In this document: positions 1-64,000 of the stretch, one piece after another
Layout: every line of letters begins with the position of its first letter
How positions within the stretch are numbered: position 1 is the first letter of the stretch
NCBI GenBank assembly: GCA_022822625.1
Contig: JAJEAV010000080.1
Span: forward strand, 34,258 to 98,257
Origin: Gammaproteobacteria bacterium
GTDB taxonomy: Bacteria; Pseudomonadota; Gammaproteobacteria; Arenicellales; Poriferihabitantaceae
DNA length: 64,000 nt
Direction: 5' to 3'
The notes under the pieces: model-generated
Told to the model about the DNA's origin: nothing
The model's input: the letters and a program-made list of their open reading frames with translations, nothing else
Databases searched by the model: none
Translations under genes and position numbers: made by a program

Positions 1-1062
1 AATCTATCTCAGGGTTACCCTGACTTCGAACCGGATTCCGTGTTGATTGACCGGCTTATGTACCATGTCCACTCAGGCAAGAATCAGTATCCACCAATGA
101 CCGGTATCCCGGAATTACGGCAGGTGATATCCGGTAAACTGAAGAAACACAGCGATATCGATGTGGACTTTGATAGCGAAATCACCATTACCAGTGGTGC
201 AACCGAGGCCCTGTTTTGCGCAATTTCCTCGGTGGTACATCCAGGCGATAAAGTGATTGTATTTGATCCATCTTACGACTCCTATGGTCCGGCAGTTACT
301 CTTGCGGGCGGTGAGATGATTCACATACCCATGACCTTGCCGGATTACCGAATTGACTGGGAAGTATTGAAGGGACATCTGGATGACTCGGTGCGTATGA
401 TCATCATCAATTCTCCCAGTAACCCAAGCAGCAGTGTTCTTCATCCACATGACCTGGATTTTCTGGCAGAAATCATTCGTCCGTATCAGTGCGCCGTGTT
501 GAGTGACGAAGTCTACGAACATATTATTTTTGATGGAGTACCGCATGCCAGCGTACTGACCCATCCAGAATTACGTAGTCGATCATTTGCGGTTTTCTCG
601 TTTGGCAAGACCTATCATGTAACAGGCTGGAAGATCGGTTACTGTGTCGCACCGGCCGAAATGACTCGGGAATTTCGCAAAATACATCAGTTCAATGTAT
701 TTACGACTCCGACTCCCATGCAATGGGCGTTGGCCGATTTTCTGGAATCCAGTCCCCGGAACTATCTTGAATTGCCGAATTTTTATCAGACCAAACGGGA
801 TTTGTTTCGATCACTGATTGCTTCCTCCAGATTTGAGTTGTTGCCATGTGCTGGAACCTATTTCCAGCTCGCCGATTACAGCCAGATCTCCGATCAAGGG
901 GATGTGGACTTTGCTGCATGGATGACCCAGGAGAAGAAAGTGGCCGTGATTCCATTGACGCCGTTTTACCGACAGGCACCGGATACCAGGATTGTGCGAT
1001 TCTGTTTTGCCAAACAGGATGAGACCCTGGTGGAAGCCGCCGAAATCATTAATGCGATATAG
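1..1062 (+). CDS. Class I/II PLP aminotransferase (YbdL / glutamine-transaminase-K-like); 5' end cut by the window edge
   Basis: The frame is open from nt 1 and translates NLSQGYPDF upstream of the track's Met, a typical N-terminal motif of this family. SFGKTYHVTGWKIGY contains the PLP-lysine context. The length matches. Confidence 0.85.
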   Translation, partial: NLSQGYPDFEPDSVLIDRLMYHVHSGKNQYPPMTGIPELRQVISGKLKKHSDIDVDFDSEITITSGATEALFCAISSVVHPGDKVIVFDPSYDSYGPAVTLAGGEMIHIPMTLPDYRIDWEVLKGHLDDSVRMIIINSPSNPSSSVLHPHDLDFLAEIIRPYQCAVLSDEVYEHIIFDGVPHASVLTHPELRSRSFAVFSFGKTYHVTGWKIGYCVAPAEMTREFRKIHQFNVFTTPTPMQWALADFLESSPRNYLELPNFYQTKRDLFRSLIASSRFELLPCAGTYFQLADYSQISDQGDVDFAAWMTQEKKVAVIPLTPFYRQAPDTRIVRFCFAKQDETLVEAAEIINAI

Positions 1063-1076
1063 GGTGAAATCATACG

Positions 1077-1865
1077 ATGGGCAATCTCAGGGTATCAGTC
1101 GTTCAGTGTGACCTGGTCTGGCAGGATCCAGCGGCGAACTGCAAGAGAATCGCACAGCAACTCGATGCGATTGACCAGACGGACCTGGTTGTCCTGCCAG
1201 AGTTCTTCAGCACCGGCTTCTACCCGGACCCTGAAGCAAGGTATGAGACCATGGAAAGCGATACGGTGCTCTGGATGACCGAGATGGCAAGGTCTCTGGA
1301 TGCGGTTGTGACTGGCAGTGTGGTGATGCAGGTCAAGGACAAGGGTGTTCCGATTTATCTGAACCGAATGCTGTGGGCTAGCCCGGACGGCACTTTGGAC
1401 TGGTATGACAAGCGGCATTTATTTCGTTACGGTCGAGAACACCTTTCCTATACGGCAGGTGATGAGCGAAAAGTCATGCAGCTTGATGGATGGTCGATCG
1501 CCTTGTTTGTCTGCTACGATGTTCGATTCCCGGTCTGGTGTCGTAATCGGTCCGATTATGACGTAGCCCTCTATGTGGCAAACTGGCCACATGCCAGACA
1601 GTATGCATGGGATACTCTGGTGCGAGCAAGGGCTATCGAAAACCAGAGTTATGTGCTGGCAGTCAACCGGGTAGGAAAAAACCCCGAAGGTGAGGAATTT
1701 CGAGGAGGCAGTGCGATTATCGACCCGCTGGGCAAACCGCTGGTCTCATGCGAACAATTGGAAATGATTCAAACTGCGATGCTGTCCATGTCTGCTCTAC
1801 AGGATATTCGGGCAGATTTTCCTGCGGCTATGGATCAGGATAATTTCACCATTATTGACGGTTGA
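1077..1865 (+). CDS. Nitrilase-superfamily C-N hydrolase, omega-amidase (YafV-like)
   Basis: Glu-Lys-Cys triad contexts are present: VVLPEFF, YDKRHLF and LFVCYDVRFP. The product is 262 aa and the gene starts 14 nt after the aminotransferase. Confidence 0.85.
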   Translation: MGNLRVSVVQCDLVWQDPAANCKRIAQQLDAIDQTDLVVLPEFFSTGFYPDPEARYETMESDTVLWMTEMARSLDAVVTGSVVMQVKDKGVPIYLNRMLWASPDGTLDWYDKRHLFRYGREHLSYTAGDERKVMQLDGWSIALFVCYDVRFPVWCRNRSDYDVALYVANWPHARQYAWDTLVRARAIENQSYVLAVNRVGKNPEGEEFRGGSAIIDPLGKPLVSCEQLEMIQTAMLSMSALQDIRADFPAAMDQDNFTIIDG

Positions 1866-1867
1866 GC

Positions 1868-3193
1868 ATGGGGATGACCAGAGATATTGCCCAGTTCGCG
1901 ATTGGCACTTCCGAGGATGAAATTTCGCAACAGGCCCTTGCGGTTATGGCTTTATCACTCATGGACTGGTTCGCCGTGGCAATTGCGGGAAAAGAACAAC
2001 CCGCCACTCGAATTGTGTCCCGCATCATTCAGGAAGAAGGAGGCGCTGCACAATCCAGCATACTGGGAAGTTCCACAAAATATCCAGCCCGGGCAGCAGC
2101 ATTGGTCAATGGGGTTTCCTCTCATGCGCTGGATTATGATGATACGCATTTTGCCTATGTCGGGCACCCGAGTACCGTGATTGTTCCGGCAGTACTGGCC
2201 CTTGCCGAGCATCATGAGTGTACGGGCCAGAAGTTTCTGGATGCTGCCCTGATTGGTGCAGAATCTGCCTGCCTTATCGGAACCTGGCTGGGCAGGAGAC
2301 ACTATCAGGCAGGGTTCCATCAGACGGCTACTGCTGGTTGTTTGGGGTCCACTTTAGCGTGCGCCCGTCTACTCGAACTTGATCTGGAGCAAACTCAACA
2401 TGCCTTGGGAATTGCTTCAACACGGGCAACAGGTCTCAAGTCACAGTTCGGAACCATGGGCAAACCCTATAATGCGGGGGTGGCGGCAGCGAATGCTGTT
2501 GAAAGTGTATTGCTGGCAGGGTATGGGTTCTCTTCAGCAGGGAATGCCCTGGAATGTGAGCAGGGGTTTTCGGCAACCCATGCTGGAGAGGAACATCAGC
2601 TGGGAGATCTCTCGGAACGTTTCAGGAACAACTGCCTGTTTGAATCGGTACAGCACAAATTCCATAGTTGCTGTCATGGGATACATGCATCGCTTGAGGC
2701 ATTCGCTCAAATCATGGATGACTGTCGTTTCAGCCATGAGGAAATCAAGAGGGTATCCGTGTCAGTCAATCCTCGCTGGATGAAGGTTTGCGATATCAAG
2801 CATCCACAAACCGGCCTGGAAGCAAAATTCAGTTATCGCTTTGCTCTTGCAATGCTGGCCTTGGGTATCGATACGGCAGCACCTGCAAGCTTTGCTGATG
2901 AAGTGTGTCAATCCACGGAACTGGGCGAATTTGCAGACAGAGTTCAGGTTGAGCCGGATGCAGGGCATCCTGATACCGCAACTACGGTGACGATTGAGAC
3001 CCATTCGGGTTCGATTCACAATCAGTATCACGATCTCGAAAACCTGCCTGATCTCGCAATACGCACCAGAAAAGTTCGGGCAAAGGCTGAATCTCTGATT
3101 GGAGAGACCGTCGTACGGCAAATCTGGGACTCTATTCAGGCGTTGCCATACACCGGTATTGATCAGTTCATGCAAGATGCAAATTGCTTCTGA
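1868..3193 (+). CDS. MmgE/PrpD-family protein (2-methylcitrate dehydratase-like)
   Basis: Size is ~440 aa, with the HALDYDDTH motif and overall PrpD-like composition. The track start at 1862 is TTG and overlaps the upstream stop, so the ATG at 1868 is preferred. Confidence 0.75.
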   Translation: MGMTRDIAQFAIGTSEDEISQQALAVMALSLMDWFAVAIAGKEQPATRIVSRIIQEEGGAAQSSILGSSTKYPARAAALVNGVSSHALDYDDTHFAYVGHPSTVIVPAVLALAEHHECTGQKFLDAALIGAESACLIGTWLGRRHYQAGFHQTATAGCLGSTLACARLLELDLEQTQHALGIASTRATGLKSQFGTMGKPYNAGVAAANAVESVLLAGYGFSSAGNALECEQGFSATHAGEEHQLGDLSERFRNNCLFESVQHKFHSCCHGIHASLEAFAQIMDDCRFSHEEIKRVSVSVNPRWMKVCDIKHPQTGLEAKFSYRFALAMLALGIDTAAPASFADEVCQSTELGEFADRVQVEPDAGHPDTATTVTIETHSGSIHNQYHDLENLPDLAIRTRKVRAKAESLIGETVVRQIWDSIQALPYTGIDQFMQDANCF

Positions 3194-3211
3194 TCAAACA
3201 GAATCAAGGGC

Positions 3212-5023
3212 ATGGCTCCGGTCAGTACGGTAACTTCCGATAAAAGTGGCGATTGGCGTTTTGCCAAAAAGCTGCTTCCCTATCTAGTTGAGCGCTGGCA
3301 ACGGGTTGCAATTGCTCTTGTCCTGTTGATTCTTGCCCGATTGGCGAATGTTTCGATCCCTCTCATCCTCAAACAGATTGTTGACCATCTCGGAGAAATT
3401 CAGGTCACGCTGGCTATCCCTCTGGTGCTTCTTCTCGGCTACGGGCTGTTCCAGTTTGCTTCAACATTGTTTACCGAGCTCAGAAATGCGGTATTTCATC
3501 GAATTGGTATCGATATCGTCTGCAAAATCTCGTCCAGGGTATTCTCTCATTTGCACCAACTGTCCTTGAAGTTCCATCTGGAACGCAAGATGGGCGCAAT
3601 GTTTCGGGACATTGACCGAGGCAATCAGGCAATTTCGCGATTCCTGAATATGGTTGTGTTCAGCATTGCCCCGGTGGTGCTGGAAATGACGCTGGTGATC
3701 GGAATCCTATGGAATCAGCTTGGAATTCAATATGCATTGCTTATCATTATCGTGGTAATCATTTACGTAATCTATACATTGCGGATTACCAGCTGGCGTA
3801 GAAGGTTTCAGATACGAATGAACGAACAGGATTCCAGTGCCGGAACCCGACTTCTGGATTCATTGATGAATTTCGAGACCGTCAAAGTGTTTGGCAACGA
3901 GGGTCGGGAGCTGGATCGCTATGACCGGTCCATGCGAAAATGGGGCCAGGCTTCCTACCAGAATAATCTGTCTCTCTCGCTTCTGAATGTCGGTCAGGGC
4001 CTGATAATTGCGATTGGGTTGGCGGTACTGATGGTGATGGCTGCAACTGGAGTTCGTAATGAAACACTGACAGTTGGAGACTTTGTCATGCTGCATGCTT
4101 TTCTGCTGCAGCTGTATGTTCCCCTCAATGTTCTGGGTACCGTCTATCGAGAGTTGAACCATTCCCTGATTGACATGGGGCGAATGTTTCAATTGCTGGA
4201 TGAGGAAATCGAAATCAAGGACAAGCCGAATGCCGATCTGCTTAGAATCACTGTGGGAGATGTTGAATTCAGGAATGTTGACTTCAGTTATTCCCCGGGC
4301 CAGAAGACACTGAGCGACATTTGTCTGCGAATTCCCGGAGGCCGGCAACTGGCGATTGTCGGCCCATCCGGGGCTGGTAAGTCGACTCTCGCTAGATTGT
4401 TGCTCAGGTTTTATGAACCGCAGCGTGGGCAGATTCTGATTGATGGTCAGGATATTCGAGATGTTCGTTCAGGCAGTCTACGCGAGGTGATCGGCATCGT
4501 GCCGCAGGATACTGTTCTGTTCAACGATACCATTGGCTATAACATCGGCTATGGTGATCCGGATGCCGGGAGGGAGGCGATTGAAGAGGCGGCGCGGATT
4601 GCCCAGATACATGATTTTGTTCTACAGCACCCGGAGCGATATGAAGCTCTTGTTGGTGAGCGTGGCTTGAAGTTGTCTGGCGGTGAAAAGCAGCGCGTGG
4701 CGATTGCGAGAACTGCCTTGAAAAAAGCCAGAATCCTGATTTTTGACGAGGCGACCTCATCGCTTGACAGTCGTGCAGAGAATGCCATTGTGGAAGCGAT
4801 GGACCGGGTTTCGCAAGATGCTACAACATTGATTATCGCCCACCGACTCTCGACAGTGGTTGAGGCTGACGAAATTCTGGTGCTGGATAATGGTCAGATT
4901 GTGGAACGGGGGGCACACGAAGTACTGTTAAGTCAACGGGGGTTGTATGCCCAGATGTGGGAACTTCAACAGAAAAACAAGTCTGGGATTGATCCATGCG
5001 ATGCCATGGGTCAGACAAAATAA
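3212..5023 (+). CDS. ABC exporter, fused permease/ATPase (ABCB / ATM1-HMT1-like)
   Basis: An N-terminal six-TM-type region is followed by Walker A GPSGAGKST, signature LSGGEKQRVAIAR and Walker B ILIFDEATS. Confidence 0.9.
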   Translation: MAPVSTVTSDKSGDWRFAKKLLPYLVERWQRVAIALVLLILARLANVSIPLILKQIVDHLGEIQVTLAIPLVLLLGYGLFQFASTLFTELRNAVFHRIGIDIVCKISSRVFSHLHQLSLKFHLERKMGAMFRDIDRGNQAISRFLNMVVFSIAPVVLEMTLVIGILWNQLGIQYALLIIIVVIIYVIYTLRITSWRRRFQIRMNEQDSSAGTRLLDSLMNFETVKVFGNEGRELDRYDRSMRKWGQASYQNNLSLSLLNVGQGLIIAIGLAVLMVMAATGVRNETLTVGDFVMLHAFLLQLYVPLNVLGTVYRELNHSLIDMGRMFQLLDEEIEIKDKPNADLLRITVGDVEFRNVDFSYSPGQKTLSDICLRIPGGRQLAIVGPSGAGKSTLARLLLRFYEPQRGQILIDGQDIRDVRSGSLREVIGIVPQDTVLFNDTIGYNIGYGDPDAGREAIEEAARIAQIHDFVLQHPERYEALVGERGLKLSGGEKQRVAIARTALKKARILIFDEATSSLDSRAENAIVEAMDRVSQDATTLIIAHRLSTVVEADEILVLDNGQIVERGAHEVLLSQRGLYAQMWELQQKNKSGIDPCDAMGQTK

Positions 5024-5043
5024 CCAATGAGGGGAAATCATTG

Positions 5044-6039
5044 ATGAAAGCAATATGGTATGAAAAGCCTGGCAAGGCCAGTGAAGTTTTAAAGTATGGC
5101 GAGCAGCAGAAACCTGCGCCTCGTCCCGGTGAAGTTCTGGTTCGAGTCGAATACTCGGCAGTGCACCCTTCGGATGTGAAAAAGCGTGCTGGATTACAGC
5201 CCGCCGGGTTTGAAGATGGTTTTGTGATTCCACACAGTGATGGTTCCGGTACCATTGAGGATGTTGGAACAGGTGTTGAAGATCGCCGTGGAGAAAGGGT
5301 CTGGCTGTACCAGGCCCAGTATGGTCGACATTGTGGCTCCTGTGCCGAATACATTACAGTACCATCCGGGATGGCACCAAGACTGCCAGACAATGCGGAC
5401 TTTTCAATAGGGGCCTGTATCGGAATACCTGTCATGACCGCGTATCGGTGCGTACATGTGGCCGGCAATCCCGCTGACAGGGTTGTTCTGGTGACGGGAG
5501 CTTCTGGTCGGGTCGGGTTTTACGCCGTACAATGGGCCAAACTTGCCAACGCCAGAGTCATTGCAACGGCGGGAACGGTTGAAAATTGCCAAGTAGCTCT
5601 TGATGCAGGTGCTGATTGGGTGCTGAATTACCGGGAAGGTGATCTCGCACAGCGTATTTTCGAGTGTGCCGGGTCGGGAGGGGTTGATCACATCGTAGAT
5701 GTCGAGTTCGGACAAAATGCAAGAGTCAGCGCTGAAGTCCTGAATAACTGCGGTACTATCGCTACTTACTCTTCATCAAGGGATCCTGAACCGCTGATTC
5801 CCTTCTATCCGATGATGTTCAAGAATGTCTCCGTGCATACGGTTTTGGTCTATAACATGCCGGATGTGGCCAAGCAGCAGGCAATCAATGCGGTGAATGA
5901 TGCGTTTTCAGGAAGGAAGTTGAAGCACCGTATATCAGCGGTTTTTCATCTTGCGGAGACCGCAAAGGCACACGAATTGATTGAGAGCGGTGCTGCTGCC
6001 GGCTGCGTATTGATCCGGACGTCGGGAGAGCCGGATTGA
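5044..6039 (+). CDS. Medium-chain dehydrogenase/reductase, NADPH:quinone oxidoreductase-like
   Basis: MKAIWYEKPG... with GEVLVRV and the nucleotide fold VLVTGASGRVGFYAVQWAK. The start was moved to the ATG at 5044, which follows a GAGGGG-like RBS; the track start at 4996 overlaps the ABC gene. Confidence 0.85.
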   Translation: MKAIWYEKPGKASEVLKYGEQQKPAPRPGEVLVRVEYSAVHPSDVKKRAGLQPAGFEDGFVIPHSDGSGTIEDVGTGVEDRRGERVWLYQAQYGRHCGSCAEYITVPSGMAPRLPDNADFSIGACIGIPVMTAYRCVHVAGNPADRVVLVTGASGRVGFYAVQWAKLANARVIATAGTVENCQVALDAGADWVLNYREGDLAQRIFECAGSGGVDHIVDVEFGQNARVSAEVLNNCGTIATYSSSRDPEPLIPFYPMMFKNVSVHTVLVYNMPDVAKQQAINAVNDAFSGRKLKHRISAVFHLAETAKAHELIESGAAAGCVLIRTSGEPD

Positions 6040-6046
6040 CCGTACA

Positions 6047-6802
6047 TTAACAGGGAATATCAGGGTAAGCGGCCGAGCGGGTGCCTGTAAGTGGATTATT
6101 GTTGATATCCCGGTATGTGAACACCAGCGATAGTTTGAGTGTATCGCCATGATTCCGGCTGGCGGCATGCAGGGTCCTACTGTGAAAAAACAGTACATCA
6201 CCACATTCGAGATTGGCATTGATGGCAGTATCAATTACTCCCCTGTTTTCATTCAGGTCTTCACGAAAGAACAGTGCACCATCGAATCTACCCCTGTCAA
6301 AACTCAGTCGGTGTGATCCGGGAATCAGGCGCATGCCACCATTGGTCTGGTTTTCGTTACCAAGGGCTAGCCACACGTTGACCAGATCAGGTTTGTCAAA
6401 TAGCCAATAGCGAATGTCTTGATGCCATTTGGTGGAACTGCTGAAGCCAGGGTGTTTGGTCATCAGGCAGTTATGGTGGTTTTGGGAGAGAGCGATTTGT
6501 TTGCAGTCAAGGAGACTGCGTACTCGATCGGTGACCTGTTTGCTTGTTGCCCACTTACGGAAGATCCTGTCTCGGGTATATGCATTCAGCAGACGACGTG
6601 GGGTATTGCCCCCAAGTGATTGACGGTCATGTGGGGAACCCGGATACTGGACATCGGTTTCGTACTCAACCGGAGCGAGCAATGGGTCCATGGATGCCAA
6701 GGCGATCTTTCGAATGGATTCGCATAATGGTGCAGACCCAAGGCTGGGAACGATGATGAAGCCATCTTCGTGAAACTTTGCAATCGATTCTTGATCGAAC
6801 AT
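6047..6802 (-). CDS. Phytanoyl-CoA dioxygenase (PhyH) family Fe(II)/2-oxoglutarate oxygenase
   Basis: The HxD context WHQDIRYW and the distal His FFHSRTLHAA are present. Size is 251 aa. Confidence 0.75.
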   Translation of the reverse strand: MFDQESIAKFHEDGFIIVPSLGSAPLCESIRKIALASMDPLLAPVEYETDVQYPGSPHDRQSLGGNTPRRLLNAYTRDRIFRKWATSKQVTDRVRSLLDCKQIALSQNHHNCLMTKHPGFSSSTKWHQDIRYWLFDKPDLVNVWLALGNENQTNGGMRLIPGSHRLSFDRGRFDGALFFREDLNENRGVIDTAINANLECGDVLFFHSRTLHAASRNHGDTLKLSLVFTYRDINNNPLTGTRSAAYPDIPC

Positions 6803-6817
6803 AGTGAGCCAGGCTAA

Positions 6818-6894
6818 TGGTCGGGGTGAGAGGATTTGAACCTCCGGCCCCTGCCTCCCGAAGGCAGTGCTCTACCAGGCTGAGCTACACCCCG
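6818..6894 (-). tRNA. tRNA-Pro (anticodon CGG)
   Basis: The reverse complement is CGGGGTGTAGCTCAGCCTGGTAGAGCACTGCCTTCGGGAGGCAGGGGCCGGAGGTTCAAATCCTCTCACCCCGACCA. It folds by eye into a cloverleaf with a 7-bp acceptor, anticodon loop TTCGGGA, TTCAAAT T-loop and encoded CCA. Confidence 0.95.
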
Positions 6895-7308
6895 ATATCG
6901 GTAGAAACCATGTATTGTACTTGCCGGGGCCGAGCGGGTGAAGAGTCTAAAGAAAATTGATAACTTCCTGAACCCTGGAACAGTGACGAGTAAAACTCCT
7001 TCCTTTTGCCTGATTTAGGGGATGAGTTAAATCAAATTGCCAGGACAATGCTGCAGGTGACTGCAGACCATGAAGTCATCAACTGGGGCACGCGATGCCG
7101 GCTGTTCGCTATTTGTGAAGCCTTGATGAACTGGGCATGTTCTGCCATCGTGAAGTGATGTCTGCCCATCGAGCCATGGGCAAGATTGATGGCATTGACT
7201 GTAAATATCCGAGATACCGGTTATCCGGCCATCAGTGGACCTGGATTTGCCATACGGTAGTGAGTCCAGACTCACATCTTGCAAAGGAAGTAAATAAAGG
7301 AATATGCC

Positions 7309-7545
7309 ATGATCAAGGAAACAGAAAAGAAGAAGTTTCGACCTGGCGAGATCGTCAAAACAATGCAAGGCCAAGGATTTAAGCGGTTTAATATGCATCA
7401 TCATACTCAATTATGGAAGAGAAAAGATGCAAAAAATCAGGCTTGTGGATTCGGTGTTTTAGTAGTGGACCAATGGTATTGGTATGAACGATGGGTATGT
7501 GAAGTAGAGAAACATTGTGAAGCCAATCGAATGGATTACGTATGA
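7309..7545 (+). CDS. Hypothetical small protein (78 aa)
   Basis: An ATG is preceded by AAAGGA at about -9. I recognise no family. Trp/His-rich composition. Confidence 0.3.
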   Translation: MIKETEKKKFRPGEIVKTMQGQGFKRFNMHHHTQLWKRKDAKNQACGFGVLVVDQWYWYERWVCEVEKHCEANRMDYV

Positions 7546-7677
7546 ACGAAAGACAATTAAACAACAAATCAAGAGGATCCTGATTTATTTGTATTTGGTC
7601 TTATCCTGCTTTCAAGGAAACCTCTCGAAAGCAACATGGCGAGTCCTTCATTCCATATCAGAACACTAAATGACCAT

Positions 7678-7938
7678 TCAAGAACCATCTTTTTTATTCT
7701 TGGCTATTGTTGTATATAATTCTCCAATGTAATGCTTGGGGGAATTCCCTGGATCAATGACCGAAGGTCCTTCACCTTGACCAGTGGTGTACGGAATCGT
7801 GACCCATCGCCGGATGTGCATCCGTTGCTTCTGCCAATGGGGCTGACCGGCCAGACAATTCGGGTCGACTGAATTCTTCGTTTGCTGCTTGTTTCTAAAG
7901 TGGGTATGAATCTTGTTGCCCAGGTCATGATAGAACAA
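7678..7938 (-). CDS. Hypothetical protein (86 aa)
   Basis: ORF only. Its start lies 8 nt from the divergent citE-like start. No recognisable motif. Confidence 0.2.
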   Translation of the reverse strand: MFYHDLGNKIHTHFRNKQQTKNSVDPNCLAGQPHWQKQRMHIRRWVTIPYTTGQGEGPSVIDPGNSPKHYIGELYTTIAKNKKDGS

Positions 7939-7946
7939 CGGTATTC

Positions 7947-8891
7947 ATGAGTTTGCGTGCATCCTCGTCCGTGCCTTTTCGGTTACAGCGCAGTGAGCTT
8001 GTAGTTCCCGGATCCAATCTGGGAATGATTGAGAGTGCTGCGAGAAGTCAAGCGGATTACGTGTTACTGGATTGTGAAGATTCGGTAGTATCGGATAAAA
8101 AAGACCAGGCAAGAAGCAACGTTATCAGTGCCTTGAATGAAATCGACTGGAAGCAGGCGGGCAAGACCGTTTCAGTTCGCATCAACGGGCTGGAGAGCCG
8201 CCATATGTACTGGGATGTGTGCAAGATTATCGAAAAGGCTGGAGACCATATCGATACTTTTCTAATTCCCAAGGTGGGCTCTCCTGAAGATGTTCATGCT
8301 GTTGAGAAATTACTCTCCATTGCTCTACTGGATTCTGGCATAACGCGCAGGGTTGGTTTGGAGTGCCTGATTGAGACGGCATTGGGCCTGGTCAATGTTG
8401 AAGCCATTGCCCGCCTGTCCTGTGCGACTGGGTCGCGTCTTGAAGCCCTACATTTTGGCGTGGCTGACTTCTCAGCAAATTGCCAGTCACGATCTCTGGC
8501 GATTGGAGAAACAGGTCATCTCTGGCATCCAAGTCTGCAACGAATGCTGATTGCATGTCGGGCCTATGGCCTAAGGGCGATTGATGGTCCGTATGGTGAT
8601 TTCAGTGACGCACAAGGATACATCGATATTGCCAAAGGTGCAGTAGCGATGGGGTATGAAGGCAAATGGGCTATCCACCCGGCACAGGTTGATCTTGCGA
8701 ATCAGGTGATGTCTCCAGCCATTGCCGAGATAGAACAAGCCCGCAAGATACTGGATGCTCTGGATCAGGCTCAAGGTTCGGGGCAGGGCGCGGCCTCTCT
8801 GGATGGAAAAATGATTGATGCTGCATCAGGAAAAATGGCCGCAAACATCATAAACAAGAGTCTTGCCATCGCCGAGAAATCTTCCGCATAA
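7947..8891 (+). CDS. HpcH/HpaI aldolase / citrate lyase beta (CitE)-like, malyl-CoA-lyase-type
   Basis: Size is 314 aa, with CitE-like blocks LLDCEDSV, ECLIETALG, HFGVADFS and KWAIHPAQV. Confidence 0.8.
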   Translation: MSLRASSSVPFRLQRSELVVPGSNLGMIESAARSQADYVLLDCEDSVVSDKKDQARSNVISALNEIDWKQAGKTVSVRINGLESRHMYWDVCKIIEKAGDHIDTFLIPKVGSPEDVHAVEKLLSIALLDSGITRRVGLECLIETALGLVNVEAIARLSCATGSRLEALHFGVADFSANCQSRSLAIGETGHLWHPSLQRMLIACRAYGLRAIDGPYGDFSDAQGYIDIAKGAVAMGYEGKWAIHPAQVDLANQVMSPAIAEIEQARKILDALDQAQGSGQGAASLDGKMIDAASGKMAANIINKSLAIAEKSSA

Positions 8892-8897
8892 ATCAAT

Positions 8898-8985
8898 TGG
8901 CGGAGAGTGAGGGATTCGAACCCTCGGACCTGTTACAGTCACCGGTTTTCGAAACCGGCGCATTCGACCACTCTGCCAACTCTCC
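8898..8985 (-). tRNA. tRNA-Ser (anticodon CGA), long variable arm
   Basis: The reverse complement is GGAGAGTTGGCAGAGTGGTCGAATGCGCCGGTTTCGAAAACCGGTGACTGTAACAGGTCCGAGGGTTCGAATCCCTCACTCTCCGCCA. The anticodon loop is TTCGAAA, the variable arm is class II, and CCA is encoded. Confidence 0.95.
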
Positions 8986-9040
8986 ATGGGGCAGATTATA
9001 AATCCATTTCCATGCAGTCCGAATGTTTCCGAGTGAACGG

Positions 9041-9421
9041 TTATAGCATGTCATGCTCTTCAAGAACTTTACGCGCAACCCGGAAACATTCGAGCGACTG
9101 GGGAACGCCACAATAAATTCCGATGACATGAATGATGGCGCGGATTTCTTCCATGCTGACGCCGTTGTTGATTGCCCCTCGGCAATGGATTTCCCACTCA
9201 TGCATTTTGCCTAGAGCCCCGATCATCGCAAGGTTCATCATGGACCGCGTCTTGGGAGCAATTACTTCATCGCCCCAGCCAAATCCCCAGCACCAGGCGG
9301 TCATTGCTTCCTGAAACGATCGGGTTAACTCATCAGCATTATCAAGATTATTTTGTACATATGCATCCCCCAGAGTCTCTTTGCGCTTTGCAAGGCCTTT
9401 GGAAAAAAGATCATCATCCAT
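9041..9421 (-). CDS. Carboxymuconolactone decarboxylase (CMD/PcaC-like) family protein
   Basis: 126 aa, with the typical CMD core ...TRSMMNLAMIGALGKMHEWEIHCRGAINNGVSMEEIRAIIHVIGIYCGVP. Confidence 0.85.
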   Translation of the reverse strand: MDDDLFSKGLAKRKETLGDAYVQNNLDNADELTRSFQEAMTAWCWGFGWGDEVIAPKTRSMMNLAMIGALGKMHEWEIHCRGAINNGVSMEEIRAIIHVIGIYCGVPQSLECFRVARKVLEEHDML

Positions 9422-9503
9422 AGTGAATTACCTTAATTCTGAAATTGTTTGAGGTCTACATTATGCCAGACAATGCGTCGACTGAAGCTGGAATCCGGCA
9501 GTG

Positions 9504-11945
9504 TTAATCGTCTGAGCGTGGTCGTTTGTTTTCCGGGTCAAACTGCGCATCAGCGATAACGGAGGCCCTTCGTGGAGTGTTGAGAATCAGGACTTCAAGC
9601 TCGGTACCCGGCAGTGCAAATTCAGGTTTGACATAACCGAACGCCAGATACTGTCCAATTGCATAACCATATCCTCCGGAAGAAACATGTCCGATTGGCT
9701 GATTTTCATGAAGAATCGTTTCACCACCCAAAGGGTCGGCAATTGATTGCGAATTATTCGGTTCTTCCAGTTTGAGGTAGGCCAGTTTCCAGCGTACGGC
9801 CTCAGCCGTAGAAATCCGTGCACCCTGAAAGCCCCGTTCCCGGGAGAAACGCATTACATCTGCTTCGGCTACCGTCACTTCGGATGTAATCTCGTGACCG
9901 GATCGATAGGCTTTTTCCATGCGCATGGCATTCAGCGAAGCAGAACCAGTGTGGACGATGTCTTGACTGAGCGATGTGTTCATGAGGGTAGTGTAAACCC
10001 TGAGCATTTGGCCCATGGGTATATGCAACTCCCAACCCAGTTCTCCGGTATAGGTAACTCGCATCGCCCTAATGTTTTCAGTCTCGCCGATCTTCATGGT
10101 CTGGGCAGACAACCATCGAAAATTCGTATTGTCCAGATTTGTATTGGTACATTCTGCGAGAATCCTGCGGGACGCTGGACCGGCAAGCATGATGACCCCG
10201 ATTTCGTTGGAGAAATTGCCAAGGGTGATGTTTTCATCTTCGAGTCTTTGCGATTTCAGCCAATGGAACAGATAAGCTTCCCGGGCTGCGGCATACACTA
10301 GGTAATAGTGATTTTCTTCGAGCTTGACGAGTGTAGTCTCGCCCTCAATCCTTCCATTTGCGGCGACTAGATAAGTTAGTGAAATGCTTCCTTGTTTGGT
10401 GGGAATCCTGTTCGAGGAGATGCGGCTCAAGTACTGATCTGCATGTTCGCCGGATAGCTCAAGTTTCGAGAAGGCACTTAAGTCGGCAATTCCGGCATGG
10501 GCGCGAAGCTGCCTGACTTCTTCTCCGACAACATCGTGTAGGCGAGTCCTGGCGAAACTCTCGATATGCTGCCTGGGTGTATTTCCTGTTGCATACCAGT
10601 AAGGTCTCTCCCATCCCCCGATATCCTGATAGACCGCGCCATTTTGCCTGAGAACATCGTAAAGCGGAGTCGTTTTCGAATGTGATGGCCGACAGCCCGG
10701 ACGATCAAGGTTGGGGAATGGAATCTCATGCCTTAACAGGTAGTCTTCCTTGGCTTTTTCGATACGGTAGATATCGTCAATTCGAGCTCCAAAACGCATG
10801 GGGTCAAAGCTGTTCATTGAAATATCCGCAGCACCATGAGTCATCCACTGAGCCAGGTATTTCCCTGCACCCGGTCCCCAGGCAATACCCACTTGCGAAC
10901 CACAGCATAACCAGTAGTTCGGTATCTTGCAGGGTCCAAGCAGCATGTTGCCATCCGGGGGGTGGGTAATGGCACCATGAACGACGCGGCGGATACCAAG
11001 CTCGGCAAAGACCGGCATTCTTTCCATTGCATTTTCGAGCCAGGGCATGATTCTCTCGAAATCTGGTTCAAACAGTTCATTTTCCGACTCCCAGGGAGTT
11101 CCCTGGTCCCATACGGTGGCTGCATTGGCTTTCTCATAGATGCCGATTAACCCTGACTGTTGTTCCATGCGGATGTATCCTGAAACTTTTTGGTCATCCC
11201 TGACCACTGGGAGTTCTACCTCAAGGTTCTGAAATTCCGGCACGGTTTCCGTGACCAGATAATGGTGAAGAAGGTTGGCGATCGGAAGATCAAGGCCAAT
11301 CCATGCACCAATCTGACGAGCATAGGTGCCGGCTGCATTGACTACTCGCTCGGCGAGAATCTCCCCCTGCTCGGTTTGAATACGGAATTCCCTGTTGCTG
11401 CATATTTTCATCCCGATAGCCCGTTGGTTGCGCAGAATCCTGCAGCCCATCATACGTGCACCACGGGCCATGGCAAAGGTCACTCCGGCTGGGTCAACAT
11501 GCCCATCGTTTGGCGTATGCAGGGCAGCCTTGACCCCGTCAAGATTGTAGAAGGGGTGGAGTTCGCGAATCCTGTCCGGCCGAATAATTTCCATATCGTG
11601 TCCGATGCCACGACCGATTGAGGCGGTATAATGTAGCCAGTCCACCTCGGCGTCCAGATAAGCGAGACGCAAACTTCCACAGCCATGCCAGCTACAGGAT
11701 TGTCCGGTTTCATTCTCGAGTTGCGGATACAGGTCTGTCCCATGGGCGGCCATCCTAGCCAGTGAATAATGACTGACAGAGTGGGTAATTTGTCCTGCCG
11801 CATGCCAGGTGGAGCCGCTGGTCAGTTCGCTCTTTTCCAGTACTACAATATCGGTTTCACCTTCCTTGCAAAGGTGATAGGCGAGTGAGCAGCCCATAAT
11901 CCCGCCTCCAATAATCACGGTTCGGGCTTGAATCTGATTGGTCAT
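9504..11945 (-). CDS. FAD-dependent dehydrogenase fused to a GcvT-type aminomethyltransferase/folate-binding domain (dimethylglycine/sarcosine dehydrogenase family), paralog 1
   Basis: N-terminal dinucleotide fold VIIGGGIMGCSLAYHL. The motif SGSTWHAAG carries the His that bears covalent FAD in DMGDH-type enzymes. The 813-aa length and the C-terminal GcvT-like region (YTGELGWELH) fit the family. Confidence 0.85.
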   Translation of the reverse strand: MTNQIQARTVIIGGGIMGCSLAYHLCKEGETDIVVLEKSELTSGSTWHAAGQITHSVSHYSLARMAAHGTDLYPQLENETGQSCSWHGCGSLRLAYLDAEVDWLHYTASIGRGIGHDMEIIRPDRIRELHPFYNLDGVKAALHTPNDGHVDPAGVTFAMARGARMMGCRILRNQRAIGMKICSNREFRIQTEQGEILAERVVNAAGTYARQIGAWIGLDLPIANLLHHYLVTETVPEFQNLEVELPVVRDDQKVSGYIRMEQQSGLIGIYEKANAATVWDQGTPWESENELFEPDFERIMPWLENAMERMPVFAELGIRRVVHGAITHPPDGNMLLGPCKIPNYWLCCGSQVGIAWGPGAGKYLAQWMTHGAADISMNSFDPMRFGARIDDIYRIEKAKEDYLLRHEIPFPNLDRPGCRPSHSKTTPLYDVLRQNGAVYQDIGGWERPYWYATGNTPRQHIESFARTRLHDVVGEEVRQLRAHAGIADLSAFSKLELSGEHADQYLSRISSNRIPTKQGSISLTYLVAANGRIEGETTLVKLEENHYYLVYAAAREAYLFHWLKSQRLEDENITLGNFSNEIGVIMLAGPASRRILAECTNTNLDNTNFRWLSAQTMKIGETENIRAMRVTYTGELGWELHIPMGQMLRVYTTLMNTSLSQDIVHTGSASLNAMRMEKAYRSGHEITSEVTVAEADVMRFSRERGFQGARISTAEAVRWKLAYLKLEEPNNSQSIADPLGGETILHENQPIGHVSSGGYGYAIGQYLAFGYVKPEFALPGTELEVLILNTPRRASVIADAQFDPENKRPRSDD

Positions 11946-12110
11946 ACAGGTATATCAGAGTGAAAGGCAATACTGTAAATGATACACTCGTATCAAAATA
12001 CATGACAAGTGTTCATTTGTCACATTTTGCATTGTAGTCGAAACCAAATCCGGCTTGATGATGAATGACCATGAATCAATATTCAAACGCACGAAATAAT
12101 CACGAATCAG

Positions 12111-13001
12111 ATGTCCAGCAGCAAGTCAAAGCCGACAAGTCAGGAGGCAGTCGTCAAACGATTGCATGAAGTGATTGACGATTTACCGGGCAAGCTACAG
12201 GTCGCTGCCCGGTACATCATTGATCATCCGCATGAAGTGGGTATCAACACCATGCGTAATCTGGCTTCGGAGGCAGGGATTCATCCGAACTGTTTCGTGC
12301 GTCTTGCACGTGAGCTGGGTTTCAGCGGTCATGAGGAGATGCGTGAGCGATTTCGTGATTTTGTAAGAAGTGGTTTCGGAAGCAGTTCGGACCGAGTCGA
12401 GCATCTGCATGAACTCGAGAAACAGGGTGGAACTGCGGGTATCGTAGCCGGAATCGCCGAATCAATTCTCAATAATCATCTACAGACCGTGCAATCTCTG
12501 GATATGTGGGCTCTTGAGCAAGCTATCGAGTGGATGTGGGACAGTGAACGGGTTTATGTCCTGGGTTTGGGAGCGGGATATCCTCTGGCTTTTAATTTCT
12601 GGTATGTGGCTCGCATGATCCGTGAGCATTTCATACTGATTCCAAAACATGGCAGTCTGGCGATGGATGACATGTTGCATGCCGGGGCGGGTGACTTGTT
12701 GTTTTGCATGACATTTCAGCCGTACCGCACGGATGTTCTGGAAGCCATGCGTTTTGCCAAAGGTCAAGGGGTCAGGATTATCGGCTTGTCCGACAGCTCG
12801 GCAGCAAGGATTTGCCGGGAAGCCGATCTTGGCTTGTACGCACCCACCCACACCCCGCAATTTTTTCACAGCAATGCTGCGGTAACGGGTCTTCTGGAAA
12901 TGCTGTGTGCGATTCTGGTTGTAAAGGGCGGAAAAGCGGCCTCCCGTCATGTTGAAGAACTCAATACCTTGCGTTGGGAGAGTGGAATTTATGAAGAGTA
13001 G
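12111..13001 (+). CDS. MurR/RpiR-family transcriptional regulator (HTH + SIS domain)
   Basis: The N-terminus shows the HTH_6-like pattern LPGKLQVAARYIIDHPHEV...MRNLASEAGIHPNCFVRLAREL. The C-terminal SIS-like region includes VYVLGLGAGYPLA. The gene is divergent from paralog 1. Confidence 0.8.
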   Translation: MSSSKSKPTSQEAVVKRLHEVIDDLPGKLQVAARYIIDHPHEVGINTMRNLASEAGIHPNCFVRLARELGFSGHEEMRERFRDFVRSGFGSSSDRVEHLHELEKQGGTAGIVAGIAESILNNHLQTVQSLDMWALEQAIEWMWDSERVYVLGLGAGYPLAFNFWYVARMIREHFILIPKHGSLAMDDMLHAGAGDLLFCMTFQPYRTDVLEAMRFAKGQGVRIIGLSDSSAARICREADLGLYAPTHTPQFFHSNAAVTGLLEMLCAILVVKGGKAASRHVEELNTLRWESGIYEE

Positions 13002-13085
13002 CCAGGCACATCACATGGGAGACTGTAGATATTCTCCATGGAGCCCAGAGAGGTTTGCGGAGATCAGAAGTAGAGTTGGGATTGC

Positions 13086-13117
13086 AAAAAAAACCATCGT
13101 CCGAAACCGGACGATGG
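13086..13117 (-). terminator. Rho-independent terminator downstream of the phasin gene
   Basis: On the minus strand, CCATCGTCCG-GTTT-CGGACGATGG forms a perfect 10-bp stem followed by T8. It lies about 45 nt after the phasin stop. Confidence 0.8.
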
Positions 13118-13163
13118 TCACCAACAAGAGGAAAATAATGATGAATTTGGATGTCGGTTACGA

Positions 13164-13499
13164 TCAGGCCGCTTTCTTGACGGCAGGAGCCGCTTTTTTC
13201 ACGTTCGGCAACTTACGGGCTTCTTCAATGAATTCGGCATTGATTTTGCCTAAAGCTTCCAGATCGCTGGTGACCTGCTCGTTAACTTTCCTGGCCACTG
13301 CCTTGAGATCTTCTACGTAGACATTGAGTTCTTCAACGGTCTTGACTTCAAGACCGGCGTTCAGGTTTTTGAAGCCCAGATCAGCATAAGCCTTGAAGCT
13401 TTCGACCTGCATTCCAATGACAGTTTCAACGTTTTTCAGAACCAGCTGATTGAACGCAATGGCCGGAGCCATAAAATTATTGATTTCGGTTGTTTTCAT
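13164..13499 (-). CDS. Phasin-family (PHA granule-associated) protein
   Basis: 111 aa and helical. The N-terminus NQLVLKNVETVIGMQVESFKAYADLG and the Lys/Ala-rich tail KKAAPAVKKAA are typical of phasins. Confidence 0.75.
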   Translation of the reverse strand: MKTTEINNFMAPAIAFNQLVLKNVETVIGMQVESFKAYADLGFKNLNAGLEVKTVEELNVYVEDLKAVARKVNEQVTSDLEALGKINAEFIEEARKLPNVKKAAPAVKKAA

Positions 13500-13540
13500 T
13501 TTTCAAGTACCTGTATTTGATATTTGTAATATTTAATCGA

Positions 13541-13584
13541 ATTGTGCAATGCATCATAACATTGTTTATTGTGCAATGCACCAT
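13541..13584. promoter_or_regulatory. Two copies of a 17-mer, ATTGTGCAATGCA(T/C)CAT, upstream of the phasin gene; candidate operator
   Basis: The copies are at 13541-13557 and 13568-13584, offset by 27 nt. Each contains the palindromic core GTGCA-A-TGCA(C/T). The region is very AT-rich and lies 40-85 nt upstream of the phasin ATG. Confidence 0.45.
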
Positions 13585-13636
13585 TTTTTATCATATAATA
13601 TTTTTATGAAATCGATAAATTAATATATGAATAATT

Positions 13637-14386
13637 TCAGATGGCAGACAATGTTTGATAGGCAAGGAACAGTCCGGTTGCAATCAGGATTACCGCGACT
13701 GTCTTCTTGATGACGGGAACGGGAAGCCGGTGTGCTGTTTGACCCCCAACAAACGCGCTGACACCAAGCAGTACTGCAAGCATCAGCCCTAACTCGAAAT
13801 CGATTTGACCGTGCAGCAGATTGCCGGTCGTAGCCATTGTAGCGATCGGGACTTGTATGACCTGTGCCAGACTGAGTGTATGTAATGTAGACATTCCCAT
13901 AAACATCAGAATTGGCATGAGTAGCAGAGGACCTCCGGTTCCAGTGAGAGCGGAACCGATACCGCAAGCCAGGCCGATCAGGAATAGCGCACTTGTGCCT
14001 GAGCTCCAGGTTGTGTTGATGAATAATTTGGGTTGGCTGGTGAGTGCGGAAATTCCGGCACCAAGAGCGAACAGTCCAAAAAACAGCGAGAGCATGTTCA
14101 CTGGGGTTTGATTGAGTAACCATGCGCCCAAAAATGCTCCAGGCATGGCGCCGATACAAAGGGGTACTGCCATACGCCATGGCAAGGTGCCATGCAGGGA
14201 GTAGCTCAATGTCCCTATCAGGCCAGTTATCACATAGCTCAACATGGCGGCAGGGATTGCCTGGTGGAGTGGCAGGTCTCCGATCAAGTGAAGTGCCGGC
14301 ACCAGTAAGACACCGCCGACACCAGCATAGCCGATCAGGGCCCCCGCCACCAGAACCACGGCGATCAGTGCCGAAGAGAGAATCAT
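13637..14386 (-). CDS. TauE/SafE (DUF81) family sulfite/anion exporter-type membrane protein
   Basis: 249 aa and polytopic. Gly-rich TM repeats such as GYAGVGGVLLVPAL and GSALTGTGGPLLLMPIL are typical of the family. Confidence 0.8.
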   Translation of the reverse strand: MILSSALIAVVLVAGALIGYAGVGGVLLVPALHLIGDLPLHQAIPAAMLSYVITGLIGTLSYSLHGTLPWRMAVPLCIGAMPGAFLGAWLLNQTPVNMLSLFFGLFALGAGISALTSQPKLFINTTWSSGTSALFLIGLACGIGSALTGTGGPLLLMPILMFMGMSTLHTLSLAQVIQVPIATMATTGNLLHGQIDFELGLMLAVLLGVSAFVGGQTAHRLPVPVIKKTVAVILIATGLFLAYQTLSAI

Positions 14387-14523
14387 TGCGAACTCAAACT
14401 ATAGGGGTATCGGGTGGTTCAATTACAGGGAGGAACACGCTCGAGTCCTACCTCTTGGGCAGATTGTATTTTCCGGTTCAGACTTGCAGTATGGGATCAG
14501 CTGCGAAAGTGAATTCGGCTTGC

Positions 14524-15651
14524 CTATAACAACTCTCGAATGTATTTTTCCCGGGCAAGACGCCAGAACACAACAATGAATGCGGTCAGCGGAATCGCGA
14601 GAATCATGCCCAGAATGCTGTTTAGGGCCGTACCCCAGAAAAAAACACCAACTATAATCATCAGGGGATTCAATCCCGTTGCCTTGCCCATGATACGGGG
14701 AGTCAGTATGTAGCTTTCAATAAGTTGTACGATTGCAAAAATACCGAGGGTAAGTGAAGCTAATGCCAGCCCTCCATCGATCTGGAACCACGCAGTAGGC
14801 AGACAGATTGCAATCCCCAGGATGGTGCCAAGAAACGGTATGATGTTCAGAAAGCCAAGGATCAGACCGAGGGTAACACCATATTGAAGTCCGATCGCGG
14901 AAAACCCGATTGCCAGAATCACTCCCTGAAGCAGGGCAATCACAATCTGCCCCCTGAAAAACACCACAATCAGGTTGAAAAATTCCCGGATTAGATGAAT
15001 TACGGCATCAGCGGTTGTTGATTTGAGAAATGGTAGATACCCCGGTTCAAGAGAGCTAGGGCGAACCTTGTCCATGACCAGAAACAGAGCTAGATAGATA
15101 GGGGTGACGACCCAGCCCAGAAGAGAGAGAACAGTCGAGGCGATATTGGAACCAGCAGAGGCAATCCCGGAGACCAGCTGTTTGCTGAACGCCAATAGCG
15201 GCCCTGTCAAGTTGTCCTTCATCGAGGCGATCTGTTGCTTGAACTGTTCAAATCCGACTAGCCTGTCAAGCTTGGGTAGTTGTTCCCGAGACCAGTTGAT
15301 CAGTGCATCCAGCATGCTCGGTACCTGCTCCAAAATTCCCACAGCCTGATTGATGATGAGCGCGCCAAAAATCATCAGAATCGTGATGATCGGCACAAGC
15401 AGCGACAGGAATACTATCAGTACTGCCAGTGGTGCCGGCATTCTTGCATGTAGCAATTTGTACCAGGGCTCCAGCACCATGGCGACCACAGCGGCCACCG
15501 CCAATGGCAAAAATACTGATTCAAAGACCTGGAAGAATCTGGCCAGAAAATACAGGAACACGACTACTCCAGCGATTATCAATCCGGACCCCAGTACGGT
15601 AACGCCGGCTGCAATGATTTTCTTTTGAATGTCTGAGAGTTCTATATTCAT
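14524..15651 (-). CDS. AI-2E (PerM/YhhT) family transporter
   Basis: Polytopic, with the conserved C-terminal block LNIIPFLGTILG...LTPRIMGKATGLNPLMIIVGVFFWG. The track start at 15717 is TTG, and I list the first ATG (MNIELS...) instead. Neither candidate has a strong RBS. Confidence 0.8.
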   Translation of the reverse strand: MNIELSDIQKKIIAAGVTVLGSGLIIAGVVVFLYFLARFFQVFESVFLPLAVAAVVAMVLEPWYKLLHARMPAPLAVLIVFLSLLVPIITILMIFGALIINQAVGILEQVPSMLDALINWSREQLPKLDRLVGFEQFKQQIASMKDNLTGPLLAFSKQLVSGIASAGSNIASTVLSLLGWVVTPIYLALFLVMDKVRPSSLEPGYLPFLKSTTADAVIHLIREFFNLIVVFFRGQIVIALLQGVILAIGFSAIGLQYGVTLGLILGFLNIIPFLGTILGIAICLPTAWFQIDGGLALASLTLGIFAIVQLIESYILTPRIMGKATGLNPLMIIVGVFFWGTALNSILGMILAIPLTAFIVVFWRLAREKYIRELL

Positions 15652-15866
15652 GGATGCGGGGAAAGGCAAGTCTGCAACGCAGTGACCATATTCGGCCAGG
15701 ATCAAGTATGTCTGCAATCATGCATGGTTGGCTTTGCGGAATCAAGAAAAATGAAACGATGAAATACATTAAAATTCAAATGTATCAATATTGATTGTTG
15801 TGGTACAAATGTACTATATTTAACTTGTCATATGACTTTCCTGTTTGTTGGTTGTGGTGAATTGAC

Positions 15867-17009
15867 ATGTCTTCGAATACTATTTCTGAACCGATTCTGG
15901 GACTTTCTGCCAAATATTTCACGGATGGCCGGACTCATGAGCAAATCAAGCACAAGGTGTTCTTCAGAACATGGCAGTTTGCTTGCCATGAAAGTCGAGT
16001 CCGGCAAAAAGGTGATTATTTCACCTTGAACCTGCTTGATCAGGATATCGTTATTGTCCGAGATGGAGAAATGCGGTTGCAGGCCTTCTATAATGTTTGC
16101 CAGCATCGGGGGCATCGACTTCTTGAAGGACAGGGCAACAAGCAACGCATCAGTTGTCCCTATCATTCATGGACATATAATCTTGCGGGTCAGTTGATTG
16201 CTGCTCCCAACTCCGGTTCGGTTTCGGGATTTGATGCCTCCAGCATTTGCATCCCAAAAATCCGCGTCGAAAATTTACTGGGCTTCGTATTCATCAATCT
16301 GGATGAACAGGCTCTCGGCATGGATCAATGCTATCCCGGTGTTCGCGAGGCAATACTGGATATTTGCCCTGAAATCGAATCACGGCAATTTGCTTTTGAA
16401 CATCATGTCAATGAAGGTTGCAACTGGTTGACTGCGGTCGAGAATTACAACGAATGTTATCACTGCAAACTTGCCCACGCCGAGTTTGCCAAGGGCATTA
16501 TCGATCCGGCCAGCTACAGTATCGTGCCGTTTGGCCAGGGCAGGGTACTTGAACACACCTCCAAGGCGAGTCAGAGTAGCCAGGCCTGGTATGACATGCA
16601 GGGTTCGGGTTATGCCAGCTATTATCTGTGGCCGACAAGTTCGATCCAGATTTATCCGGGTGGTGTGATCAATACCTACCACTGGCGACCATTGTCGGTT
16701 GATGATGTATGCGTATATCGAGGCTGGTATTCCGACGATGGTGAAATAAGCGATACATTGCAGAAAGTCATTGATCTGGATCGTGAGACTACGTTTTCAG
16801 AAGACCTGAAACTGGTGCGCAATGTTCAGCGCGGCCTGTATTCCAAGGGGTACCGCCCCGGCCCATTAGTCGTTGATCCGGCCGGTGGGATAGACAACGA
16901 GCTATCGATCGCTGTTCTTCATGAATGGCTGAGAGCATCACTTGACGAGACCTGGGTCCAGTCAAACACCAATGGCAATCCAGTCCAGGAAAAAACCCAT
17001 GCAGGATAG
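15867..17009 (+). CDS. Rieske [2Fe-2S] non-haem-iron oxygenase alpha subunit (GbcA/Stc2/CntA-like class)
   Basis: Rieske motif CQHRGHRL...CPYHSWTY and mononuclear iron motif ENYNECYHCKLAH (H-x4-H). Size is 380 aa. Confidence 0.85.
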   Translation: MSSNTISEPILGLSAKYFTDGRTHEQIKHKVFFRTWQFACHESRVRQKGDYFTLNLLDQDIVIVRDGEMRLQAFYNVCQHRGHRLLEGQGNKQRISCPYHSWTYNLAGQLIAAPNSGSVSGFDASSICIPKIRVENLLGFVFINLDEQALGMDQCYPGVREAILDICPEIESRQFAFEHHVNEGCNWLTAVENYNECYHCKLAHAEFAKGIIDPASYSIVPFGQGRVLEHTSKASQSSQAWYDMQGSGYASYYLWPTSSIQIYPGGVINTYHWRPLSVDDVCVYRGWYSDDGEISDTLQKVIDLDRETTFSEDLKLVRNVQRGLYSKGYRPGPLVVDPAGGIDNELSIAVLHEWLRASLDETWVQSNTNGNPVQEKTHAG

Positions 17010-18315
17010 TCCAGGTAGTTCACAACGGTATTCGGATCGGTTGTTCCAAATTGCCGAGAATGTTATTCCGGGTGCTGGACTTGGAAGCTATGCCTTGTCG
17101 AAGGATGTTCGACTGATTTACAGTCATGGTCGGGGATCACGTATGTGGGATGTAGACGGGCGTGAATATATTGATTATGTCGGTGGTGCAGGTGCCCTGA
17201 TCCTGGGACATGGCCATCCAGCAGTTGTTCAAGCCTCGAAAGACCAACTGGAGCGTGGGGCACATATGTTTGGTTCGCTAAACGATGTTGCCATTACTCT
17301 GGCCGAGAGACTGGTCAACGACATTCCCTGTGCAGAGAAACTGATTTATGCAACAACAGGTTCGGAAGCGACTGCCTATGCAATGCGTCTTGCTCGTGCC
17401 TTTACCGGGCGAGAAAAAATCCTCAAGTTCGAGGGGGCGTATCATGGAAATCATGATTATGCAATTGTAAGCTGTTTCCCTAGGGAGAGCGGTGATTATC
17501 CACAGGGAGTTGCCGATTTCTCGGGTCAGCCAGTAGCTACTACTTCAACGATGCTGGTTTGCCCTTTCAATGATCTTGAGACTCTGGGTAGTGTGGTAGC
17601 GCAAAATAAAAACGAAATCGCTGCAATCATTGCCGAGCCGGTTCAGAGAATCATTGCGGCGAAACCGGAGTTTCTGCACGGTATCCAGAAAATCTGCCGG
17701 GACAACGATATCGTATTCATTCTGGATGAGGTCGTTACGGGTTTCCGTTTGAGTTATGCGGGTGGGCAAGGCTGGTATGACGTCAAGCCCGATCTGGCAA
17801 GCTTTGGAAAGATTGTCGGGGGAGGTGGTCCGATGTCCTGTGTTGCAGGGCGTGCCGATATTCTTGACCTGGCTGACCCGGATTACAAGGGTCGACCTGG
17901 CTATGCCTACATCAATGGAACACTGCATGGCAATCCAGTGGCTGCCAGCGCAACCCTTGCCATGCTGGATGTATTAAGCCAGCCGAAGGTCTACGAGCGC
18001 ATGAATGCCTATACCGAGGAACTATGTGTTGCCTGTCAACAGGTATTGAACAAATACAGGATTGATGCGATTGCCGAGTGTACAGGGTCACTATGGCAAA
18101 TCCTGTTCATGAATCAGTCGCCAGTCAGTATTTCGGATATTCTGGCTTCCAATCAAGGTGCCATGCGCCGCCTGGATACAGAGTTGCTGAAGCAGGGGCA
18201 GTATGTACTTCCCGGGGTGCGACGTTTTGTTTCAGCCGTGCATGATGATCGTGATTTTGAGGAGACGGTGCGCGGTCTGGAGGAGGCCTGCAGGGTCTTC
18301 AACAAATTGGGATGA
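16999..18315 (+). CDS. Class-III PLP aminotransferase, glutamate-1-semialdehyde aminomutase-like
   Basis: Motifs ILDEVVTGFRLSYAGGQ and SFGKIVGGGGPMS (PLP-Lys) are present. The ATG at 16999 overlaps the Rieske stop by 11 nt; the track start at 16942 would overlap further. Confidence 0.85.
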   Translation: MQDSPGSSQRYSDRLFQIAENVIPGAGLGSYALSKDVRLIYSHGRGSRMWDVDGREYIDYVGGAGALILGHGHPAVVQASKDQLERGAHMFGSLNDVAITLAERLVNDIPCAEKLIYATTGSEATAYAMRLARAFTGREKILKFEGAYHGNHDYAIVSCFPRESGDYPQGVADFSGQPVATTSTMLVCPFNDLETLGSVVAQNKNEIAAIIAEPVQRIIAAKPEFLHGIQKICRDNDIVFILDEVVTGFRLSYAGGQGWYDVKPDLASFGKIVGGGGPMSCVAGRADILDLADPDYKGRPGYAYINGTLHGNPVAASATLAMLDVLSQPKVYERMNAYTEELCVACQQVLNKYRIDAIAECTGSLWQILFMNQSPVSISDILASNQGAMRRLDTELLKQGQYVLPGVRRFVSAVHDDRDFEETVRGLEEACRVFNKLG

Positions 18316-18490
18316 AGGTCATCGGGTATTCGGCCTTCTGAAAAACTGCAGGGCCAAATGCTGATTCATTGAGCATGAATATGGTGCATGGCAAACTGCA
18401 ATCTGATGCCTGGAATCGCGAGGAAGCCTTGGTTGCATGTCCCGTTCTCCGGCTGTCAACGCAGAACTTGCAGGTTCTGGCCAGTGGATA

Positions 18491-29581: not shown

Positions 29582-29666
29582 TTTTGAAGGTGCTACCCTG
29601 GACGGGAGAGATTATAAGAGGGTTTTCTAAAGTTGCTTCGATGTGAGTATATTATAGAACCGAATT

Positions 29667-30190
29667 CCTAATCCTTAAATAGAGGTTTTTCTGCCCGTTG
29701 CGGTCCTGGATTTGGGCACCGGGGTGTCGGAATGGTGACGGATTGCCCGGAAGGGCCGGATTCGAAACACGAACGACGTGCAGAAGAACCTCGATTTAAG
29801 AGATTGGGGTTGATAAAGGGGTGCAGTGTCCTGGCATCGGTACCGTCAGCGACTGTTGCCCGGACTGCATTGGTTTCACGGTCCTTGATGCCGACTACTG
29901 CGGTCTTGCCAACGGATCCGCGTCCAGTGCCTTCCCGTGCCTTGCGCCTGGCATTGCTCATGTTGGACCGTTTGCCACCGAAACAGATCTCATCGACTTC
30001 CACCACTCCACACAAACTGCAACAGATTCTTCTTGACTGCAAACCACTCGTCAACCTAACATCAAGGACCATGTTAACCTTTCATCCCACAACCCGGAAC
30101 CAACTCCACATCTTCATGCGTTCAGGCTCATTTCCGAATTGGAAAACGCTGGCTTTTTACTTTTACCCCGATTCCTATTTAAGGATTAGG
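29667..30190 (-). mobile_element. Internally deleted IS1595-family element (MITE-like, 524 bp) with perfect 16-bp terminal inverted repeats
   Basis: CCTAATCCTTAAATAG at 29667-29682 has its exact reverse complement at 30175-30190. The interior encodes an ISXO2-like transposase fragment on the minus strand. Confidence 0.7.
29668..30072 (-). pseudogene. Truncated IS1595-family (ISXO2-like DDE) transposase
   Basis: VEVDEICFGGKRSNMSNARRKAREGTGRGSVGKTAVVGIKDRETNAVRATVADGTDARTLHPFI matches the start of the ISXO2-like DDE domain. The remainder of the domain is missing and the zinc-ribbon region upstream is out of frame. Confidence 0.7.
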
Positions 30191-30264
30191 GTTGTTCAAC
30201 TTGCAGAATGATGGTGCCTGTGCCATGCTATAAGCCCGTGTTTTGAAAGTCATGGTGACTTCCC

Positions 30265-30804
30265 ATGCGATTGATCATGAAAGCCGCTCTTTTGAGCCTG
30301 TTCCTTGCGACAGGGTCTCTGGCAGATCAGAATGATCCTCAGTTGGAGGACTTGTTTAATCGCTTACAGACCATTCAGGATGCCAATGAAGCCCAGATCA
30401 TCATCCAGAAAATCTGGTTCATCTGGTATCAGCATGAAAATCAGGAAGTTGAGTATCTTATGGAGCAAGGCGAGGTCAGCATGCGACGTTCCGATTATGA
30501 AGACGCCGTCCGCATATATACTCGTGTAATCGCAATTGATCCTGGTTTTGCTGAAGGGTGGAACCGGCGTGCAACAATTTATTATTTGATGGGTGAATAC
30601 GACCTCTCTACTCAGGATGTCGAGAAAACCCTGGCACTGGAACCTCGCCATTTTGGTGCCTTGTCGGGACAGGGACTAATCTATTTGAGAAGGGAAAAAC
30701 CGACACAGGCGGTTGAATATTTCAAACGGGCACTGGAGGTGAACCCACACATGTCGAATATCCGGCAGAATCTGGAATCACTGAAAGAGGATGACGTTAT
30801 CTGA
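30265..30804 (+). CDS. Secreted TPR-repeat protein
   Basis: Signal-like N-terminus MKAALLSLFLATGSLA and TPR-type repeats (YEDAVRIYTRVIAIDPGFAEGWNRRATIYYLMGEYDLS...). Size is 179 aa. Confidence 0.75.
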   Translation: MRLIMKAALLSLFLATGSLADQNDPQLEDLFNRLQTIQDANEAQIIIQKIWFIWYQHENQEVEYLMEQGEVSMRRSDYEDAVRIYTRVIAIDPGFAEGWNRRATIYYLMGEYDLSTQDVEKTLALEPRHFGALSGQGLIYLRREKPTQAVEYFKRALEVNPHMSNIRQNLESLKEDDVI

Positions 30805-30910
30805 TTCTGGCTGATCATGGAAGAGCCATTGAGAATTTCGATATGTCATTCGAAGCGAAAATCGGGTATCCTCACCACCTTCAAAATTTCCAGCAAAGAC
30901 AATTCAGACC

Positions 30911-32009
30911 ATGCGATCAATCAACGAGTTACGTGAGAATATCGAATCCGTGCGCCAACGCGTTCAGGCGTTGAGGGGGTATCTTTGACTTCGATGCCAA
31001 GAAGGACCGTCTGGAAGAAATTAACCTGATACTTGAAAATCCGGATATCTGGAACGATCTGGAACGCTCGCAGACACTCGGTCGGGAGCGTTCGATCCTG
31101 GAACAGGAAGTGACCACAATCCAGCAGCTGACCGTTGATAGCGATGAGGCACTTGAGCTTCTTCAACTGGCGGTTGATGAAGAAGATACTGATACACTCA
31201 CCGAAATTGATACAATCATCGATGACATGGAAAAGTGTCTCGGCGAGATGGAATTTCGTCGCATGTTTGACGGTGAGGCTGATGACTCCAATGCCTTTCT
31301 GGATATCCAGTCCGGTTCGGGCGGTACCGAGGCTCAGGACTGGGCCCAGATGTTGCTCAGGATGTATTCGCGTTGGGTAGAAGATCAGGGGTTCGGACTT
31401 GAACTTATTGAGCGATCAAACGGAGAAGTGGCCGGCATCAAGAGTGCTACCATTAAGGTTACCGGTTCTTTTGCCTATGGTTATCTGCGTACCGAAACCG
31501 GCGTGCACCGGTTAGTCAGGAAGAGCCCTTTTGATTCCGGGAATCGACGTCATACCTCATTTGCATCGGTTTATGTCTATCCTGAAGTCGACAACAGTTT
31601 TGAAATTGAAGTCAATCCGGCAGATTTGAGGGTCGATACATATCGCTCAAGCGGTGCGGGCGGACAGCATGTCAACAAGACCGACTCGGCTGTGCGTTTG
31701 ACTCATATACCAACCGGAATTGTCGCGCAGTCTCAGAATGACCGCTCCCAGCATCGAAATAAGGAAGAAGCAATGACCATGCTGAAGGCAAAACTGTATG
31801 AACTTGAACTGGCCAGGCGCAGACAGGAAAAACAATCCATAGAGGACAGTAAATCAGATATCGGTTGGGGGAACCAGATTCGCTCTTACGTTCTCGATCA
31901 GTCCAGAATCAAGGATCTTAGGACTGGAGTTGAAACTGGCAATACACAAGCCGTCCTGAACGGTTCGTTAAACGAGTTCATTGAGGCCAGTCTCAAGTCC
32001 GGACTGTAA
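30911..32009 (+). CDS. prfB: Peptide chain release factor 2, requires a programmed +1 frameshift at 30986
   Basis: Frame 0 runs from ATG 30911 to ...AGG GGG TAT CTT TGA. The +1 frame continues from 30987 ([13 protein letters not shown]...) in phase with the track ORF 31110..32009, which carries SPF and GGQ ([17 protein letters not shown]). Confidence 0.95.
30974..30989 (+). other. prfB autoregulatory +1 frameshift site
   Basis: AGGGGG (internal SD-like) is followed by TAT CTT TGA C, the canonical slippery CUU-UGA-C context. Confidence 0.9.
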
Positions 32010-32038
32010 GTCAGAATCAGGCAATCCAGTACCATGCA

Positions 32039-33538
32039 ATGAGCGAAGAAGTCGATCAAATCGCGCAAAGGCGAAATAAACTTGCCATGCTCAGGGAAAG
32101 CGAGAATCCCTTTCCCAATAATTTCAGGCGAACTGCGTTTGCTGGAGACCTCCAGAGTCAGTATGCGGATACGGAGTTTTCAGAAGATCAGGATACGATA
32201 TGCGTCAGGGTTTCAGGGCGTTTGATGAGTCGGCGCCTGATGGGCAAGGCCAGTTTTACCCATATTCAGGATGCCACCGGACAAGTCCAGCTGTTTCTAC
32301 AGAAAAATCAACTCGGTGAAGCAGAATATGAACAGTTCAGGAACTACGACATCGGTGATATCGTGGGTGTCGAGGGGGAATTGTTTCGAACAAGAACCGG
32401 GGAACTGTCGGTGCGAGTCAAACAGATTTCCCTGCTGACCAAGGCACTACGGCCCCTGCCCGAGAAATTCCATGGACTGACCGATCCCGAAACTCGCTAT
32501 CGACAGCGTTATCTTGACCTGCTCATGAACGAGGATACAAGGTCGGTATTTCATGCACGCGCTGCCATTATTCAGCATATCCGGGAGTTCATGATATCGC
32601 ATCGATATCTGGAAGTGGAAACGCCAATGATGCACCCGATTCCGGGGGGGGCGGTTGCCCGGCCTTTCGTTACCCATCATAATGCGCTGGATATGGATCT
32701 GTATCTTCGTGTCGCGCCAGAGCTGTATCTGAAAAAGCTGGTTGTCGGGGGCTTTGAACGAGTATTCGAAATCAACCGCAATTTCCGCAATGAAGGCATG
32801 AGCACCCGACACAACCCGGAATTCACGATGATGGAATTCTATTGTGCCTATGCAGACTACAACGATTTTATTGCCTTGACCCAGGATCTGGTAAAAAGCC
32901 TTTGCGAGAGTGTAGTGGGCAGTGAGCAGTTGACCTATCAGGGCCAGAGGATCGATTTTTCCGGCAGCTTCGAGCGTTACGACATGATCGAATCGATCCT
33001 GAAATTCAATCCGGACATATCCCGCAACATGCTTCGTGATGAACAGGCCATTCGTGAACTTGCCAGCCATATGCAGATCCAGGTCGGACCCAGGGATGGT
33101 CTTGGCAAGATTCAAATGGAAATTTTCGAAAAACACGTAGAGCACAAATTGATCCAGCCGACCTTTATTACCGGCTACCCTGTCGAAGTTTCCCCGTTGT
33201 CGAGACGCAATGATGAACAGCCTGAAATCAGCGATCGTTTCGAGTTTTTCGTGGCAGGCAGGGAAATTGCCAATGGTTTTTCGGAGCTGAACGATGCGGA
33301 AGATCAGGCCAGGAGATTTCAGGATCAGGTGGGCAAGAAAGATGCGGGCGATCAGGAAGCGATGCATTTTGATGCGGATTACATCCGCGCCCTTGAGCAT
33401 GGGCTGCCACCCACAGCGGGCGAGGGCATCGGCATTGATCGGCTGGTGATGATCCTGACTGACTCTCCATCAATTCGTGATGTGGTGTTATTTCCGCATA
33501 TGCGCCAACAACTGAAGGTATCGGCTCAATCGGAATGA
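32039..33538 (+). CDS. lysS: Lysine--tRNA ligase (class II)
   Basis: 499 aa with FRNEGMSTRHNPEFTMMEFY (motif 2) and GEGIGIDRLVMIL (motif 3). The prfB-lysS synteny supports the call. Confidence 0.95.
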   Translation: MSEEVDQIAQRRNKLAMLRESENPFPNNFRRTAFAGDLQSQYADTEFSEDQDTICVRVSGRLMSRRLMGKASFTHIQDATGQVQLFLQKNQLGEAEYEQFRNYDIGDIVGVEGELFRTRTGELSVRVKQISLLTKALRPLPEKFHGLTDPETRYRQRYLDLLMNEDTRSVFHARAAIIQHIREFMISHRYLEVETPMMHPIPGGAVARPFVTHHNALDMDLYLRVAPELYLKKLVVGGFERVFEINRNFRNEGMSTRHNPEFTMMEFYCAYADYNDFIALTQDLVKSLCESVVGSEQLTYQGQRIDFSGSFERYDMIESILKFNPDISRNMLRDEQAIRELASHMQIQVGPRDGLGKIQMEIFEKHVEHKLIQPTFITGYPVEVSPLSRRNDEQPEISDRFEFFVAGREIANGFSELNDAEDQARRFQDQVGKKDAGDQEAMHFDADYIRALEHGLPPTAGEGIGIDRLVMILTDSPSIRDVVLFPHMRQQLKVSAQSE

Positions 33539-33592
33539 GCAAAAACCTTGGTCAACATGATGCAGTCTAACCAACAATCCCCCGTCGAGTAA

Positions 33593-34840
33593 ATGTCCAA
33601 GTCTCTCGAGTTGACGATTGGTCTTCGTTATCTTCGTGCCAAACGCAGAAACCACTTCATCTCTTTCATCTCGATAATCTCGATGCTCGGCATCATACTG
33701 GGTGTCTGGGCCTTGATCACGATCATGTCCGTGATGAATGGATTTCACAGTGACCTCCGTGAACGCATTTTATTCGTGGTCTCGCATGTGACTGTTCAAG
33801 CCAAGAGTGGCTATCTCGACAACTGGTTACCGGTTGCCCGGTACACCCAGGAGCTTGAAGATGTGACTGCCTTGGCACCATTTGTTCTGGGGCAAGGTCT
33901 GTTGACCAGCGGTAAACATGTCAAGGGAGCGCTAATCCGGGGAATTTATCCGGATTATGAAAGGACGGTTTCCGAGTTAATGAACCATGTAGTGGCAGGC
34001 AGTACGGACGAGTTGGAACCCGGAAGTTATTCCATTGTGCTCGGCAAACGGCTGGCCCAGTCTCTGGAACTCGAAATAGGCGACAAGGTCAATCTGGTAG
34101 CACCCAAGGGCAAGGTAACTCCGGCTGGTATTTTACCTAGAATGAAGCGATTTACGGTTGTCGGATTGTTCGAAATCGACATGTATGAATACGACAGCGG
34201 TATAGCACTTGTCAATATTGAAGACTTGCAGAAAGTGCTCGGTATTGACAATGCGGTGAGCGGAGTACGCCTCAAGCTGCGTGATATTGATCGTGCCAGA
34301 ACCTTGCGAAGCGAAGTACAGCAGGTTCTAGGCAGTGGATTCAGGGTTCGCGACTGGACTCAGGAGCATGCCAATTTTTTTCGAGCGCTTGAGATTGAAA
34401 AACGCGTCGTATTCATTGTGATGATGCTGATCGTGGCTGTTGCGGCGTTCAATCTTGTTTCGACACTGGTCATGATTGTCACTGACAAGCAATCCGATGT
34501 AGCCATATTGCGGACCCTGGGCATGAGTCCGGGCAGCATTATGCGTATATTCATGGTTCAGGGATCCACGATCGGAATCATTGGTGTTATTGTCGGTGGA
34601 ACGATCGGGGTGATTACTGCCCTGAATATGGAAACCCTGGTTCCCTGGATTGAACAGCTGTTCAATACGGAGTTGTTTCCTTCGGATGTCTATGTGATCA
34701 GCGATTTCCCTGCCAGACTGGAATGGTTCGATGTAATGGTGGTGATTGGGGCATCCCTGATCATGAGTTTTCTCGCAACGATTTATCCTGCCCTTCGAGC
34801 TTCGCGTGTCGAGCCGGCCGAGGCCTTGCGTTATGAATGA
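33593..34840 (+). CDS. lolC: Lipoprotein-releasing system permease (LolC/LolE type)
   Basis: N-terminus LELTIGLRYLRAKRRNHFISFISIIS, a large periplasmic loop, and a C-terminal FtsX-like TM bundle ending YPALRASRVEPAEALRYE. Confidence 0.9.
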   Translation: MSKSLELTIGLRYLRAKRRNHFISFISIISMLGIILGVWALITIMSVMNGFHSDLRERILFVVSHVTVQAKSGYLDNWLPVARYTQELEDVTALAPFVLGQGLLTSGKHVKGALIRGIYPDYERTVSELMNHVVAGSTDELEPGSYSIVLGKRLAQSLELEIGDKVNLVAPKGKVTPAGILPRMKRFTVVGLFEIDMYEYDSGIALVNIEDLQKVLGIDNAVSGVRLKLRDIDRARTLRSEVQQVLGSGFRVRDWTQEHANFFRALEIEKRVVFIVMMLIVAVAAFNLVSTLVMIVTDKQSDVAILRTLGMSPGSIMRIFMVQGSTIGIIGVIVGGTIGVITALNMETLVPWIEQLFNTELFPSDVYVISDFPARLEWFDVMVVIGASLIMSFLATIYPALRASRVEPAEALRYE

Positions 34841-35534
34841 GCCAAATCCCGAAAACAAGCCGGTTGTGCATTGCAAGGCCGTAACAAAGACCTTTCAGGA
34901 AGGAAACCTTGAAGTCGATGTATTAAAGGGAGTCGACCTTGAGTTGTACCGTGGCGAACGGATAGCCATTGTCGGCATGTCAGGGTCTGGGAAGAGCACA
35001 CTGTTGCATGTTCTAGGGGGACTGTCCTTGCCCACTAGCGGTCAGGTGTTGATCAACGATTACGATATAAATGCGGCATCCCAGAAAAAGCGGGGATATA
35101 TTCGAAACAGGCATCTTGGTTTTGTCTATCAGTTTCATCATCTTCTGCCAGAGTTCACGACTCTTGAAAATGTTGCCATGCCGCTTTTTATCCGGCGTGA
35201 GAATCGAATTTCAGCATACAGTCAGGCCAGTGAAATCCTGGAGCATGTCGGACTGAAGGAACGTATGCATCACAAGCCCGGAGAGTTGTCCGGTGGAGAG
35301 CGCCAGCGCACCGCAATCGCTCGTGCCGTGGTCACCAGGCCCTCCTGCGTCATGGCCGATGAGCCGACCGGAAATCTGGATGAAAACACTGCCAGACGAA
35401 TCCATGATACCTTGTTGAATTACGATGGTCAGAACGGATTCGCCTTGATTATGGTAACGCACAATCTGGCGCTGGCAAGACAGGCAGACCGTGTTTTCAG
35501 TCTTGAAAACGGAGTGCTGGTAGAGTCTGGCTAG
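34833..35534 (+). CDS. lolD: Lipoprotein-releasing system ATP-binding protein
   Basis: Walker A GMSGSGKST, signature LSGGERQRTAIARA and Walker B VMADEPTGNLD. The ATG at 34833 overlaps the lolC stop. Confidence 0.9.
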   Translation: MNEPNPENKPVVHCKAVTKTFQEGNLEVDVLKGVDLELYRGERIAIVGMSGSGKSTLLHVLGGLSLPTSGQVLINDYDINAASQKKRGYIRNRHLGFVYQFHHLLPEFTTLENVAMPLFIRRENRISAYSQASEILEHVGLKERMHHKPGELSGGERQRTAIARAVVTRPSCVMADEPTGNLDENTARRIHDTLLNYDGQNGFALIMVTHNLALARQADRVFSLENGVLVESG

Positions 35535-35665
35535 GTGGATCAAACACGGACCTCGCCATTGTTCAGCAAGTGGCTTGCCCCTATTGTGTTTGACAAAAAC
35601 GCATCCATCTATGGCGAAATTGCCTCTTGCGAACCACCCCCATCCTTCCAATCGGATGAATCATC

Positions 35666-38068
35666 ATGAATGAAGAAGTCGAGTCAGAAGTCGAGTCGGA
35701 ACCCAAGTCGGAACTCGAACCGGAAGTCGTCAACGAGATCGCCCGATCAGCCGACGTTCTGCCTAGTACGTTGTACATGTTGCCGGTGTCGAAAAAGCCG
35801 GTATTTCCCAGTCAGATTATTCCAGTCATGATTGACTTCAAGGTTTGGGAAAGTACCTTCAAGGCCATTTATGAAGAGGAAATGAATTACCTGGGTGTGG
35901 TGTATACGGCTGATGTTGAGTCGGATATCGCTACTGTGGACGACCTTGCCGAAATTGGCACGGTCTGCCGTATCCATCAATTGGAGCGACAGGATGACCA
36001 CATTCATATGGTGATTTCGGGCGTGCAGCGGATACAAACCCTGAATTGGGTCAGCCGCGAGAGACCCTATACTGCACAGGTCCACCATTTCCCTGAGACG
36101 ATAGCACCACGTTCGAATCAGATCAAGGCCTATACAACTGCCATATTCAATACCTTCAAGGAACTTTTGCCCTTGAATCCGATGCATGGCGAAGAGTTGA
36201 AAATGTTCCTGAATAATTTCGGGACGTCTGATCCCTCAAGGCTGGCATATTTGGGGGCCAGCATGACCACTGCGGATGGTCCTGAACTTCAGGATATCCT
36301 GAATACTGTCGATCTTGCCCCGAGGATGGAAAAGACTCTGGTATTGTTGCGCAAGGAAGTCGAAATTGCCAAGGTCCAGTCCGATATACGTACCCATATC
36401 GAGAGTGAACTAACCCAACATCAGCGTGAGAATCTGCTACGCGAGCAACTGAAATATATCCAGAAGGAGCTTGGGATTTCGAAGGATGACCGTGAAGCGG
36501 AAATCGAGACCTTCCGTGGTCGACTTGAAAAACTCACCGTTCCGGAACACGCAGCCAAGAAAATCGACGAAGAACTGGAAAAAATGGCGATGCTCGAGAG
36601 AGGATCACCAGAGTATACGGTTACCCGCAACTATCTTGACTGGTTGACTTCCATTCCGTGGGGGGTGTGTAGTGAAGACCGTCTTGATCTGGATACCGGA
36701 AGAAAGATTCTCGATGCCGATCACGAGGGGCTTGATGAAGCCAAGCAACGAATTCTGGAATTTATCGGGGTTGGCAAGATGCGTGGGGTGATTTCCGGAT
36801 CCATTATCCTGTTTGTCGGTCCACCTGGAGTCGGAAAAACTTCGCTGGGTCGATCCATAGCCAATACTCTGGCAAGAAAGTTTTATCGCTTCTCGTTAGG
36901 CGGGATGCGTGATGAGGCGGAGATCAAGGGTCATCGTCGTACCTACATTGGTTCGATGCCCGGCAAATTTGTGCAGGCCTTGCGGGAATGTGGTACATCC
37001 AACCCCGTGATCATGCTTGATGAAATTGACAAGGTTGGTGCTTCCTATCGTGGAGACCCGGCTCATGCACTGCTTGAGGTCCTGGATCCCGAACAGAACA
37101 AGGAATATCTTGATTACTACCTTGATGTCAGGGTCGATTTGTCGAATGTACTCTTTATCTGTACCGCTAATCAACTCGATACAATACCCGGACCACTACT
37201 GGATCGCATGGAGGAAATCCGGTTGTCGGGCTATTTGACCGATGAGAAAGTCGCGATTGCCCGCAAGCATCTACTGCCGAAACAAATCACTTCGGCCGGA
37301 CTCAAGAAGCGTGGGCAATTACGCATTGACTCGAGCGCAATTCGAAAGCTCATTGATGGATATGCTCGAGAGGCCGGGGTTCGAAGGCTGGAGAAGATGA
37401 TCGGCACAATCGTTCGAAAATCCGTCATGAAGCTGCTTGATGATCATCCCCCGCCAGTACATGTCAAGTCCGCTGATCTTGAAGATTATCTGGGCAAGCC
37501 ACGATTTGAAAAAGAGAGCCTGATTGTCGGAGTGGGCGTGGTAAGAGGTTTGGCCTGGACAGCATTGGGCGGGAGTACCCTGGACATTGAAGCAACCCGT
37601 GCCCACGCATTCAATCGGGGGTTTCGAATGACTGGACACCTTGGCGATATCATGAAGGAATCAGCCGAAATTGCCTACAGTTACGTGATAGGCAATGCGG
37701 AGTCACTGGGGGTGGACAACCAGTTTTTTGAATCGTCGATGATCCATCTACATGTGCCTGCAGGAGCTACCCCAAAGGACGGGCCAAGTGCCGGGATCAC
37801 CATCGCATCGGCCTTGATTTCTCTGGCATGTGGCAAGAGGATCAGGGGCAATCTTGCAATGACCGGGGAGCTTTCCCTGACTGGACAGGTCTTGCCGGTT
37901 GGCGGGATTCGCGAGAAGCTGGTGGCGGCACGACGCATGAAGATTCGCAATGTAGTCTTGCCGAGCAAAAACCAGGGAGACTATGAGGAATTGCCAGACT
38001 ATATTCTGAATGGGCTAAATATCAGTTTTGTCTCACACTACCGGGAGGTGGTTGAGTTGATCTTTTGA
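35666..38068 (+). CDS. lon: ATP-dependent Lon protease (LonA type)
   Basis: LON N-domain (LPVSKKPVFP), AAA+ Walker A GPPGVGKTS, catalytic Ser context PKDGPSAGITIASALIS and Lys context GGIREKLVAARR. Confidence 0.9.
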   Translation: MNEEVESEVESEPKSELEPEVVNEIARSADVLPSTLYMLPVSKKPVFPSQIIPVMIDFKVWESTFKAIYEEEMNYLGVVYTADVESDIATVDDLAEIGTVCRIHQLERQDDHIHMVISGVQRIQTLNWVSRERPYTAQVHHFPETIAPRSNQIKAYTTAIFNTFKELLPLNPMHGEELKMFLNNFGTSDPSRLAYLGASMTTADGPELQDILNTVDLAPRMEKTLVLLRKEVEIAKVQSDIRTHIESELTQHQRENLLREQLKYIQKELGISKDDREAEIETFRGRLEKLTVPEHAAKKIDEELEKMAMLERGSPEYTVTRNYLDWLTSIPWGVCSEDRLDLDTGRKILDADHEGLDEAKQRILEFIGVGKMRGVISGSIILFVGPPGVGKTSLGRSIANTLARKFYRFSLGGMRDEAEIKGHRRTYIGSMPGKFVQALRECGTSNPVIMLDEIDKVGASYRGDPAHALLEVLDPEQNKEYLDYYLDVRVDLSNVLFICTANQLDTIPGPLLDRMEEIRLSGYLTDEKVAIARKHLLPKQITSAGLKKRGQLRIDSSAIRKLIDGYAREAGVRRLEKMIGTIVRKSVMKLLDDHPPPVHVKSADLEDYLGKPRFEKESLIVGVGVVRGLAWTALGGSTLDIEATRAHAFNRGFRMTGHLGDIMKESAEIAYSYVIGNAESLGVDNQFFESSMIHLHVPAGATPKDGPSAGITIASALISLACGKRIRGNLAMTGELSLTGQVLPVGGIREKLVAARRMKIRNVVLPSKNQGDYEELPDYILNGLNISFVSHYREVVELIF

Positions 38069-38125
38069 GCCAGTTTCGCTTGTCTCGTCATTCCTGGCGT
38101 GCTGTATTCTCCCATGAAATGGCGC

Positions 38126-39034
38126 TTAGCCGAACAACAACAGCAAAAGTATTCCGGTTGTAATCAGAATGACCCCGATAATTTCCTTGCCGGTGACTTT
38201 TTCGCGAAAATAGAACAGGGTTGCGAGGAAGGTAAATACCAGTTCGATTTGGCCTAGTGCCCGAACAAAGGCCGCTTTTTGCAGTGTGAATGCGGTAAAC
38301 CAGCAAAGGCTGGCACAGGCACCGGCAATGCCTGCCAAGCCGCCCCAGCGCCAGTGTCGGAAGACCGAGACCAGGTTTGCACGATCGACAATCAGTATGC
38401 CAATCCCCATGATCAGGGTCTGCATGATCAGGGAGATCGCAAGCGTGTAGGCTGCGTTTGCATAAAAAGGTTCATAGTCAAGTGCCTGTGTTGCACCCCG
38501 AAACAGTGCAGAGGAGGTGCCGAGCAGGCAAGCTGTCGTGAGTCCAAGCAGGGTGGCTTTGCTGAACAAGCCCTGGACTAACGATGAGACGGTAAGGTCT
38601 CGTTCGCCCATGGACAGGGCCAGAACGCCCAGGGATGAAATTCCAATCGAAAATATCGCCCACTGGCTGATGGTTTCACCGAGGGCCAGAGCTGCAACAA
38701 TTGCTACCATGATGACTTCCAGTTTGGAAAAGGTCGTACCGACGGCAAAACTCTTATAGGTGAATGTCCAGAGCAGGGACAAGGTAAACAGGATCTGGCT
38801 AATCCCGCCCGTCAGGCAGAAAATCAGAAATCGGACATTCGGTTCGGGTGTCGGTAGATTGCCGAACTTGAGTACTATGAGGAGATAGACAAGTACTAGC
38901 GGAAGTGCGTAGACAAAGCGCGAATATGCGGCACCGATTGTCGAGAGATCATCCTTGAGCTTTTTCTGGATGGCAGACCGCAGATTCTGGAAGAATCCGG
39001 CCATAACGGTAATCGGTATCCAAAGTTCAACCAT
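38126..39034 (-). CDS. EamA/DMT-superfamily transporter
   Basis: 302 aa with about 10 TM segments in a duplicated EamA-like arrangement. Confidence 0.75.
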   Translation of the reverse strand: MVELWIPITVMAGFFQNLRSAIQKKLKDDLSTIGAAYSRFVYALPLVLVYLLIVLKFGNLPTPEPNVRFLIFCLTGGISQILFTLSLLWTFTYKSFAVGTTFSKLEVIMVAIVAALALGETISQWAIFSIGISSLGVLALSMGERDLTVSSLVQGLFSKATLLGLTTACLLGTSSALFRGATQALDYEPFYANAAYTLAISLIMQTLIMGIGILIVDRANLVSVFRHWRWGGLAGIAGACASLCWFTAFTLQKAAFVRALGQIELVFTFLATLFYFREKVTGKEIIGVILITTGILLLLLFG

Positions 39035-39302
39035 GGAAAGAGGAGAGTGCTGGTGCTGGAATTATCCACGATAGCAGAATACGCATTGAAATGTCGGATA
39101 ATCCGAATGCCGTAATTGCCGTATACTTGCCGCATCACGAACAGGTGTATGCAATGCCGCGGGTTATTGCCTGATTTCATCGTGGGGGGATTGTAGAGGA
39201 TTTTGGTTGTTTTTTGAGTTTTCAATAACCGGATTGGACATTGCATGATCAGGTAACTTGCCGGTGATATTCAAGAGCTCTGCAACCCTGCGTGGTGGAC
39301 TG

Positions 39303-40187
39303 ATGTTGATCGGCAGCATGTCGATAATTGGCCTGGTGGATAATTTCATCCTGTTCATTGCCGATGAAGGTGGAGTCTGGCAGTTTTACCTGATGCGGGC
39401 CATGATCGCCTGCCTGATGATTTCAGGCTATCTCGTCTATCGCAAGCATCAGCTTCGTGCCAATCATTTCTGGTGGGTTGCACTTCGGTCAATGTTGATG
39501 GCCATTGCAGTACTGATTTACTTCATTGCGATCTCCTTTCTGCCGATTGCCGTTGCCGGTGCAATTCTGTTTACTTCCCCGATATTCCTGCTGATCTTTT
39601 CGGTACTGATTTTCAGGACGCGAATTGGGGGCTGGAGGATTTTGGCAGTAATTTCCGGTTTTGTAGGCATTACTCTCGTCCTGAAGCCCGATCCTCAGGA
39701 TCTGAACATCCTCATTCTGGTGCCAGTGCTGGCCGGAATCATGTATGCGATTGGTCAGCTTGTAACGCGACACCGATGTGCAAATGAAGATACGCTGGTG
39801 TTGCTGTTCGGATTTTTCCTTGTGACCGGTGTGTTGGGATTACTGGGTGTTGTCGTGTTGAGTGTATTCCCCGATCTGCAGAGAGTGAATACCGAAGATT
39901 CCTTTGTCAGCACTGGCTGGGTGAAACCCAGTGGCGAATTCCTGTTCTGGACCATGATTCAGGCAATTGGGTCCTTGATTGCCGTTTCTGGACTGATACG
40001 AGCCTACCAGATCGCCGAACCGACCTACATCGCAGTGTTTGAATACAGTTTCATAGTGTTTGCTGGATTTTGGGGATGGGTAATCTGGAATGAGGTGCTC
40101 GATTCGACTGCAATAACCGGGGTTGTCACGATCATTACGGCAGGGGTCATCATCACGATCCGGACAGCAAAATCCGAAGCAGCCTGA
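39303..40187 (+). CDS. EamA/DMT-superfamily transporter
   Basis: Polytopic and EamA-like. The track start at 39258 is TTG, so the first ATG (MLIGSMSIIG...) is listed. Confidence 0.75.
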   Translation: MLIGSMSIIGLVDNFILFIADEGGVWQFYLMRAMIACLMISGYLVYRKHQLRANHFWWVALRSMLMAIAVLIYFIAISFLPIAVAGAILFTSPIFLLIFSVLIFRTRIGGWRILAVISGFVGITLVLKPDPQDLNILILVPVLAGIMYAIGQLVTRHRCANEDTLVLLFGFFLVTGVLGLLGVVVLSVFPDLQRVNTEDSFVSTGWVKPSGEFLFWTMIQAIGSLIAVSGLIRAYQIAEPTYIAVFEYSFIVFAGFWGWVIWNEVLDSTAITGVVTIITAGVIITIRTAKSEAA

Positions 40188-40308
40188 ATGGTCGTTGGAT
40201 GAGCAGGAAATCAATTCCCGTCAACCCTTACAGTTTCGCAGTGATTTTCATGTACCCGAGGTTCGTGACCGAAAGAGGGATGCCTAAGGGAATTTTCTGC
40301 AAACAGGG

Positions 40309-41346
40309 TTATTGAACGATCAAGGAGGCGAGCTTTTCTGCACCGAATCGTACTACATCCTGAACCGGATAGCCTGTCTCAACTTCCAGTTCTTCTATTG
40401 CCTTGCGTGCATTCTCTTCGTCAAGTAGCGAGGTATTCAGTGCAATTCCGATCGTTGATGGATTCGCCAAGGCCCCGCAGGCTGATGCGACCTGTTCATT
40501 CAGTTGAATAAATTGCCTTAGTGGGGGAATCGCTATCTTCTCTGATGCTCGCAGTGAGGCAATGCCGGCTCGATGGCACATGACTAGATGTGTTGGACAG
40601 GCTCCTCGCATCAGGGGGAGTGTTGCCGTACTTCCGGGATGTAACAGGGAACCCTGTCCTTCAATGATGATAATGTCGGCATCACTTGCTTCCATTACCA
40701 GGGTCTCCACAGCGCCACAGGCATGGTCCAGCTTGAAACCATCCAGTGGAATGCCTTTTCCAGTGACTGTGATACCGATTTGCCCGGTTGCTAAAAAATC
40801 AGAGTCCAGGTTCGGGCATTGATTTTGAATCCACTTCCATATCTCGAGTCCTGCGGTCATCTTGCCGATTGCCATATCGGTTCCGACCATAAGAATGCGC
40901 TTGTTGGGGAGTGAAGCAGCCTGGGCACTGGCAATGGCCGGTGTAAAGGCAGGCTGGCGAACATCCCAGATCCATTGTCCGGGCTTCAGATTGCTGCCGA
41001 ACCTCTCATGCAGGGGGTCGTGCAGGCCATTGACAATACTCATGCCGAGTTGAATGGCCTTGCCTAGTGGTTCCAGCCAGTTATCCGGAATGCGTCCTCC
41101 GGAAGGAGCAATGCCGATGACCAGAACATCGGCACCGGTTTTTACGGCCTGATCGATATTCTGAAGTACGGGATAATCAAAAGGGAGTGGAGAGACATCC
41201 CTTACGGTTTTTCCGGCATTGGTTGAGTCAATGACACAGACGATTTTGTTTTTGCTGAAGCGCATAACGCCAAACCCCATTTTCCCAAAATCCGAATCGA
41301 GGTTTTCCTCCATGTAGATCGCAATTCGGTGATGGGGCTGTAGCAT
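40309..41346 (-). CDS. DUF1611-domain protein (DgcN-like family)
   Basis: 345 aa. The N-terminus HRIAIYMEENLDSDFGKMGFGVMRFSKNKIVCVIDS and the central VGTDMAIGKMT P-loop-like segment resemble DUF1611 proteins as I recall them. The family call was not verified by search. Confidence 0.55.
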   Translation of the reverse strand: MLQPHHRIAIYMEENLDSDFGKMGFGVMRFSKNKIVCVIDSTNAGKTVRDVSPLPFDYPVLQNIDQAVKTGADVLVIGIAPSGGRIPDNWLEPLGKAIQLGMSIVNGLHDPLHERFGSNLKPGQWIWDVRQPAFTPAIASAQAASLPNKRILMVGTDMAIGKMTAGLEIWKWIQNQCPNLDSDFLATGQIGITVTGKGIPLDGFKLDHACGAVETLVMEASDADIIIIEGQGSLLHPGSTATLPLMRGACPTHLVMCHRAGIASLRASEKIAIPPLRQFIQLNEQVASACGALANPSTIGIALNTSLLDEENARKAIEELEVETGYPVQDVVRFGAEKLASLIVQ

Positions 41347-41929
41347 TCAGGGCCTCTGGTTCCTATCATGAGTCTACTGAATCCACGGATTCAGAAATTG
41401 CTGGTGGGGGTCTGACTTTTCGGCAAACTCAGATTGTACTTGTCAATTGCCGGCACTTCTATATATGGAGGCCATCTCATTCTGTTCCTGAACTCATGAC
41501 CACAGTGGAGAATCTTCAACAGTGTGCATAACCGGACCCAGTAGTCTTATATGCAACGAGCCTGCGCATGCCCGCGTTACGGACGGAACCAGCATCGTCG
41601 GCTCTTGGCAAAAAGAACGCCCATCGCAAGTATTCAAAGCCTTGTGCATGCCAAGGTATACCCATACATGGAAGAAACTTTCCATGTTTCGTTTTCAGGT
41701 TGTTCGGTGCTGGTGCAGGACGGTTTCGCTAAATAGCCGAATCGAGATGGGCGTTTCATTCCGGGAAGAAAATGTGTCTGTTGCGTTGTTATCCTGTAAT
41801 CGATCCGGGTCGCGCATTTGATTTTGCCGCATGGCGAATCCGTTGTTTGGGGAACCGAGCGCATCTGCTGTACCTGGTACATCTCTGGTCTGTCCGGAGC
41901 AAGGCATGATGGCATCCTCGCCTACCCAA

Positions 41930-42076
41930 AGCGTTTTCCAATTCGGAAATGAGCCTGAACGCATGAAGAAGAGGAGTTGGTTCCGGGTTGTGGGATGAAA
42001 GGTTAATATGGTCCTTGATGTTAGGTTGACGAGAGGTTTGCAGTCAAGAGGAATCTGTTGCAGGTCCTGTGGAGTT
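41930..42076 (+). repeat. Partial IS1595-family fragment, an inverted copy of 30005-30150
   Basis: By eye it matches the reverse complement of 30005-30150 with about 8 mismatches in about 146 nt. No terminal inverted repeat and no intact ORF. Confidence 0.8.
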
Positions 42077-42234
42077 ATGGGTCGAGCCATGGAAGTGTGC
42101 CGTTGCAAAAAGATCATCCCTCGGCATCTGATTTCATATCGCATTACAATATCCAGGTGCGACCGTAAAAATGAACAACCCTCTATGCAAGTAAAGCCAT
42201 CAATCTGGCGGCAACTACCAATATACCTACTCTT

Positions 42235-43098
42235 ATGCACTTACCCGGCCTGGCTCGTCTATTACTGTTTCTGTCATTCACGGCGTTAGTAGGCTGTAGC
42301 CTTAATCTCCCGGAGATACTTAGTCGCAGTAGTACGCCTATCTCCACTCAAAAGGGCTCGCCGGCAAGTTACAGTGGCGGCGGTTACTACAAGGACGACG
42401 GTCCTCCAAGCGAGACTGTCGATATTGCACGAATTCCCGATGCGGTCCCGCAAGATGCGCCTCGATCACGTACCGGAAATAACCCTTATGAGGTGTTTGG
42501 CAAGCGATATGTGCCAATAGAATCAGCACACGGATTCGAGCAAACGGGGTATGCGTCATGGTATGGCAAGAAGTTCCATGGCAAGCGGACTTCAAGCGGT
42601 GAACCCTATGACATGTTCGCAATGACGGCAGCTCACCCCACCTTGCCATTGCCGACCTGGATCCGGGTTTTCAACCATGAAAACCAGCGTGCAGTGGTGG
42701 TCAAGGTTAATGATCGCGGCCCGTTCCTAAGAGAACGTATTGTCGATCTTTCCTATGCAGCCGCCACCAAGCTTGATATTGTGCGAAAGGGTACGGCACA
42801 TGTGACCATTACCGCAGTTTTTCCGGAGGGGGGAACTGCCGGCAATTACCAGGATAATGCATCGATTCAATACCTGGTCCAGGTTGGTGCCTTTTCCAAG
42901 CAGACCAATGCGGTGAGTTTACGACTTGATCTTGCGAACCTGGGACTTCAACTCTATCCAAGATCGTCATCGGAGACCCATGATGGCCTGTTTGTGGTCT
43001 CAATTGGGCCTTTTGATTCCAGAGATGAGGCCGAAATTATACAAAAGACCATTTTGGCCAGTATTGGCAAACGGGGAATTATCAAGGTTCATCAATGA
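42235..43098 (+). CDS. rlpA: Septal-ring lytic transglycosylase RlpA (DPBB + SPOR domains), lipoprotein
   Basis: Lipobox FTALVGC, DPBB block GYASWYGKKFHGKRTSSGEPYDMFAMTAAHPTLPLPTWIRV...VKVNDRGPF, and C-terminal SPOR motif YLVQVGAFSK. Confidence 0.9.
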   Translation: MHLPGLARLLLFLSFTALVGCSLNLPEILSRSSTPISTQKGSPASYSGGGYYKDDGPPSETVDIARIPDAVPQDAPRSRTGNNPYEVFGKRYVPIESAHGFEQTGYASWYGKKFHGKRTSSGEPYDMFAMTAAHPTLPLPTWIRVFNHENQRAVVVKVNDRGPFLRERIVDLSYAAATKLDIVRKGTAHVTITAVFPEGGTAGNYQDNASIQYLVQVGAFSKQTNAVSLRLDLANLGLQLYPRSSSETHDGLFVVSIGPFDSRDEAEIIQKTILASIGKRGIIKVHQ

Positions 43099-43327
43099 TT
43101 CTCCAGGAACGGAGTGTCTCATTGAAGACAAGGGCCTTCATTAGTCGGAAGCTCCGAACTTCAGTAGAGCGTTCAACCTCGCATACGGCAATACACAACT
43201 CTTTTTTCTCAATTCTGTAGTGAAGCAGGGCTTCAACCTATTGAGAGTTGTTTGGGCAGGTGAGGGAATGGCAGCAAGTCCTGCCCACAAGACCTTTTCA
43301 GAATACATGGGAAAAACGGGGCGGACT

Positions 43328-45742
43328 TTATTTCTTCATGCGCAGGTCCGAGGGGTCATAGGGAGAATCCTTCAGGATACGTGCTGCTACGCGGTTTCCA
43401 AGAATATCGACGTACAATGGTTGTTCCCCGGACGCTTCCTGTAGATAAGCCAGGGCAAGAACCATGCCGGTGCGGTGCCCATATGCTCCCGAAGTGACAA
43501 TGCCGACTATATGATCTTGCTCATAAACGGCATGCATGAAATAAGGGTCTACACCGGTATCTTCCAGCTCCAGAAGGTGCATGGACAGACGATCCGGACA
43601 TGTTGTCCGCTCAAGCAATGCATCTCGGCCCACAAAGTTTCGGTTCTCGGGTTTGACAAAACGCCCGAGGCCCGCTTCCACAGGCGTACGCTCAGAGGTC
43701 AGATCCATTCCCCAGGCACGATATCCCTTTTCCATTCTCATGGCATTCATTGCGAATGCTCCATAAAAACCCATGTCGAACTTCATGCCTGCCTCCCGCA
43801 GGGCCATAAAGAGCTTTTCCTGTTGATTGATGTCATGATGCAGTTCCCAGCCCGACTCTCCGATATAGGAAATTCGTAACGCCAGTACCTCAATGTCTGC
43901 AACACGGATTCTGCGTGCGCTTAACCAGGGAAACTCCTCCTGTGACAAGCCATCATCGGTGAGACAGGACAAAATGTTGCTGGCATTGGGCCCCATGAGA
44001 CCCAGTACGCCTTTGCGCGTTGTCAGGTTTTCAATATGTACGTCAGGAAAAAGTGCTGCCCGACGACGCAATAGGTCATGGTCATGACGCTCGGCTCTTG
44101 CAGCACCTGCAAGGTAGTACTGATTCCTTGCAATGCGCGTGACCGACCATTCGGAAATGGTGCCTCCGGAACTATGCAGCGCATGATTAAGGGCAATTTG
44201 TCCGTCCTTGGCAGGTGGGCGATTCGTGCCAAGACTTCCCATAAACCGGTCTGCCGAAGAACCTGATACCTCAAATTTGCTCATTGCACTTTGATCTCCA
44301 AGCACAGCGCCTTGCTGTGCCTGGAGGCATTCCCTGGAAACTGCCTGAAACCATTCGGCACGTTGAAAGCCGGGGACAACCCGAAAGTGCTCGTTTGAAT
44401 GAGCAAACCAGTTGGGTCGTTCCCAGCCATAGACGGCACCAAATACCGCACCTTCCTTTTTCAGACTTTCATAAACCGGCGTTTTTCGCTTTGGACGTCC
44501 AGCCGAGCGCTCCTCATAAGGATAGTGAACAGCAAATTGTGCGGCAAAACTCTCGACTGCCTTGGAGACCCGGTAATCACGGTCCACATAGCCACCGAAA
44601 CGCCTTGGGTCAATGGACAGGGCATCTGCTGGTGGATGTCCATCCACTATCCATCTTGCCAGAAAGTCTCCACAACCCCCGCCTTCCATGACTCCCATGC
44701 TTGAACCGGTCAGTAGCCAGGCATTGGTTTTTCCGAAAGCCGGCCCCACCAGTGGGTTGGCATCCGGTGTGAAGGTGATGGGTCCGTGTACGATATTCCG
44801 GATGCCGCCTTGGGATGCCGCTGGGATTCGTTCCATGCAATTCATGACAATATTTTCGATGCGGTCCAGGTCGGGCGGCAGCAAATCCATGCCAAAATCG
44901 ACAGGCACTCTGTCAATAGCCCATGTTTTGCCATTCCGTTCATAGGGGCCAATGATGATGCCATTCTGTTCTTGTCGAAGATACCAGCTCTCATCGGGGT
45001 CTCGTATCATGGGCAATTCGTAGCCCAACTGTGCATAATCCTCGACCTTGTTGAGTACGACATACTGATGCAGCATGGGCACAACGGGCACATCCACCCC
45101 CATCATGCTGCCAATTTCCCGACACCATGTTCCTGCCGCATTGACTACATGCTCGGAGCGGACTGATCCATGCGGCGTATGAACAAGCCACTCGCCAGAC
45201 ACTTCCTCAATAGCTTCGACGGGAGTATTTCGATAAATCTCCACCCCTTTGTTTCGTGCGCCGCGTGCAAAGGCATGGGTAGCCTGGGAGGGATCCACAT
45301 ACCCATCGCCTGGTTCATGGATGGCACCAATTATCCCTTCGGTTCGTACCAGGGGATAGAGAGACTTCAATTCGGAAGGGCCAAGAATATGAAAGTCATG
45401 ACCGGCATATTTTCCGAGTCCGCAAACCTGGCGAAATTCATCTAGGCGATGCGGATAACGGGTAATTCGCAAGGCTCCAACCTGATGGAAGCTCACCGGT
45501 TGTCCGGTTTTCATCTCCAGCATACCACTGTAAAGCCTGATGCTATGGGCCCTAAGGTTCATGATTGTGATGTCATGAGCAAAATGGGTGCACAGGCCTG
45601 CGGCGTGCCAGGTCGACCCGGCAGTAAGCTCTCGTTTTTCCAGCAACACTACATCCCTGACACCAGCCTCCGCTAGATGGTATGCCAGTGAGCATCCCAT
45701 GACGCCTCCGCCGACAATGACAACTCGAGCATGACTCTTCAT
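43328..45742 (-). CDS. FAD dehydrogenase-GcvT fusion (dimethylglycine/sarcosine dehydrogenase family), paralog 2
   Basis: VVIVGGGVMGCSLAYHL, AGSTWHAAG and the C-terminal GcvT-like YIGESGWELH. Size is 804 aa. The start lies 6 nt after the stop of paralog 3. Confidence 0.85.
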   Translation of the reverse strand: MKSHARVVIVGGGVMGCSLAYHLAEAGVRDVVLLEKRELTAGSTWHAAGLCTHFAHDITIMNLRAHSIRLYSGMLEMKTGQPVSFHQVGALRITRYPHRLDEFRQVCGLGKYAGHDFHILGPSELKSLYPLVRTEGIIGAIHEPGDGYVDPSQATHAFARGARNKGVEIYRNTPVEAIEEVSGEWLVHTPHGSVRSEHVVNAAGTWCREIGSMMGVDVPVVPMLHQYVVLNKVEDYAQLGYELPMIRDPDESWYLRQEQNGIIIGPYERNGKTWAIDRVPVDFGMDLLPPDLDRIENIVMNCMERIPAASQGGIRNIVHGPITFTPDANPLVGPAFGKTNAWLLTGSSMGVMEGGGCGDFLARWIVDGHPPADALSIDPRRFGGYVDRDYRVSKAVESFAAQFAVHYPYEERSAGRPKRKTPVYESLKKEGAVFGAVYGWERPNWFAHSNEHFRVVPGFQRAEWFQAVSRECLQAQQGAVLGDQSAMSKFEVSGSSADRFMGSLGTNRPPAKDGQIALNHALHSSGGTISEWSVTRIARNQYYLAGAARAERHDHDLLRRRAALFPDVHIENLTTRKGVLGLMGPNASNILSCLTDDGLSQEEFPWLSARRIRVADIEVLALRISYIGESGWELHHDINQQEKLFMALREAGMKFDMGFYGAFAMNAMRMEKGYRAWGMDLTSERTPVEAGLGRFVKPENRNFVGRDALLERTTCPDRLSMHLLELEDTGVDPYFMHAVYEQDHIVGIVTSGAYGHRTGMVLALAYLQEASGEQPLYVDILGNRVAARILKDSPYDPSDLRMKK

Positions 45743-45748
45743 GGCAGA

Positions 45749-48181
45749 CTACCCATCTCGCATCTTGTGTCCATATGGATCATAGGGAATATCTGGCAGT
45801 CTGGCTAGAGCGTGCATTTCGCCAGCTACCTTGATCGTAAATCCGGAAAGTCCGGTTTCTGCATTTATGCATTCGGCATCTATATAACCAAGGCACAGGT
45901 TTTTGTCGGTTCGAAAGCCTGGCCCACCGGAAGTGGTTCTACCAACCCACTTGTCGTTGTAGTAGATCGGTTCATCATGCAGTAGCAGTGGCCGTGAATT
46001 CGGTGTCTCGAACAAGACAAGCTTTCTGTCTATGACACGTCTGAGTCTAACCAATGCCTCCTGTCCCAGAAACCCGTCAGGCTTGTCCAGCTTTACCGCA
46101 AAATCCAGACCGGCCTGCCATGGGTTATCCTCCGGGCCTATATCCTGTCCCCAATGGAGGTAGCCTTTTTCCAGTCGACAACTTTCCATGGTCATTGCGC
46201 CTGCCATGCCCATTCCACCATTCTGTGCCACTTCCAGTACAGTGTCCAGTACCTGGTAGGCCTTGTGGTGATGAATCATCAGCTCCCAGCCCAGTTCTCC
46301 GACATAACTTAGCCGCGATGCTCGTACCCTTGCGCCTGCAAGATTGAACTGTCTTGAGGTCGCAAACGGAAATGACTGCTTTTCAAAGACTCCAGGAGCA
46401 AGTGTTGACAGGGCCACTCTGGAGCCGGGGCCCATAACCCCCAAAACTGCATACTCTCGGGTAATGTCCCGTACAGTTACCGTACCATTGTCTACATGTC
46501 TTAGTAGCCAATCCCTATCTCGGACTCTTGTCGATGAGGCACTGGTGAGCAGATAGGAGTTTTCACCTGTTCGAATCACGGTTAGTTCACACTCTATGCC
46601 GCCGCGCTCATTGAGCATCAGCGTGTAGACGACTTTTCCGATTGGAACACGGATATCGTTTGTGCAAAGCCACTGTAATGTTGCCAGTGCCTGAGGGCCT
46701 TCCACCAGTAATTTGGTAAATGGAGACAATTCAAACAGGGCCCCGGTATCCTGTAGCATCATGCATTCCCGTCTGCATACCGGCCACCAGCACTGGTCGT
46801 CATAGCTATATCGAATTTCTGCAGGTTCATTTGCATTCGCAAACCACAAAGGTCTCTCCCAGCCTCCTGTTTCACCAAATACTGCTCCATATTTCCGAAA
46901 ATGTTCATGCCACACGGAAAGCGTCCGGTTTCTGCCGGTTCTATACTGTTTTAGAGGCCAATGCATGTCAAACTGATTCGATACCGCTTCGATTGTCCTT
47001 TCCTGCAAAAATGCCTGGTCATTGTCTCCTGGCTGGAATCGCCTGATATCCACTTCCCACAGGTCAGCAGGACTTTCCTCCTGTGCAATCCAGTCAGCCA
47101 TGGCCTTGCCGACTCCCGGAGCAGACATGATTCCCAATGAGTTCATGCCAGCGGCAACATAGAAGTTCACAACCTCCGGACTGCGCCCCATCAATGGCCT
47201 GGTGTCGGGCGTGAAGCTTTCCGGGCCAGTCATGAAATACGAGATGCCAATGTTGCGAAAGACTGGAACACGATGCATGCCCGACCTGATCATGGGTTCG
47301 ATGTGTTCCCAGTCCTCTTCAAGCACGATAAAGCACTCAGCGGGATCGAACCTGGCATGATCCCAAAGTTTGGCATTGGACTCAAAAGCCCCCAAAACCA
47401 GCTTGCCCGTATCTTCCTTGATGTAGAGTGCACTATCCATGTCCCTGCATACAGGCCAGGGTTCCGGTAAATCGAGTATGGGCTCTGTAACAATATAGAT
47501 GTGCTCAACCGCCTGAAGAGGCACATTTACTTCGGCAAGCTTGCCAACAGAACGGGCCCAGAGTCCGGTACAGTTGACCACAACGTCACAGTCAAATTCT
47601 TCTCCTTGATCCGTAGTCAAGACGCTTGCCAGCCTGTTGTGAACCTTGATGGATGACACGCCGACGTGTTCGCGAATCCTGACCCCGGACTGCCTTGCAC
47701 CCTTGGCCAATGCCATGCACAGGTCAACAGGGTTGATTTGGCCATCTTCTGCCAGATGCATGGCTCCGACCAGATCATGATGATTGATCATGGGAAATCT
47801 CTCCGCCAACTCGTCCGGCGACAGAAATGAAGCATGGAGTCCGTTCATTTCGCCTATGGCAGCGATGCGCTTGAGTTCGGTAATGCGATCAGTACAGCCG
47901 GTTAGCCACAATCCTCCTGTTTGCCTGTATCCGGTAGATTGGCCGGTTTCCGATTCGATCATTTCAATCAGGGGCAGAGCATATTTTGCCAATGCAGTCA
48001 GGTTCTGGGTTGCACGTAATGGGCCGACTATGCCGGCAGCGTGCCAGGATGTTCCGCTCGTAAGCGTATTTCGTTCTAGTAACGTGATGTTTTCAAACCC
48101 CAGCTTTCCGAGATGATAGGCAGTGCTCAAGCCGATTGCTCCGCCACCGAGAATGACGATTTTTGCATCGCTAGCATTCAT
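45749..48181 (-). CDS. FAD dehydrogenase-GcvT fusion (dimethylglycine/sarcosine dehydrogenase family), paralog 3
   Basis: IVILGGGAIGLSTAYHL, SGTSWHAAG and the C-terminal YVGELGWELM. Size is 810 aa. Confidence 0.85.
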   Translation of the reverse strand: MNASDAKIVILGGGAIGLSTAYHLGKLGFENITLLERNTLTSGTSWHAAGIVGPLRATQNLTALAKYALPLIEMIESETGQSTGYRQTGGLWLTGCTDRITELKRIAAIGEMNGLHASFLSPDELAERFPMINHHDLVGAMHLAEDGQINPVDLCMALAKGARQSGVRIREHVGVSSIKVHNRLASVLTTDQGEEFDCDVVVNCTGLWARSVGKLAEVNVPLQAVEHIYIVTEPILDLPEPWPVCRDMDSALYIKEDTGKLVLGAFESNAKLWDHARFDPAECFIVLEEDWEHIEPMIRSGMHRVPVFRNIGISYFMTGPESFTPDTRPLMGRSPEVVNFYVAAGMNSLGIMSAPGVGKAMADWIAQEESPADLWEVDIRRFQPGDNDQAFLQERTIEAVSNQFDMHWPLKQYRTGRNRTLSVWHEHFRKYGAVFGETGGWERPLWFANANEPAEIRYSYDDQCWWPVCRRECMMLQDTGALFELSPFTKLLVEGPQALATLQWLCTNDIRVPIGKVVYTLMLNERGGIECELTVIRTGENSYLLTSASSTRVRDRDWLLRHVDNGTVTVRDITREYAVLGVMGPGSRVALSTLAPGVFEKQSFPFATSRQFNLAGARVRASRLSYVGELGWELMIHHHKAYQVLDTVLEVAQNGGMGMAGAMTMESCRLEKGYLHWGQDIGPEDNPWQAGLDFAVKLDKPDGFLGQEALVRLRRVIDRKLVLFETPNSRPLLLHDEPIYYNDKWVGRTTSGGPGFRTDKNLCLGYIDAECINAETGLSGFTIKVAGEMHALARLPDIPYDPYGHKMRDG

Positions 48182-48300
48182 GGGGTTTCAGGTTCCGTAT
48201 GGAAGGTCATCGTCCTGATCACTAGCCTTGACTGGTACGGAAAACCTGACGAGAAGTCCCATTCATGACCATATGTGTTCCGGTTCTGGTACCCATGGTT

Positions 48301-49845
48301 CTAGTAGTGCCTGTCTGGCATGGATGTCTTGCGCCTGTGCACATATTCCTCCAGGGCTTCATGCTTGTCTTTCGGTAGCAAGGGCTCTTCGTATTCCGCC
48401 AGATATGTCTTCCAGATCTTGTTTGCCCGTTGCATGGCGTCCAGCCTCCCTTCTGCATGCCATTGTTCATAGGAATTGCTGTCACAGATGCCAGAGCGAT
48501 AAAATGCATCCTCGAAATTGTTCAGAGTATGCTGACTGGAGAGGAAATGCGATCCCGGACCTACTTCCATGATTGCTTCAAGTGCCAGTGCTTCATTCGA
48601 CAAATCGACGCCCTGGCAGAAATTGATGATTTTTCCGCACAGGTCGGCATCAATAATCGTTTTTTCATAACCGGTTACCAGGCCACCCTCGAGCCACCCG
48701 GTTGCATGATTGATGAAGTTTGCCCCGGCCAGAATGGCCGCGATCAAGCCTGATGCAGACTCTTGGCCTGCCTGACTGTCAGGCATCTTGGAACTGGACA
48801 AGGATCCGACAGTATGAAACGGAACGCCAAGGCGTCTAGCCAGCTGGCCTGCACACAGTACAAGTTTCATCCCTTCGGGGTTTCCGAATGTAGGTGCACC
48901 GGACTGCATGGACATGGCAGTGGCGAAACTACCCATCAGGCAGGGTGCACCGGGACGAACAAGCTGGGTTAGAGCACAGACCGCCAGTGCCTCGGCAAGA
49001 ATTTGAGCCAGTGTGCCGGCAACGGTACAGGGGCTCATTGCTCCCGCCACGGTCCAGGGGGTACAGGCCACTGCCTGATTGTTGGCGGCATAGGTTTTGA
49101 GTGCTCCGGACATCGCAACATCCAGCACCAGAGGGGCATTCGTATTGGCAACAGAGTAGAGGACGCAGTTGTCATCAACGAAATCATCTCCGAACAGAAT
49201 CCTTGCCATTCTTACCGAATCTGTCGCCCGGTCTGCACCGATCAAGGCACCAAAACAGGCCCGGTCACTGAAACGGAAATGCCCCAGCTGCATGTCGAGG
49301 TGGCGTTTGTTTGTCGCTATATCCGTGGGTTCGCAGACCACCCCACCGGAATGGTGAAGCCAGGGAATCATCTGGTGGATTCGAACCAGGTTCTGGAAAT
49401 CCGATAATTTGCCATAGCGTCTACCCTCGTCAAGGTCTTGTATGAACGGTGGTCCGAACGAAGGGCAGAGCACGACATTGTTGCCCCCAATGACTACATT
49501 GTTGTCCGGATTCCGCGCATGCTGTACAAACTGTCGGGGTGCGCTGGCCTGTACTATGCTTCTCGGGTGACCGGGTTCAAATCGAACCAGGGTGTCCTGG
49601 ACGTCTGCCCCTGCCTGCCTGAACAGGTCCAGAATTTCAGGATCTCCCGTAAAGCGCATGCCCGTTTCTTTGAGTATCGTATCGGCATTCTGTTCAATGA
49701 TGCTCAATCCTTCTTCGCCAAGCAAATCAAAAGTGGAGATTTTTCTGCTTATATATGGAAATCGCAATGCCGAGTGCCTCTTGCGGGCGGCACTTCGTCC
49801 CTTTCTGCCTGTTCTGCTGCGATTTCTTTCAGAAGTTATCTGCAT
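48301..49845 (-). CDS. MttB-superfamily (trimethylamine methyltransferase-like) protein, non-pyrrolysine type
   Basis: 514 aa in an uninterrupted frame. The Arg-rich N-terminus (RSRTGRKGRSAARKR) and blocks such as RRYGKLSDFQNLVRIHQMIPWLHHSGGVVCEPTDI...KRHLD are typical of MttB homologs. Confidence 0.75.
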   Translation of the reverse strand: MQITSERNRSRTGRKGRSAARKRHSALRFPYISRKISTFDLLGEEGLSIIEQNADTILKETGMRFTGDPEILDLFRQAGADVQDTLVRFEPGHPRSIVQASAPRQFVQHARNPDNNVVIGGNNVVLCPSFGPPFIQDLDEGRRYGKLSDFQNLVRIHQMIPWLHHSGGVVCEPTDIATNKRHLDMQLGHFRFSDRACFGALIGADRATDSVRMARILFGDDFVDDNCVLYSVANTNAPLVLDVAMSGALKTYAANNQAVACTPWTVAGAMSPCTVAGTLAQILAEALAVCALTQLVRPGAPCLMGSFATAMSMQSGAPTFGNPEGMKLVLCAGQLARRLGVPFHTVGSLSSSKMPDSQAGQESASGLIAAILAGANFINHATGWLEGGLVTGYEKTIIDADLCGKIINFCQGVDLSNEALALEAIMEVGPGSHFLSSQHTLNNFEDAFYRSGICDSNSYEQWHAEGRLDAMQRANKIWKTYLAEYEEPLLPKDKHEALEEYVHRRKTSMPDRHY

Positions 49846-49935
49846 TGCAATGAAAACGGTAGTAAGAAGTAGTGATGGGAAATTTTATTGTATAATAATC
49901 ATAATTATGGTGATTGTCCAATATTTTGAATCAAT

Positions 49936-50619
49936 ATGAATGATATCGAGATAGGAGCATCGGACTCAATAACGTTGTGGGCCGATTTCGAGAATATGTC
50001 TCCACGCAGAACCCAGTCGGAAAATCAGAGGTTCAGACGTGCCAGCCTGCTTGCAGCCGCTATTATTTCAGTGGCCAAATACGATATTTCTGGGGCTACG
50101 GTAGATCGTATCTGTGCCCAGGCCGGTGCTTCACGAGGGCTTATTGGGCATTATTTTGACAGCAAGGAAGAGCTGTTGTTGTCGGCATTGTCTTACTGGT
50201 TTCAGCAGGCATTGGCAATTAAGCGGGGAATTGCCCGGCATCCTGACTGGTCGGCCAGAGAAAGGCTGAGAAAAATTTCCTGCGCCAGCTTTGAACCGCC
50301 CCTTTACGACTGGCACATTGCGGCAGCCTGGCAGGCGTTTACCAATGCAAGCCGATACAATACTGCCTATGCAGAGCCGATTCGAACGGCCAGCAGAGAT
50401 ACCCAGGCACTGGTTGCTCCCCTGTTTGATGAAGCAGCCAAAGACCTTGGCATCAAGATTGATGCGAAAGCCGCCGCTACTGGACTTTATATTCTCGATG
50501 ATGGGTTATGGAACAGTATGGCAACGGGCAAAGATGGACTGGTCCCGGAAATGGCCTGCCATTGCTGTGATGTCTACATCAATGGCTGCCTTTCCCATGT
50601 CATGGCCCCTGACGTTTGA
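49936..50619 (+). CDS. TetR/AcrR-family transcriptional regulator
   Basis: TetR_N HTH: RFRRASLLAAAIISVAKYDISGATVDRICAQAGASRGLIGHYFDSKEELL. The gene is divergent from the mttB-like gene across a 90-nt AT-rich spacer. Confidence 0.85.
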   Translation: MNDIEIGASDSITLWADFENMSPRRTQSENQRFRRASLLAAAIISVAKYDISGATVDRICAQAGASRGLIGHYFDSKEELLLSALSYWFQQALAIKRGIARHPDWSARERLRKISCASFEPPLYDWHIAAAWQAFTNASRYNTAYAEPIRTASRDTQALVAPLFDEAAKDLGIKIDAKAAATGLYILDDGLWNSMATGKDGLVPEMACHCCDVYINGCLSHVMAPDV

Positions 50620-50717
50620 ACGGTAGGGTAGACCGATTACATTGGCCGTGATCCGTGAAGTGGACTGATCCATGGCATGTCGTAACCAGTAATGCAGACC
50701 AGACTTGAGGAGAAATC

Positions 50718-52085
50718 ATGATTGGCAAACACACAGTTATTTCTAGAATGATCGAATCAAACCCCCGTGCCTATTCTCCAGAGGTGGATTGGGACAGGGA
50801 TTCGATTGTTGCGCGGCGTGAGACCTATTACGCTGCTTCCCAGCGTGCGTTTGTTCCTTACAACACCCCGCTTATATTCAAGAAGGGGCAGGATCAGTAT
50901 TTATGGGATGAGCAAGGCCGGCAGTATCTCGACTGTCTAAGTCAGAACCTGTGTGTCAGCATCGGTTATAACAATCCGGCAGTTACGGCAGCAGTCAAGC
51001 ATCAAGTTGAGTTAATCCAGCACTGTACTACCATGTTTTTCCATCCTGTTCCGGCACATTTTGCGGAGGAATTGACGCGCAAGTTTCCATCGGGGGAAGA
51101 ATGGGTGGTGCACTTCATGAACAGCGGTGCCGAGGCGATTGATTTCGCTTTGCTACTGGCTCGGTCATATACCGGAAATACCGATATCGTTTCCCTCACC
51201 AATAGTTATCATGGGGCGACTTTCGGCGCCCAGTCGGTAACCGGAATCAGCAATTTTCGTCATAATGTTCCCTTGCTGGGCGGTATCCAGTTTACTTCCA
51301 ATCCTGACCAGTATCGTGGCGTGCATGGGGCGAGTGTTGAGCCGTACCTGCAAGATCTGGAACGTACTATAAACTGTGGAACCAGTGGGAAACTGGCAGG
51401 CATGATCATTGAACCCGTACAGGGCTATGGCGGTATCGTACCATTGCCGCATGGTTATCTATCCGGAGCAGCAGACAGGGTCAGGTCATCCGGAGGTCTC
51501 CTGATCATTGACGAGGTGCAGTCTGGATTCGGCCGTACCGGTGAGGACTATTGGGCATTCAGTTCGCATGGCATCGTGCCGGATGTGATTGTGCTGGCAA
51601 AGGGTATTGGTAATGGATATCCCCTGGGAGCGGTGGTTGCAAAACGCGAAATCGCCGAATCGATGGCTCACAAGTTCTACTTCAATACCTATGGAGCAAA
51701 TCCGGTTTCCTGTTCTGCAGGTCGTGCCGTGTTGCGGGTCATTGATCAATGCAATCTGATTGAAAATGCCCGGGTCGTGGGCGCGTCCATGCTTGAGGTC
51801 CTGCACAAAATGCATGATCGCTATGAAATCATCGGAGATGTTCGGGGTCGAGGCCTGATGATGGGTGCTGAACTGGTCAAGAGCAGGGAAACACGCGAAC
51901 CGGCTGTCGAAGAAATGCATGCACTGTTTCAGCTGACACGCAAATATGGACTTGTTGCAAGCAAGTCCGGAACCCACAAGAATGTACTGCGAATTTGTCC
52001 GCCACTTTGCATACAGATGGCCGATGTTGATTTCTTTGAGGAGGCAATCAGCAACAGTTTTGAAGAACTTTACGAGCAATTCTGA
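50718..52085 (+). CDS. Class-III PLP aminotransferase (omega-aminotransferase / AGXT2-like)
   Basis: IIDEVQSGFGRTGEDYWAF and VLAKGIGNGYPLGAV (PLP-Lys). Size is 455 aa. Confidence 0.85.
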   Translation: MIGKHTVISRMIESNPRAYSPEVDWDRDSIVARRETYYAASQRAFVPYNTPLIFKKGQDQYLWDEQGRQYLDCLSQNLCVSIGYNNPAVTAAVKHQVELIQHCTTMFFHPVPAHFAEELTRKFPSGEEWVVHFMNSGAEAIDFALLLARSYTGNTDIVSLTNSYHGATFGAQSVTGISNFRHNVPLLGGIQFTSNPDQYRGVHGASVEPYLQDLERTINCGTSGKLAGMIIEPVQGYGGIVPLPHGYLSGAADRVRSSGGLLIIDEVQSGFGRTGEDYWAFSSHGIVPDVIVLAKGIGNGYPLGAVVAKREIAESMAHKFYFNTYGANPVSCSAGRAVLRVIDQCNLIENARVVGASMLEVLHKMHDRYEIIGDVRGRGLMMGAELVKSRETREPAVEEMHALFQLTRKYGLVASKSGTHKNVLRICPPLCIQMADVDFFEEAISNSFEELYEQF

Positions 52086-52832
52086 TTCGGCAAATCCGAA
52101 TTCATACTGGTCTACGTATCATAAACATGCGGCTACAGCGCAATTGCACGCCAGCAACAACAGGCATTTCCGACCGGTTGTGGATATTGTCAATTTTACA
52201 TCCGGGTCAGGCTACCCTGGATTACCAGCCGGTACTGGTTGCCTGACTTCCTGCCGCCAGGCGGCCGATCATTGAACATCCGTGAAAGTCCTGCGATACA
52301 ACCACGCAGTCCCGCCGGCACCGTGCTTTCACCGGATTCCTTATCTCGCTCATTTCGTATGCGGGTCATTCCGGACATGTTGTTGGTTCCAGCATAGAGG
52401 CAGGCCTCCCGTCCGATAGTCGTGAGTCAGGAAACCCCAGTCTGAAGGCGTTGAAGACTCGTCAGACTGTTTGTTCCTGATTGAGCAAATATTTGTTTCT
52501 CAAAGTGGTTTCATAGTGAGATTCCTGTTGACTATCGAAACTTTTACAGCCTTGTGAGACCACATTATTTACTTGAAATCATACCCTCATTCCGGTACCT
52601 TCAGGAATATACATAACCATAACTTCCGAGTCTCATGCGCGGTGAAAAGACGCATCGACTGAGGTGGTTACTGATGCCACAATCTCAAGAGACAATGGTC
52701 AAGGCCCGAATTTTTGCTGTTTGCTGGTACCGATGACTTCTGAACCACAAATACGATGGATCATGGAATTCGGATCCGCTGAAAATAAATACGACATTCA
52801 GGCCTGCCAGCAAATTTGCCTTGAAATCTACC

Positions 52833-53513
52833 ATGAAACATTCTAGGGAAATCTCCGAACAACGTGTTCAGGGTGTCGGAATGACCTCAATGCGAACACG
52901 AAAGCGCCTGATTGACCGTCTGAGGAGAGAGGGCATTGCCAATGAAAAGGTGCTTGAAGTCATGCTGAATACCCCACGTCACTTGTTCATTAGTGAGGGG
53001 CTGGAGCACAATGCCTACGACAATACTCCGCTTCCAATTGGCAATGACCAGACCATTTCCCAACCTTATATTGTGGCTCTCATGACCGAGTTATTGCTTG
53101 GCGATCGAGATTGTCTGGACAAGGTTCTGGAAATTGGCACGGGCTGCGGCTACCAGAGTGCAATCCTGTCAAAATTTGCAAAACAGGTCTATTCAGTTGA
53201 AAGGATTCGCGAATTGCAGCTTGATGCCCGTCGGCTACTCAAGCAGCTTGGGTACAACAACATCAATCTCATGAGCGGGGACGGCTTCCAGGGCTGGACA
53301 ACCTACCAGCCATATGACGGGATTGTCGTTACGGCAGCCCCCCGTGAAATCCCTCAGGCCCTGCTCAAGCAACTTGCGCACAGGGGGCGTCTGGTAATAC
53401 CGGTCGGCGATGCCAGGCAGACTTTAAGGGTTGTAACCCGAACGCTCACCGGTTTTCATGAAACCACTCATCTCGCCGTTCGGTTTGTACCGATGCTCCA
53501 GGGCAGGGCGTGA
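52833..53513 (+). CDS. pcm: Protein-L-isoaspartate O-methyltransferase
   Basis: QTISQPYIVALMTELL and the SAM motif VLEIGTGCGYQSAIL. The track start at 52821 is TTG, so ATG 52833 is listed. Confidence 0.9.
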   Translation: MKHSREISEQRVQGVGMTSMRTRKRLIDRLRREGIANEKVLEVMLNTPRHLFISEGLEHNAYDNTPLPIGNDQTISQPYIVALMTELLLGDRDCLDKVLEIGTGCGYQSAILSKFAKQVYSVERIRELQLDARRLLKQLGYNNINLMSGDGFQGWTTYQPYDGIVVTAAPREIPQALLKQLAHRGRLVIPVGDARQTLRVVTRTLTGFHETTHLAVRFVPMLQGRA

Positions 53514-54104
53514 ATGATGAAACTATTCGGTCCCCTGTATGCTACTGTTCTCAGATGGTCAAGACACCCCAAAGCAGTCTGGTATTTAGGTGGCGTCAGT
53601 TTTATTGAGTCCTCGTTCTTTCCTGTGCCAACCTCATTCATGCTGGCACCCATGGTGCTGGCAGAGCGACTCCAGGCCTGGCGGCTGGCACTTGTTTGTA
53701 CTGTCACCTCATCCCTTGGCGGGCTGTTTGGCTATTTGGTCGGTTACCTCTTGTTTGAACAGGTCGGTATTCATATCCTGGAGTTCTATAATCTGCAACA
53801 GCAGTTCGAATCCATGCAGATTTGGTACAGGGAATATGGTGTCTGGCTACTTTTTCTTTCGGGATTGACCCCAATACCCTATAAACTGTTTACTATTGCA
53901 TCAGGAACCCTGGGAATGGCGATTATTCCGTTTTTTCTGGTTTCACTGGCTGGACGCGGCTCCCAGTTTTTTCTGGTAGCAGCACTGGTTCGGTGGGGAG
54001 GAGAGAAATTTGAGCCGACGCTCAATCAACACATCGAGAAGATAGGATGGTTGTTGCTTGCAGTTGGCGTGGGCTGTTTTCTGGCATTGAGACTGTTCGA
54101 ATGA
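53514..54104 (+). CDS. YqaA/DedA-related (SNARE-associated-domain) inner-membrane protein
   Basis: The N-terminus LRWSRHPKAVWYLGGVSFIESSFFPVPTSFMLAPM is typical of YqaA-type proteins. The ATG directly follows the pcm stop. Confidence 0.7.
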   Translation: MMKLFGPLYATVLRWSRHPKAVWYLGGVSFIESSFFPVPTSFMLAPMVLAERLQAWRLALVCTVTSSLGGLFGYLVGYLLFEQVGIHILEFYNLQQQFESMQIWYREYGVWLLFLSGLTPIPYKLFTIASGTLGMAIIPFFLVSLAGRGSQFFLVAALVRWGGEKFEPTLNQHIEKIGWLLLAVGVGCFLALRLFE

Positions 54105-54853
54105 AGCCGCTTGTTTCAATATTACTGTTGATGTCCCTATTGGCTGGATGCAGCAGTTCCAATCTGATAGATATTCCGATTACCGATCAGGGAAAGTACC
54201 AGTATACGCCGAAAATTTATACTGTTCAGAAGGGCGATACGCTGTATGGCATTTCCTGGGCGTTCGGACTGGATTACAAGCAGGTAGCGCAGTGGAACGG
54301 TATCAGTGCGCCTTACATCATACACATTGGTGATCAGATACACCTGTATTCGAAAGAGCAGAAAAATACGACAAATACCAAGCCGCTTGTATTGACCAGC
54401 CTGCCCGGGCGGATACAGCCAGCCAGGACCAAAGCCGCTGCAGCACCGGTAGAGAAAAACATTGTCACCCCAGTTGCAGCAGCTTCAGGAAAGTGGTCCT
54501 GGCCAGCGCAGGGCAAGCTGGTTGGCAGGTTTTCGCCCAAGGCCGGAAATAAAGGCATACAGATTACCGGTACGGAAGGCTCACCGATCCGGGCCACATC
54601 CAGTGGCCAGGTTGTCTATGCGGGGGAAGGTCTGCGTGGTTATGGTAAACTTATCATCATTAAGCACTCATCCGAGTATATCAGTGCCTATGCGCACAAC
54701 AGGGAAATCTTGGTCAGAGAAGGCCAGACCATTAATTCCGGTCAGCAGATCGCAAGCATGGGTCAAACCGATACCAACACCCCAATGCTGCATTTTGAGA
54801 TCAGGAAAAGTGGTGATCCGGTTGATCCGATAAAATTATTGAATCAGTTATGA
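54101..54853 (+). CDS. nlpD: Murein hydrolase activator NlpD (LysM + M23 peptidase domain), lipoprotein
   Basis: Lipobox LLAGC, LysM YTVQKGDTLYGISWAFGLDYKQVAQWNGI and M23 blocks GIQITGTEGSPIRATSSGQVVYAG...AYAHN...MLHFEIR. The ATGA overlaps the upstream stop. Confidence 0.9.
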   Translation: MKPLVSILLLMSLLAGCSSSNLIDIPITDQGKYQYTPKIYTVQKGDTLYGISWAFGLDYKQVAQWNGISAPYIIHIGDQIHLYSKEQKNTTNTKPLVLTSLPGRIQPARTKAAAAPVEKNIVTPVAAASGKWSWPAQGKLVGRFSPKAGNKGIQITGTEGSPIRATSSGQVVYAGEGLRGYGKLIIIKHSSEYISAYAHNREILVREGQTINSGQQIASMGQTDTNTPMLHFEIRKSGDPVDPIKLLNQL

Positions 54854-54882
54854 GTTGACTTCGAGGAGTCGGTTTCGAGAGA

Positions 54883-55902
54883 ATGGCAATACAGGAAGCG
54901 ATAAAACAGGTGGCGACCGGTAAAGACCTGAGTCGCCTTGAGATGCAGAGTGTCATGCGCATCATGATGTCAGGCGAGGCGACTGATGCACAATTCGGCG
55001 CGTTCCTGACGGCCATGAAAATCAAGGGTGAGACGATGGAAGAAATCACCGGTGCTGCAACCATCATGCGCGAACTTTCCGAAAAGGTAGTCACCAGGCA
55101 GGAAAAAGTGGTGGACTGTGTCGGTACCGGAGGGGATGGTGCAAGACTGCTGAATGTCTCTACTGCAAGTGCAATCGTTGCTTCGGTTTCTGGACTTACC
55201 ATGGCCAAGCATGGCAGTCGTGCTGCCACCGGCAAATCCGGTAGTGCGGATATGCTTGAAGCTGCCGGGGTCAATATACGAATCAATGCTGAACAGGTCG
55301 GACAGTGCATTGATGAATGCGGGATCGGCTTCATGTTTGCCCCGACGCACCACACGGCCATGCGATATGGCATTGGTCCTCGGAAACAAATCGGAATTCG
55401 AACCATATTCAATATGCTGGGGCCCTTGACCAACCCTGCAGGAGCCCGTTTCCAGTTGGCGGGAGTATTCAGCCAGAGTCTTGTCCGTCCCATGGCCGAG
55501 GCCTATGCTGAACTCGGATCGGAACATACCCTGGTGGTTTGTTCCGATGATGGGCTGGATGAAATTTCGATAGCAGCGCCCACCCGGGTTGCCGAATATG
55601 CTGGTGGAAAGGTCAAGGAATACCAGATTGAACCAGAGCATTTCGGATTTGAACGCTCATCAATTGAAGATCTGATGGTTGAGAATGCTCTGGACTCCCT
55701 GGAAAAAGTCCGAAACGTCCTGAATGGCAAGAAGGGGCCTGCCTATGATATTGTTGCATTCAATGCGGGTGCGACTATCTACGCGGGGGATGGGGTGGAT
55801 ACTCTCACAGAAGGTATTGAACTTGCCCGCAGCATTCTCGATAGCGGTAAAGGCAATCACAAATTCGATCAACTGATCGATTATTCCAATTCGTTTGCAT
55901 GA
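54883..55902 (+). CDS. trpD: Anthranilate phosphoribosyltransferase
   Basis: DCVGTGGDGARLLNVSTA, MAKHGSRAATGKSGSADMLEA and NMLGPLTNP. Confidence 0.9.
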   Translation: MAIQEAIKQVATGKDLSRLEMQSVMRIMMSGEATDAQFGAFLTAMKIKGETMEEITGAATIMRELSEKVVTRQEKVVDCVGTGGDGARLLNVSTASAIVASVSGLTMAKHGSRAATGKSGSADMLEAAGVNIRINAEQVGQCIDECGIGFMFAPTHHTAMRYGIGPRKQIGIRTIFNMLGPLTNPAGARFQLAGVFSQSLVRPMAEAYAELGSEHTLVVCSDDGLDEISIAAPTRVAEYAGGKVKEYQIEPEHFGFERSSIEDLMVENALDSLEKVRNVLNGKKGPAYDIVAFNAGATIYAGDGVDTLTEGIELARSILDSGKGNHKFDQLIDYSNSFA

Positions 55903-56092
55903 AGCAGACTGGCCTGAATGATTCAACATTCAGTCACCAGTCACCAGTAAGCAGTTCATACTCGTCGTTTCCGCTGCCTTCATGTCTGAACAGTTCACTT
56001 CCCCGCTATAGTGAAGCAATTATCGACGTATACCTGGCCTGAATCCGGAGTAAGAAAATGTGGTGATATCTTTCGAATTCGAGGCATCCTGG

Positions 56093-56986
56093 CTAGATCT
56101 TCTCCCGCAATCCCGGATTCGACTTCTGAACCAGATATATACCGATCAATACCAGTGCCAGTGATCCGAACAATTTCCAGCTGGAGGGTTCACCGAGCAG
56201 CCATATTCCCCAAAATCCGCCAAGAATCGGTATCAGGTAATTTATTTGTGAAAAGGTAGATGCCCCGAGTCGCCTGATCAAGCGAAAATACATGAGGGTT
56301 GCAAGCGCAGTTGGAAACAAACCCAGAACCAGCGTTGCACTCATGGAACTGATTGTCGGTTGGATGTGCAGGGGGTTTTCAAAAACAAGAGCAAGGATCA
56401 GGCTGAAGAGGGCTCCGGCGGTCATGGTCCCGGTCGCAAGTGCACGGATGCCAGTGGGCTGATGGTGGCGGATGTATATCGTGCACAGGGCATAGCAGAT
56501 TGCGCCGCCCAGTACACCGAGTTGTCCGAGAATATCCTGTTGCAGGTGAGAAAATGTAGCAAATCCAACCAGCAGCAGGAGCCCGAGAAAACAGATGCCT
56601 ACACCCAGTGTCTTGGTGCGGTTGAGCGGTTCATCAGGAATCAGCCAGTGTGCAAGAAATACCACGACCACTGGCATAATGCCCATCAGGATTGCCGCCA
56701 ATGAACTGCTGATACGGGTTTCTCCCCAGCTGATCAAGGTATAGGGGAAGCAATGCCCAAGCAGGGCTACGACCAGATAAATGGTCAAGGCTTCAGTATT
56801 CAAGGGGAGTTTTTCTCGGGTTACAGCGAGATATATCCAGAACACGATTGCTGCGATGCAGAGTCTCGCTGCGGTCAGGGTGTGGGGTGGTATGGTTTCA
56901 ACACTGATTTTGATGAGCAGAAAAGACGAACTCCAGATCACGGCAAGGAAAAGAAAAAATCCAGAGTCTATAATATTATTTCGCAT
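56093..56986 (-). CDS. EamA/DMT-superfamily transporter
   Basis: Polytopic EamA pattern. The track ORF extends to 57208 but its first 74 aa are non-membrane and overlap the next gene, so ATG 56986 (MRNNIIDSGFFLF...) is used. Confidence 0.7.
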   Translation of the reverse strand: MRNNIIDSGFFLFLAVIWSSSFLLIKISVETIPPHTLTAARLCIAAIVFWIYLAVTREKLPLNTEALTIYLVVALLGHCFPYTLISWGETRISSSLAAILMGIMPVVVVFLAHWLIPDEPLNRTKTLGVGICFLGLLLLVGFATFSHLQQDILGQLGVLGGAICYALCTIYIRHHQPTGIRALATGTMTAGALFSLILALVFENPLHIQPTISSMSATLVLGLFPTALATLMYFRLIRRLGASTFSQINYLIPILGGFWGIWLLGEPSSWKLFGSLALVLIGIYLVQKSNPGLREKI

Positions 56987-57018
56987 GACGAGTCTTGATA
57001 ATCTGATCGAATCGACAA

Positions 57019-57780
57019 ATGGAACCCATGCCAGAACCTTGCCCAACCCACATCTATGACATCCATAATGCCAACGGCAAAGCCCCGTTATTGATTGGTT
57101 GCGATCATGCCGAAAACCGTATTCCGGAGAATCTTTCGAATCTGGGGCTGGAACCGGAACATCTTGAGAGTCATATTGCCCTTGATGTTGGTGCCAAGTC
57201 GGTATCAATGTTGCTGTCGGAGATGTTTGATGCTCCCTTGATCATGGCGTGTTATTCGCGTCTGGTTGTTGACCTGAATCGCTATCCACACGATCCTGCG
57301 TTGATTCTCAATACCTCTGACGGTATTTCGATTCCCGGAAATATGAACCTTGACATGGCTTCTCGTCAAGAACGTATTGATACTTTTTTTGCCCCCTATC
57401 ACAGAAAATACGCAGAAATGGCCAGAAATATGATGGGGCGTCATGATGCCCCCCTGCTTCTGGCCCTGCACAGTTTCTCGCCGATATATGAAGGGCAGCA
57501 ACGTCCATGGCATTATGGGGTGATGTGGGATGAATATCCAGGAAATGTCAAGGAACCGCTCCTTGAAGGCTTGAATAGCGTGGATGGACTGATGATTGGA
57601 GACAACAAGCCTTATGCCGGTCATTCACCCCAGGGCTATGCACATGTTGAACATGGACACAAGAATAACATGCGGGTGGCACTGCTTGAAATTCGTCAGG
57701 ACCTGATCGGCAAGCCGGTTGATCAAGAGCGTTCAGCAGAGTTGCTTTACAGGGTATTCAAGGACATTATTCCAGTTTGA
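57019..57780 (+). CDS. N-formylglutamate amidohydrolase (FGase, PF05013-like) family protein
   Basis: LLIGCDHAENRIP, VVDLNR and ALHSFSP are blocks typical of the family. Confidence 0.7.
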   Translation: MEPMPEPCPTHIYDIHNANGKAPLLIGCDHAENRIPENLSNLGLEPEHLESHIALDVGAKSVSMLLSEMFDAPLIMACYSRLVVDLNRYPHDPALILNTSDGISIPGNMNLDMASRQERIDTFFAPYHRKYAEMARNMMGRHDAPLLLALHSFSPIYEGQQRPWHYGVMWDEYPGNVKEPLLEGLNSVDGLMIGDNKPYAGHSPQGYAHVEHGHKNNMRVALLEIRQDLIGKPVDQERSAELLYRVFKDIIPV

Positions 57781-57785
57781 GTCAG

Positions 57786-58451
57786 ATGAAGATGAAACTT
57801 GTTATCGGGAATCAGAATTATTCCACCTGGTCGATGCGCCCCTGGTTATTTGCTTCCTATCACGATCTTGACATCGAGGTTGAGAAACTCTCCCTCAATA
57901 ATCTGTCTGCCATCCAGAAGCGCTTTGCGCACGGCAAGGTGCCGGTTCTGATCGATGGTTCACTGGAGATTTGGGACAGTATGGCGATTCTCGAATATCT
58001 CTCGGAAACATATCCGGATACCCGGGGTTGGCCACAAGAGGCAAGTGCAAGGGCAGTTGCACGATCGGTATCAGCAGAAATGCACTCGAGCTTTCAGGCA
58101 CTGAGGGCGGAGTTGCCCATGAATTGCCGGAAGTATTTTCCAGGCTACAGGCTCAGCAATACGGCAATGGAAGATGTCAGGCGCATTCAGCAAATCTGGA
58201 ATTTTTGTCGTGAAAAATATGGTGGCAGTGGCCCTTGGCTATTTGGTCGATTTGGGATCGCTGATTCGATGTATGCACCGGTTGTGATGCGATTTCGAAG
58301 TATGGATGTAAAACTCGACCGGGTGAGTCAGGAGTATTGCCTTGCCGTGCGTGAATGTGAGACGGTCAAGAAGTGGCTTGTCGAGGCATCCAGCGAGGCC
58401 GAGATCGTAGACGCAGATGAGATTGACCATCCATCAGTTGCATTATCCTGA
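57786..58451 (+). CDS. Glutathione S-transferase family protein
   Basis: Thioredoxin-like N-domain (KLVIGNQNYSTWSMRPW...KVPVLIDG...IWDSMAILEYL) and a helical C-domain. The track start at 57777 is TTG and overlaps the upstream stop. Confidence 0.75.
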   Translation: MKMKLVIGNQNYSTWSMRPWLFASYHDLDIEVEKLSLNNLSAIQKRFAHGKVPVLIDGSLEIWDSMAILEYLSETYPDTRGWPQEASARAVARSVSAEMHSSFQALRAELPMNCRKYFPGYRLSNTAMEDVRRIQQIWNFCREKYGGSGPWLFGRFGIADSMYAPVVMRFRSMDVKLDRVSQEYCLAVRECETVKKWLVEASSEAEIVDADEIDHPSVALS

Positions 58452-58667
58452 TCATTGGTCGGGAACGGGAAAACGATGAATATTCAACACATGACCAGTA
58501 GCCCGCATTTATGGCTGTATTCTGCTTGCCCACAGATATAAGTTCAGATTCCCGGATTGGGAATGGATTCGATGGTCACATATGTCGATTGTAGAAGGAG
58601 ATAAACTGTCCAATCAGTTTCGTCTAGCCGTTACAATCGGAAATACTGGATTCAGGTAAAGAGAACC

Positions 58668-59741
58668 TTGTCAGGCAACACATTCGGAAAACTATTTTCA
58701 GTCACGACTTTTGGCGAGAGCCATGGCCCGGCTCTGGGCGGGACCGTCGATGGGTGCCCGCCAGGACTTGAATTGAATGAGGATATGCTTCAGGTCGATC
58801 TGGACCGACGCAAGCCAGGTCAGTCAAGATTCACCACTCAGCGTCGTGAAGGCGACAAGGTGGAAATTCTATCGGGGGTTTTTGAAGGCAGGACCACAGG
58901 AACTCCGATCGGATTGTTAATTCGTAATGAGGATGCCCGTTCAAGAGATTATGCAAAGATCAAGGATCGGTTTCGCCCCGGACATGCCGATTACACCTAT
59001 ACCGGAAAATACGGTTTCAGGGATTATCGCGGAGGAGGGCGATCGTCGGCCAGGGAGACTGCGATACGGGTTGCCGCCGGGTCCATCGCCAAGGCTTATC
59101 TGACTACTCATTACCAGGTAAGTATTCGAGCGTGTGTATATCAGATTGGAAAACGGTCTATTGAAATCCGGGATTGGCAAACTGTCAACCGGAATGCCTT
59201 TTTCGTTGCGGATGAGCAGGCAGTGCCTGAGCTGGAAGGATTGATTGGGCAGGCACGTCGAGATGGAGATTCTCTTGGTGCAGGGGTATACGTGGAAGCA
59301 CTGGGAGTACCGGTTGGCTGGGGAGAACCGGTATTTGATCGATTGGATGCCGACATTGCCAAAGCCTTGATGAGTATCAACGCGGCCAAAGGGGTGGAAA
59401 TTGGGTCCGGGTTTGAGTCCATCAATCAACCCGGGTCGGTGCATCGGGATGAGGTCACCCCCGAGGGGTTTCTATCCAATAATTCCGGGGGGGTATTGGG
59501 AGGTATTTCGAGCGGACAGGTGGTTACGGCAAGAGTTGCGTTTAAGCCAACTTCCAGTATACAGGTGCCTGGCAAGACGGTTAATGTTGATAATCAACCG
59601 GTCGATATTTCAACAACAGGTCGCCACGACCCGTGTGTGGGTATTCGAGGAGTACCGATTGTTGAGGCGATGCTTGCATTGACCCTGATGGACCATGCCC
59701 TGCGGCATCGGGCACAGAATATACCCGAGTTCCGCGAATAG
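58668..59741 (+). CDS. aroC: Chorismate synthase
   Basis: [30 protein letters not shown] and [12 protein letters not shown] start is consistent with the conserved N-terminus. Confidence 0.93.
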
Positions 59742-59786
59742 TCCAATCGCTGGAAAACTGTCAATTTCCAGGTTGCCTGAATAAAG

Positions 59787-60548
59787 ATGGATGTCAAGAC
59801 ATCGAAAGTTGCCGTAGTGACCGGGGCTGGAAGTGGAGTTGGAAGAGCGGTTGCCCTGGCCTTGTTTCAGGAAGGATATCGGGTTGCACTGTTGGGAAGA
59901 AGGCTGGAGCCCCTGATTGAGACCGCTACCATGGCACGGGCCCGGGATATGGAATATCTTGTGAAGTCTTGTGATGTCAGTATTCCTGGGCAGGTTCGGG
60001 CAGCATTTTCTGAAGTTGAAAAGCAGTTCTTGAGACTTGATCTGCTATTTAACAATGCCGGAACAGGTGCGCGCGCAGTACCGATCGATGAATTGAGTGT
60101 CGAGGAATGGCAGGCGGTGGTAGGCATTAATCTTACAGGCAGTTTCCTGTGCGCCAGGGAAGCGATTCGTCTGATGAAGCAGCAACGGCCGAAAGGAGGG
60201 CGAATTATCAACAATGGATCAATTTCGGCTCATACTCCAAGGTTGTATTCGGTGCCTTATACCTCAACGAAGCATGCGATAAGTGGACTTACAAAATCGC
60301 TTGCACTGGAGGGGCGTGAGCATGGCATCTCCTGCGGGCAGATTGATATTGGCAATGCGGCGACCCCAATGACTGAAAGAATGAAGATGGGAGTATTGCA
60401 GGCAGATGGGAGGGAGGCAATCGAGCCAACCATGAATGTCGATAATGTGGCCCGGGCAGTGCTGTATATGGATAGTTTGCCTCTTGAGGAGAGCGTATTA
60501 TTCATGACCGTAATGGCCAATCAGATGCCTTTTGTTGGACGCGGTTAG
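59787..60548 (+). CDS. Short-chain dehydrogenase/reductase (SDR)
   Basis: [13 protein letters not shown] (TGxxxGxG), NNAG and [13 protein letters not shown] (YxxxK). Confidence 0.85.
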
Positions 60549-60831
60549 GTTGATGGTGCCTGTTGAAGCAGTCGATTGACAATGCTTGTCACGATTGCCG
60601 AACACGATTATAAAGTTCCAGTGTCTTTTCTCCTTGTAATGAAGGACGATCGCGAACTCGTCAACATTCAGTTTCCTGATTCAGAACTCGTCTGAACTGC
60701 CTCATGATAATCCGAATTATGGACGCAAGTCCTATTGTCAATGACAGGTGATGCATGACTCTTGAAAACAAGTTGAACATCACGAATCAGGTGGCCTCGC
60801 AATAGGTTGATTTCGGAAAATGCATTTTTCG

Positions 60832-60907
60832 GATGCGGAATTTGTGGCTCACATATGAGCCGCAAATCAATTTGTGACTCATAAAAGAGAAAATATGAGC
60901 CACAAAT
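60832..60907. repeat. Cluster of four 12-mer half-sites (ATTTGYGRCTCA and complement) forming two palindromes upstream of fic; includes 36-bp repeat copy 1
   Basis: ATTTGTGGCTCA (60840-60851) pairs with TGAGCCGCAAAT (60856-60867). ATTTGTGACTCA (60870-60881) pairs with TGAGCCACAAAT (60896-60907). The segment 60832-60867 recurs exactly at 62095-62130. Confidence 0.85.
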
Positions 60908-60935
60908 ATTGTAAAATTCAACCCATCTTAATCGC

Positions 60936-64000: not shown

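Follow-up and report, generated by a model that had tools for sequence, protein, structure and literature searches.

On balance, we lean towards reading the locus described here as a repressor-controlled catabolic module that would remove three N-methyl groups, and then the nitrogen, from a trimethylammonium compound other than glycine betaine. The module most likely represents a departure from the aerobic Mtg pathway that was described in 2025. The window (the whole 64 kb stretch of DNA that was analysed) comes from a sponge-symbiont bacterium. The locus comprises five open reading frames at positions 43328-52085, each with an ATG start, and their domains and spacings agreed exactly with the original prediction, whose numbering also implied a third dehydrogenase paralog that we found elsewhere in the window:

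43328-45742, minus strand: DH_A, 804 aa, DMGDH-like FAD- and tetrahydrofolate-dependent N-methyl dehydrogenase
45749-48181, minus strand: DH_B, 810 aa, DMGDH/SARDH-type FAD- and tetrahydrofolate-dependent N-methyl dehydrogenase
48301-49845, minus strand: MttB homologue, 514 aa, non-pyrrolysine MttB-superfamily methyltransferase of the 'H-type' subfamily
49846-49935, no strand: divergent control region, 90 nt, AT-rich
49936-50619, plus strand: TetR-family repressor, 227 aa, TetR_N and TetR_C_6
50718-52085, plus strand: AT3, 455 aa, class-III PLP enzyme, Aminotran_3
9504-11945, minus strand: third dehydrogenase paralog

The mttB and DH_B genes are separated by 119 nt (50% GC) and the DH_B and DH_A genes by 6 nt, and no terminator-like site was found in either gap. 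The 90-nt spacer between the divergent mttB and tetR genes has a GC content of 26.7%, compared to 50% for the window, and contains one strong promoter-like site for mttB on the minus strand (-35 TGGACA, -10 TATTAT; 10/12, the best in the 9.9 kb scanned). These observations are in line with the proposal that mttB, DH_B and DH_A form a single minus-strand operon, and three demethylations would be accounted for by one methyltransferase together with two folate-linked N-methyl dehydrogenases, as had also been suggested. Within the spacer, a palindrome with 20-nt arms is located at 49886-49923, and an element of ~40 nt (ATTGGAC-N3-CATCATAAT...TAT-N-CAATAAAA, at about 49886-49925) overlaps the mttB promoter. 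This element was kept in all six loci that bear the TetR gene (the window, L001, L004, L010, L011 and L036), whereas the rest of the spacer diverges. The palindromic element is the probable operator of the TetR protein, itself the probable local regulator. The TetR protein carries the BetI-type C-terminal domain PF13977 (TetR_C_6), and its best NCBIfam matches were two BetI models, the next-best family reaching only 26.6 bits; since it scored under both BetI cut-offs (75.1 against 118 and 74.2 against 201.3 bits), identity as a BetI equivalog was rejected. The TetR gene is limited to the closest gammaproteobacterial loci; Nioella and Mesorhizobium have LysR regulators instead.

The MttB homologue matched the PF06253 MTTB profile over residues 11-510 of 514 (E 1.9e-200; 666.6 bits against a cut-off of 25), and this full-length match places it in the MttB superfamily (PF06253 / COG5598). 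Its best PDB matches were 4yyc (2.9e-171) and MtgB 2qne (5.1e-99). A Pyl-type MttB (TIGR02369) was rejected, since the score of 240.8 bits lies below the cut-off of 525 and the 514-aa reading frame is uninterrupted, with no in-frame UAG. We then used as a test for glycine betaine the MtgB tetrad of Y97 and F356, which make cation-pi contacts, and R312 and H348, which contact the carboxylate. In the window protein, Y97 corresponds to F130, an acceptable aromatic, and H348 is retained as H380, but R312 is replaced by H344 and F356 by G388; G314 and L347 are also altered, and a new Trp is present at 384. Both replacements run through all 145 H-type sequences, and identity as MtgB was rejected. 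The H-type subfamily is a monophyletic clade that eight columns discriminate from its R-type relatives, to which the window protein is at most 61.5% identical. The R-type matches the Desulfitobacterium hafniense MtgB residue at all eight columns (T for S at one), including R312, G314 and L347. The position of R312 is occupied by His in every module-linked MttB and by Arg in all non-module relatives and in S. meliloti 4YYC.

In MtgB, R312 binds the carboxylate of glycine betaine and the R312L variant is inactive; the residue is kept in MtcB, MtpB, MtyB and MthB, the last of which uses it for the phosphate group of phosphocholine (PMC13080624). R312 is conserved across all characterised non-Pyl MttB members, and is His in the H-type. 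With the Arg that binds the carboxylate in MtgB replaced in the window protein, glycine betaine is a less likely substrate, and the route first put forward as an example (glycine betaine to dimethylglycine, sarcosine and glycine) becomes the less likely reading. The H-type is a previously unflagged MttB subfamily for which glycine betaine is probably not a substrate. Since His can also bind carboxylates, as in ProX/OpuAC, the replacement would also be compatible with an acidic substrate.

The genes for MttB, DH_B, DH_A and AT3 were found together, in varying order, at 16 non-redundant loci spread over two classes of Proteobacteria. The gammaproteobacterial carriers are sponge symbionts (Arenicellales/Poriferihabitaceae/Ca. 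Spongiihabitans), and the alphaproteobacterial ones include Hyphomicrobiaceae, Nioella ostreopsis and others. Two cultured strains also hold the gene set, and it is present in the complete genomes of Nioella ostreopsis Z7-4, Mesorhizobium sp. B1-1-8 and Ca. Spongiihabitans OZ250151.1; in Mesorhizobium it lies on a plasmid and directly adjoins a betaine/choline-type ABC transporter. As the gene set recurs in 16 loci of two classes with its order rearranged, it exceeds what chance would produce, and the linkage of MttB, dehydrogenases and AT3 is not a chance neighbourhood. Accessory genes vary among lineages, which would suit a set of unrelated neighbours, for example an MttB homologue for methionine synthesis next to dehydrogenases for creatine-derived sarcosine. 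We regard this as the least probable of the readings considered: the four-gene linkage outlasts rearrangement in two classes and extends onto a plasmid, the MttB pocket type correlates perfectly with the neighbourhood, and the genes are closely spaced and share a conserved control region. Individual loci showed some particularities. L012 has no DH_A within 3.8 kb, the AT3 of L033 looks truncated, and in L015 genes for formate-THF ligase and an ammonium transporter adjoin the module.

A corrinoid protein is the methyl acceptor for every characterised MttB-superfamily enzyme, and aerobes require MtgC, MtgD, RamA and DUF1638 (PMC12478193). Pfam searches detected no corrinoid protein, pterin methyltransferase, RamA/RACo activator, DUF1638 or ETF in the 64 kb window, tblastn with the Thioglobus partner proteins found mtgC, mtgD, ramA and DUF1638 absent from its whole length, and no cobalamin riboswitch was found in it. 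Since corrinoid partners are required but absent from the 64 kb, the description of the locus as self-contained is unsupported. At least one of mtgC, DUF1638, mtgD and ramA lay within 10 kb of 13 of the 19 R-type loci, compared to none of the 25 H-type loci, the whole window included. Canonical mtgC-DUF1638-mtgD-ramA clusters, like that of Ca. Thioglobus (L032), hold R-type genes and never the four-gene module, in which H-type genes are always found; some R-type mtgC-mtgD-ramA clusters have their own DMGO-like gene. A search for MtgC homologues returned none from symbiont genomes among the matches listed (at least 73% identity). The lack of partners and of a riboswitch would be expected if the H-type MttB were truly corrinoid-independent and handed its methyl group straight to an acceptor such as tetrahydrofolate, for instance through the GCV_T domains of the dehydrogenases. 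This appears improbable, given that several Eubacterium MttB paralogs are served by one corrinoid protein, that H-type and R-type genes coexist in one MAG (L017 and L028, respectively) and that the TIM-barrel scaffold of the window protein is ~40% identical to MtgB; moreover, we know of no corrinoid-independent member of the superfamily. The most likely reading is that the vitamin-B12 helper proteins needed by the H-type MttB would come from genes elsewhere in the genome.

Both dehydrogenases showed the four-domain architecture of DMGDH/SARDH, with DAO, FAO_M, GCV_T and GCV_T_C all above their cut-offs. DH_A aligned over its full length with rat DMGDH 4p9s (E 4.1e-184) and keeps the STWHAAG covalent-FAD motif together with the equivalents of H225 and Y259. 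Its FAD domain is 44% identical to that of rat DMGDH, an identity to mammalian DMGDH that is equally compatible with glycine betaine. DH_B (E 9e-122 with human DMGDH 5l46) is the more divergent paralog, with 33.5% identity to the FAD domain of rat DMGDH and 31% to DH_A. The covalent-FAD His (DMGO His48) and the catalytic His225/Tyr259 dyad are invariant in DH_A, DH_B and DH_C, and are kept in 17/17 DH_A and 21/21 DH_B orthologs. At the position of DMGO His364, all 17 DH_A orthologs have Glu and every DH_B ortholog has Ser. From these features, DH_A and DH_B are predicted to perform the second and third demethylations, in either order.

AT3 is a member of the class-III aminotransferases (PF00202; E 1.8e-90, 304 bits against a cut-off of 30.5) with a conserved catalytic-Lys motif, AKGIGNG, and falls in the AGXT2/ETNPPL clade. 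Its best PDB match was human ETNPPL (6tor, 5.2e-80), an Arthrobacter phospho-lyase also ranked high, and its best NCBIfam models were kinase-fused AGXT2L-like proteins. Such matches favour phosphocholine as the substrate, for which MthB is a precedent: an MthB-like MttB and the dehydrogenases would yield phosphoethanolamine, and AT3 would act as a phospho-lyase to release acetaldehyde, ammonia and phosphate. The phospho-lyases are marked by Lys in NVL-K-x-PP, a 2-residue deletion with NNV-HVGH and a degenerate EPxQGxGG, markers of activity extrapolated from two structures. In contrast, AT3 keeps Arg425 in NVLRICPPL, where both solved phospho-lyases have Lys and all AT3 orthologs have Arg, together with DCLSQNLCVSIGY and a canonical EPVQGYGG, and carries neither the 2-residue deletion nor NNV-HVGH; an ethanolamine-phosphate phospho-lyase of the ETNPPL / A1RDF1 type was rejected. 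In addition, the R312 that MthB keeps for phosphate is missing in the H-type, and no conserved kinase was found near the module, so that phosphocholine is highly improbable. We instead predict an omega-aminotransferase function for AT3, with the primary amine left after full demethylation as its substrate.

These enzymes could also be read in terms of glycine betaine itself, with the MttB homologue producing dimethylglycine, the dehydrogenases being DMGDH and sarcosine dehydrogenase, and AT3 being a glycine/glyoxylate aminotransferase like AGXT2. In favour are the interconversion of glycine and glyoxylate by the AGXT2 family, the matches of DH_A to DMGDH from rat and human (E of about 1e-184) and the annotation for glycine betaine of the transporter that adjoins the Mesorhizobium module. 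Moreover, genes for dimethylglycine and sarcosine demethylation are often near mtgBCD in marine bacteria (PMC12478193). We nevertheless judge this reading unlikely, although not negligibly so. R312 is His and F356 is Gly in every module-linked MttB, the MtgB-like residues at all eight columns belong to the R-type of the mtgC-mtgD-ramA clusters, and in R. pomeroyi the MtgB1 and MtgB2 that glycine betaine induces come from stand-alone genes outside such a module. A dedicated class-III transaminase would be unnecessary for glycine, yet AT3 is the tightest-linked partner: it is co-located with an H-type MttB at every locus whose contig reaches far enough, and its orthologs of at least 55% identity occur only inside the four-gene module. 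The early hint of a non-glycine skeleton is strengthened by the AT3 linkage, the R312-to-His replacement, the H-type clade and the split in partner genes. Judged from the sequences, the substrate is most probably other than glycine betaine.

In the module as we picture it, and going by the biochemistry of the family, the H-type MttB would transfer a methyl group from the quaternary amine to a Co(I)-corrinoid protein, giving a tertiary amine and methyl-Co(III). The corrinoid protein, an MtgD-type methyl-corrinoid:tetrahydrofolate methyltransferase, RamA/RACo and DUF1638 would be encoded elsewhere and act in trans, an arrangement already suggested for Ruegeria and Eubacterium, which have multiple MttB paralogs. 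From their domain architecture and the conservation of catalytic residues, we expect DH_B and DH_A to be covalently flavinylated and folate-binding and to oxidise first the tertiary amine and then the secondary one, with each methyl group becoming 5,10-methylene-THF and the electrons passing to an ETF encoded elsewhere. The AGXT2-like AT3 would finally turn the primary amine into an aldehyde or oxo product. The BetI-like TetR protein would keep the divergent promoters repressed through the conserved 40-nt operator, and binding of the substrate or an intermediate would lift this repression. Our leading guess for the substrate, which draws entirely on the missing Arg312 and the neighbouring genes, is a choline-type quaternary amine with no carboxylate beside the binding site; the route would run from choline through dimethylethanolamine, methylethanolamine and ethanolamine to glycolaldehyde. 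The next candidate is trimethyllysine/laminine, gamma-butyrobetaine or another omega-N-trimethyl amino acid. The accessory genes point in conflicting directions: the BetI-like repressor suggests choline, whereas diamino-acid skeletons are suggested by the ectoine hydrolase DoeA plus a hydrolase, found downstream of AT3 at five loci, and by a HalD-family gene at one module locus.

The idea that an MttB homologue replaces BHMT or GbcAB in aerobes has lost its novelty, as it has already been published for the MtgBCD glycine betaine methyltransferase system of marine bacteria (Ruegeria pomeroyi; Mausz et al., PNAS 2025, PMC12478193). There too, a non-Pyl pfam06253 methyltransferase acts first in aerobic Proteobacteria, DMGDH/SARDH-type enzymes and THF-linked C1 oxidation follow, and mtgB can lie apart from mtgC and mtgD. 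Unlike that system, the window MttB belongs to a separate clade with His at the R312 equivalent, and the H-type is never beside mtgC, mtgD or ramA and always beside two dehydrogenases and a class-III aminotransferase. With D. hafniense MtgB (PDB 2QNE/9YCE; Ticak 2014; Picking et al. 2026, PMC13080624) the window protein shares the TIM-barrel family (E 5e-99), an aromatic at Y97 (F130) and H348 (H380), but its host is aerobic and neither a corrinoid protein nor MtgA is adjacent. The MtcB, MtpB, MtyB and MthB paralogs of Eubacterium limosum, each for one quaternary amine and all using common corrinoid machinery, provide a model for the specialisation of H-type and R-type. These enzymes differ in taking acidic substrates, keeping R312 and removing a single methyl group that feeds acetogenesis, whereas at the window locus two flavoprotein dehydrogenases and a transaminase are predicted to complete the breakdown. 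The dehydrogenases resemble mammalian DMGDH/SARDH and Arthrobacter dimethylglycine oxidase in their four domains, covalent-FAD His, His/Tyr dyad and folate-binding GCV_T, although DH_B is only ~33% identical to rat DMGDH, and DH_A and DH_B have Glu and Ser, respectively, in place of DMGO His364. AT3 carries the AKGIGNG catalytic-Lys and NTYG-NP motifs of the AGXT2/ETNPPL clade, with ETNPPL 6TOR nearest, but keeps the transaminase Arg and the loop lengths that phospho-lyases have lost. Finally, the TetR protein is like BetI in its TetR_N and BetI-type C-terminal domains and in being encoded divergently from a catabolic operon; it differs in scoring under the BetI cut-offs and in its predicted target, which would be mttB rather than betAB.

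ORF calling and Pfam searches recovered five ORFs at exactly the coordinates of the original prediction and confirmed both their domains and the gaps between them. The locus comprises an MttB homolog, two DMGDH/SARDH-type dehydrogenases (DH_B and DH_A), a TetR regulator and a class-III PLP enzyme (AT3).

Genes of the locus, with Pfam domains
43328-45742, minus strand: DH_A, 804 aa; DAO, FAO_M, GCV_T and GCV_T_C domains
45749-48181, minus strand: DH_B, 810 aa; DAO, FAO_M, GCV_T and GCV_T_C domains
48301-49845, minus strand: MttB homolog, 514 aa; full-length MTTB domain (E 1.9e-200)
49936-50619, plus strand: TetR regulator, 227 aa; TetR_N and TetR_C_6, i.e. a BetI-type C-terminal domain
50718-52085, plus strand: AT3, class-III PLP enzyme, 455 aa; Aminotran_3 domain

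The genes for MttB and DH_B are separated by 119 nt and those for DH_B and DH_A by 6 nt, and neither gap contained a terminator-like site. The divergent spacer measures 90 nt and has a GC content of 26.7%, compared to 50% across the window. It carries the top promoter-like site of the 9.9 kb scanned (10/12 matches), which is directed at mttB and overlapped by a palindrome. This palindrome is part of a ~40-nt element at 49886-49925, ATTGGAC-N3-CATCATAAT...TAT-N-CAATAAAA, that is the phylogenetic footprint of a predicted promoter/operator. All six loci with a TetR gene have kept this element; the remaining spacer has diverged between them. The only strong NCBIfam matches of the TetR regulator were BetI models, both under their cut-off.

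An exact-sequence look-up found no record identical to the window MttB. Its nearest relatives (73-92% identity) all come from sponge-associated Gammaproteobacteria, namely MAG SB0662_bin_52, Ca. Spongiihabitans, Ca. Poriferihabitaceae and Arenicellales. Ankyrin-repeat proteins are typical of sponge symbionts and unusual in free-living bacteria, and a 725-aa protein consisting almost entirely of such repeats (18491-20668, minus strand; Ank_2, 587 bits, 13 stretches) fits this affiliation. The window also shows a prfB-lysS arrangement of the gammaproteobacterial kind. A CTTTGAC motif (30983-30989, plus strand) lies 5′ of the RF-2 ORF (31110-32009), whose PCRF match begins at profile position 45, as would fit the well-known programmed +1 frameshift in prfB; lysS lies downstream. 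Two tRNA genes, tRNA-Pro(CGG) (6818-6894, minus strand) and tRNA-Ser(CGA) (8898-8985, minus strand), stand on either side of an HpcH/CitE-like lyase gene. Between 60000 and 64000, where a Fic/DOC-family gene is located (60936-62063), the GC content falls to 44.7%, and the final 2 kb contain no ORF above ~120 aa; this stretch is possibly mobile or degraded.

DH_A matched rat and human DMGDH with E ~1e-184. Identity to DMGDH in the FAD domain was 44% for DH_A and 33.5% for DH_B, and the two proteins are 31% identical to each other. Both ortholog groups invariably have the histidine that binds FAD covalently in dimethylglycine oxidase (DMGO) as well as its catalytic His/Tyr dyad, so that DH_A and DH_B very probably function as active N-methyl amine dehydrogenases coupled to folate. 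Where DMGO has His364, every DH_A ortholog has Glu and every DH_B ortholog has Ser. The window encodes a third paralog of DMGDH type, DH_C (813 aa; 9504-11945, minus strand), with Trp at this position. DH_C shares 41% identity with the FAD domain of rat DMGDH and 36% with DH_A, and its gene is divergent from an RpiR/SIS-family regulator gene (12111-13001, plus strand). Elsewhere in the window, the genes at 15867-17009 (plus strand), 16942-18315 (plus strand) and 21253-22353 (minus strand) include two for Rieske/ring-hydroxylating-type oxygenases, for both of which the best NCBIfam match was GbcA, glycine betaine monooxygenase (~150 bits; cut-off 670). The first of them overlaps a HemL/GntE-like class-III aminotransferase gene, and these genes may form a second, oxygenase-based N-demethylation or amine pathway. 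A DUF1611 protein (40309-41346, minus strand) resembles the N-acetyltransferase DgcN, scoring 212 bits where the cut-off is 480. The name 'Dgc' derives from D-glutamate catabolism; the protein is distinct from the dimethylglycine enzyme DgcA, and we therefore place it outside the demethylation module.

In D. hafniense MtgB, glycine betaine is held by cation-pi contacts with Y97 and F356 and by R312 and H348, which bind its carboxylate; the R312L variant is inactive, and R312 is kept in all characterised non-Pyl members, whose substrates are all acidic quaternary amines (Picking et al., JBC 2026, PMC13080624). These positions were mapped through an alignment with 2QNE (chain index = residue number + 16, checked on 4/4 residues). 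At the positions of MtgB Y97, R312, H348 and F356, the window MttB has F130, H344, H380 and G388, respectively. Among 164 aligned sequences, His occupied the R312 position in every MttB linked to the module, that is, to DH_B, DH_A and AT3 (H-type), whereas every relative outside the module, as well as S. meliloti 4YYC, carried Arg (R-type). The H-type was monophyletic in a neighbour-joining tree. Eight columns, including R312, G314 and L347, which adjoins H348, separated the two types perfectly, and the R-type agreed with genuine MtgB at 8/8 of them (counting T~S at one).

The original prediction had an MttB homolog replace BHMT or GbcAB in the aerobic first step. This central idea has already been published: aerobic marine bacteria demethylate glycine betaine via the MttB-family protein MtgB, the corrinoid protein MtgC and the pterin methyltransferase MtgD, cobalamin is reactivated by RamA and DUF1638, and genes for dimethylglycine and sarcosine demethylation often lie near the Mtg genes (Mausz et al., PNAS 2025, PMC12478193). 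The first demethylation step of that route is not autonomous (Mausz et al., PMC12478193). As reference for the partner genes we took a Ca. Thioglobus (SUP05) locus (L032; 317-8968, plus strand), where a compact mtgC-DUF1638-x-mtgD-ramA-mtgB array precedes genes for formate-THF ligase and formate dehydrogenase, a textbook example of how the glycine betaine methyltransferase genes of aerobes are clustered. Annotation of every window ORF of at least 180 aa yielded no B12-binding, Pterin_bind, RACo, DUF1638, MTHFR or ETF domain; tblastn of the window with MtgC, DUF1638, MtgD and RamA from this cluster gave no match, and Rfam detected no cobalamin riboswitch or other RNA element in the window, the two tRNAs being the only RNA genes (Rfam/ARAGORN). 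On these results we reject the proposal of a self-contained locus. A 1231-aa ORF (22766-26461) considered as a built-in corrinoid partner, MetH, proved to be a hydantoinase/oxoprolinase.

The two MttB types also differed in their neighbourhoods. At least one of mtgC, DUF1638, mtgD and ramA occurred within 10 kb in 13/19 R-type loci, which were distributed over Gamma- and Alphaproteobacteria, Actinomycetota, Verrucomicrobiia and Limnocylindrales, but in 0/25 H-type loci, so the neighbourhoods of the two types are mutually exclusive. Some R-type clusters also have a DMGO-like gene of their own and thereby match the published glycine betaine route. In R. pomeroyi, the two glycine-betaine-induced MtgB proteins, SPO2108 and SPO2134 (Q5LRL7, Q5LRJ3), are encoded by stand-alone genes outside any such module. 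One H-type and one R-type gene coexist in MAG XB_MAG1186, which fits paralogs of different substrate served by common B12 machinery.

Searching 43 related loci by tblastn with the window proteins, we found orthologs of MttB, DH_B, DH_A and AT3 co-located in 16 non-redundant loci. With arrows giving the direction of transcription, the order is AT3<- (TetR<-) ->MttB DH_B DH_A in Gammaproteobacteria and AT3<- ->DH_B DH_A MttB in several Alphaproteobacteria; in the cultured Nioella ostreopsis Z7-4 all module genes lie on one strand behind a LysR regulator. The remaining loci of this type end at contig ends, except L012, which lacks DH_A. In the cultured Mesorhizobium sp. B1-1-8 the module is located on a plasmid and directly adjoins a betaine/choline-family ABC transporter. 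Genomes with the module further include NZ_RCIQ01, that of N. ostreopsis Z7-4, and Ca. Spongiihabitans OZ250151.1, OZ243931.1 and OY843749.1. Transporters and kinases were sought around the module, and beyond the four core genes, plus TetR in the nearest relatives, no neighbour was broadly conserved. No earlier description of the module was found in the literature searched. In an 87%-identical relative (L001; 9018-12957, minus strand), a second, very divergent MttB paralog (30% identity) lies directly downstream of the module, paired with a further DMGDH-type gene 37% identical to DH_A; such MttB-dehydrogenase pairs may thus be a recurrent building block. In an Arenicellales locus (L033; 8534-9721, minus strand), the alignment of the AT3 ortholog stops at residue 411, so that its C-terminal NVLR motif is missing, which may reflect a pseudogene or a frameshift in the assembly.

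The top solved relative of AT3 was human ethanolamine-phosphate phospho-lyase (ETNPPL; 5.2e-80), and an Arthrobacter phospho-lyase likewise ranked high, matches that suggested a phosphocholine route by analogy with MthB. We demoted this reading, since AT3 keeps the canonical EPVQGYGG motif, lacks the two-residue deletion of the phospho-lyases and has, in its NVLRICPPL motif, an Arg conserved in all orthologs where both phospho-lyases have Lys. In class-III transaminases, this Arg (OAT R413, GABA-AT R398) holds the keto-acid co-substrate by its carboxylate, and retention of the residue makes AT3 more likely a true omega-aminotransferase. Orthologs at least 55% identical to AT3 were found only within the module. 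In L003, L004 (5462-6646, minus strand), L007, L010 and L033, all from symbionts, ectoine hydrolase DoeA (639 bits, with an equivalog cut-off of 613) is encoded directly after the AT3 ortholog and on its strand, and then comes a gene for an amidohydrolase or HSL-type esterase, an arrangement absent from the window. Ectoine degradation through DoeA requires a diamino-acid omega-transaminase, and in these five loci the genes look like a non-canonical ectoine degradation operon with a shared transaminase. The DoeA gene had been considered as a creatinase and hence a sign of sarcosine, an assignment rejected given the score above the equivalog cut-off. AT3 has a HalD-family gene beside it in one locus and a PhyH-family gene in another; the HalD-like protein of L004 is not homologous to a 266-aa insert in Nioella.

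Glycine betaine is an unlikely substrate, because the carboxylate site is remodelled in the H-type MttB, a separate MtgB-like R-type lineage exists, and the module is tightly linked to a predicted omega-transaminase, for which glycine has no need. The same observations strengthen the doubt, voiced in the original prediction, about a glycine skeleton; its logic of three demethylations stands, its self-contained character does not. The BetI-like repressor, and the loss of an Arg present in every acidic-substrate enzyme, suggest a choline-type, non-acidic substrate. DoeA and the hydrolase 3′ of AT3 in five symbiont loci, together with the HalD- and PhyH-family genes, point to an omega-trimethyl amino acid, for example trimethyllysine. 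In a rough apportioning, choline-type substrates and omega-trimethyl or other amino-acid betaines are each tentative candidates of equal standing, glycine betaine is somewhat less probable than either, and compounds outside all these classes rank level with it or slightly lower.

At the level of sequence, domain identities, catalytic residues, conserved linkage, a conserved putative operator and the absence of partner genes could be demonstrated. Judging from the biochemistry of these families, a corrinoid protein provided in trans would, in its Co(I) form, accept a methyl group from the quaternary amine, two oxidative demethylations dependent on FAD and THF would follow with electrons going to ETF, and the resulting primary amine would be transaminated. 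That the H-type MttB, its two dedicated flavoprotein dehydrogenases and the transaminase make up an undescribed aerobic pathway for full N-demethylation of a non-acidic quaternary amine is a possibility that we rate as less likely than not. If true, the simplest route would be choline -> dimethylethanolamine -> methylethanolamine -> ethanolamine -> glycolaldehyde, bypassing the universal oxidation of choline to glycine betaine, and it would occur widely among sponge symbionts, soil rhizobia and the Alphaproteobacteria of pelagic and deep-sea waters. MttB would then be the first member of its superfamily shown to use a substrate without an acidic group, the known superfamily chemistry would widen, B12 would gain a new sink in marine bacteria, and the metagenome labels "trimethylamine methyltransferase" or "MtgB" for all such genes would need correcting.

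Non-Pyl mttB homologs are reported to be transcribed in sponges, where their roles are unknown, and the module is therefore likely to be ecologically relevant. When aerobic MtgBCD was discovered in 2025, the role of the many MttB paralogs per genome was not settled. This locus offers a concrete handle: a sequence signature combines the His in place of MtgB R312 with seven further columns, a fixed neighbourhood sets one paralog family apart from the glycine betaine enzymes, and two cultured hosts, N. ostreopsis Z7-4 and Mesorhizobium sp. B1-1-8, would allow the substrate to be identified. All in all, the module is a variant on a type of system that was described only recently, with a clear signature in both sequence and neighbourhood.
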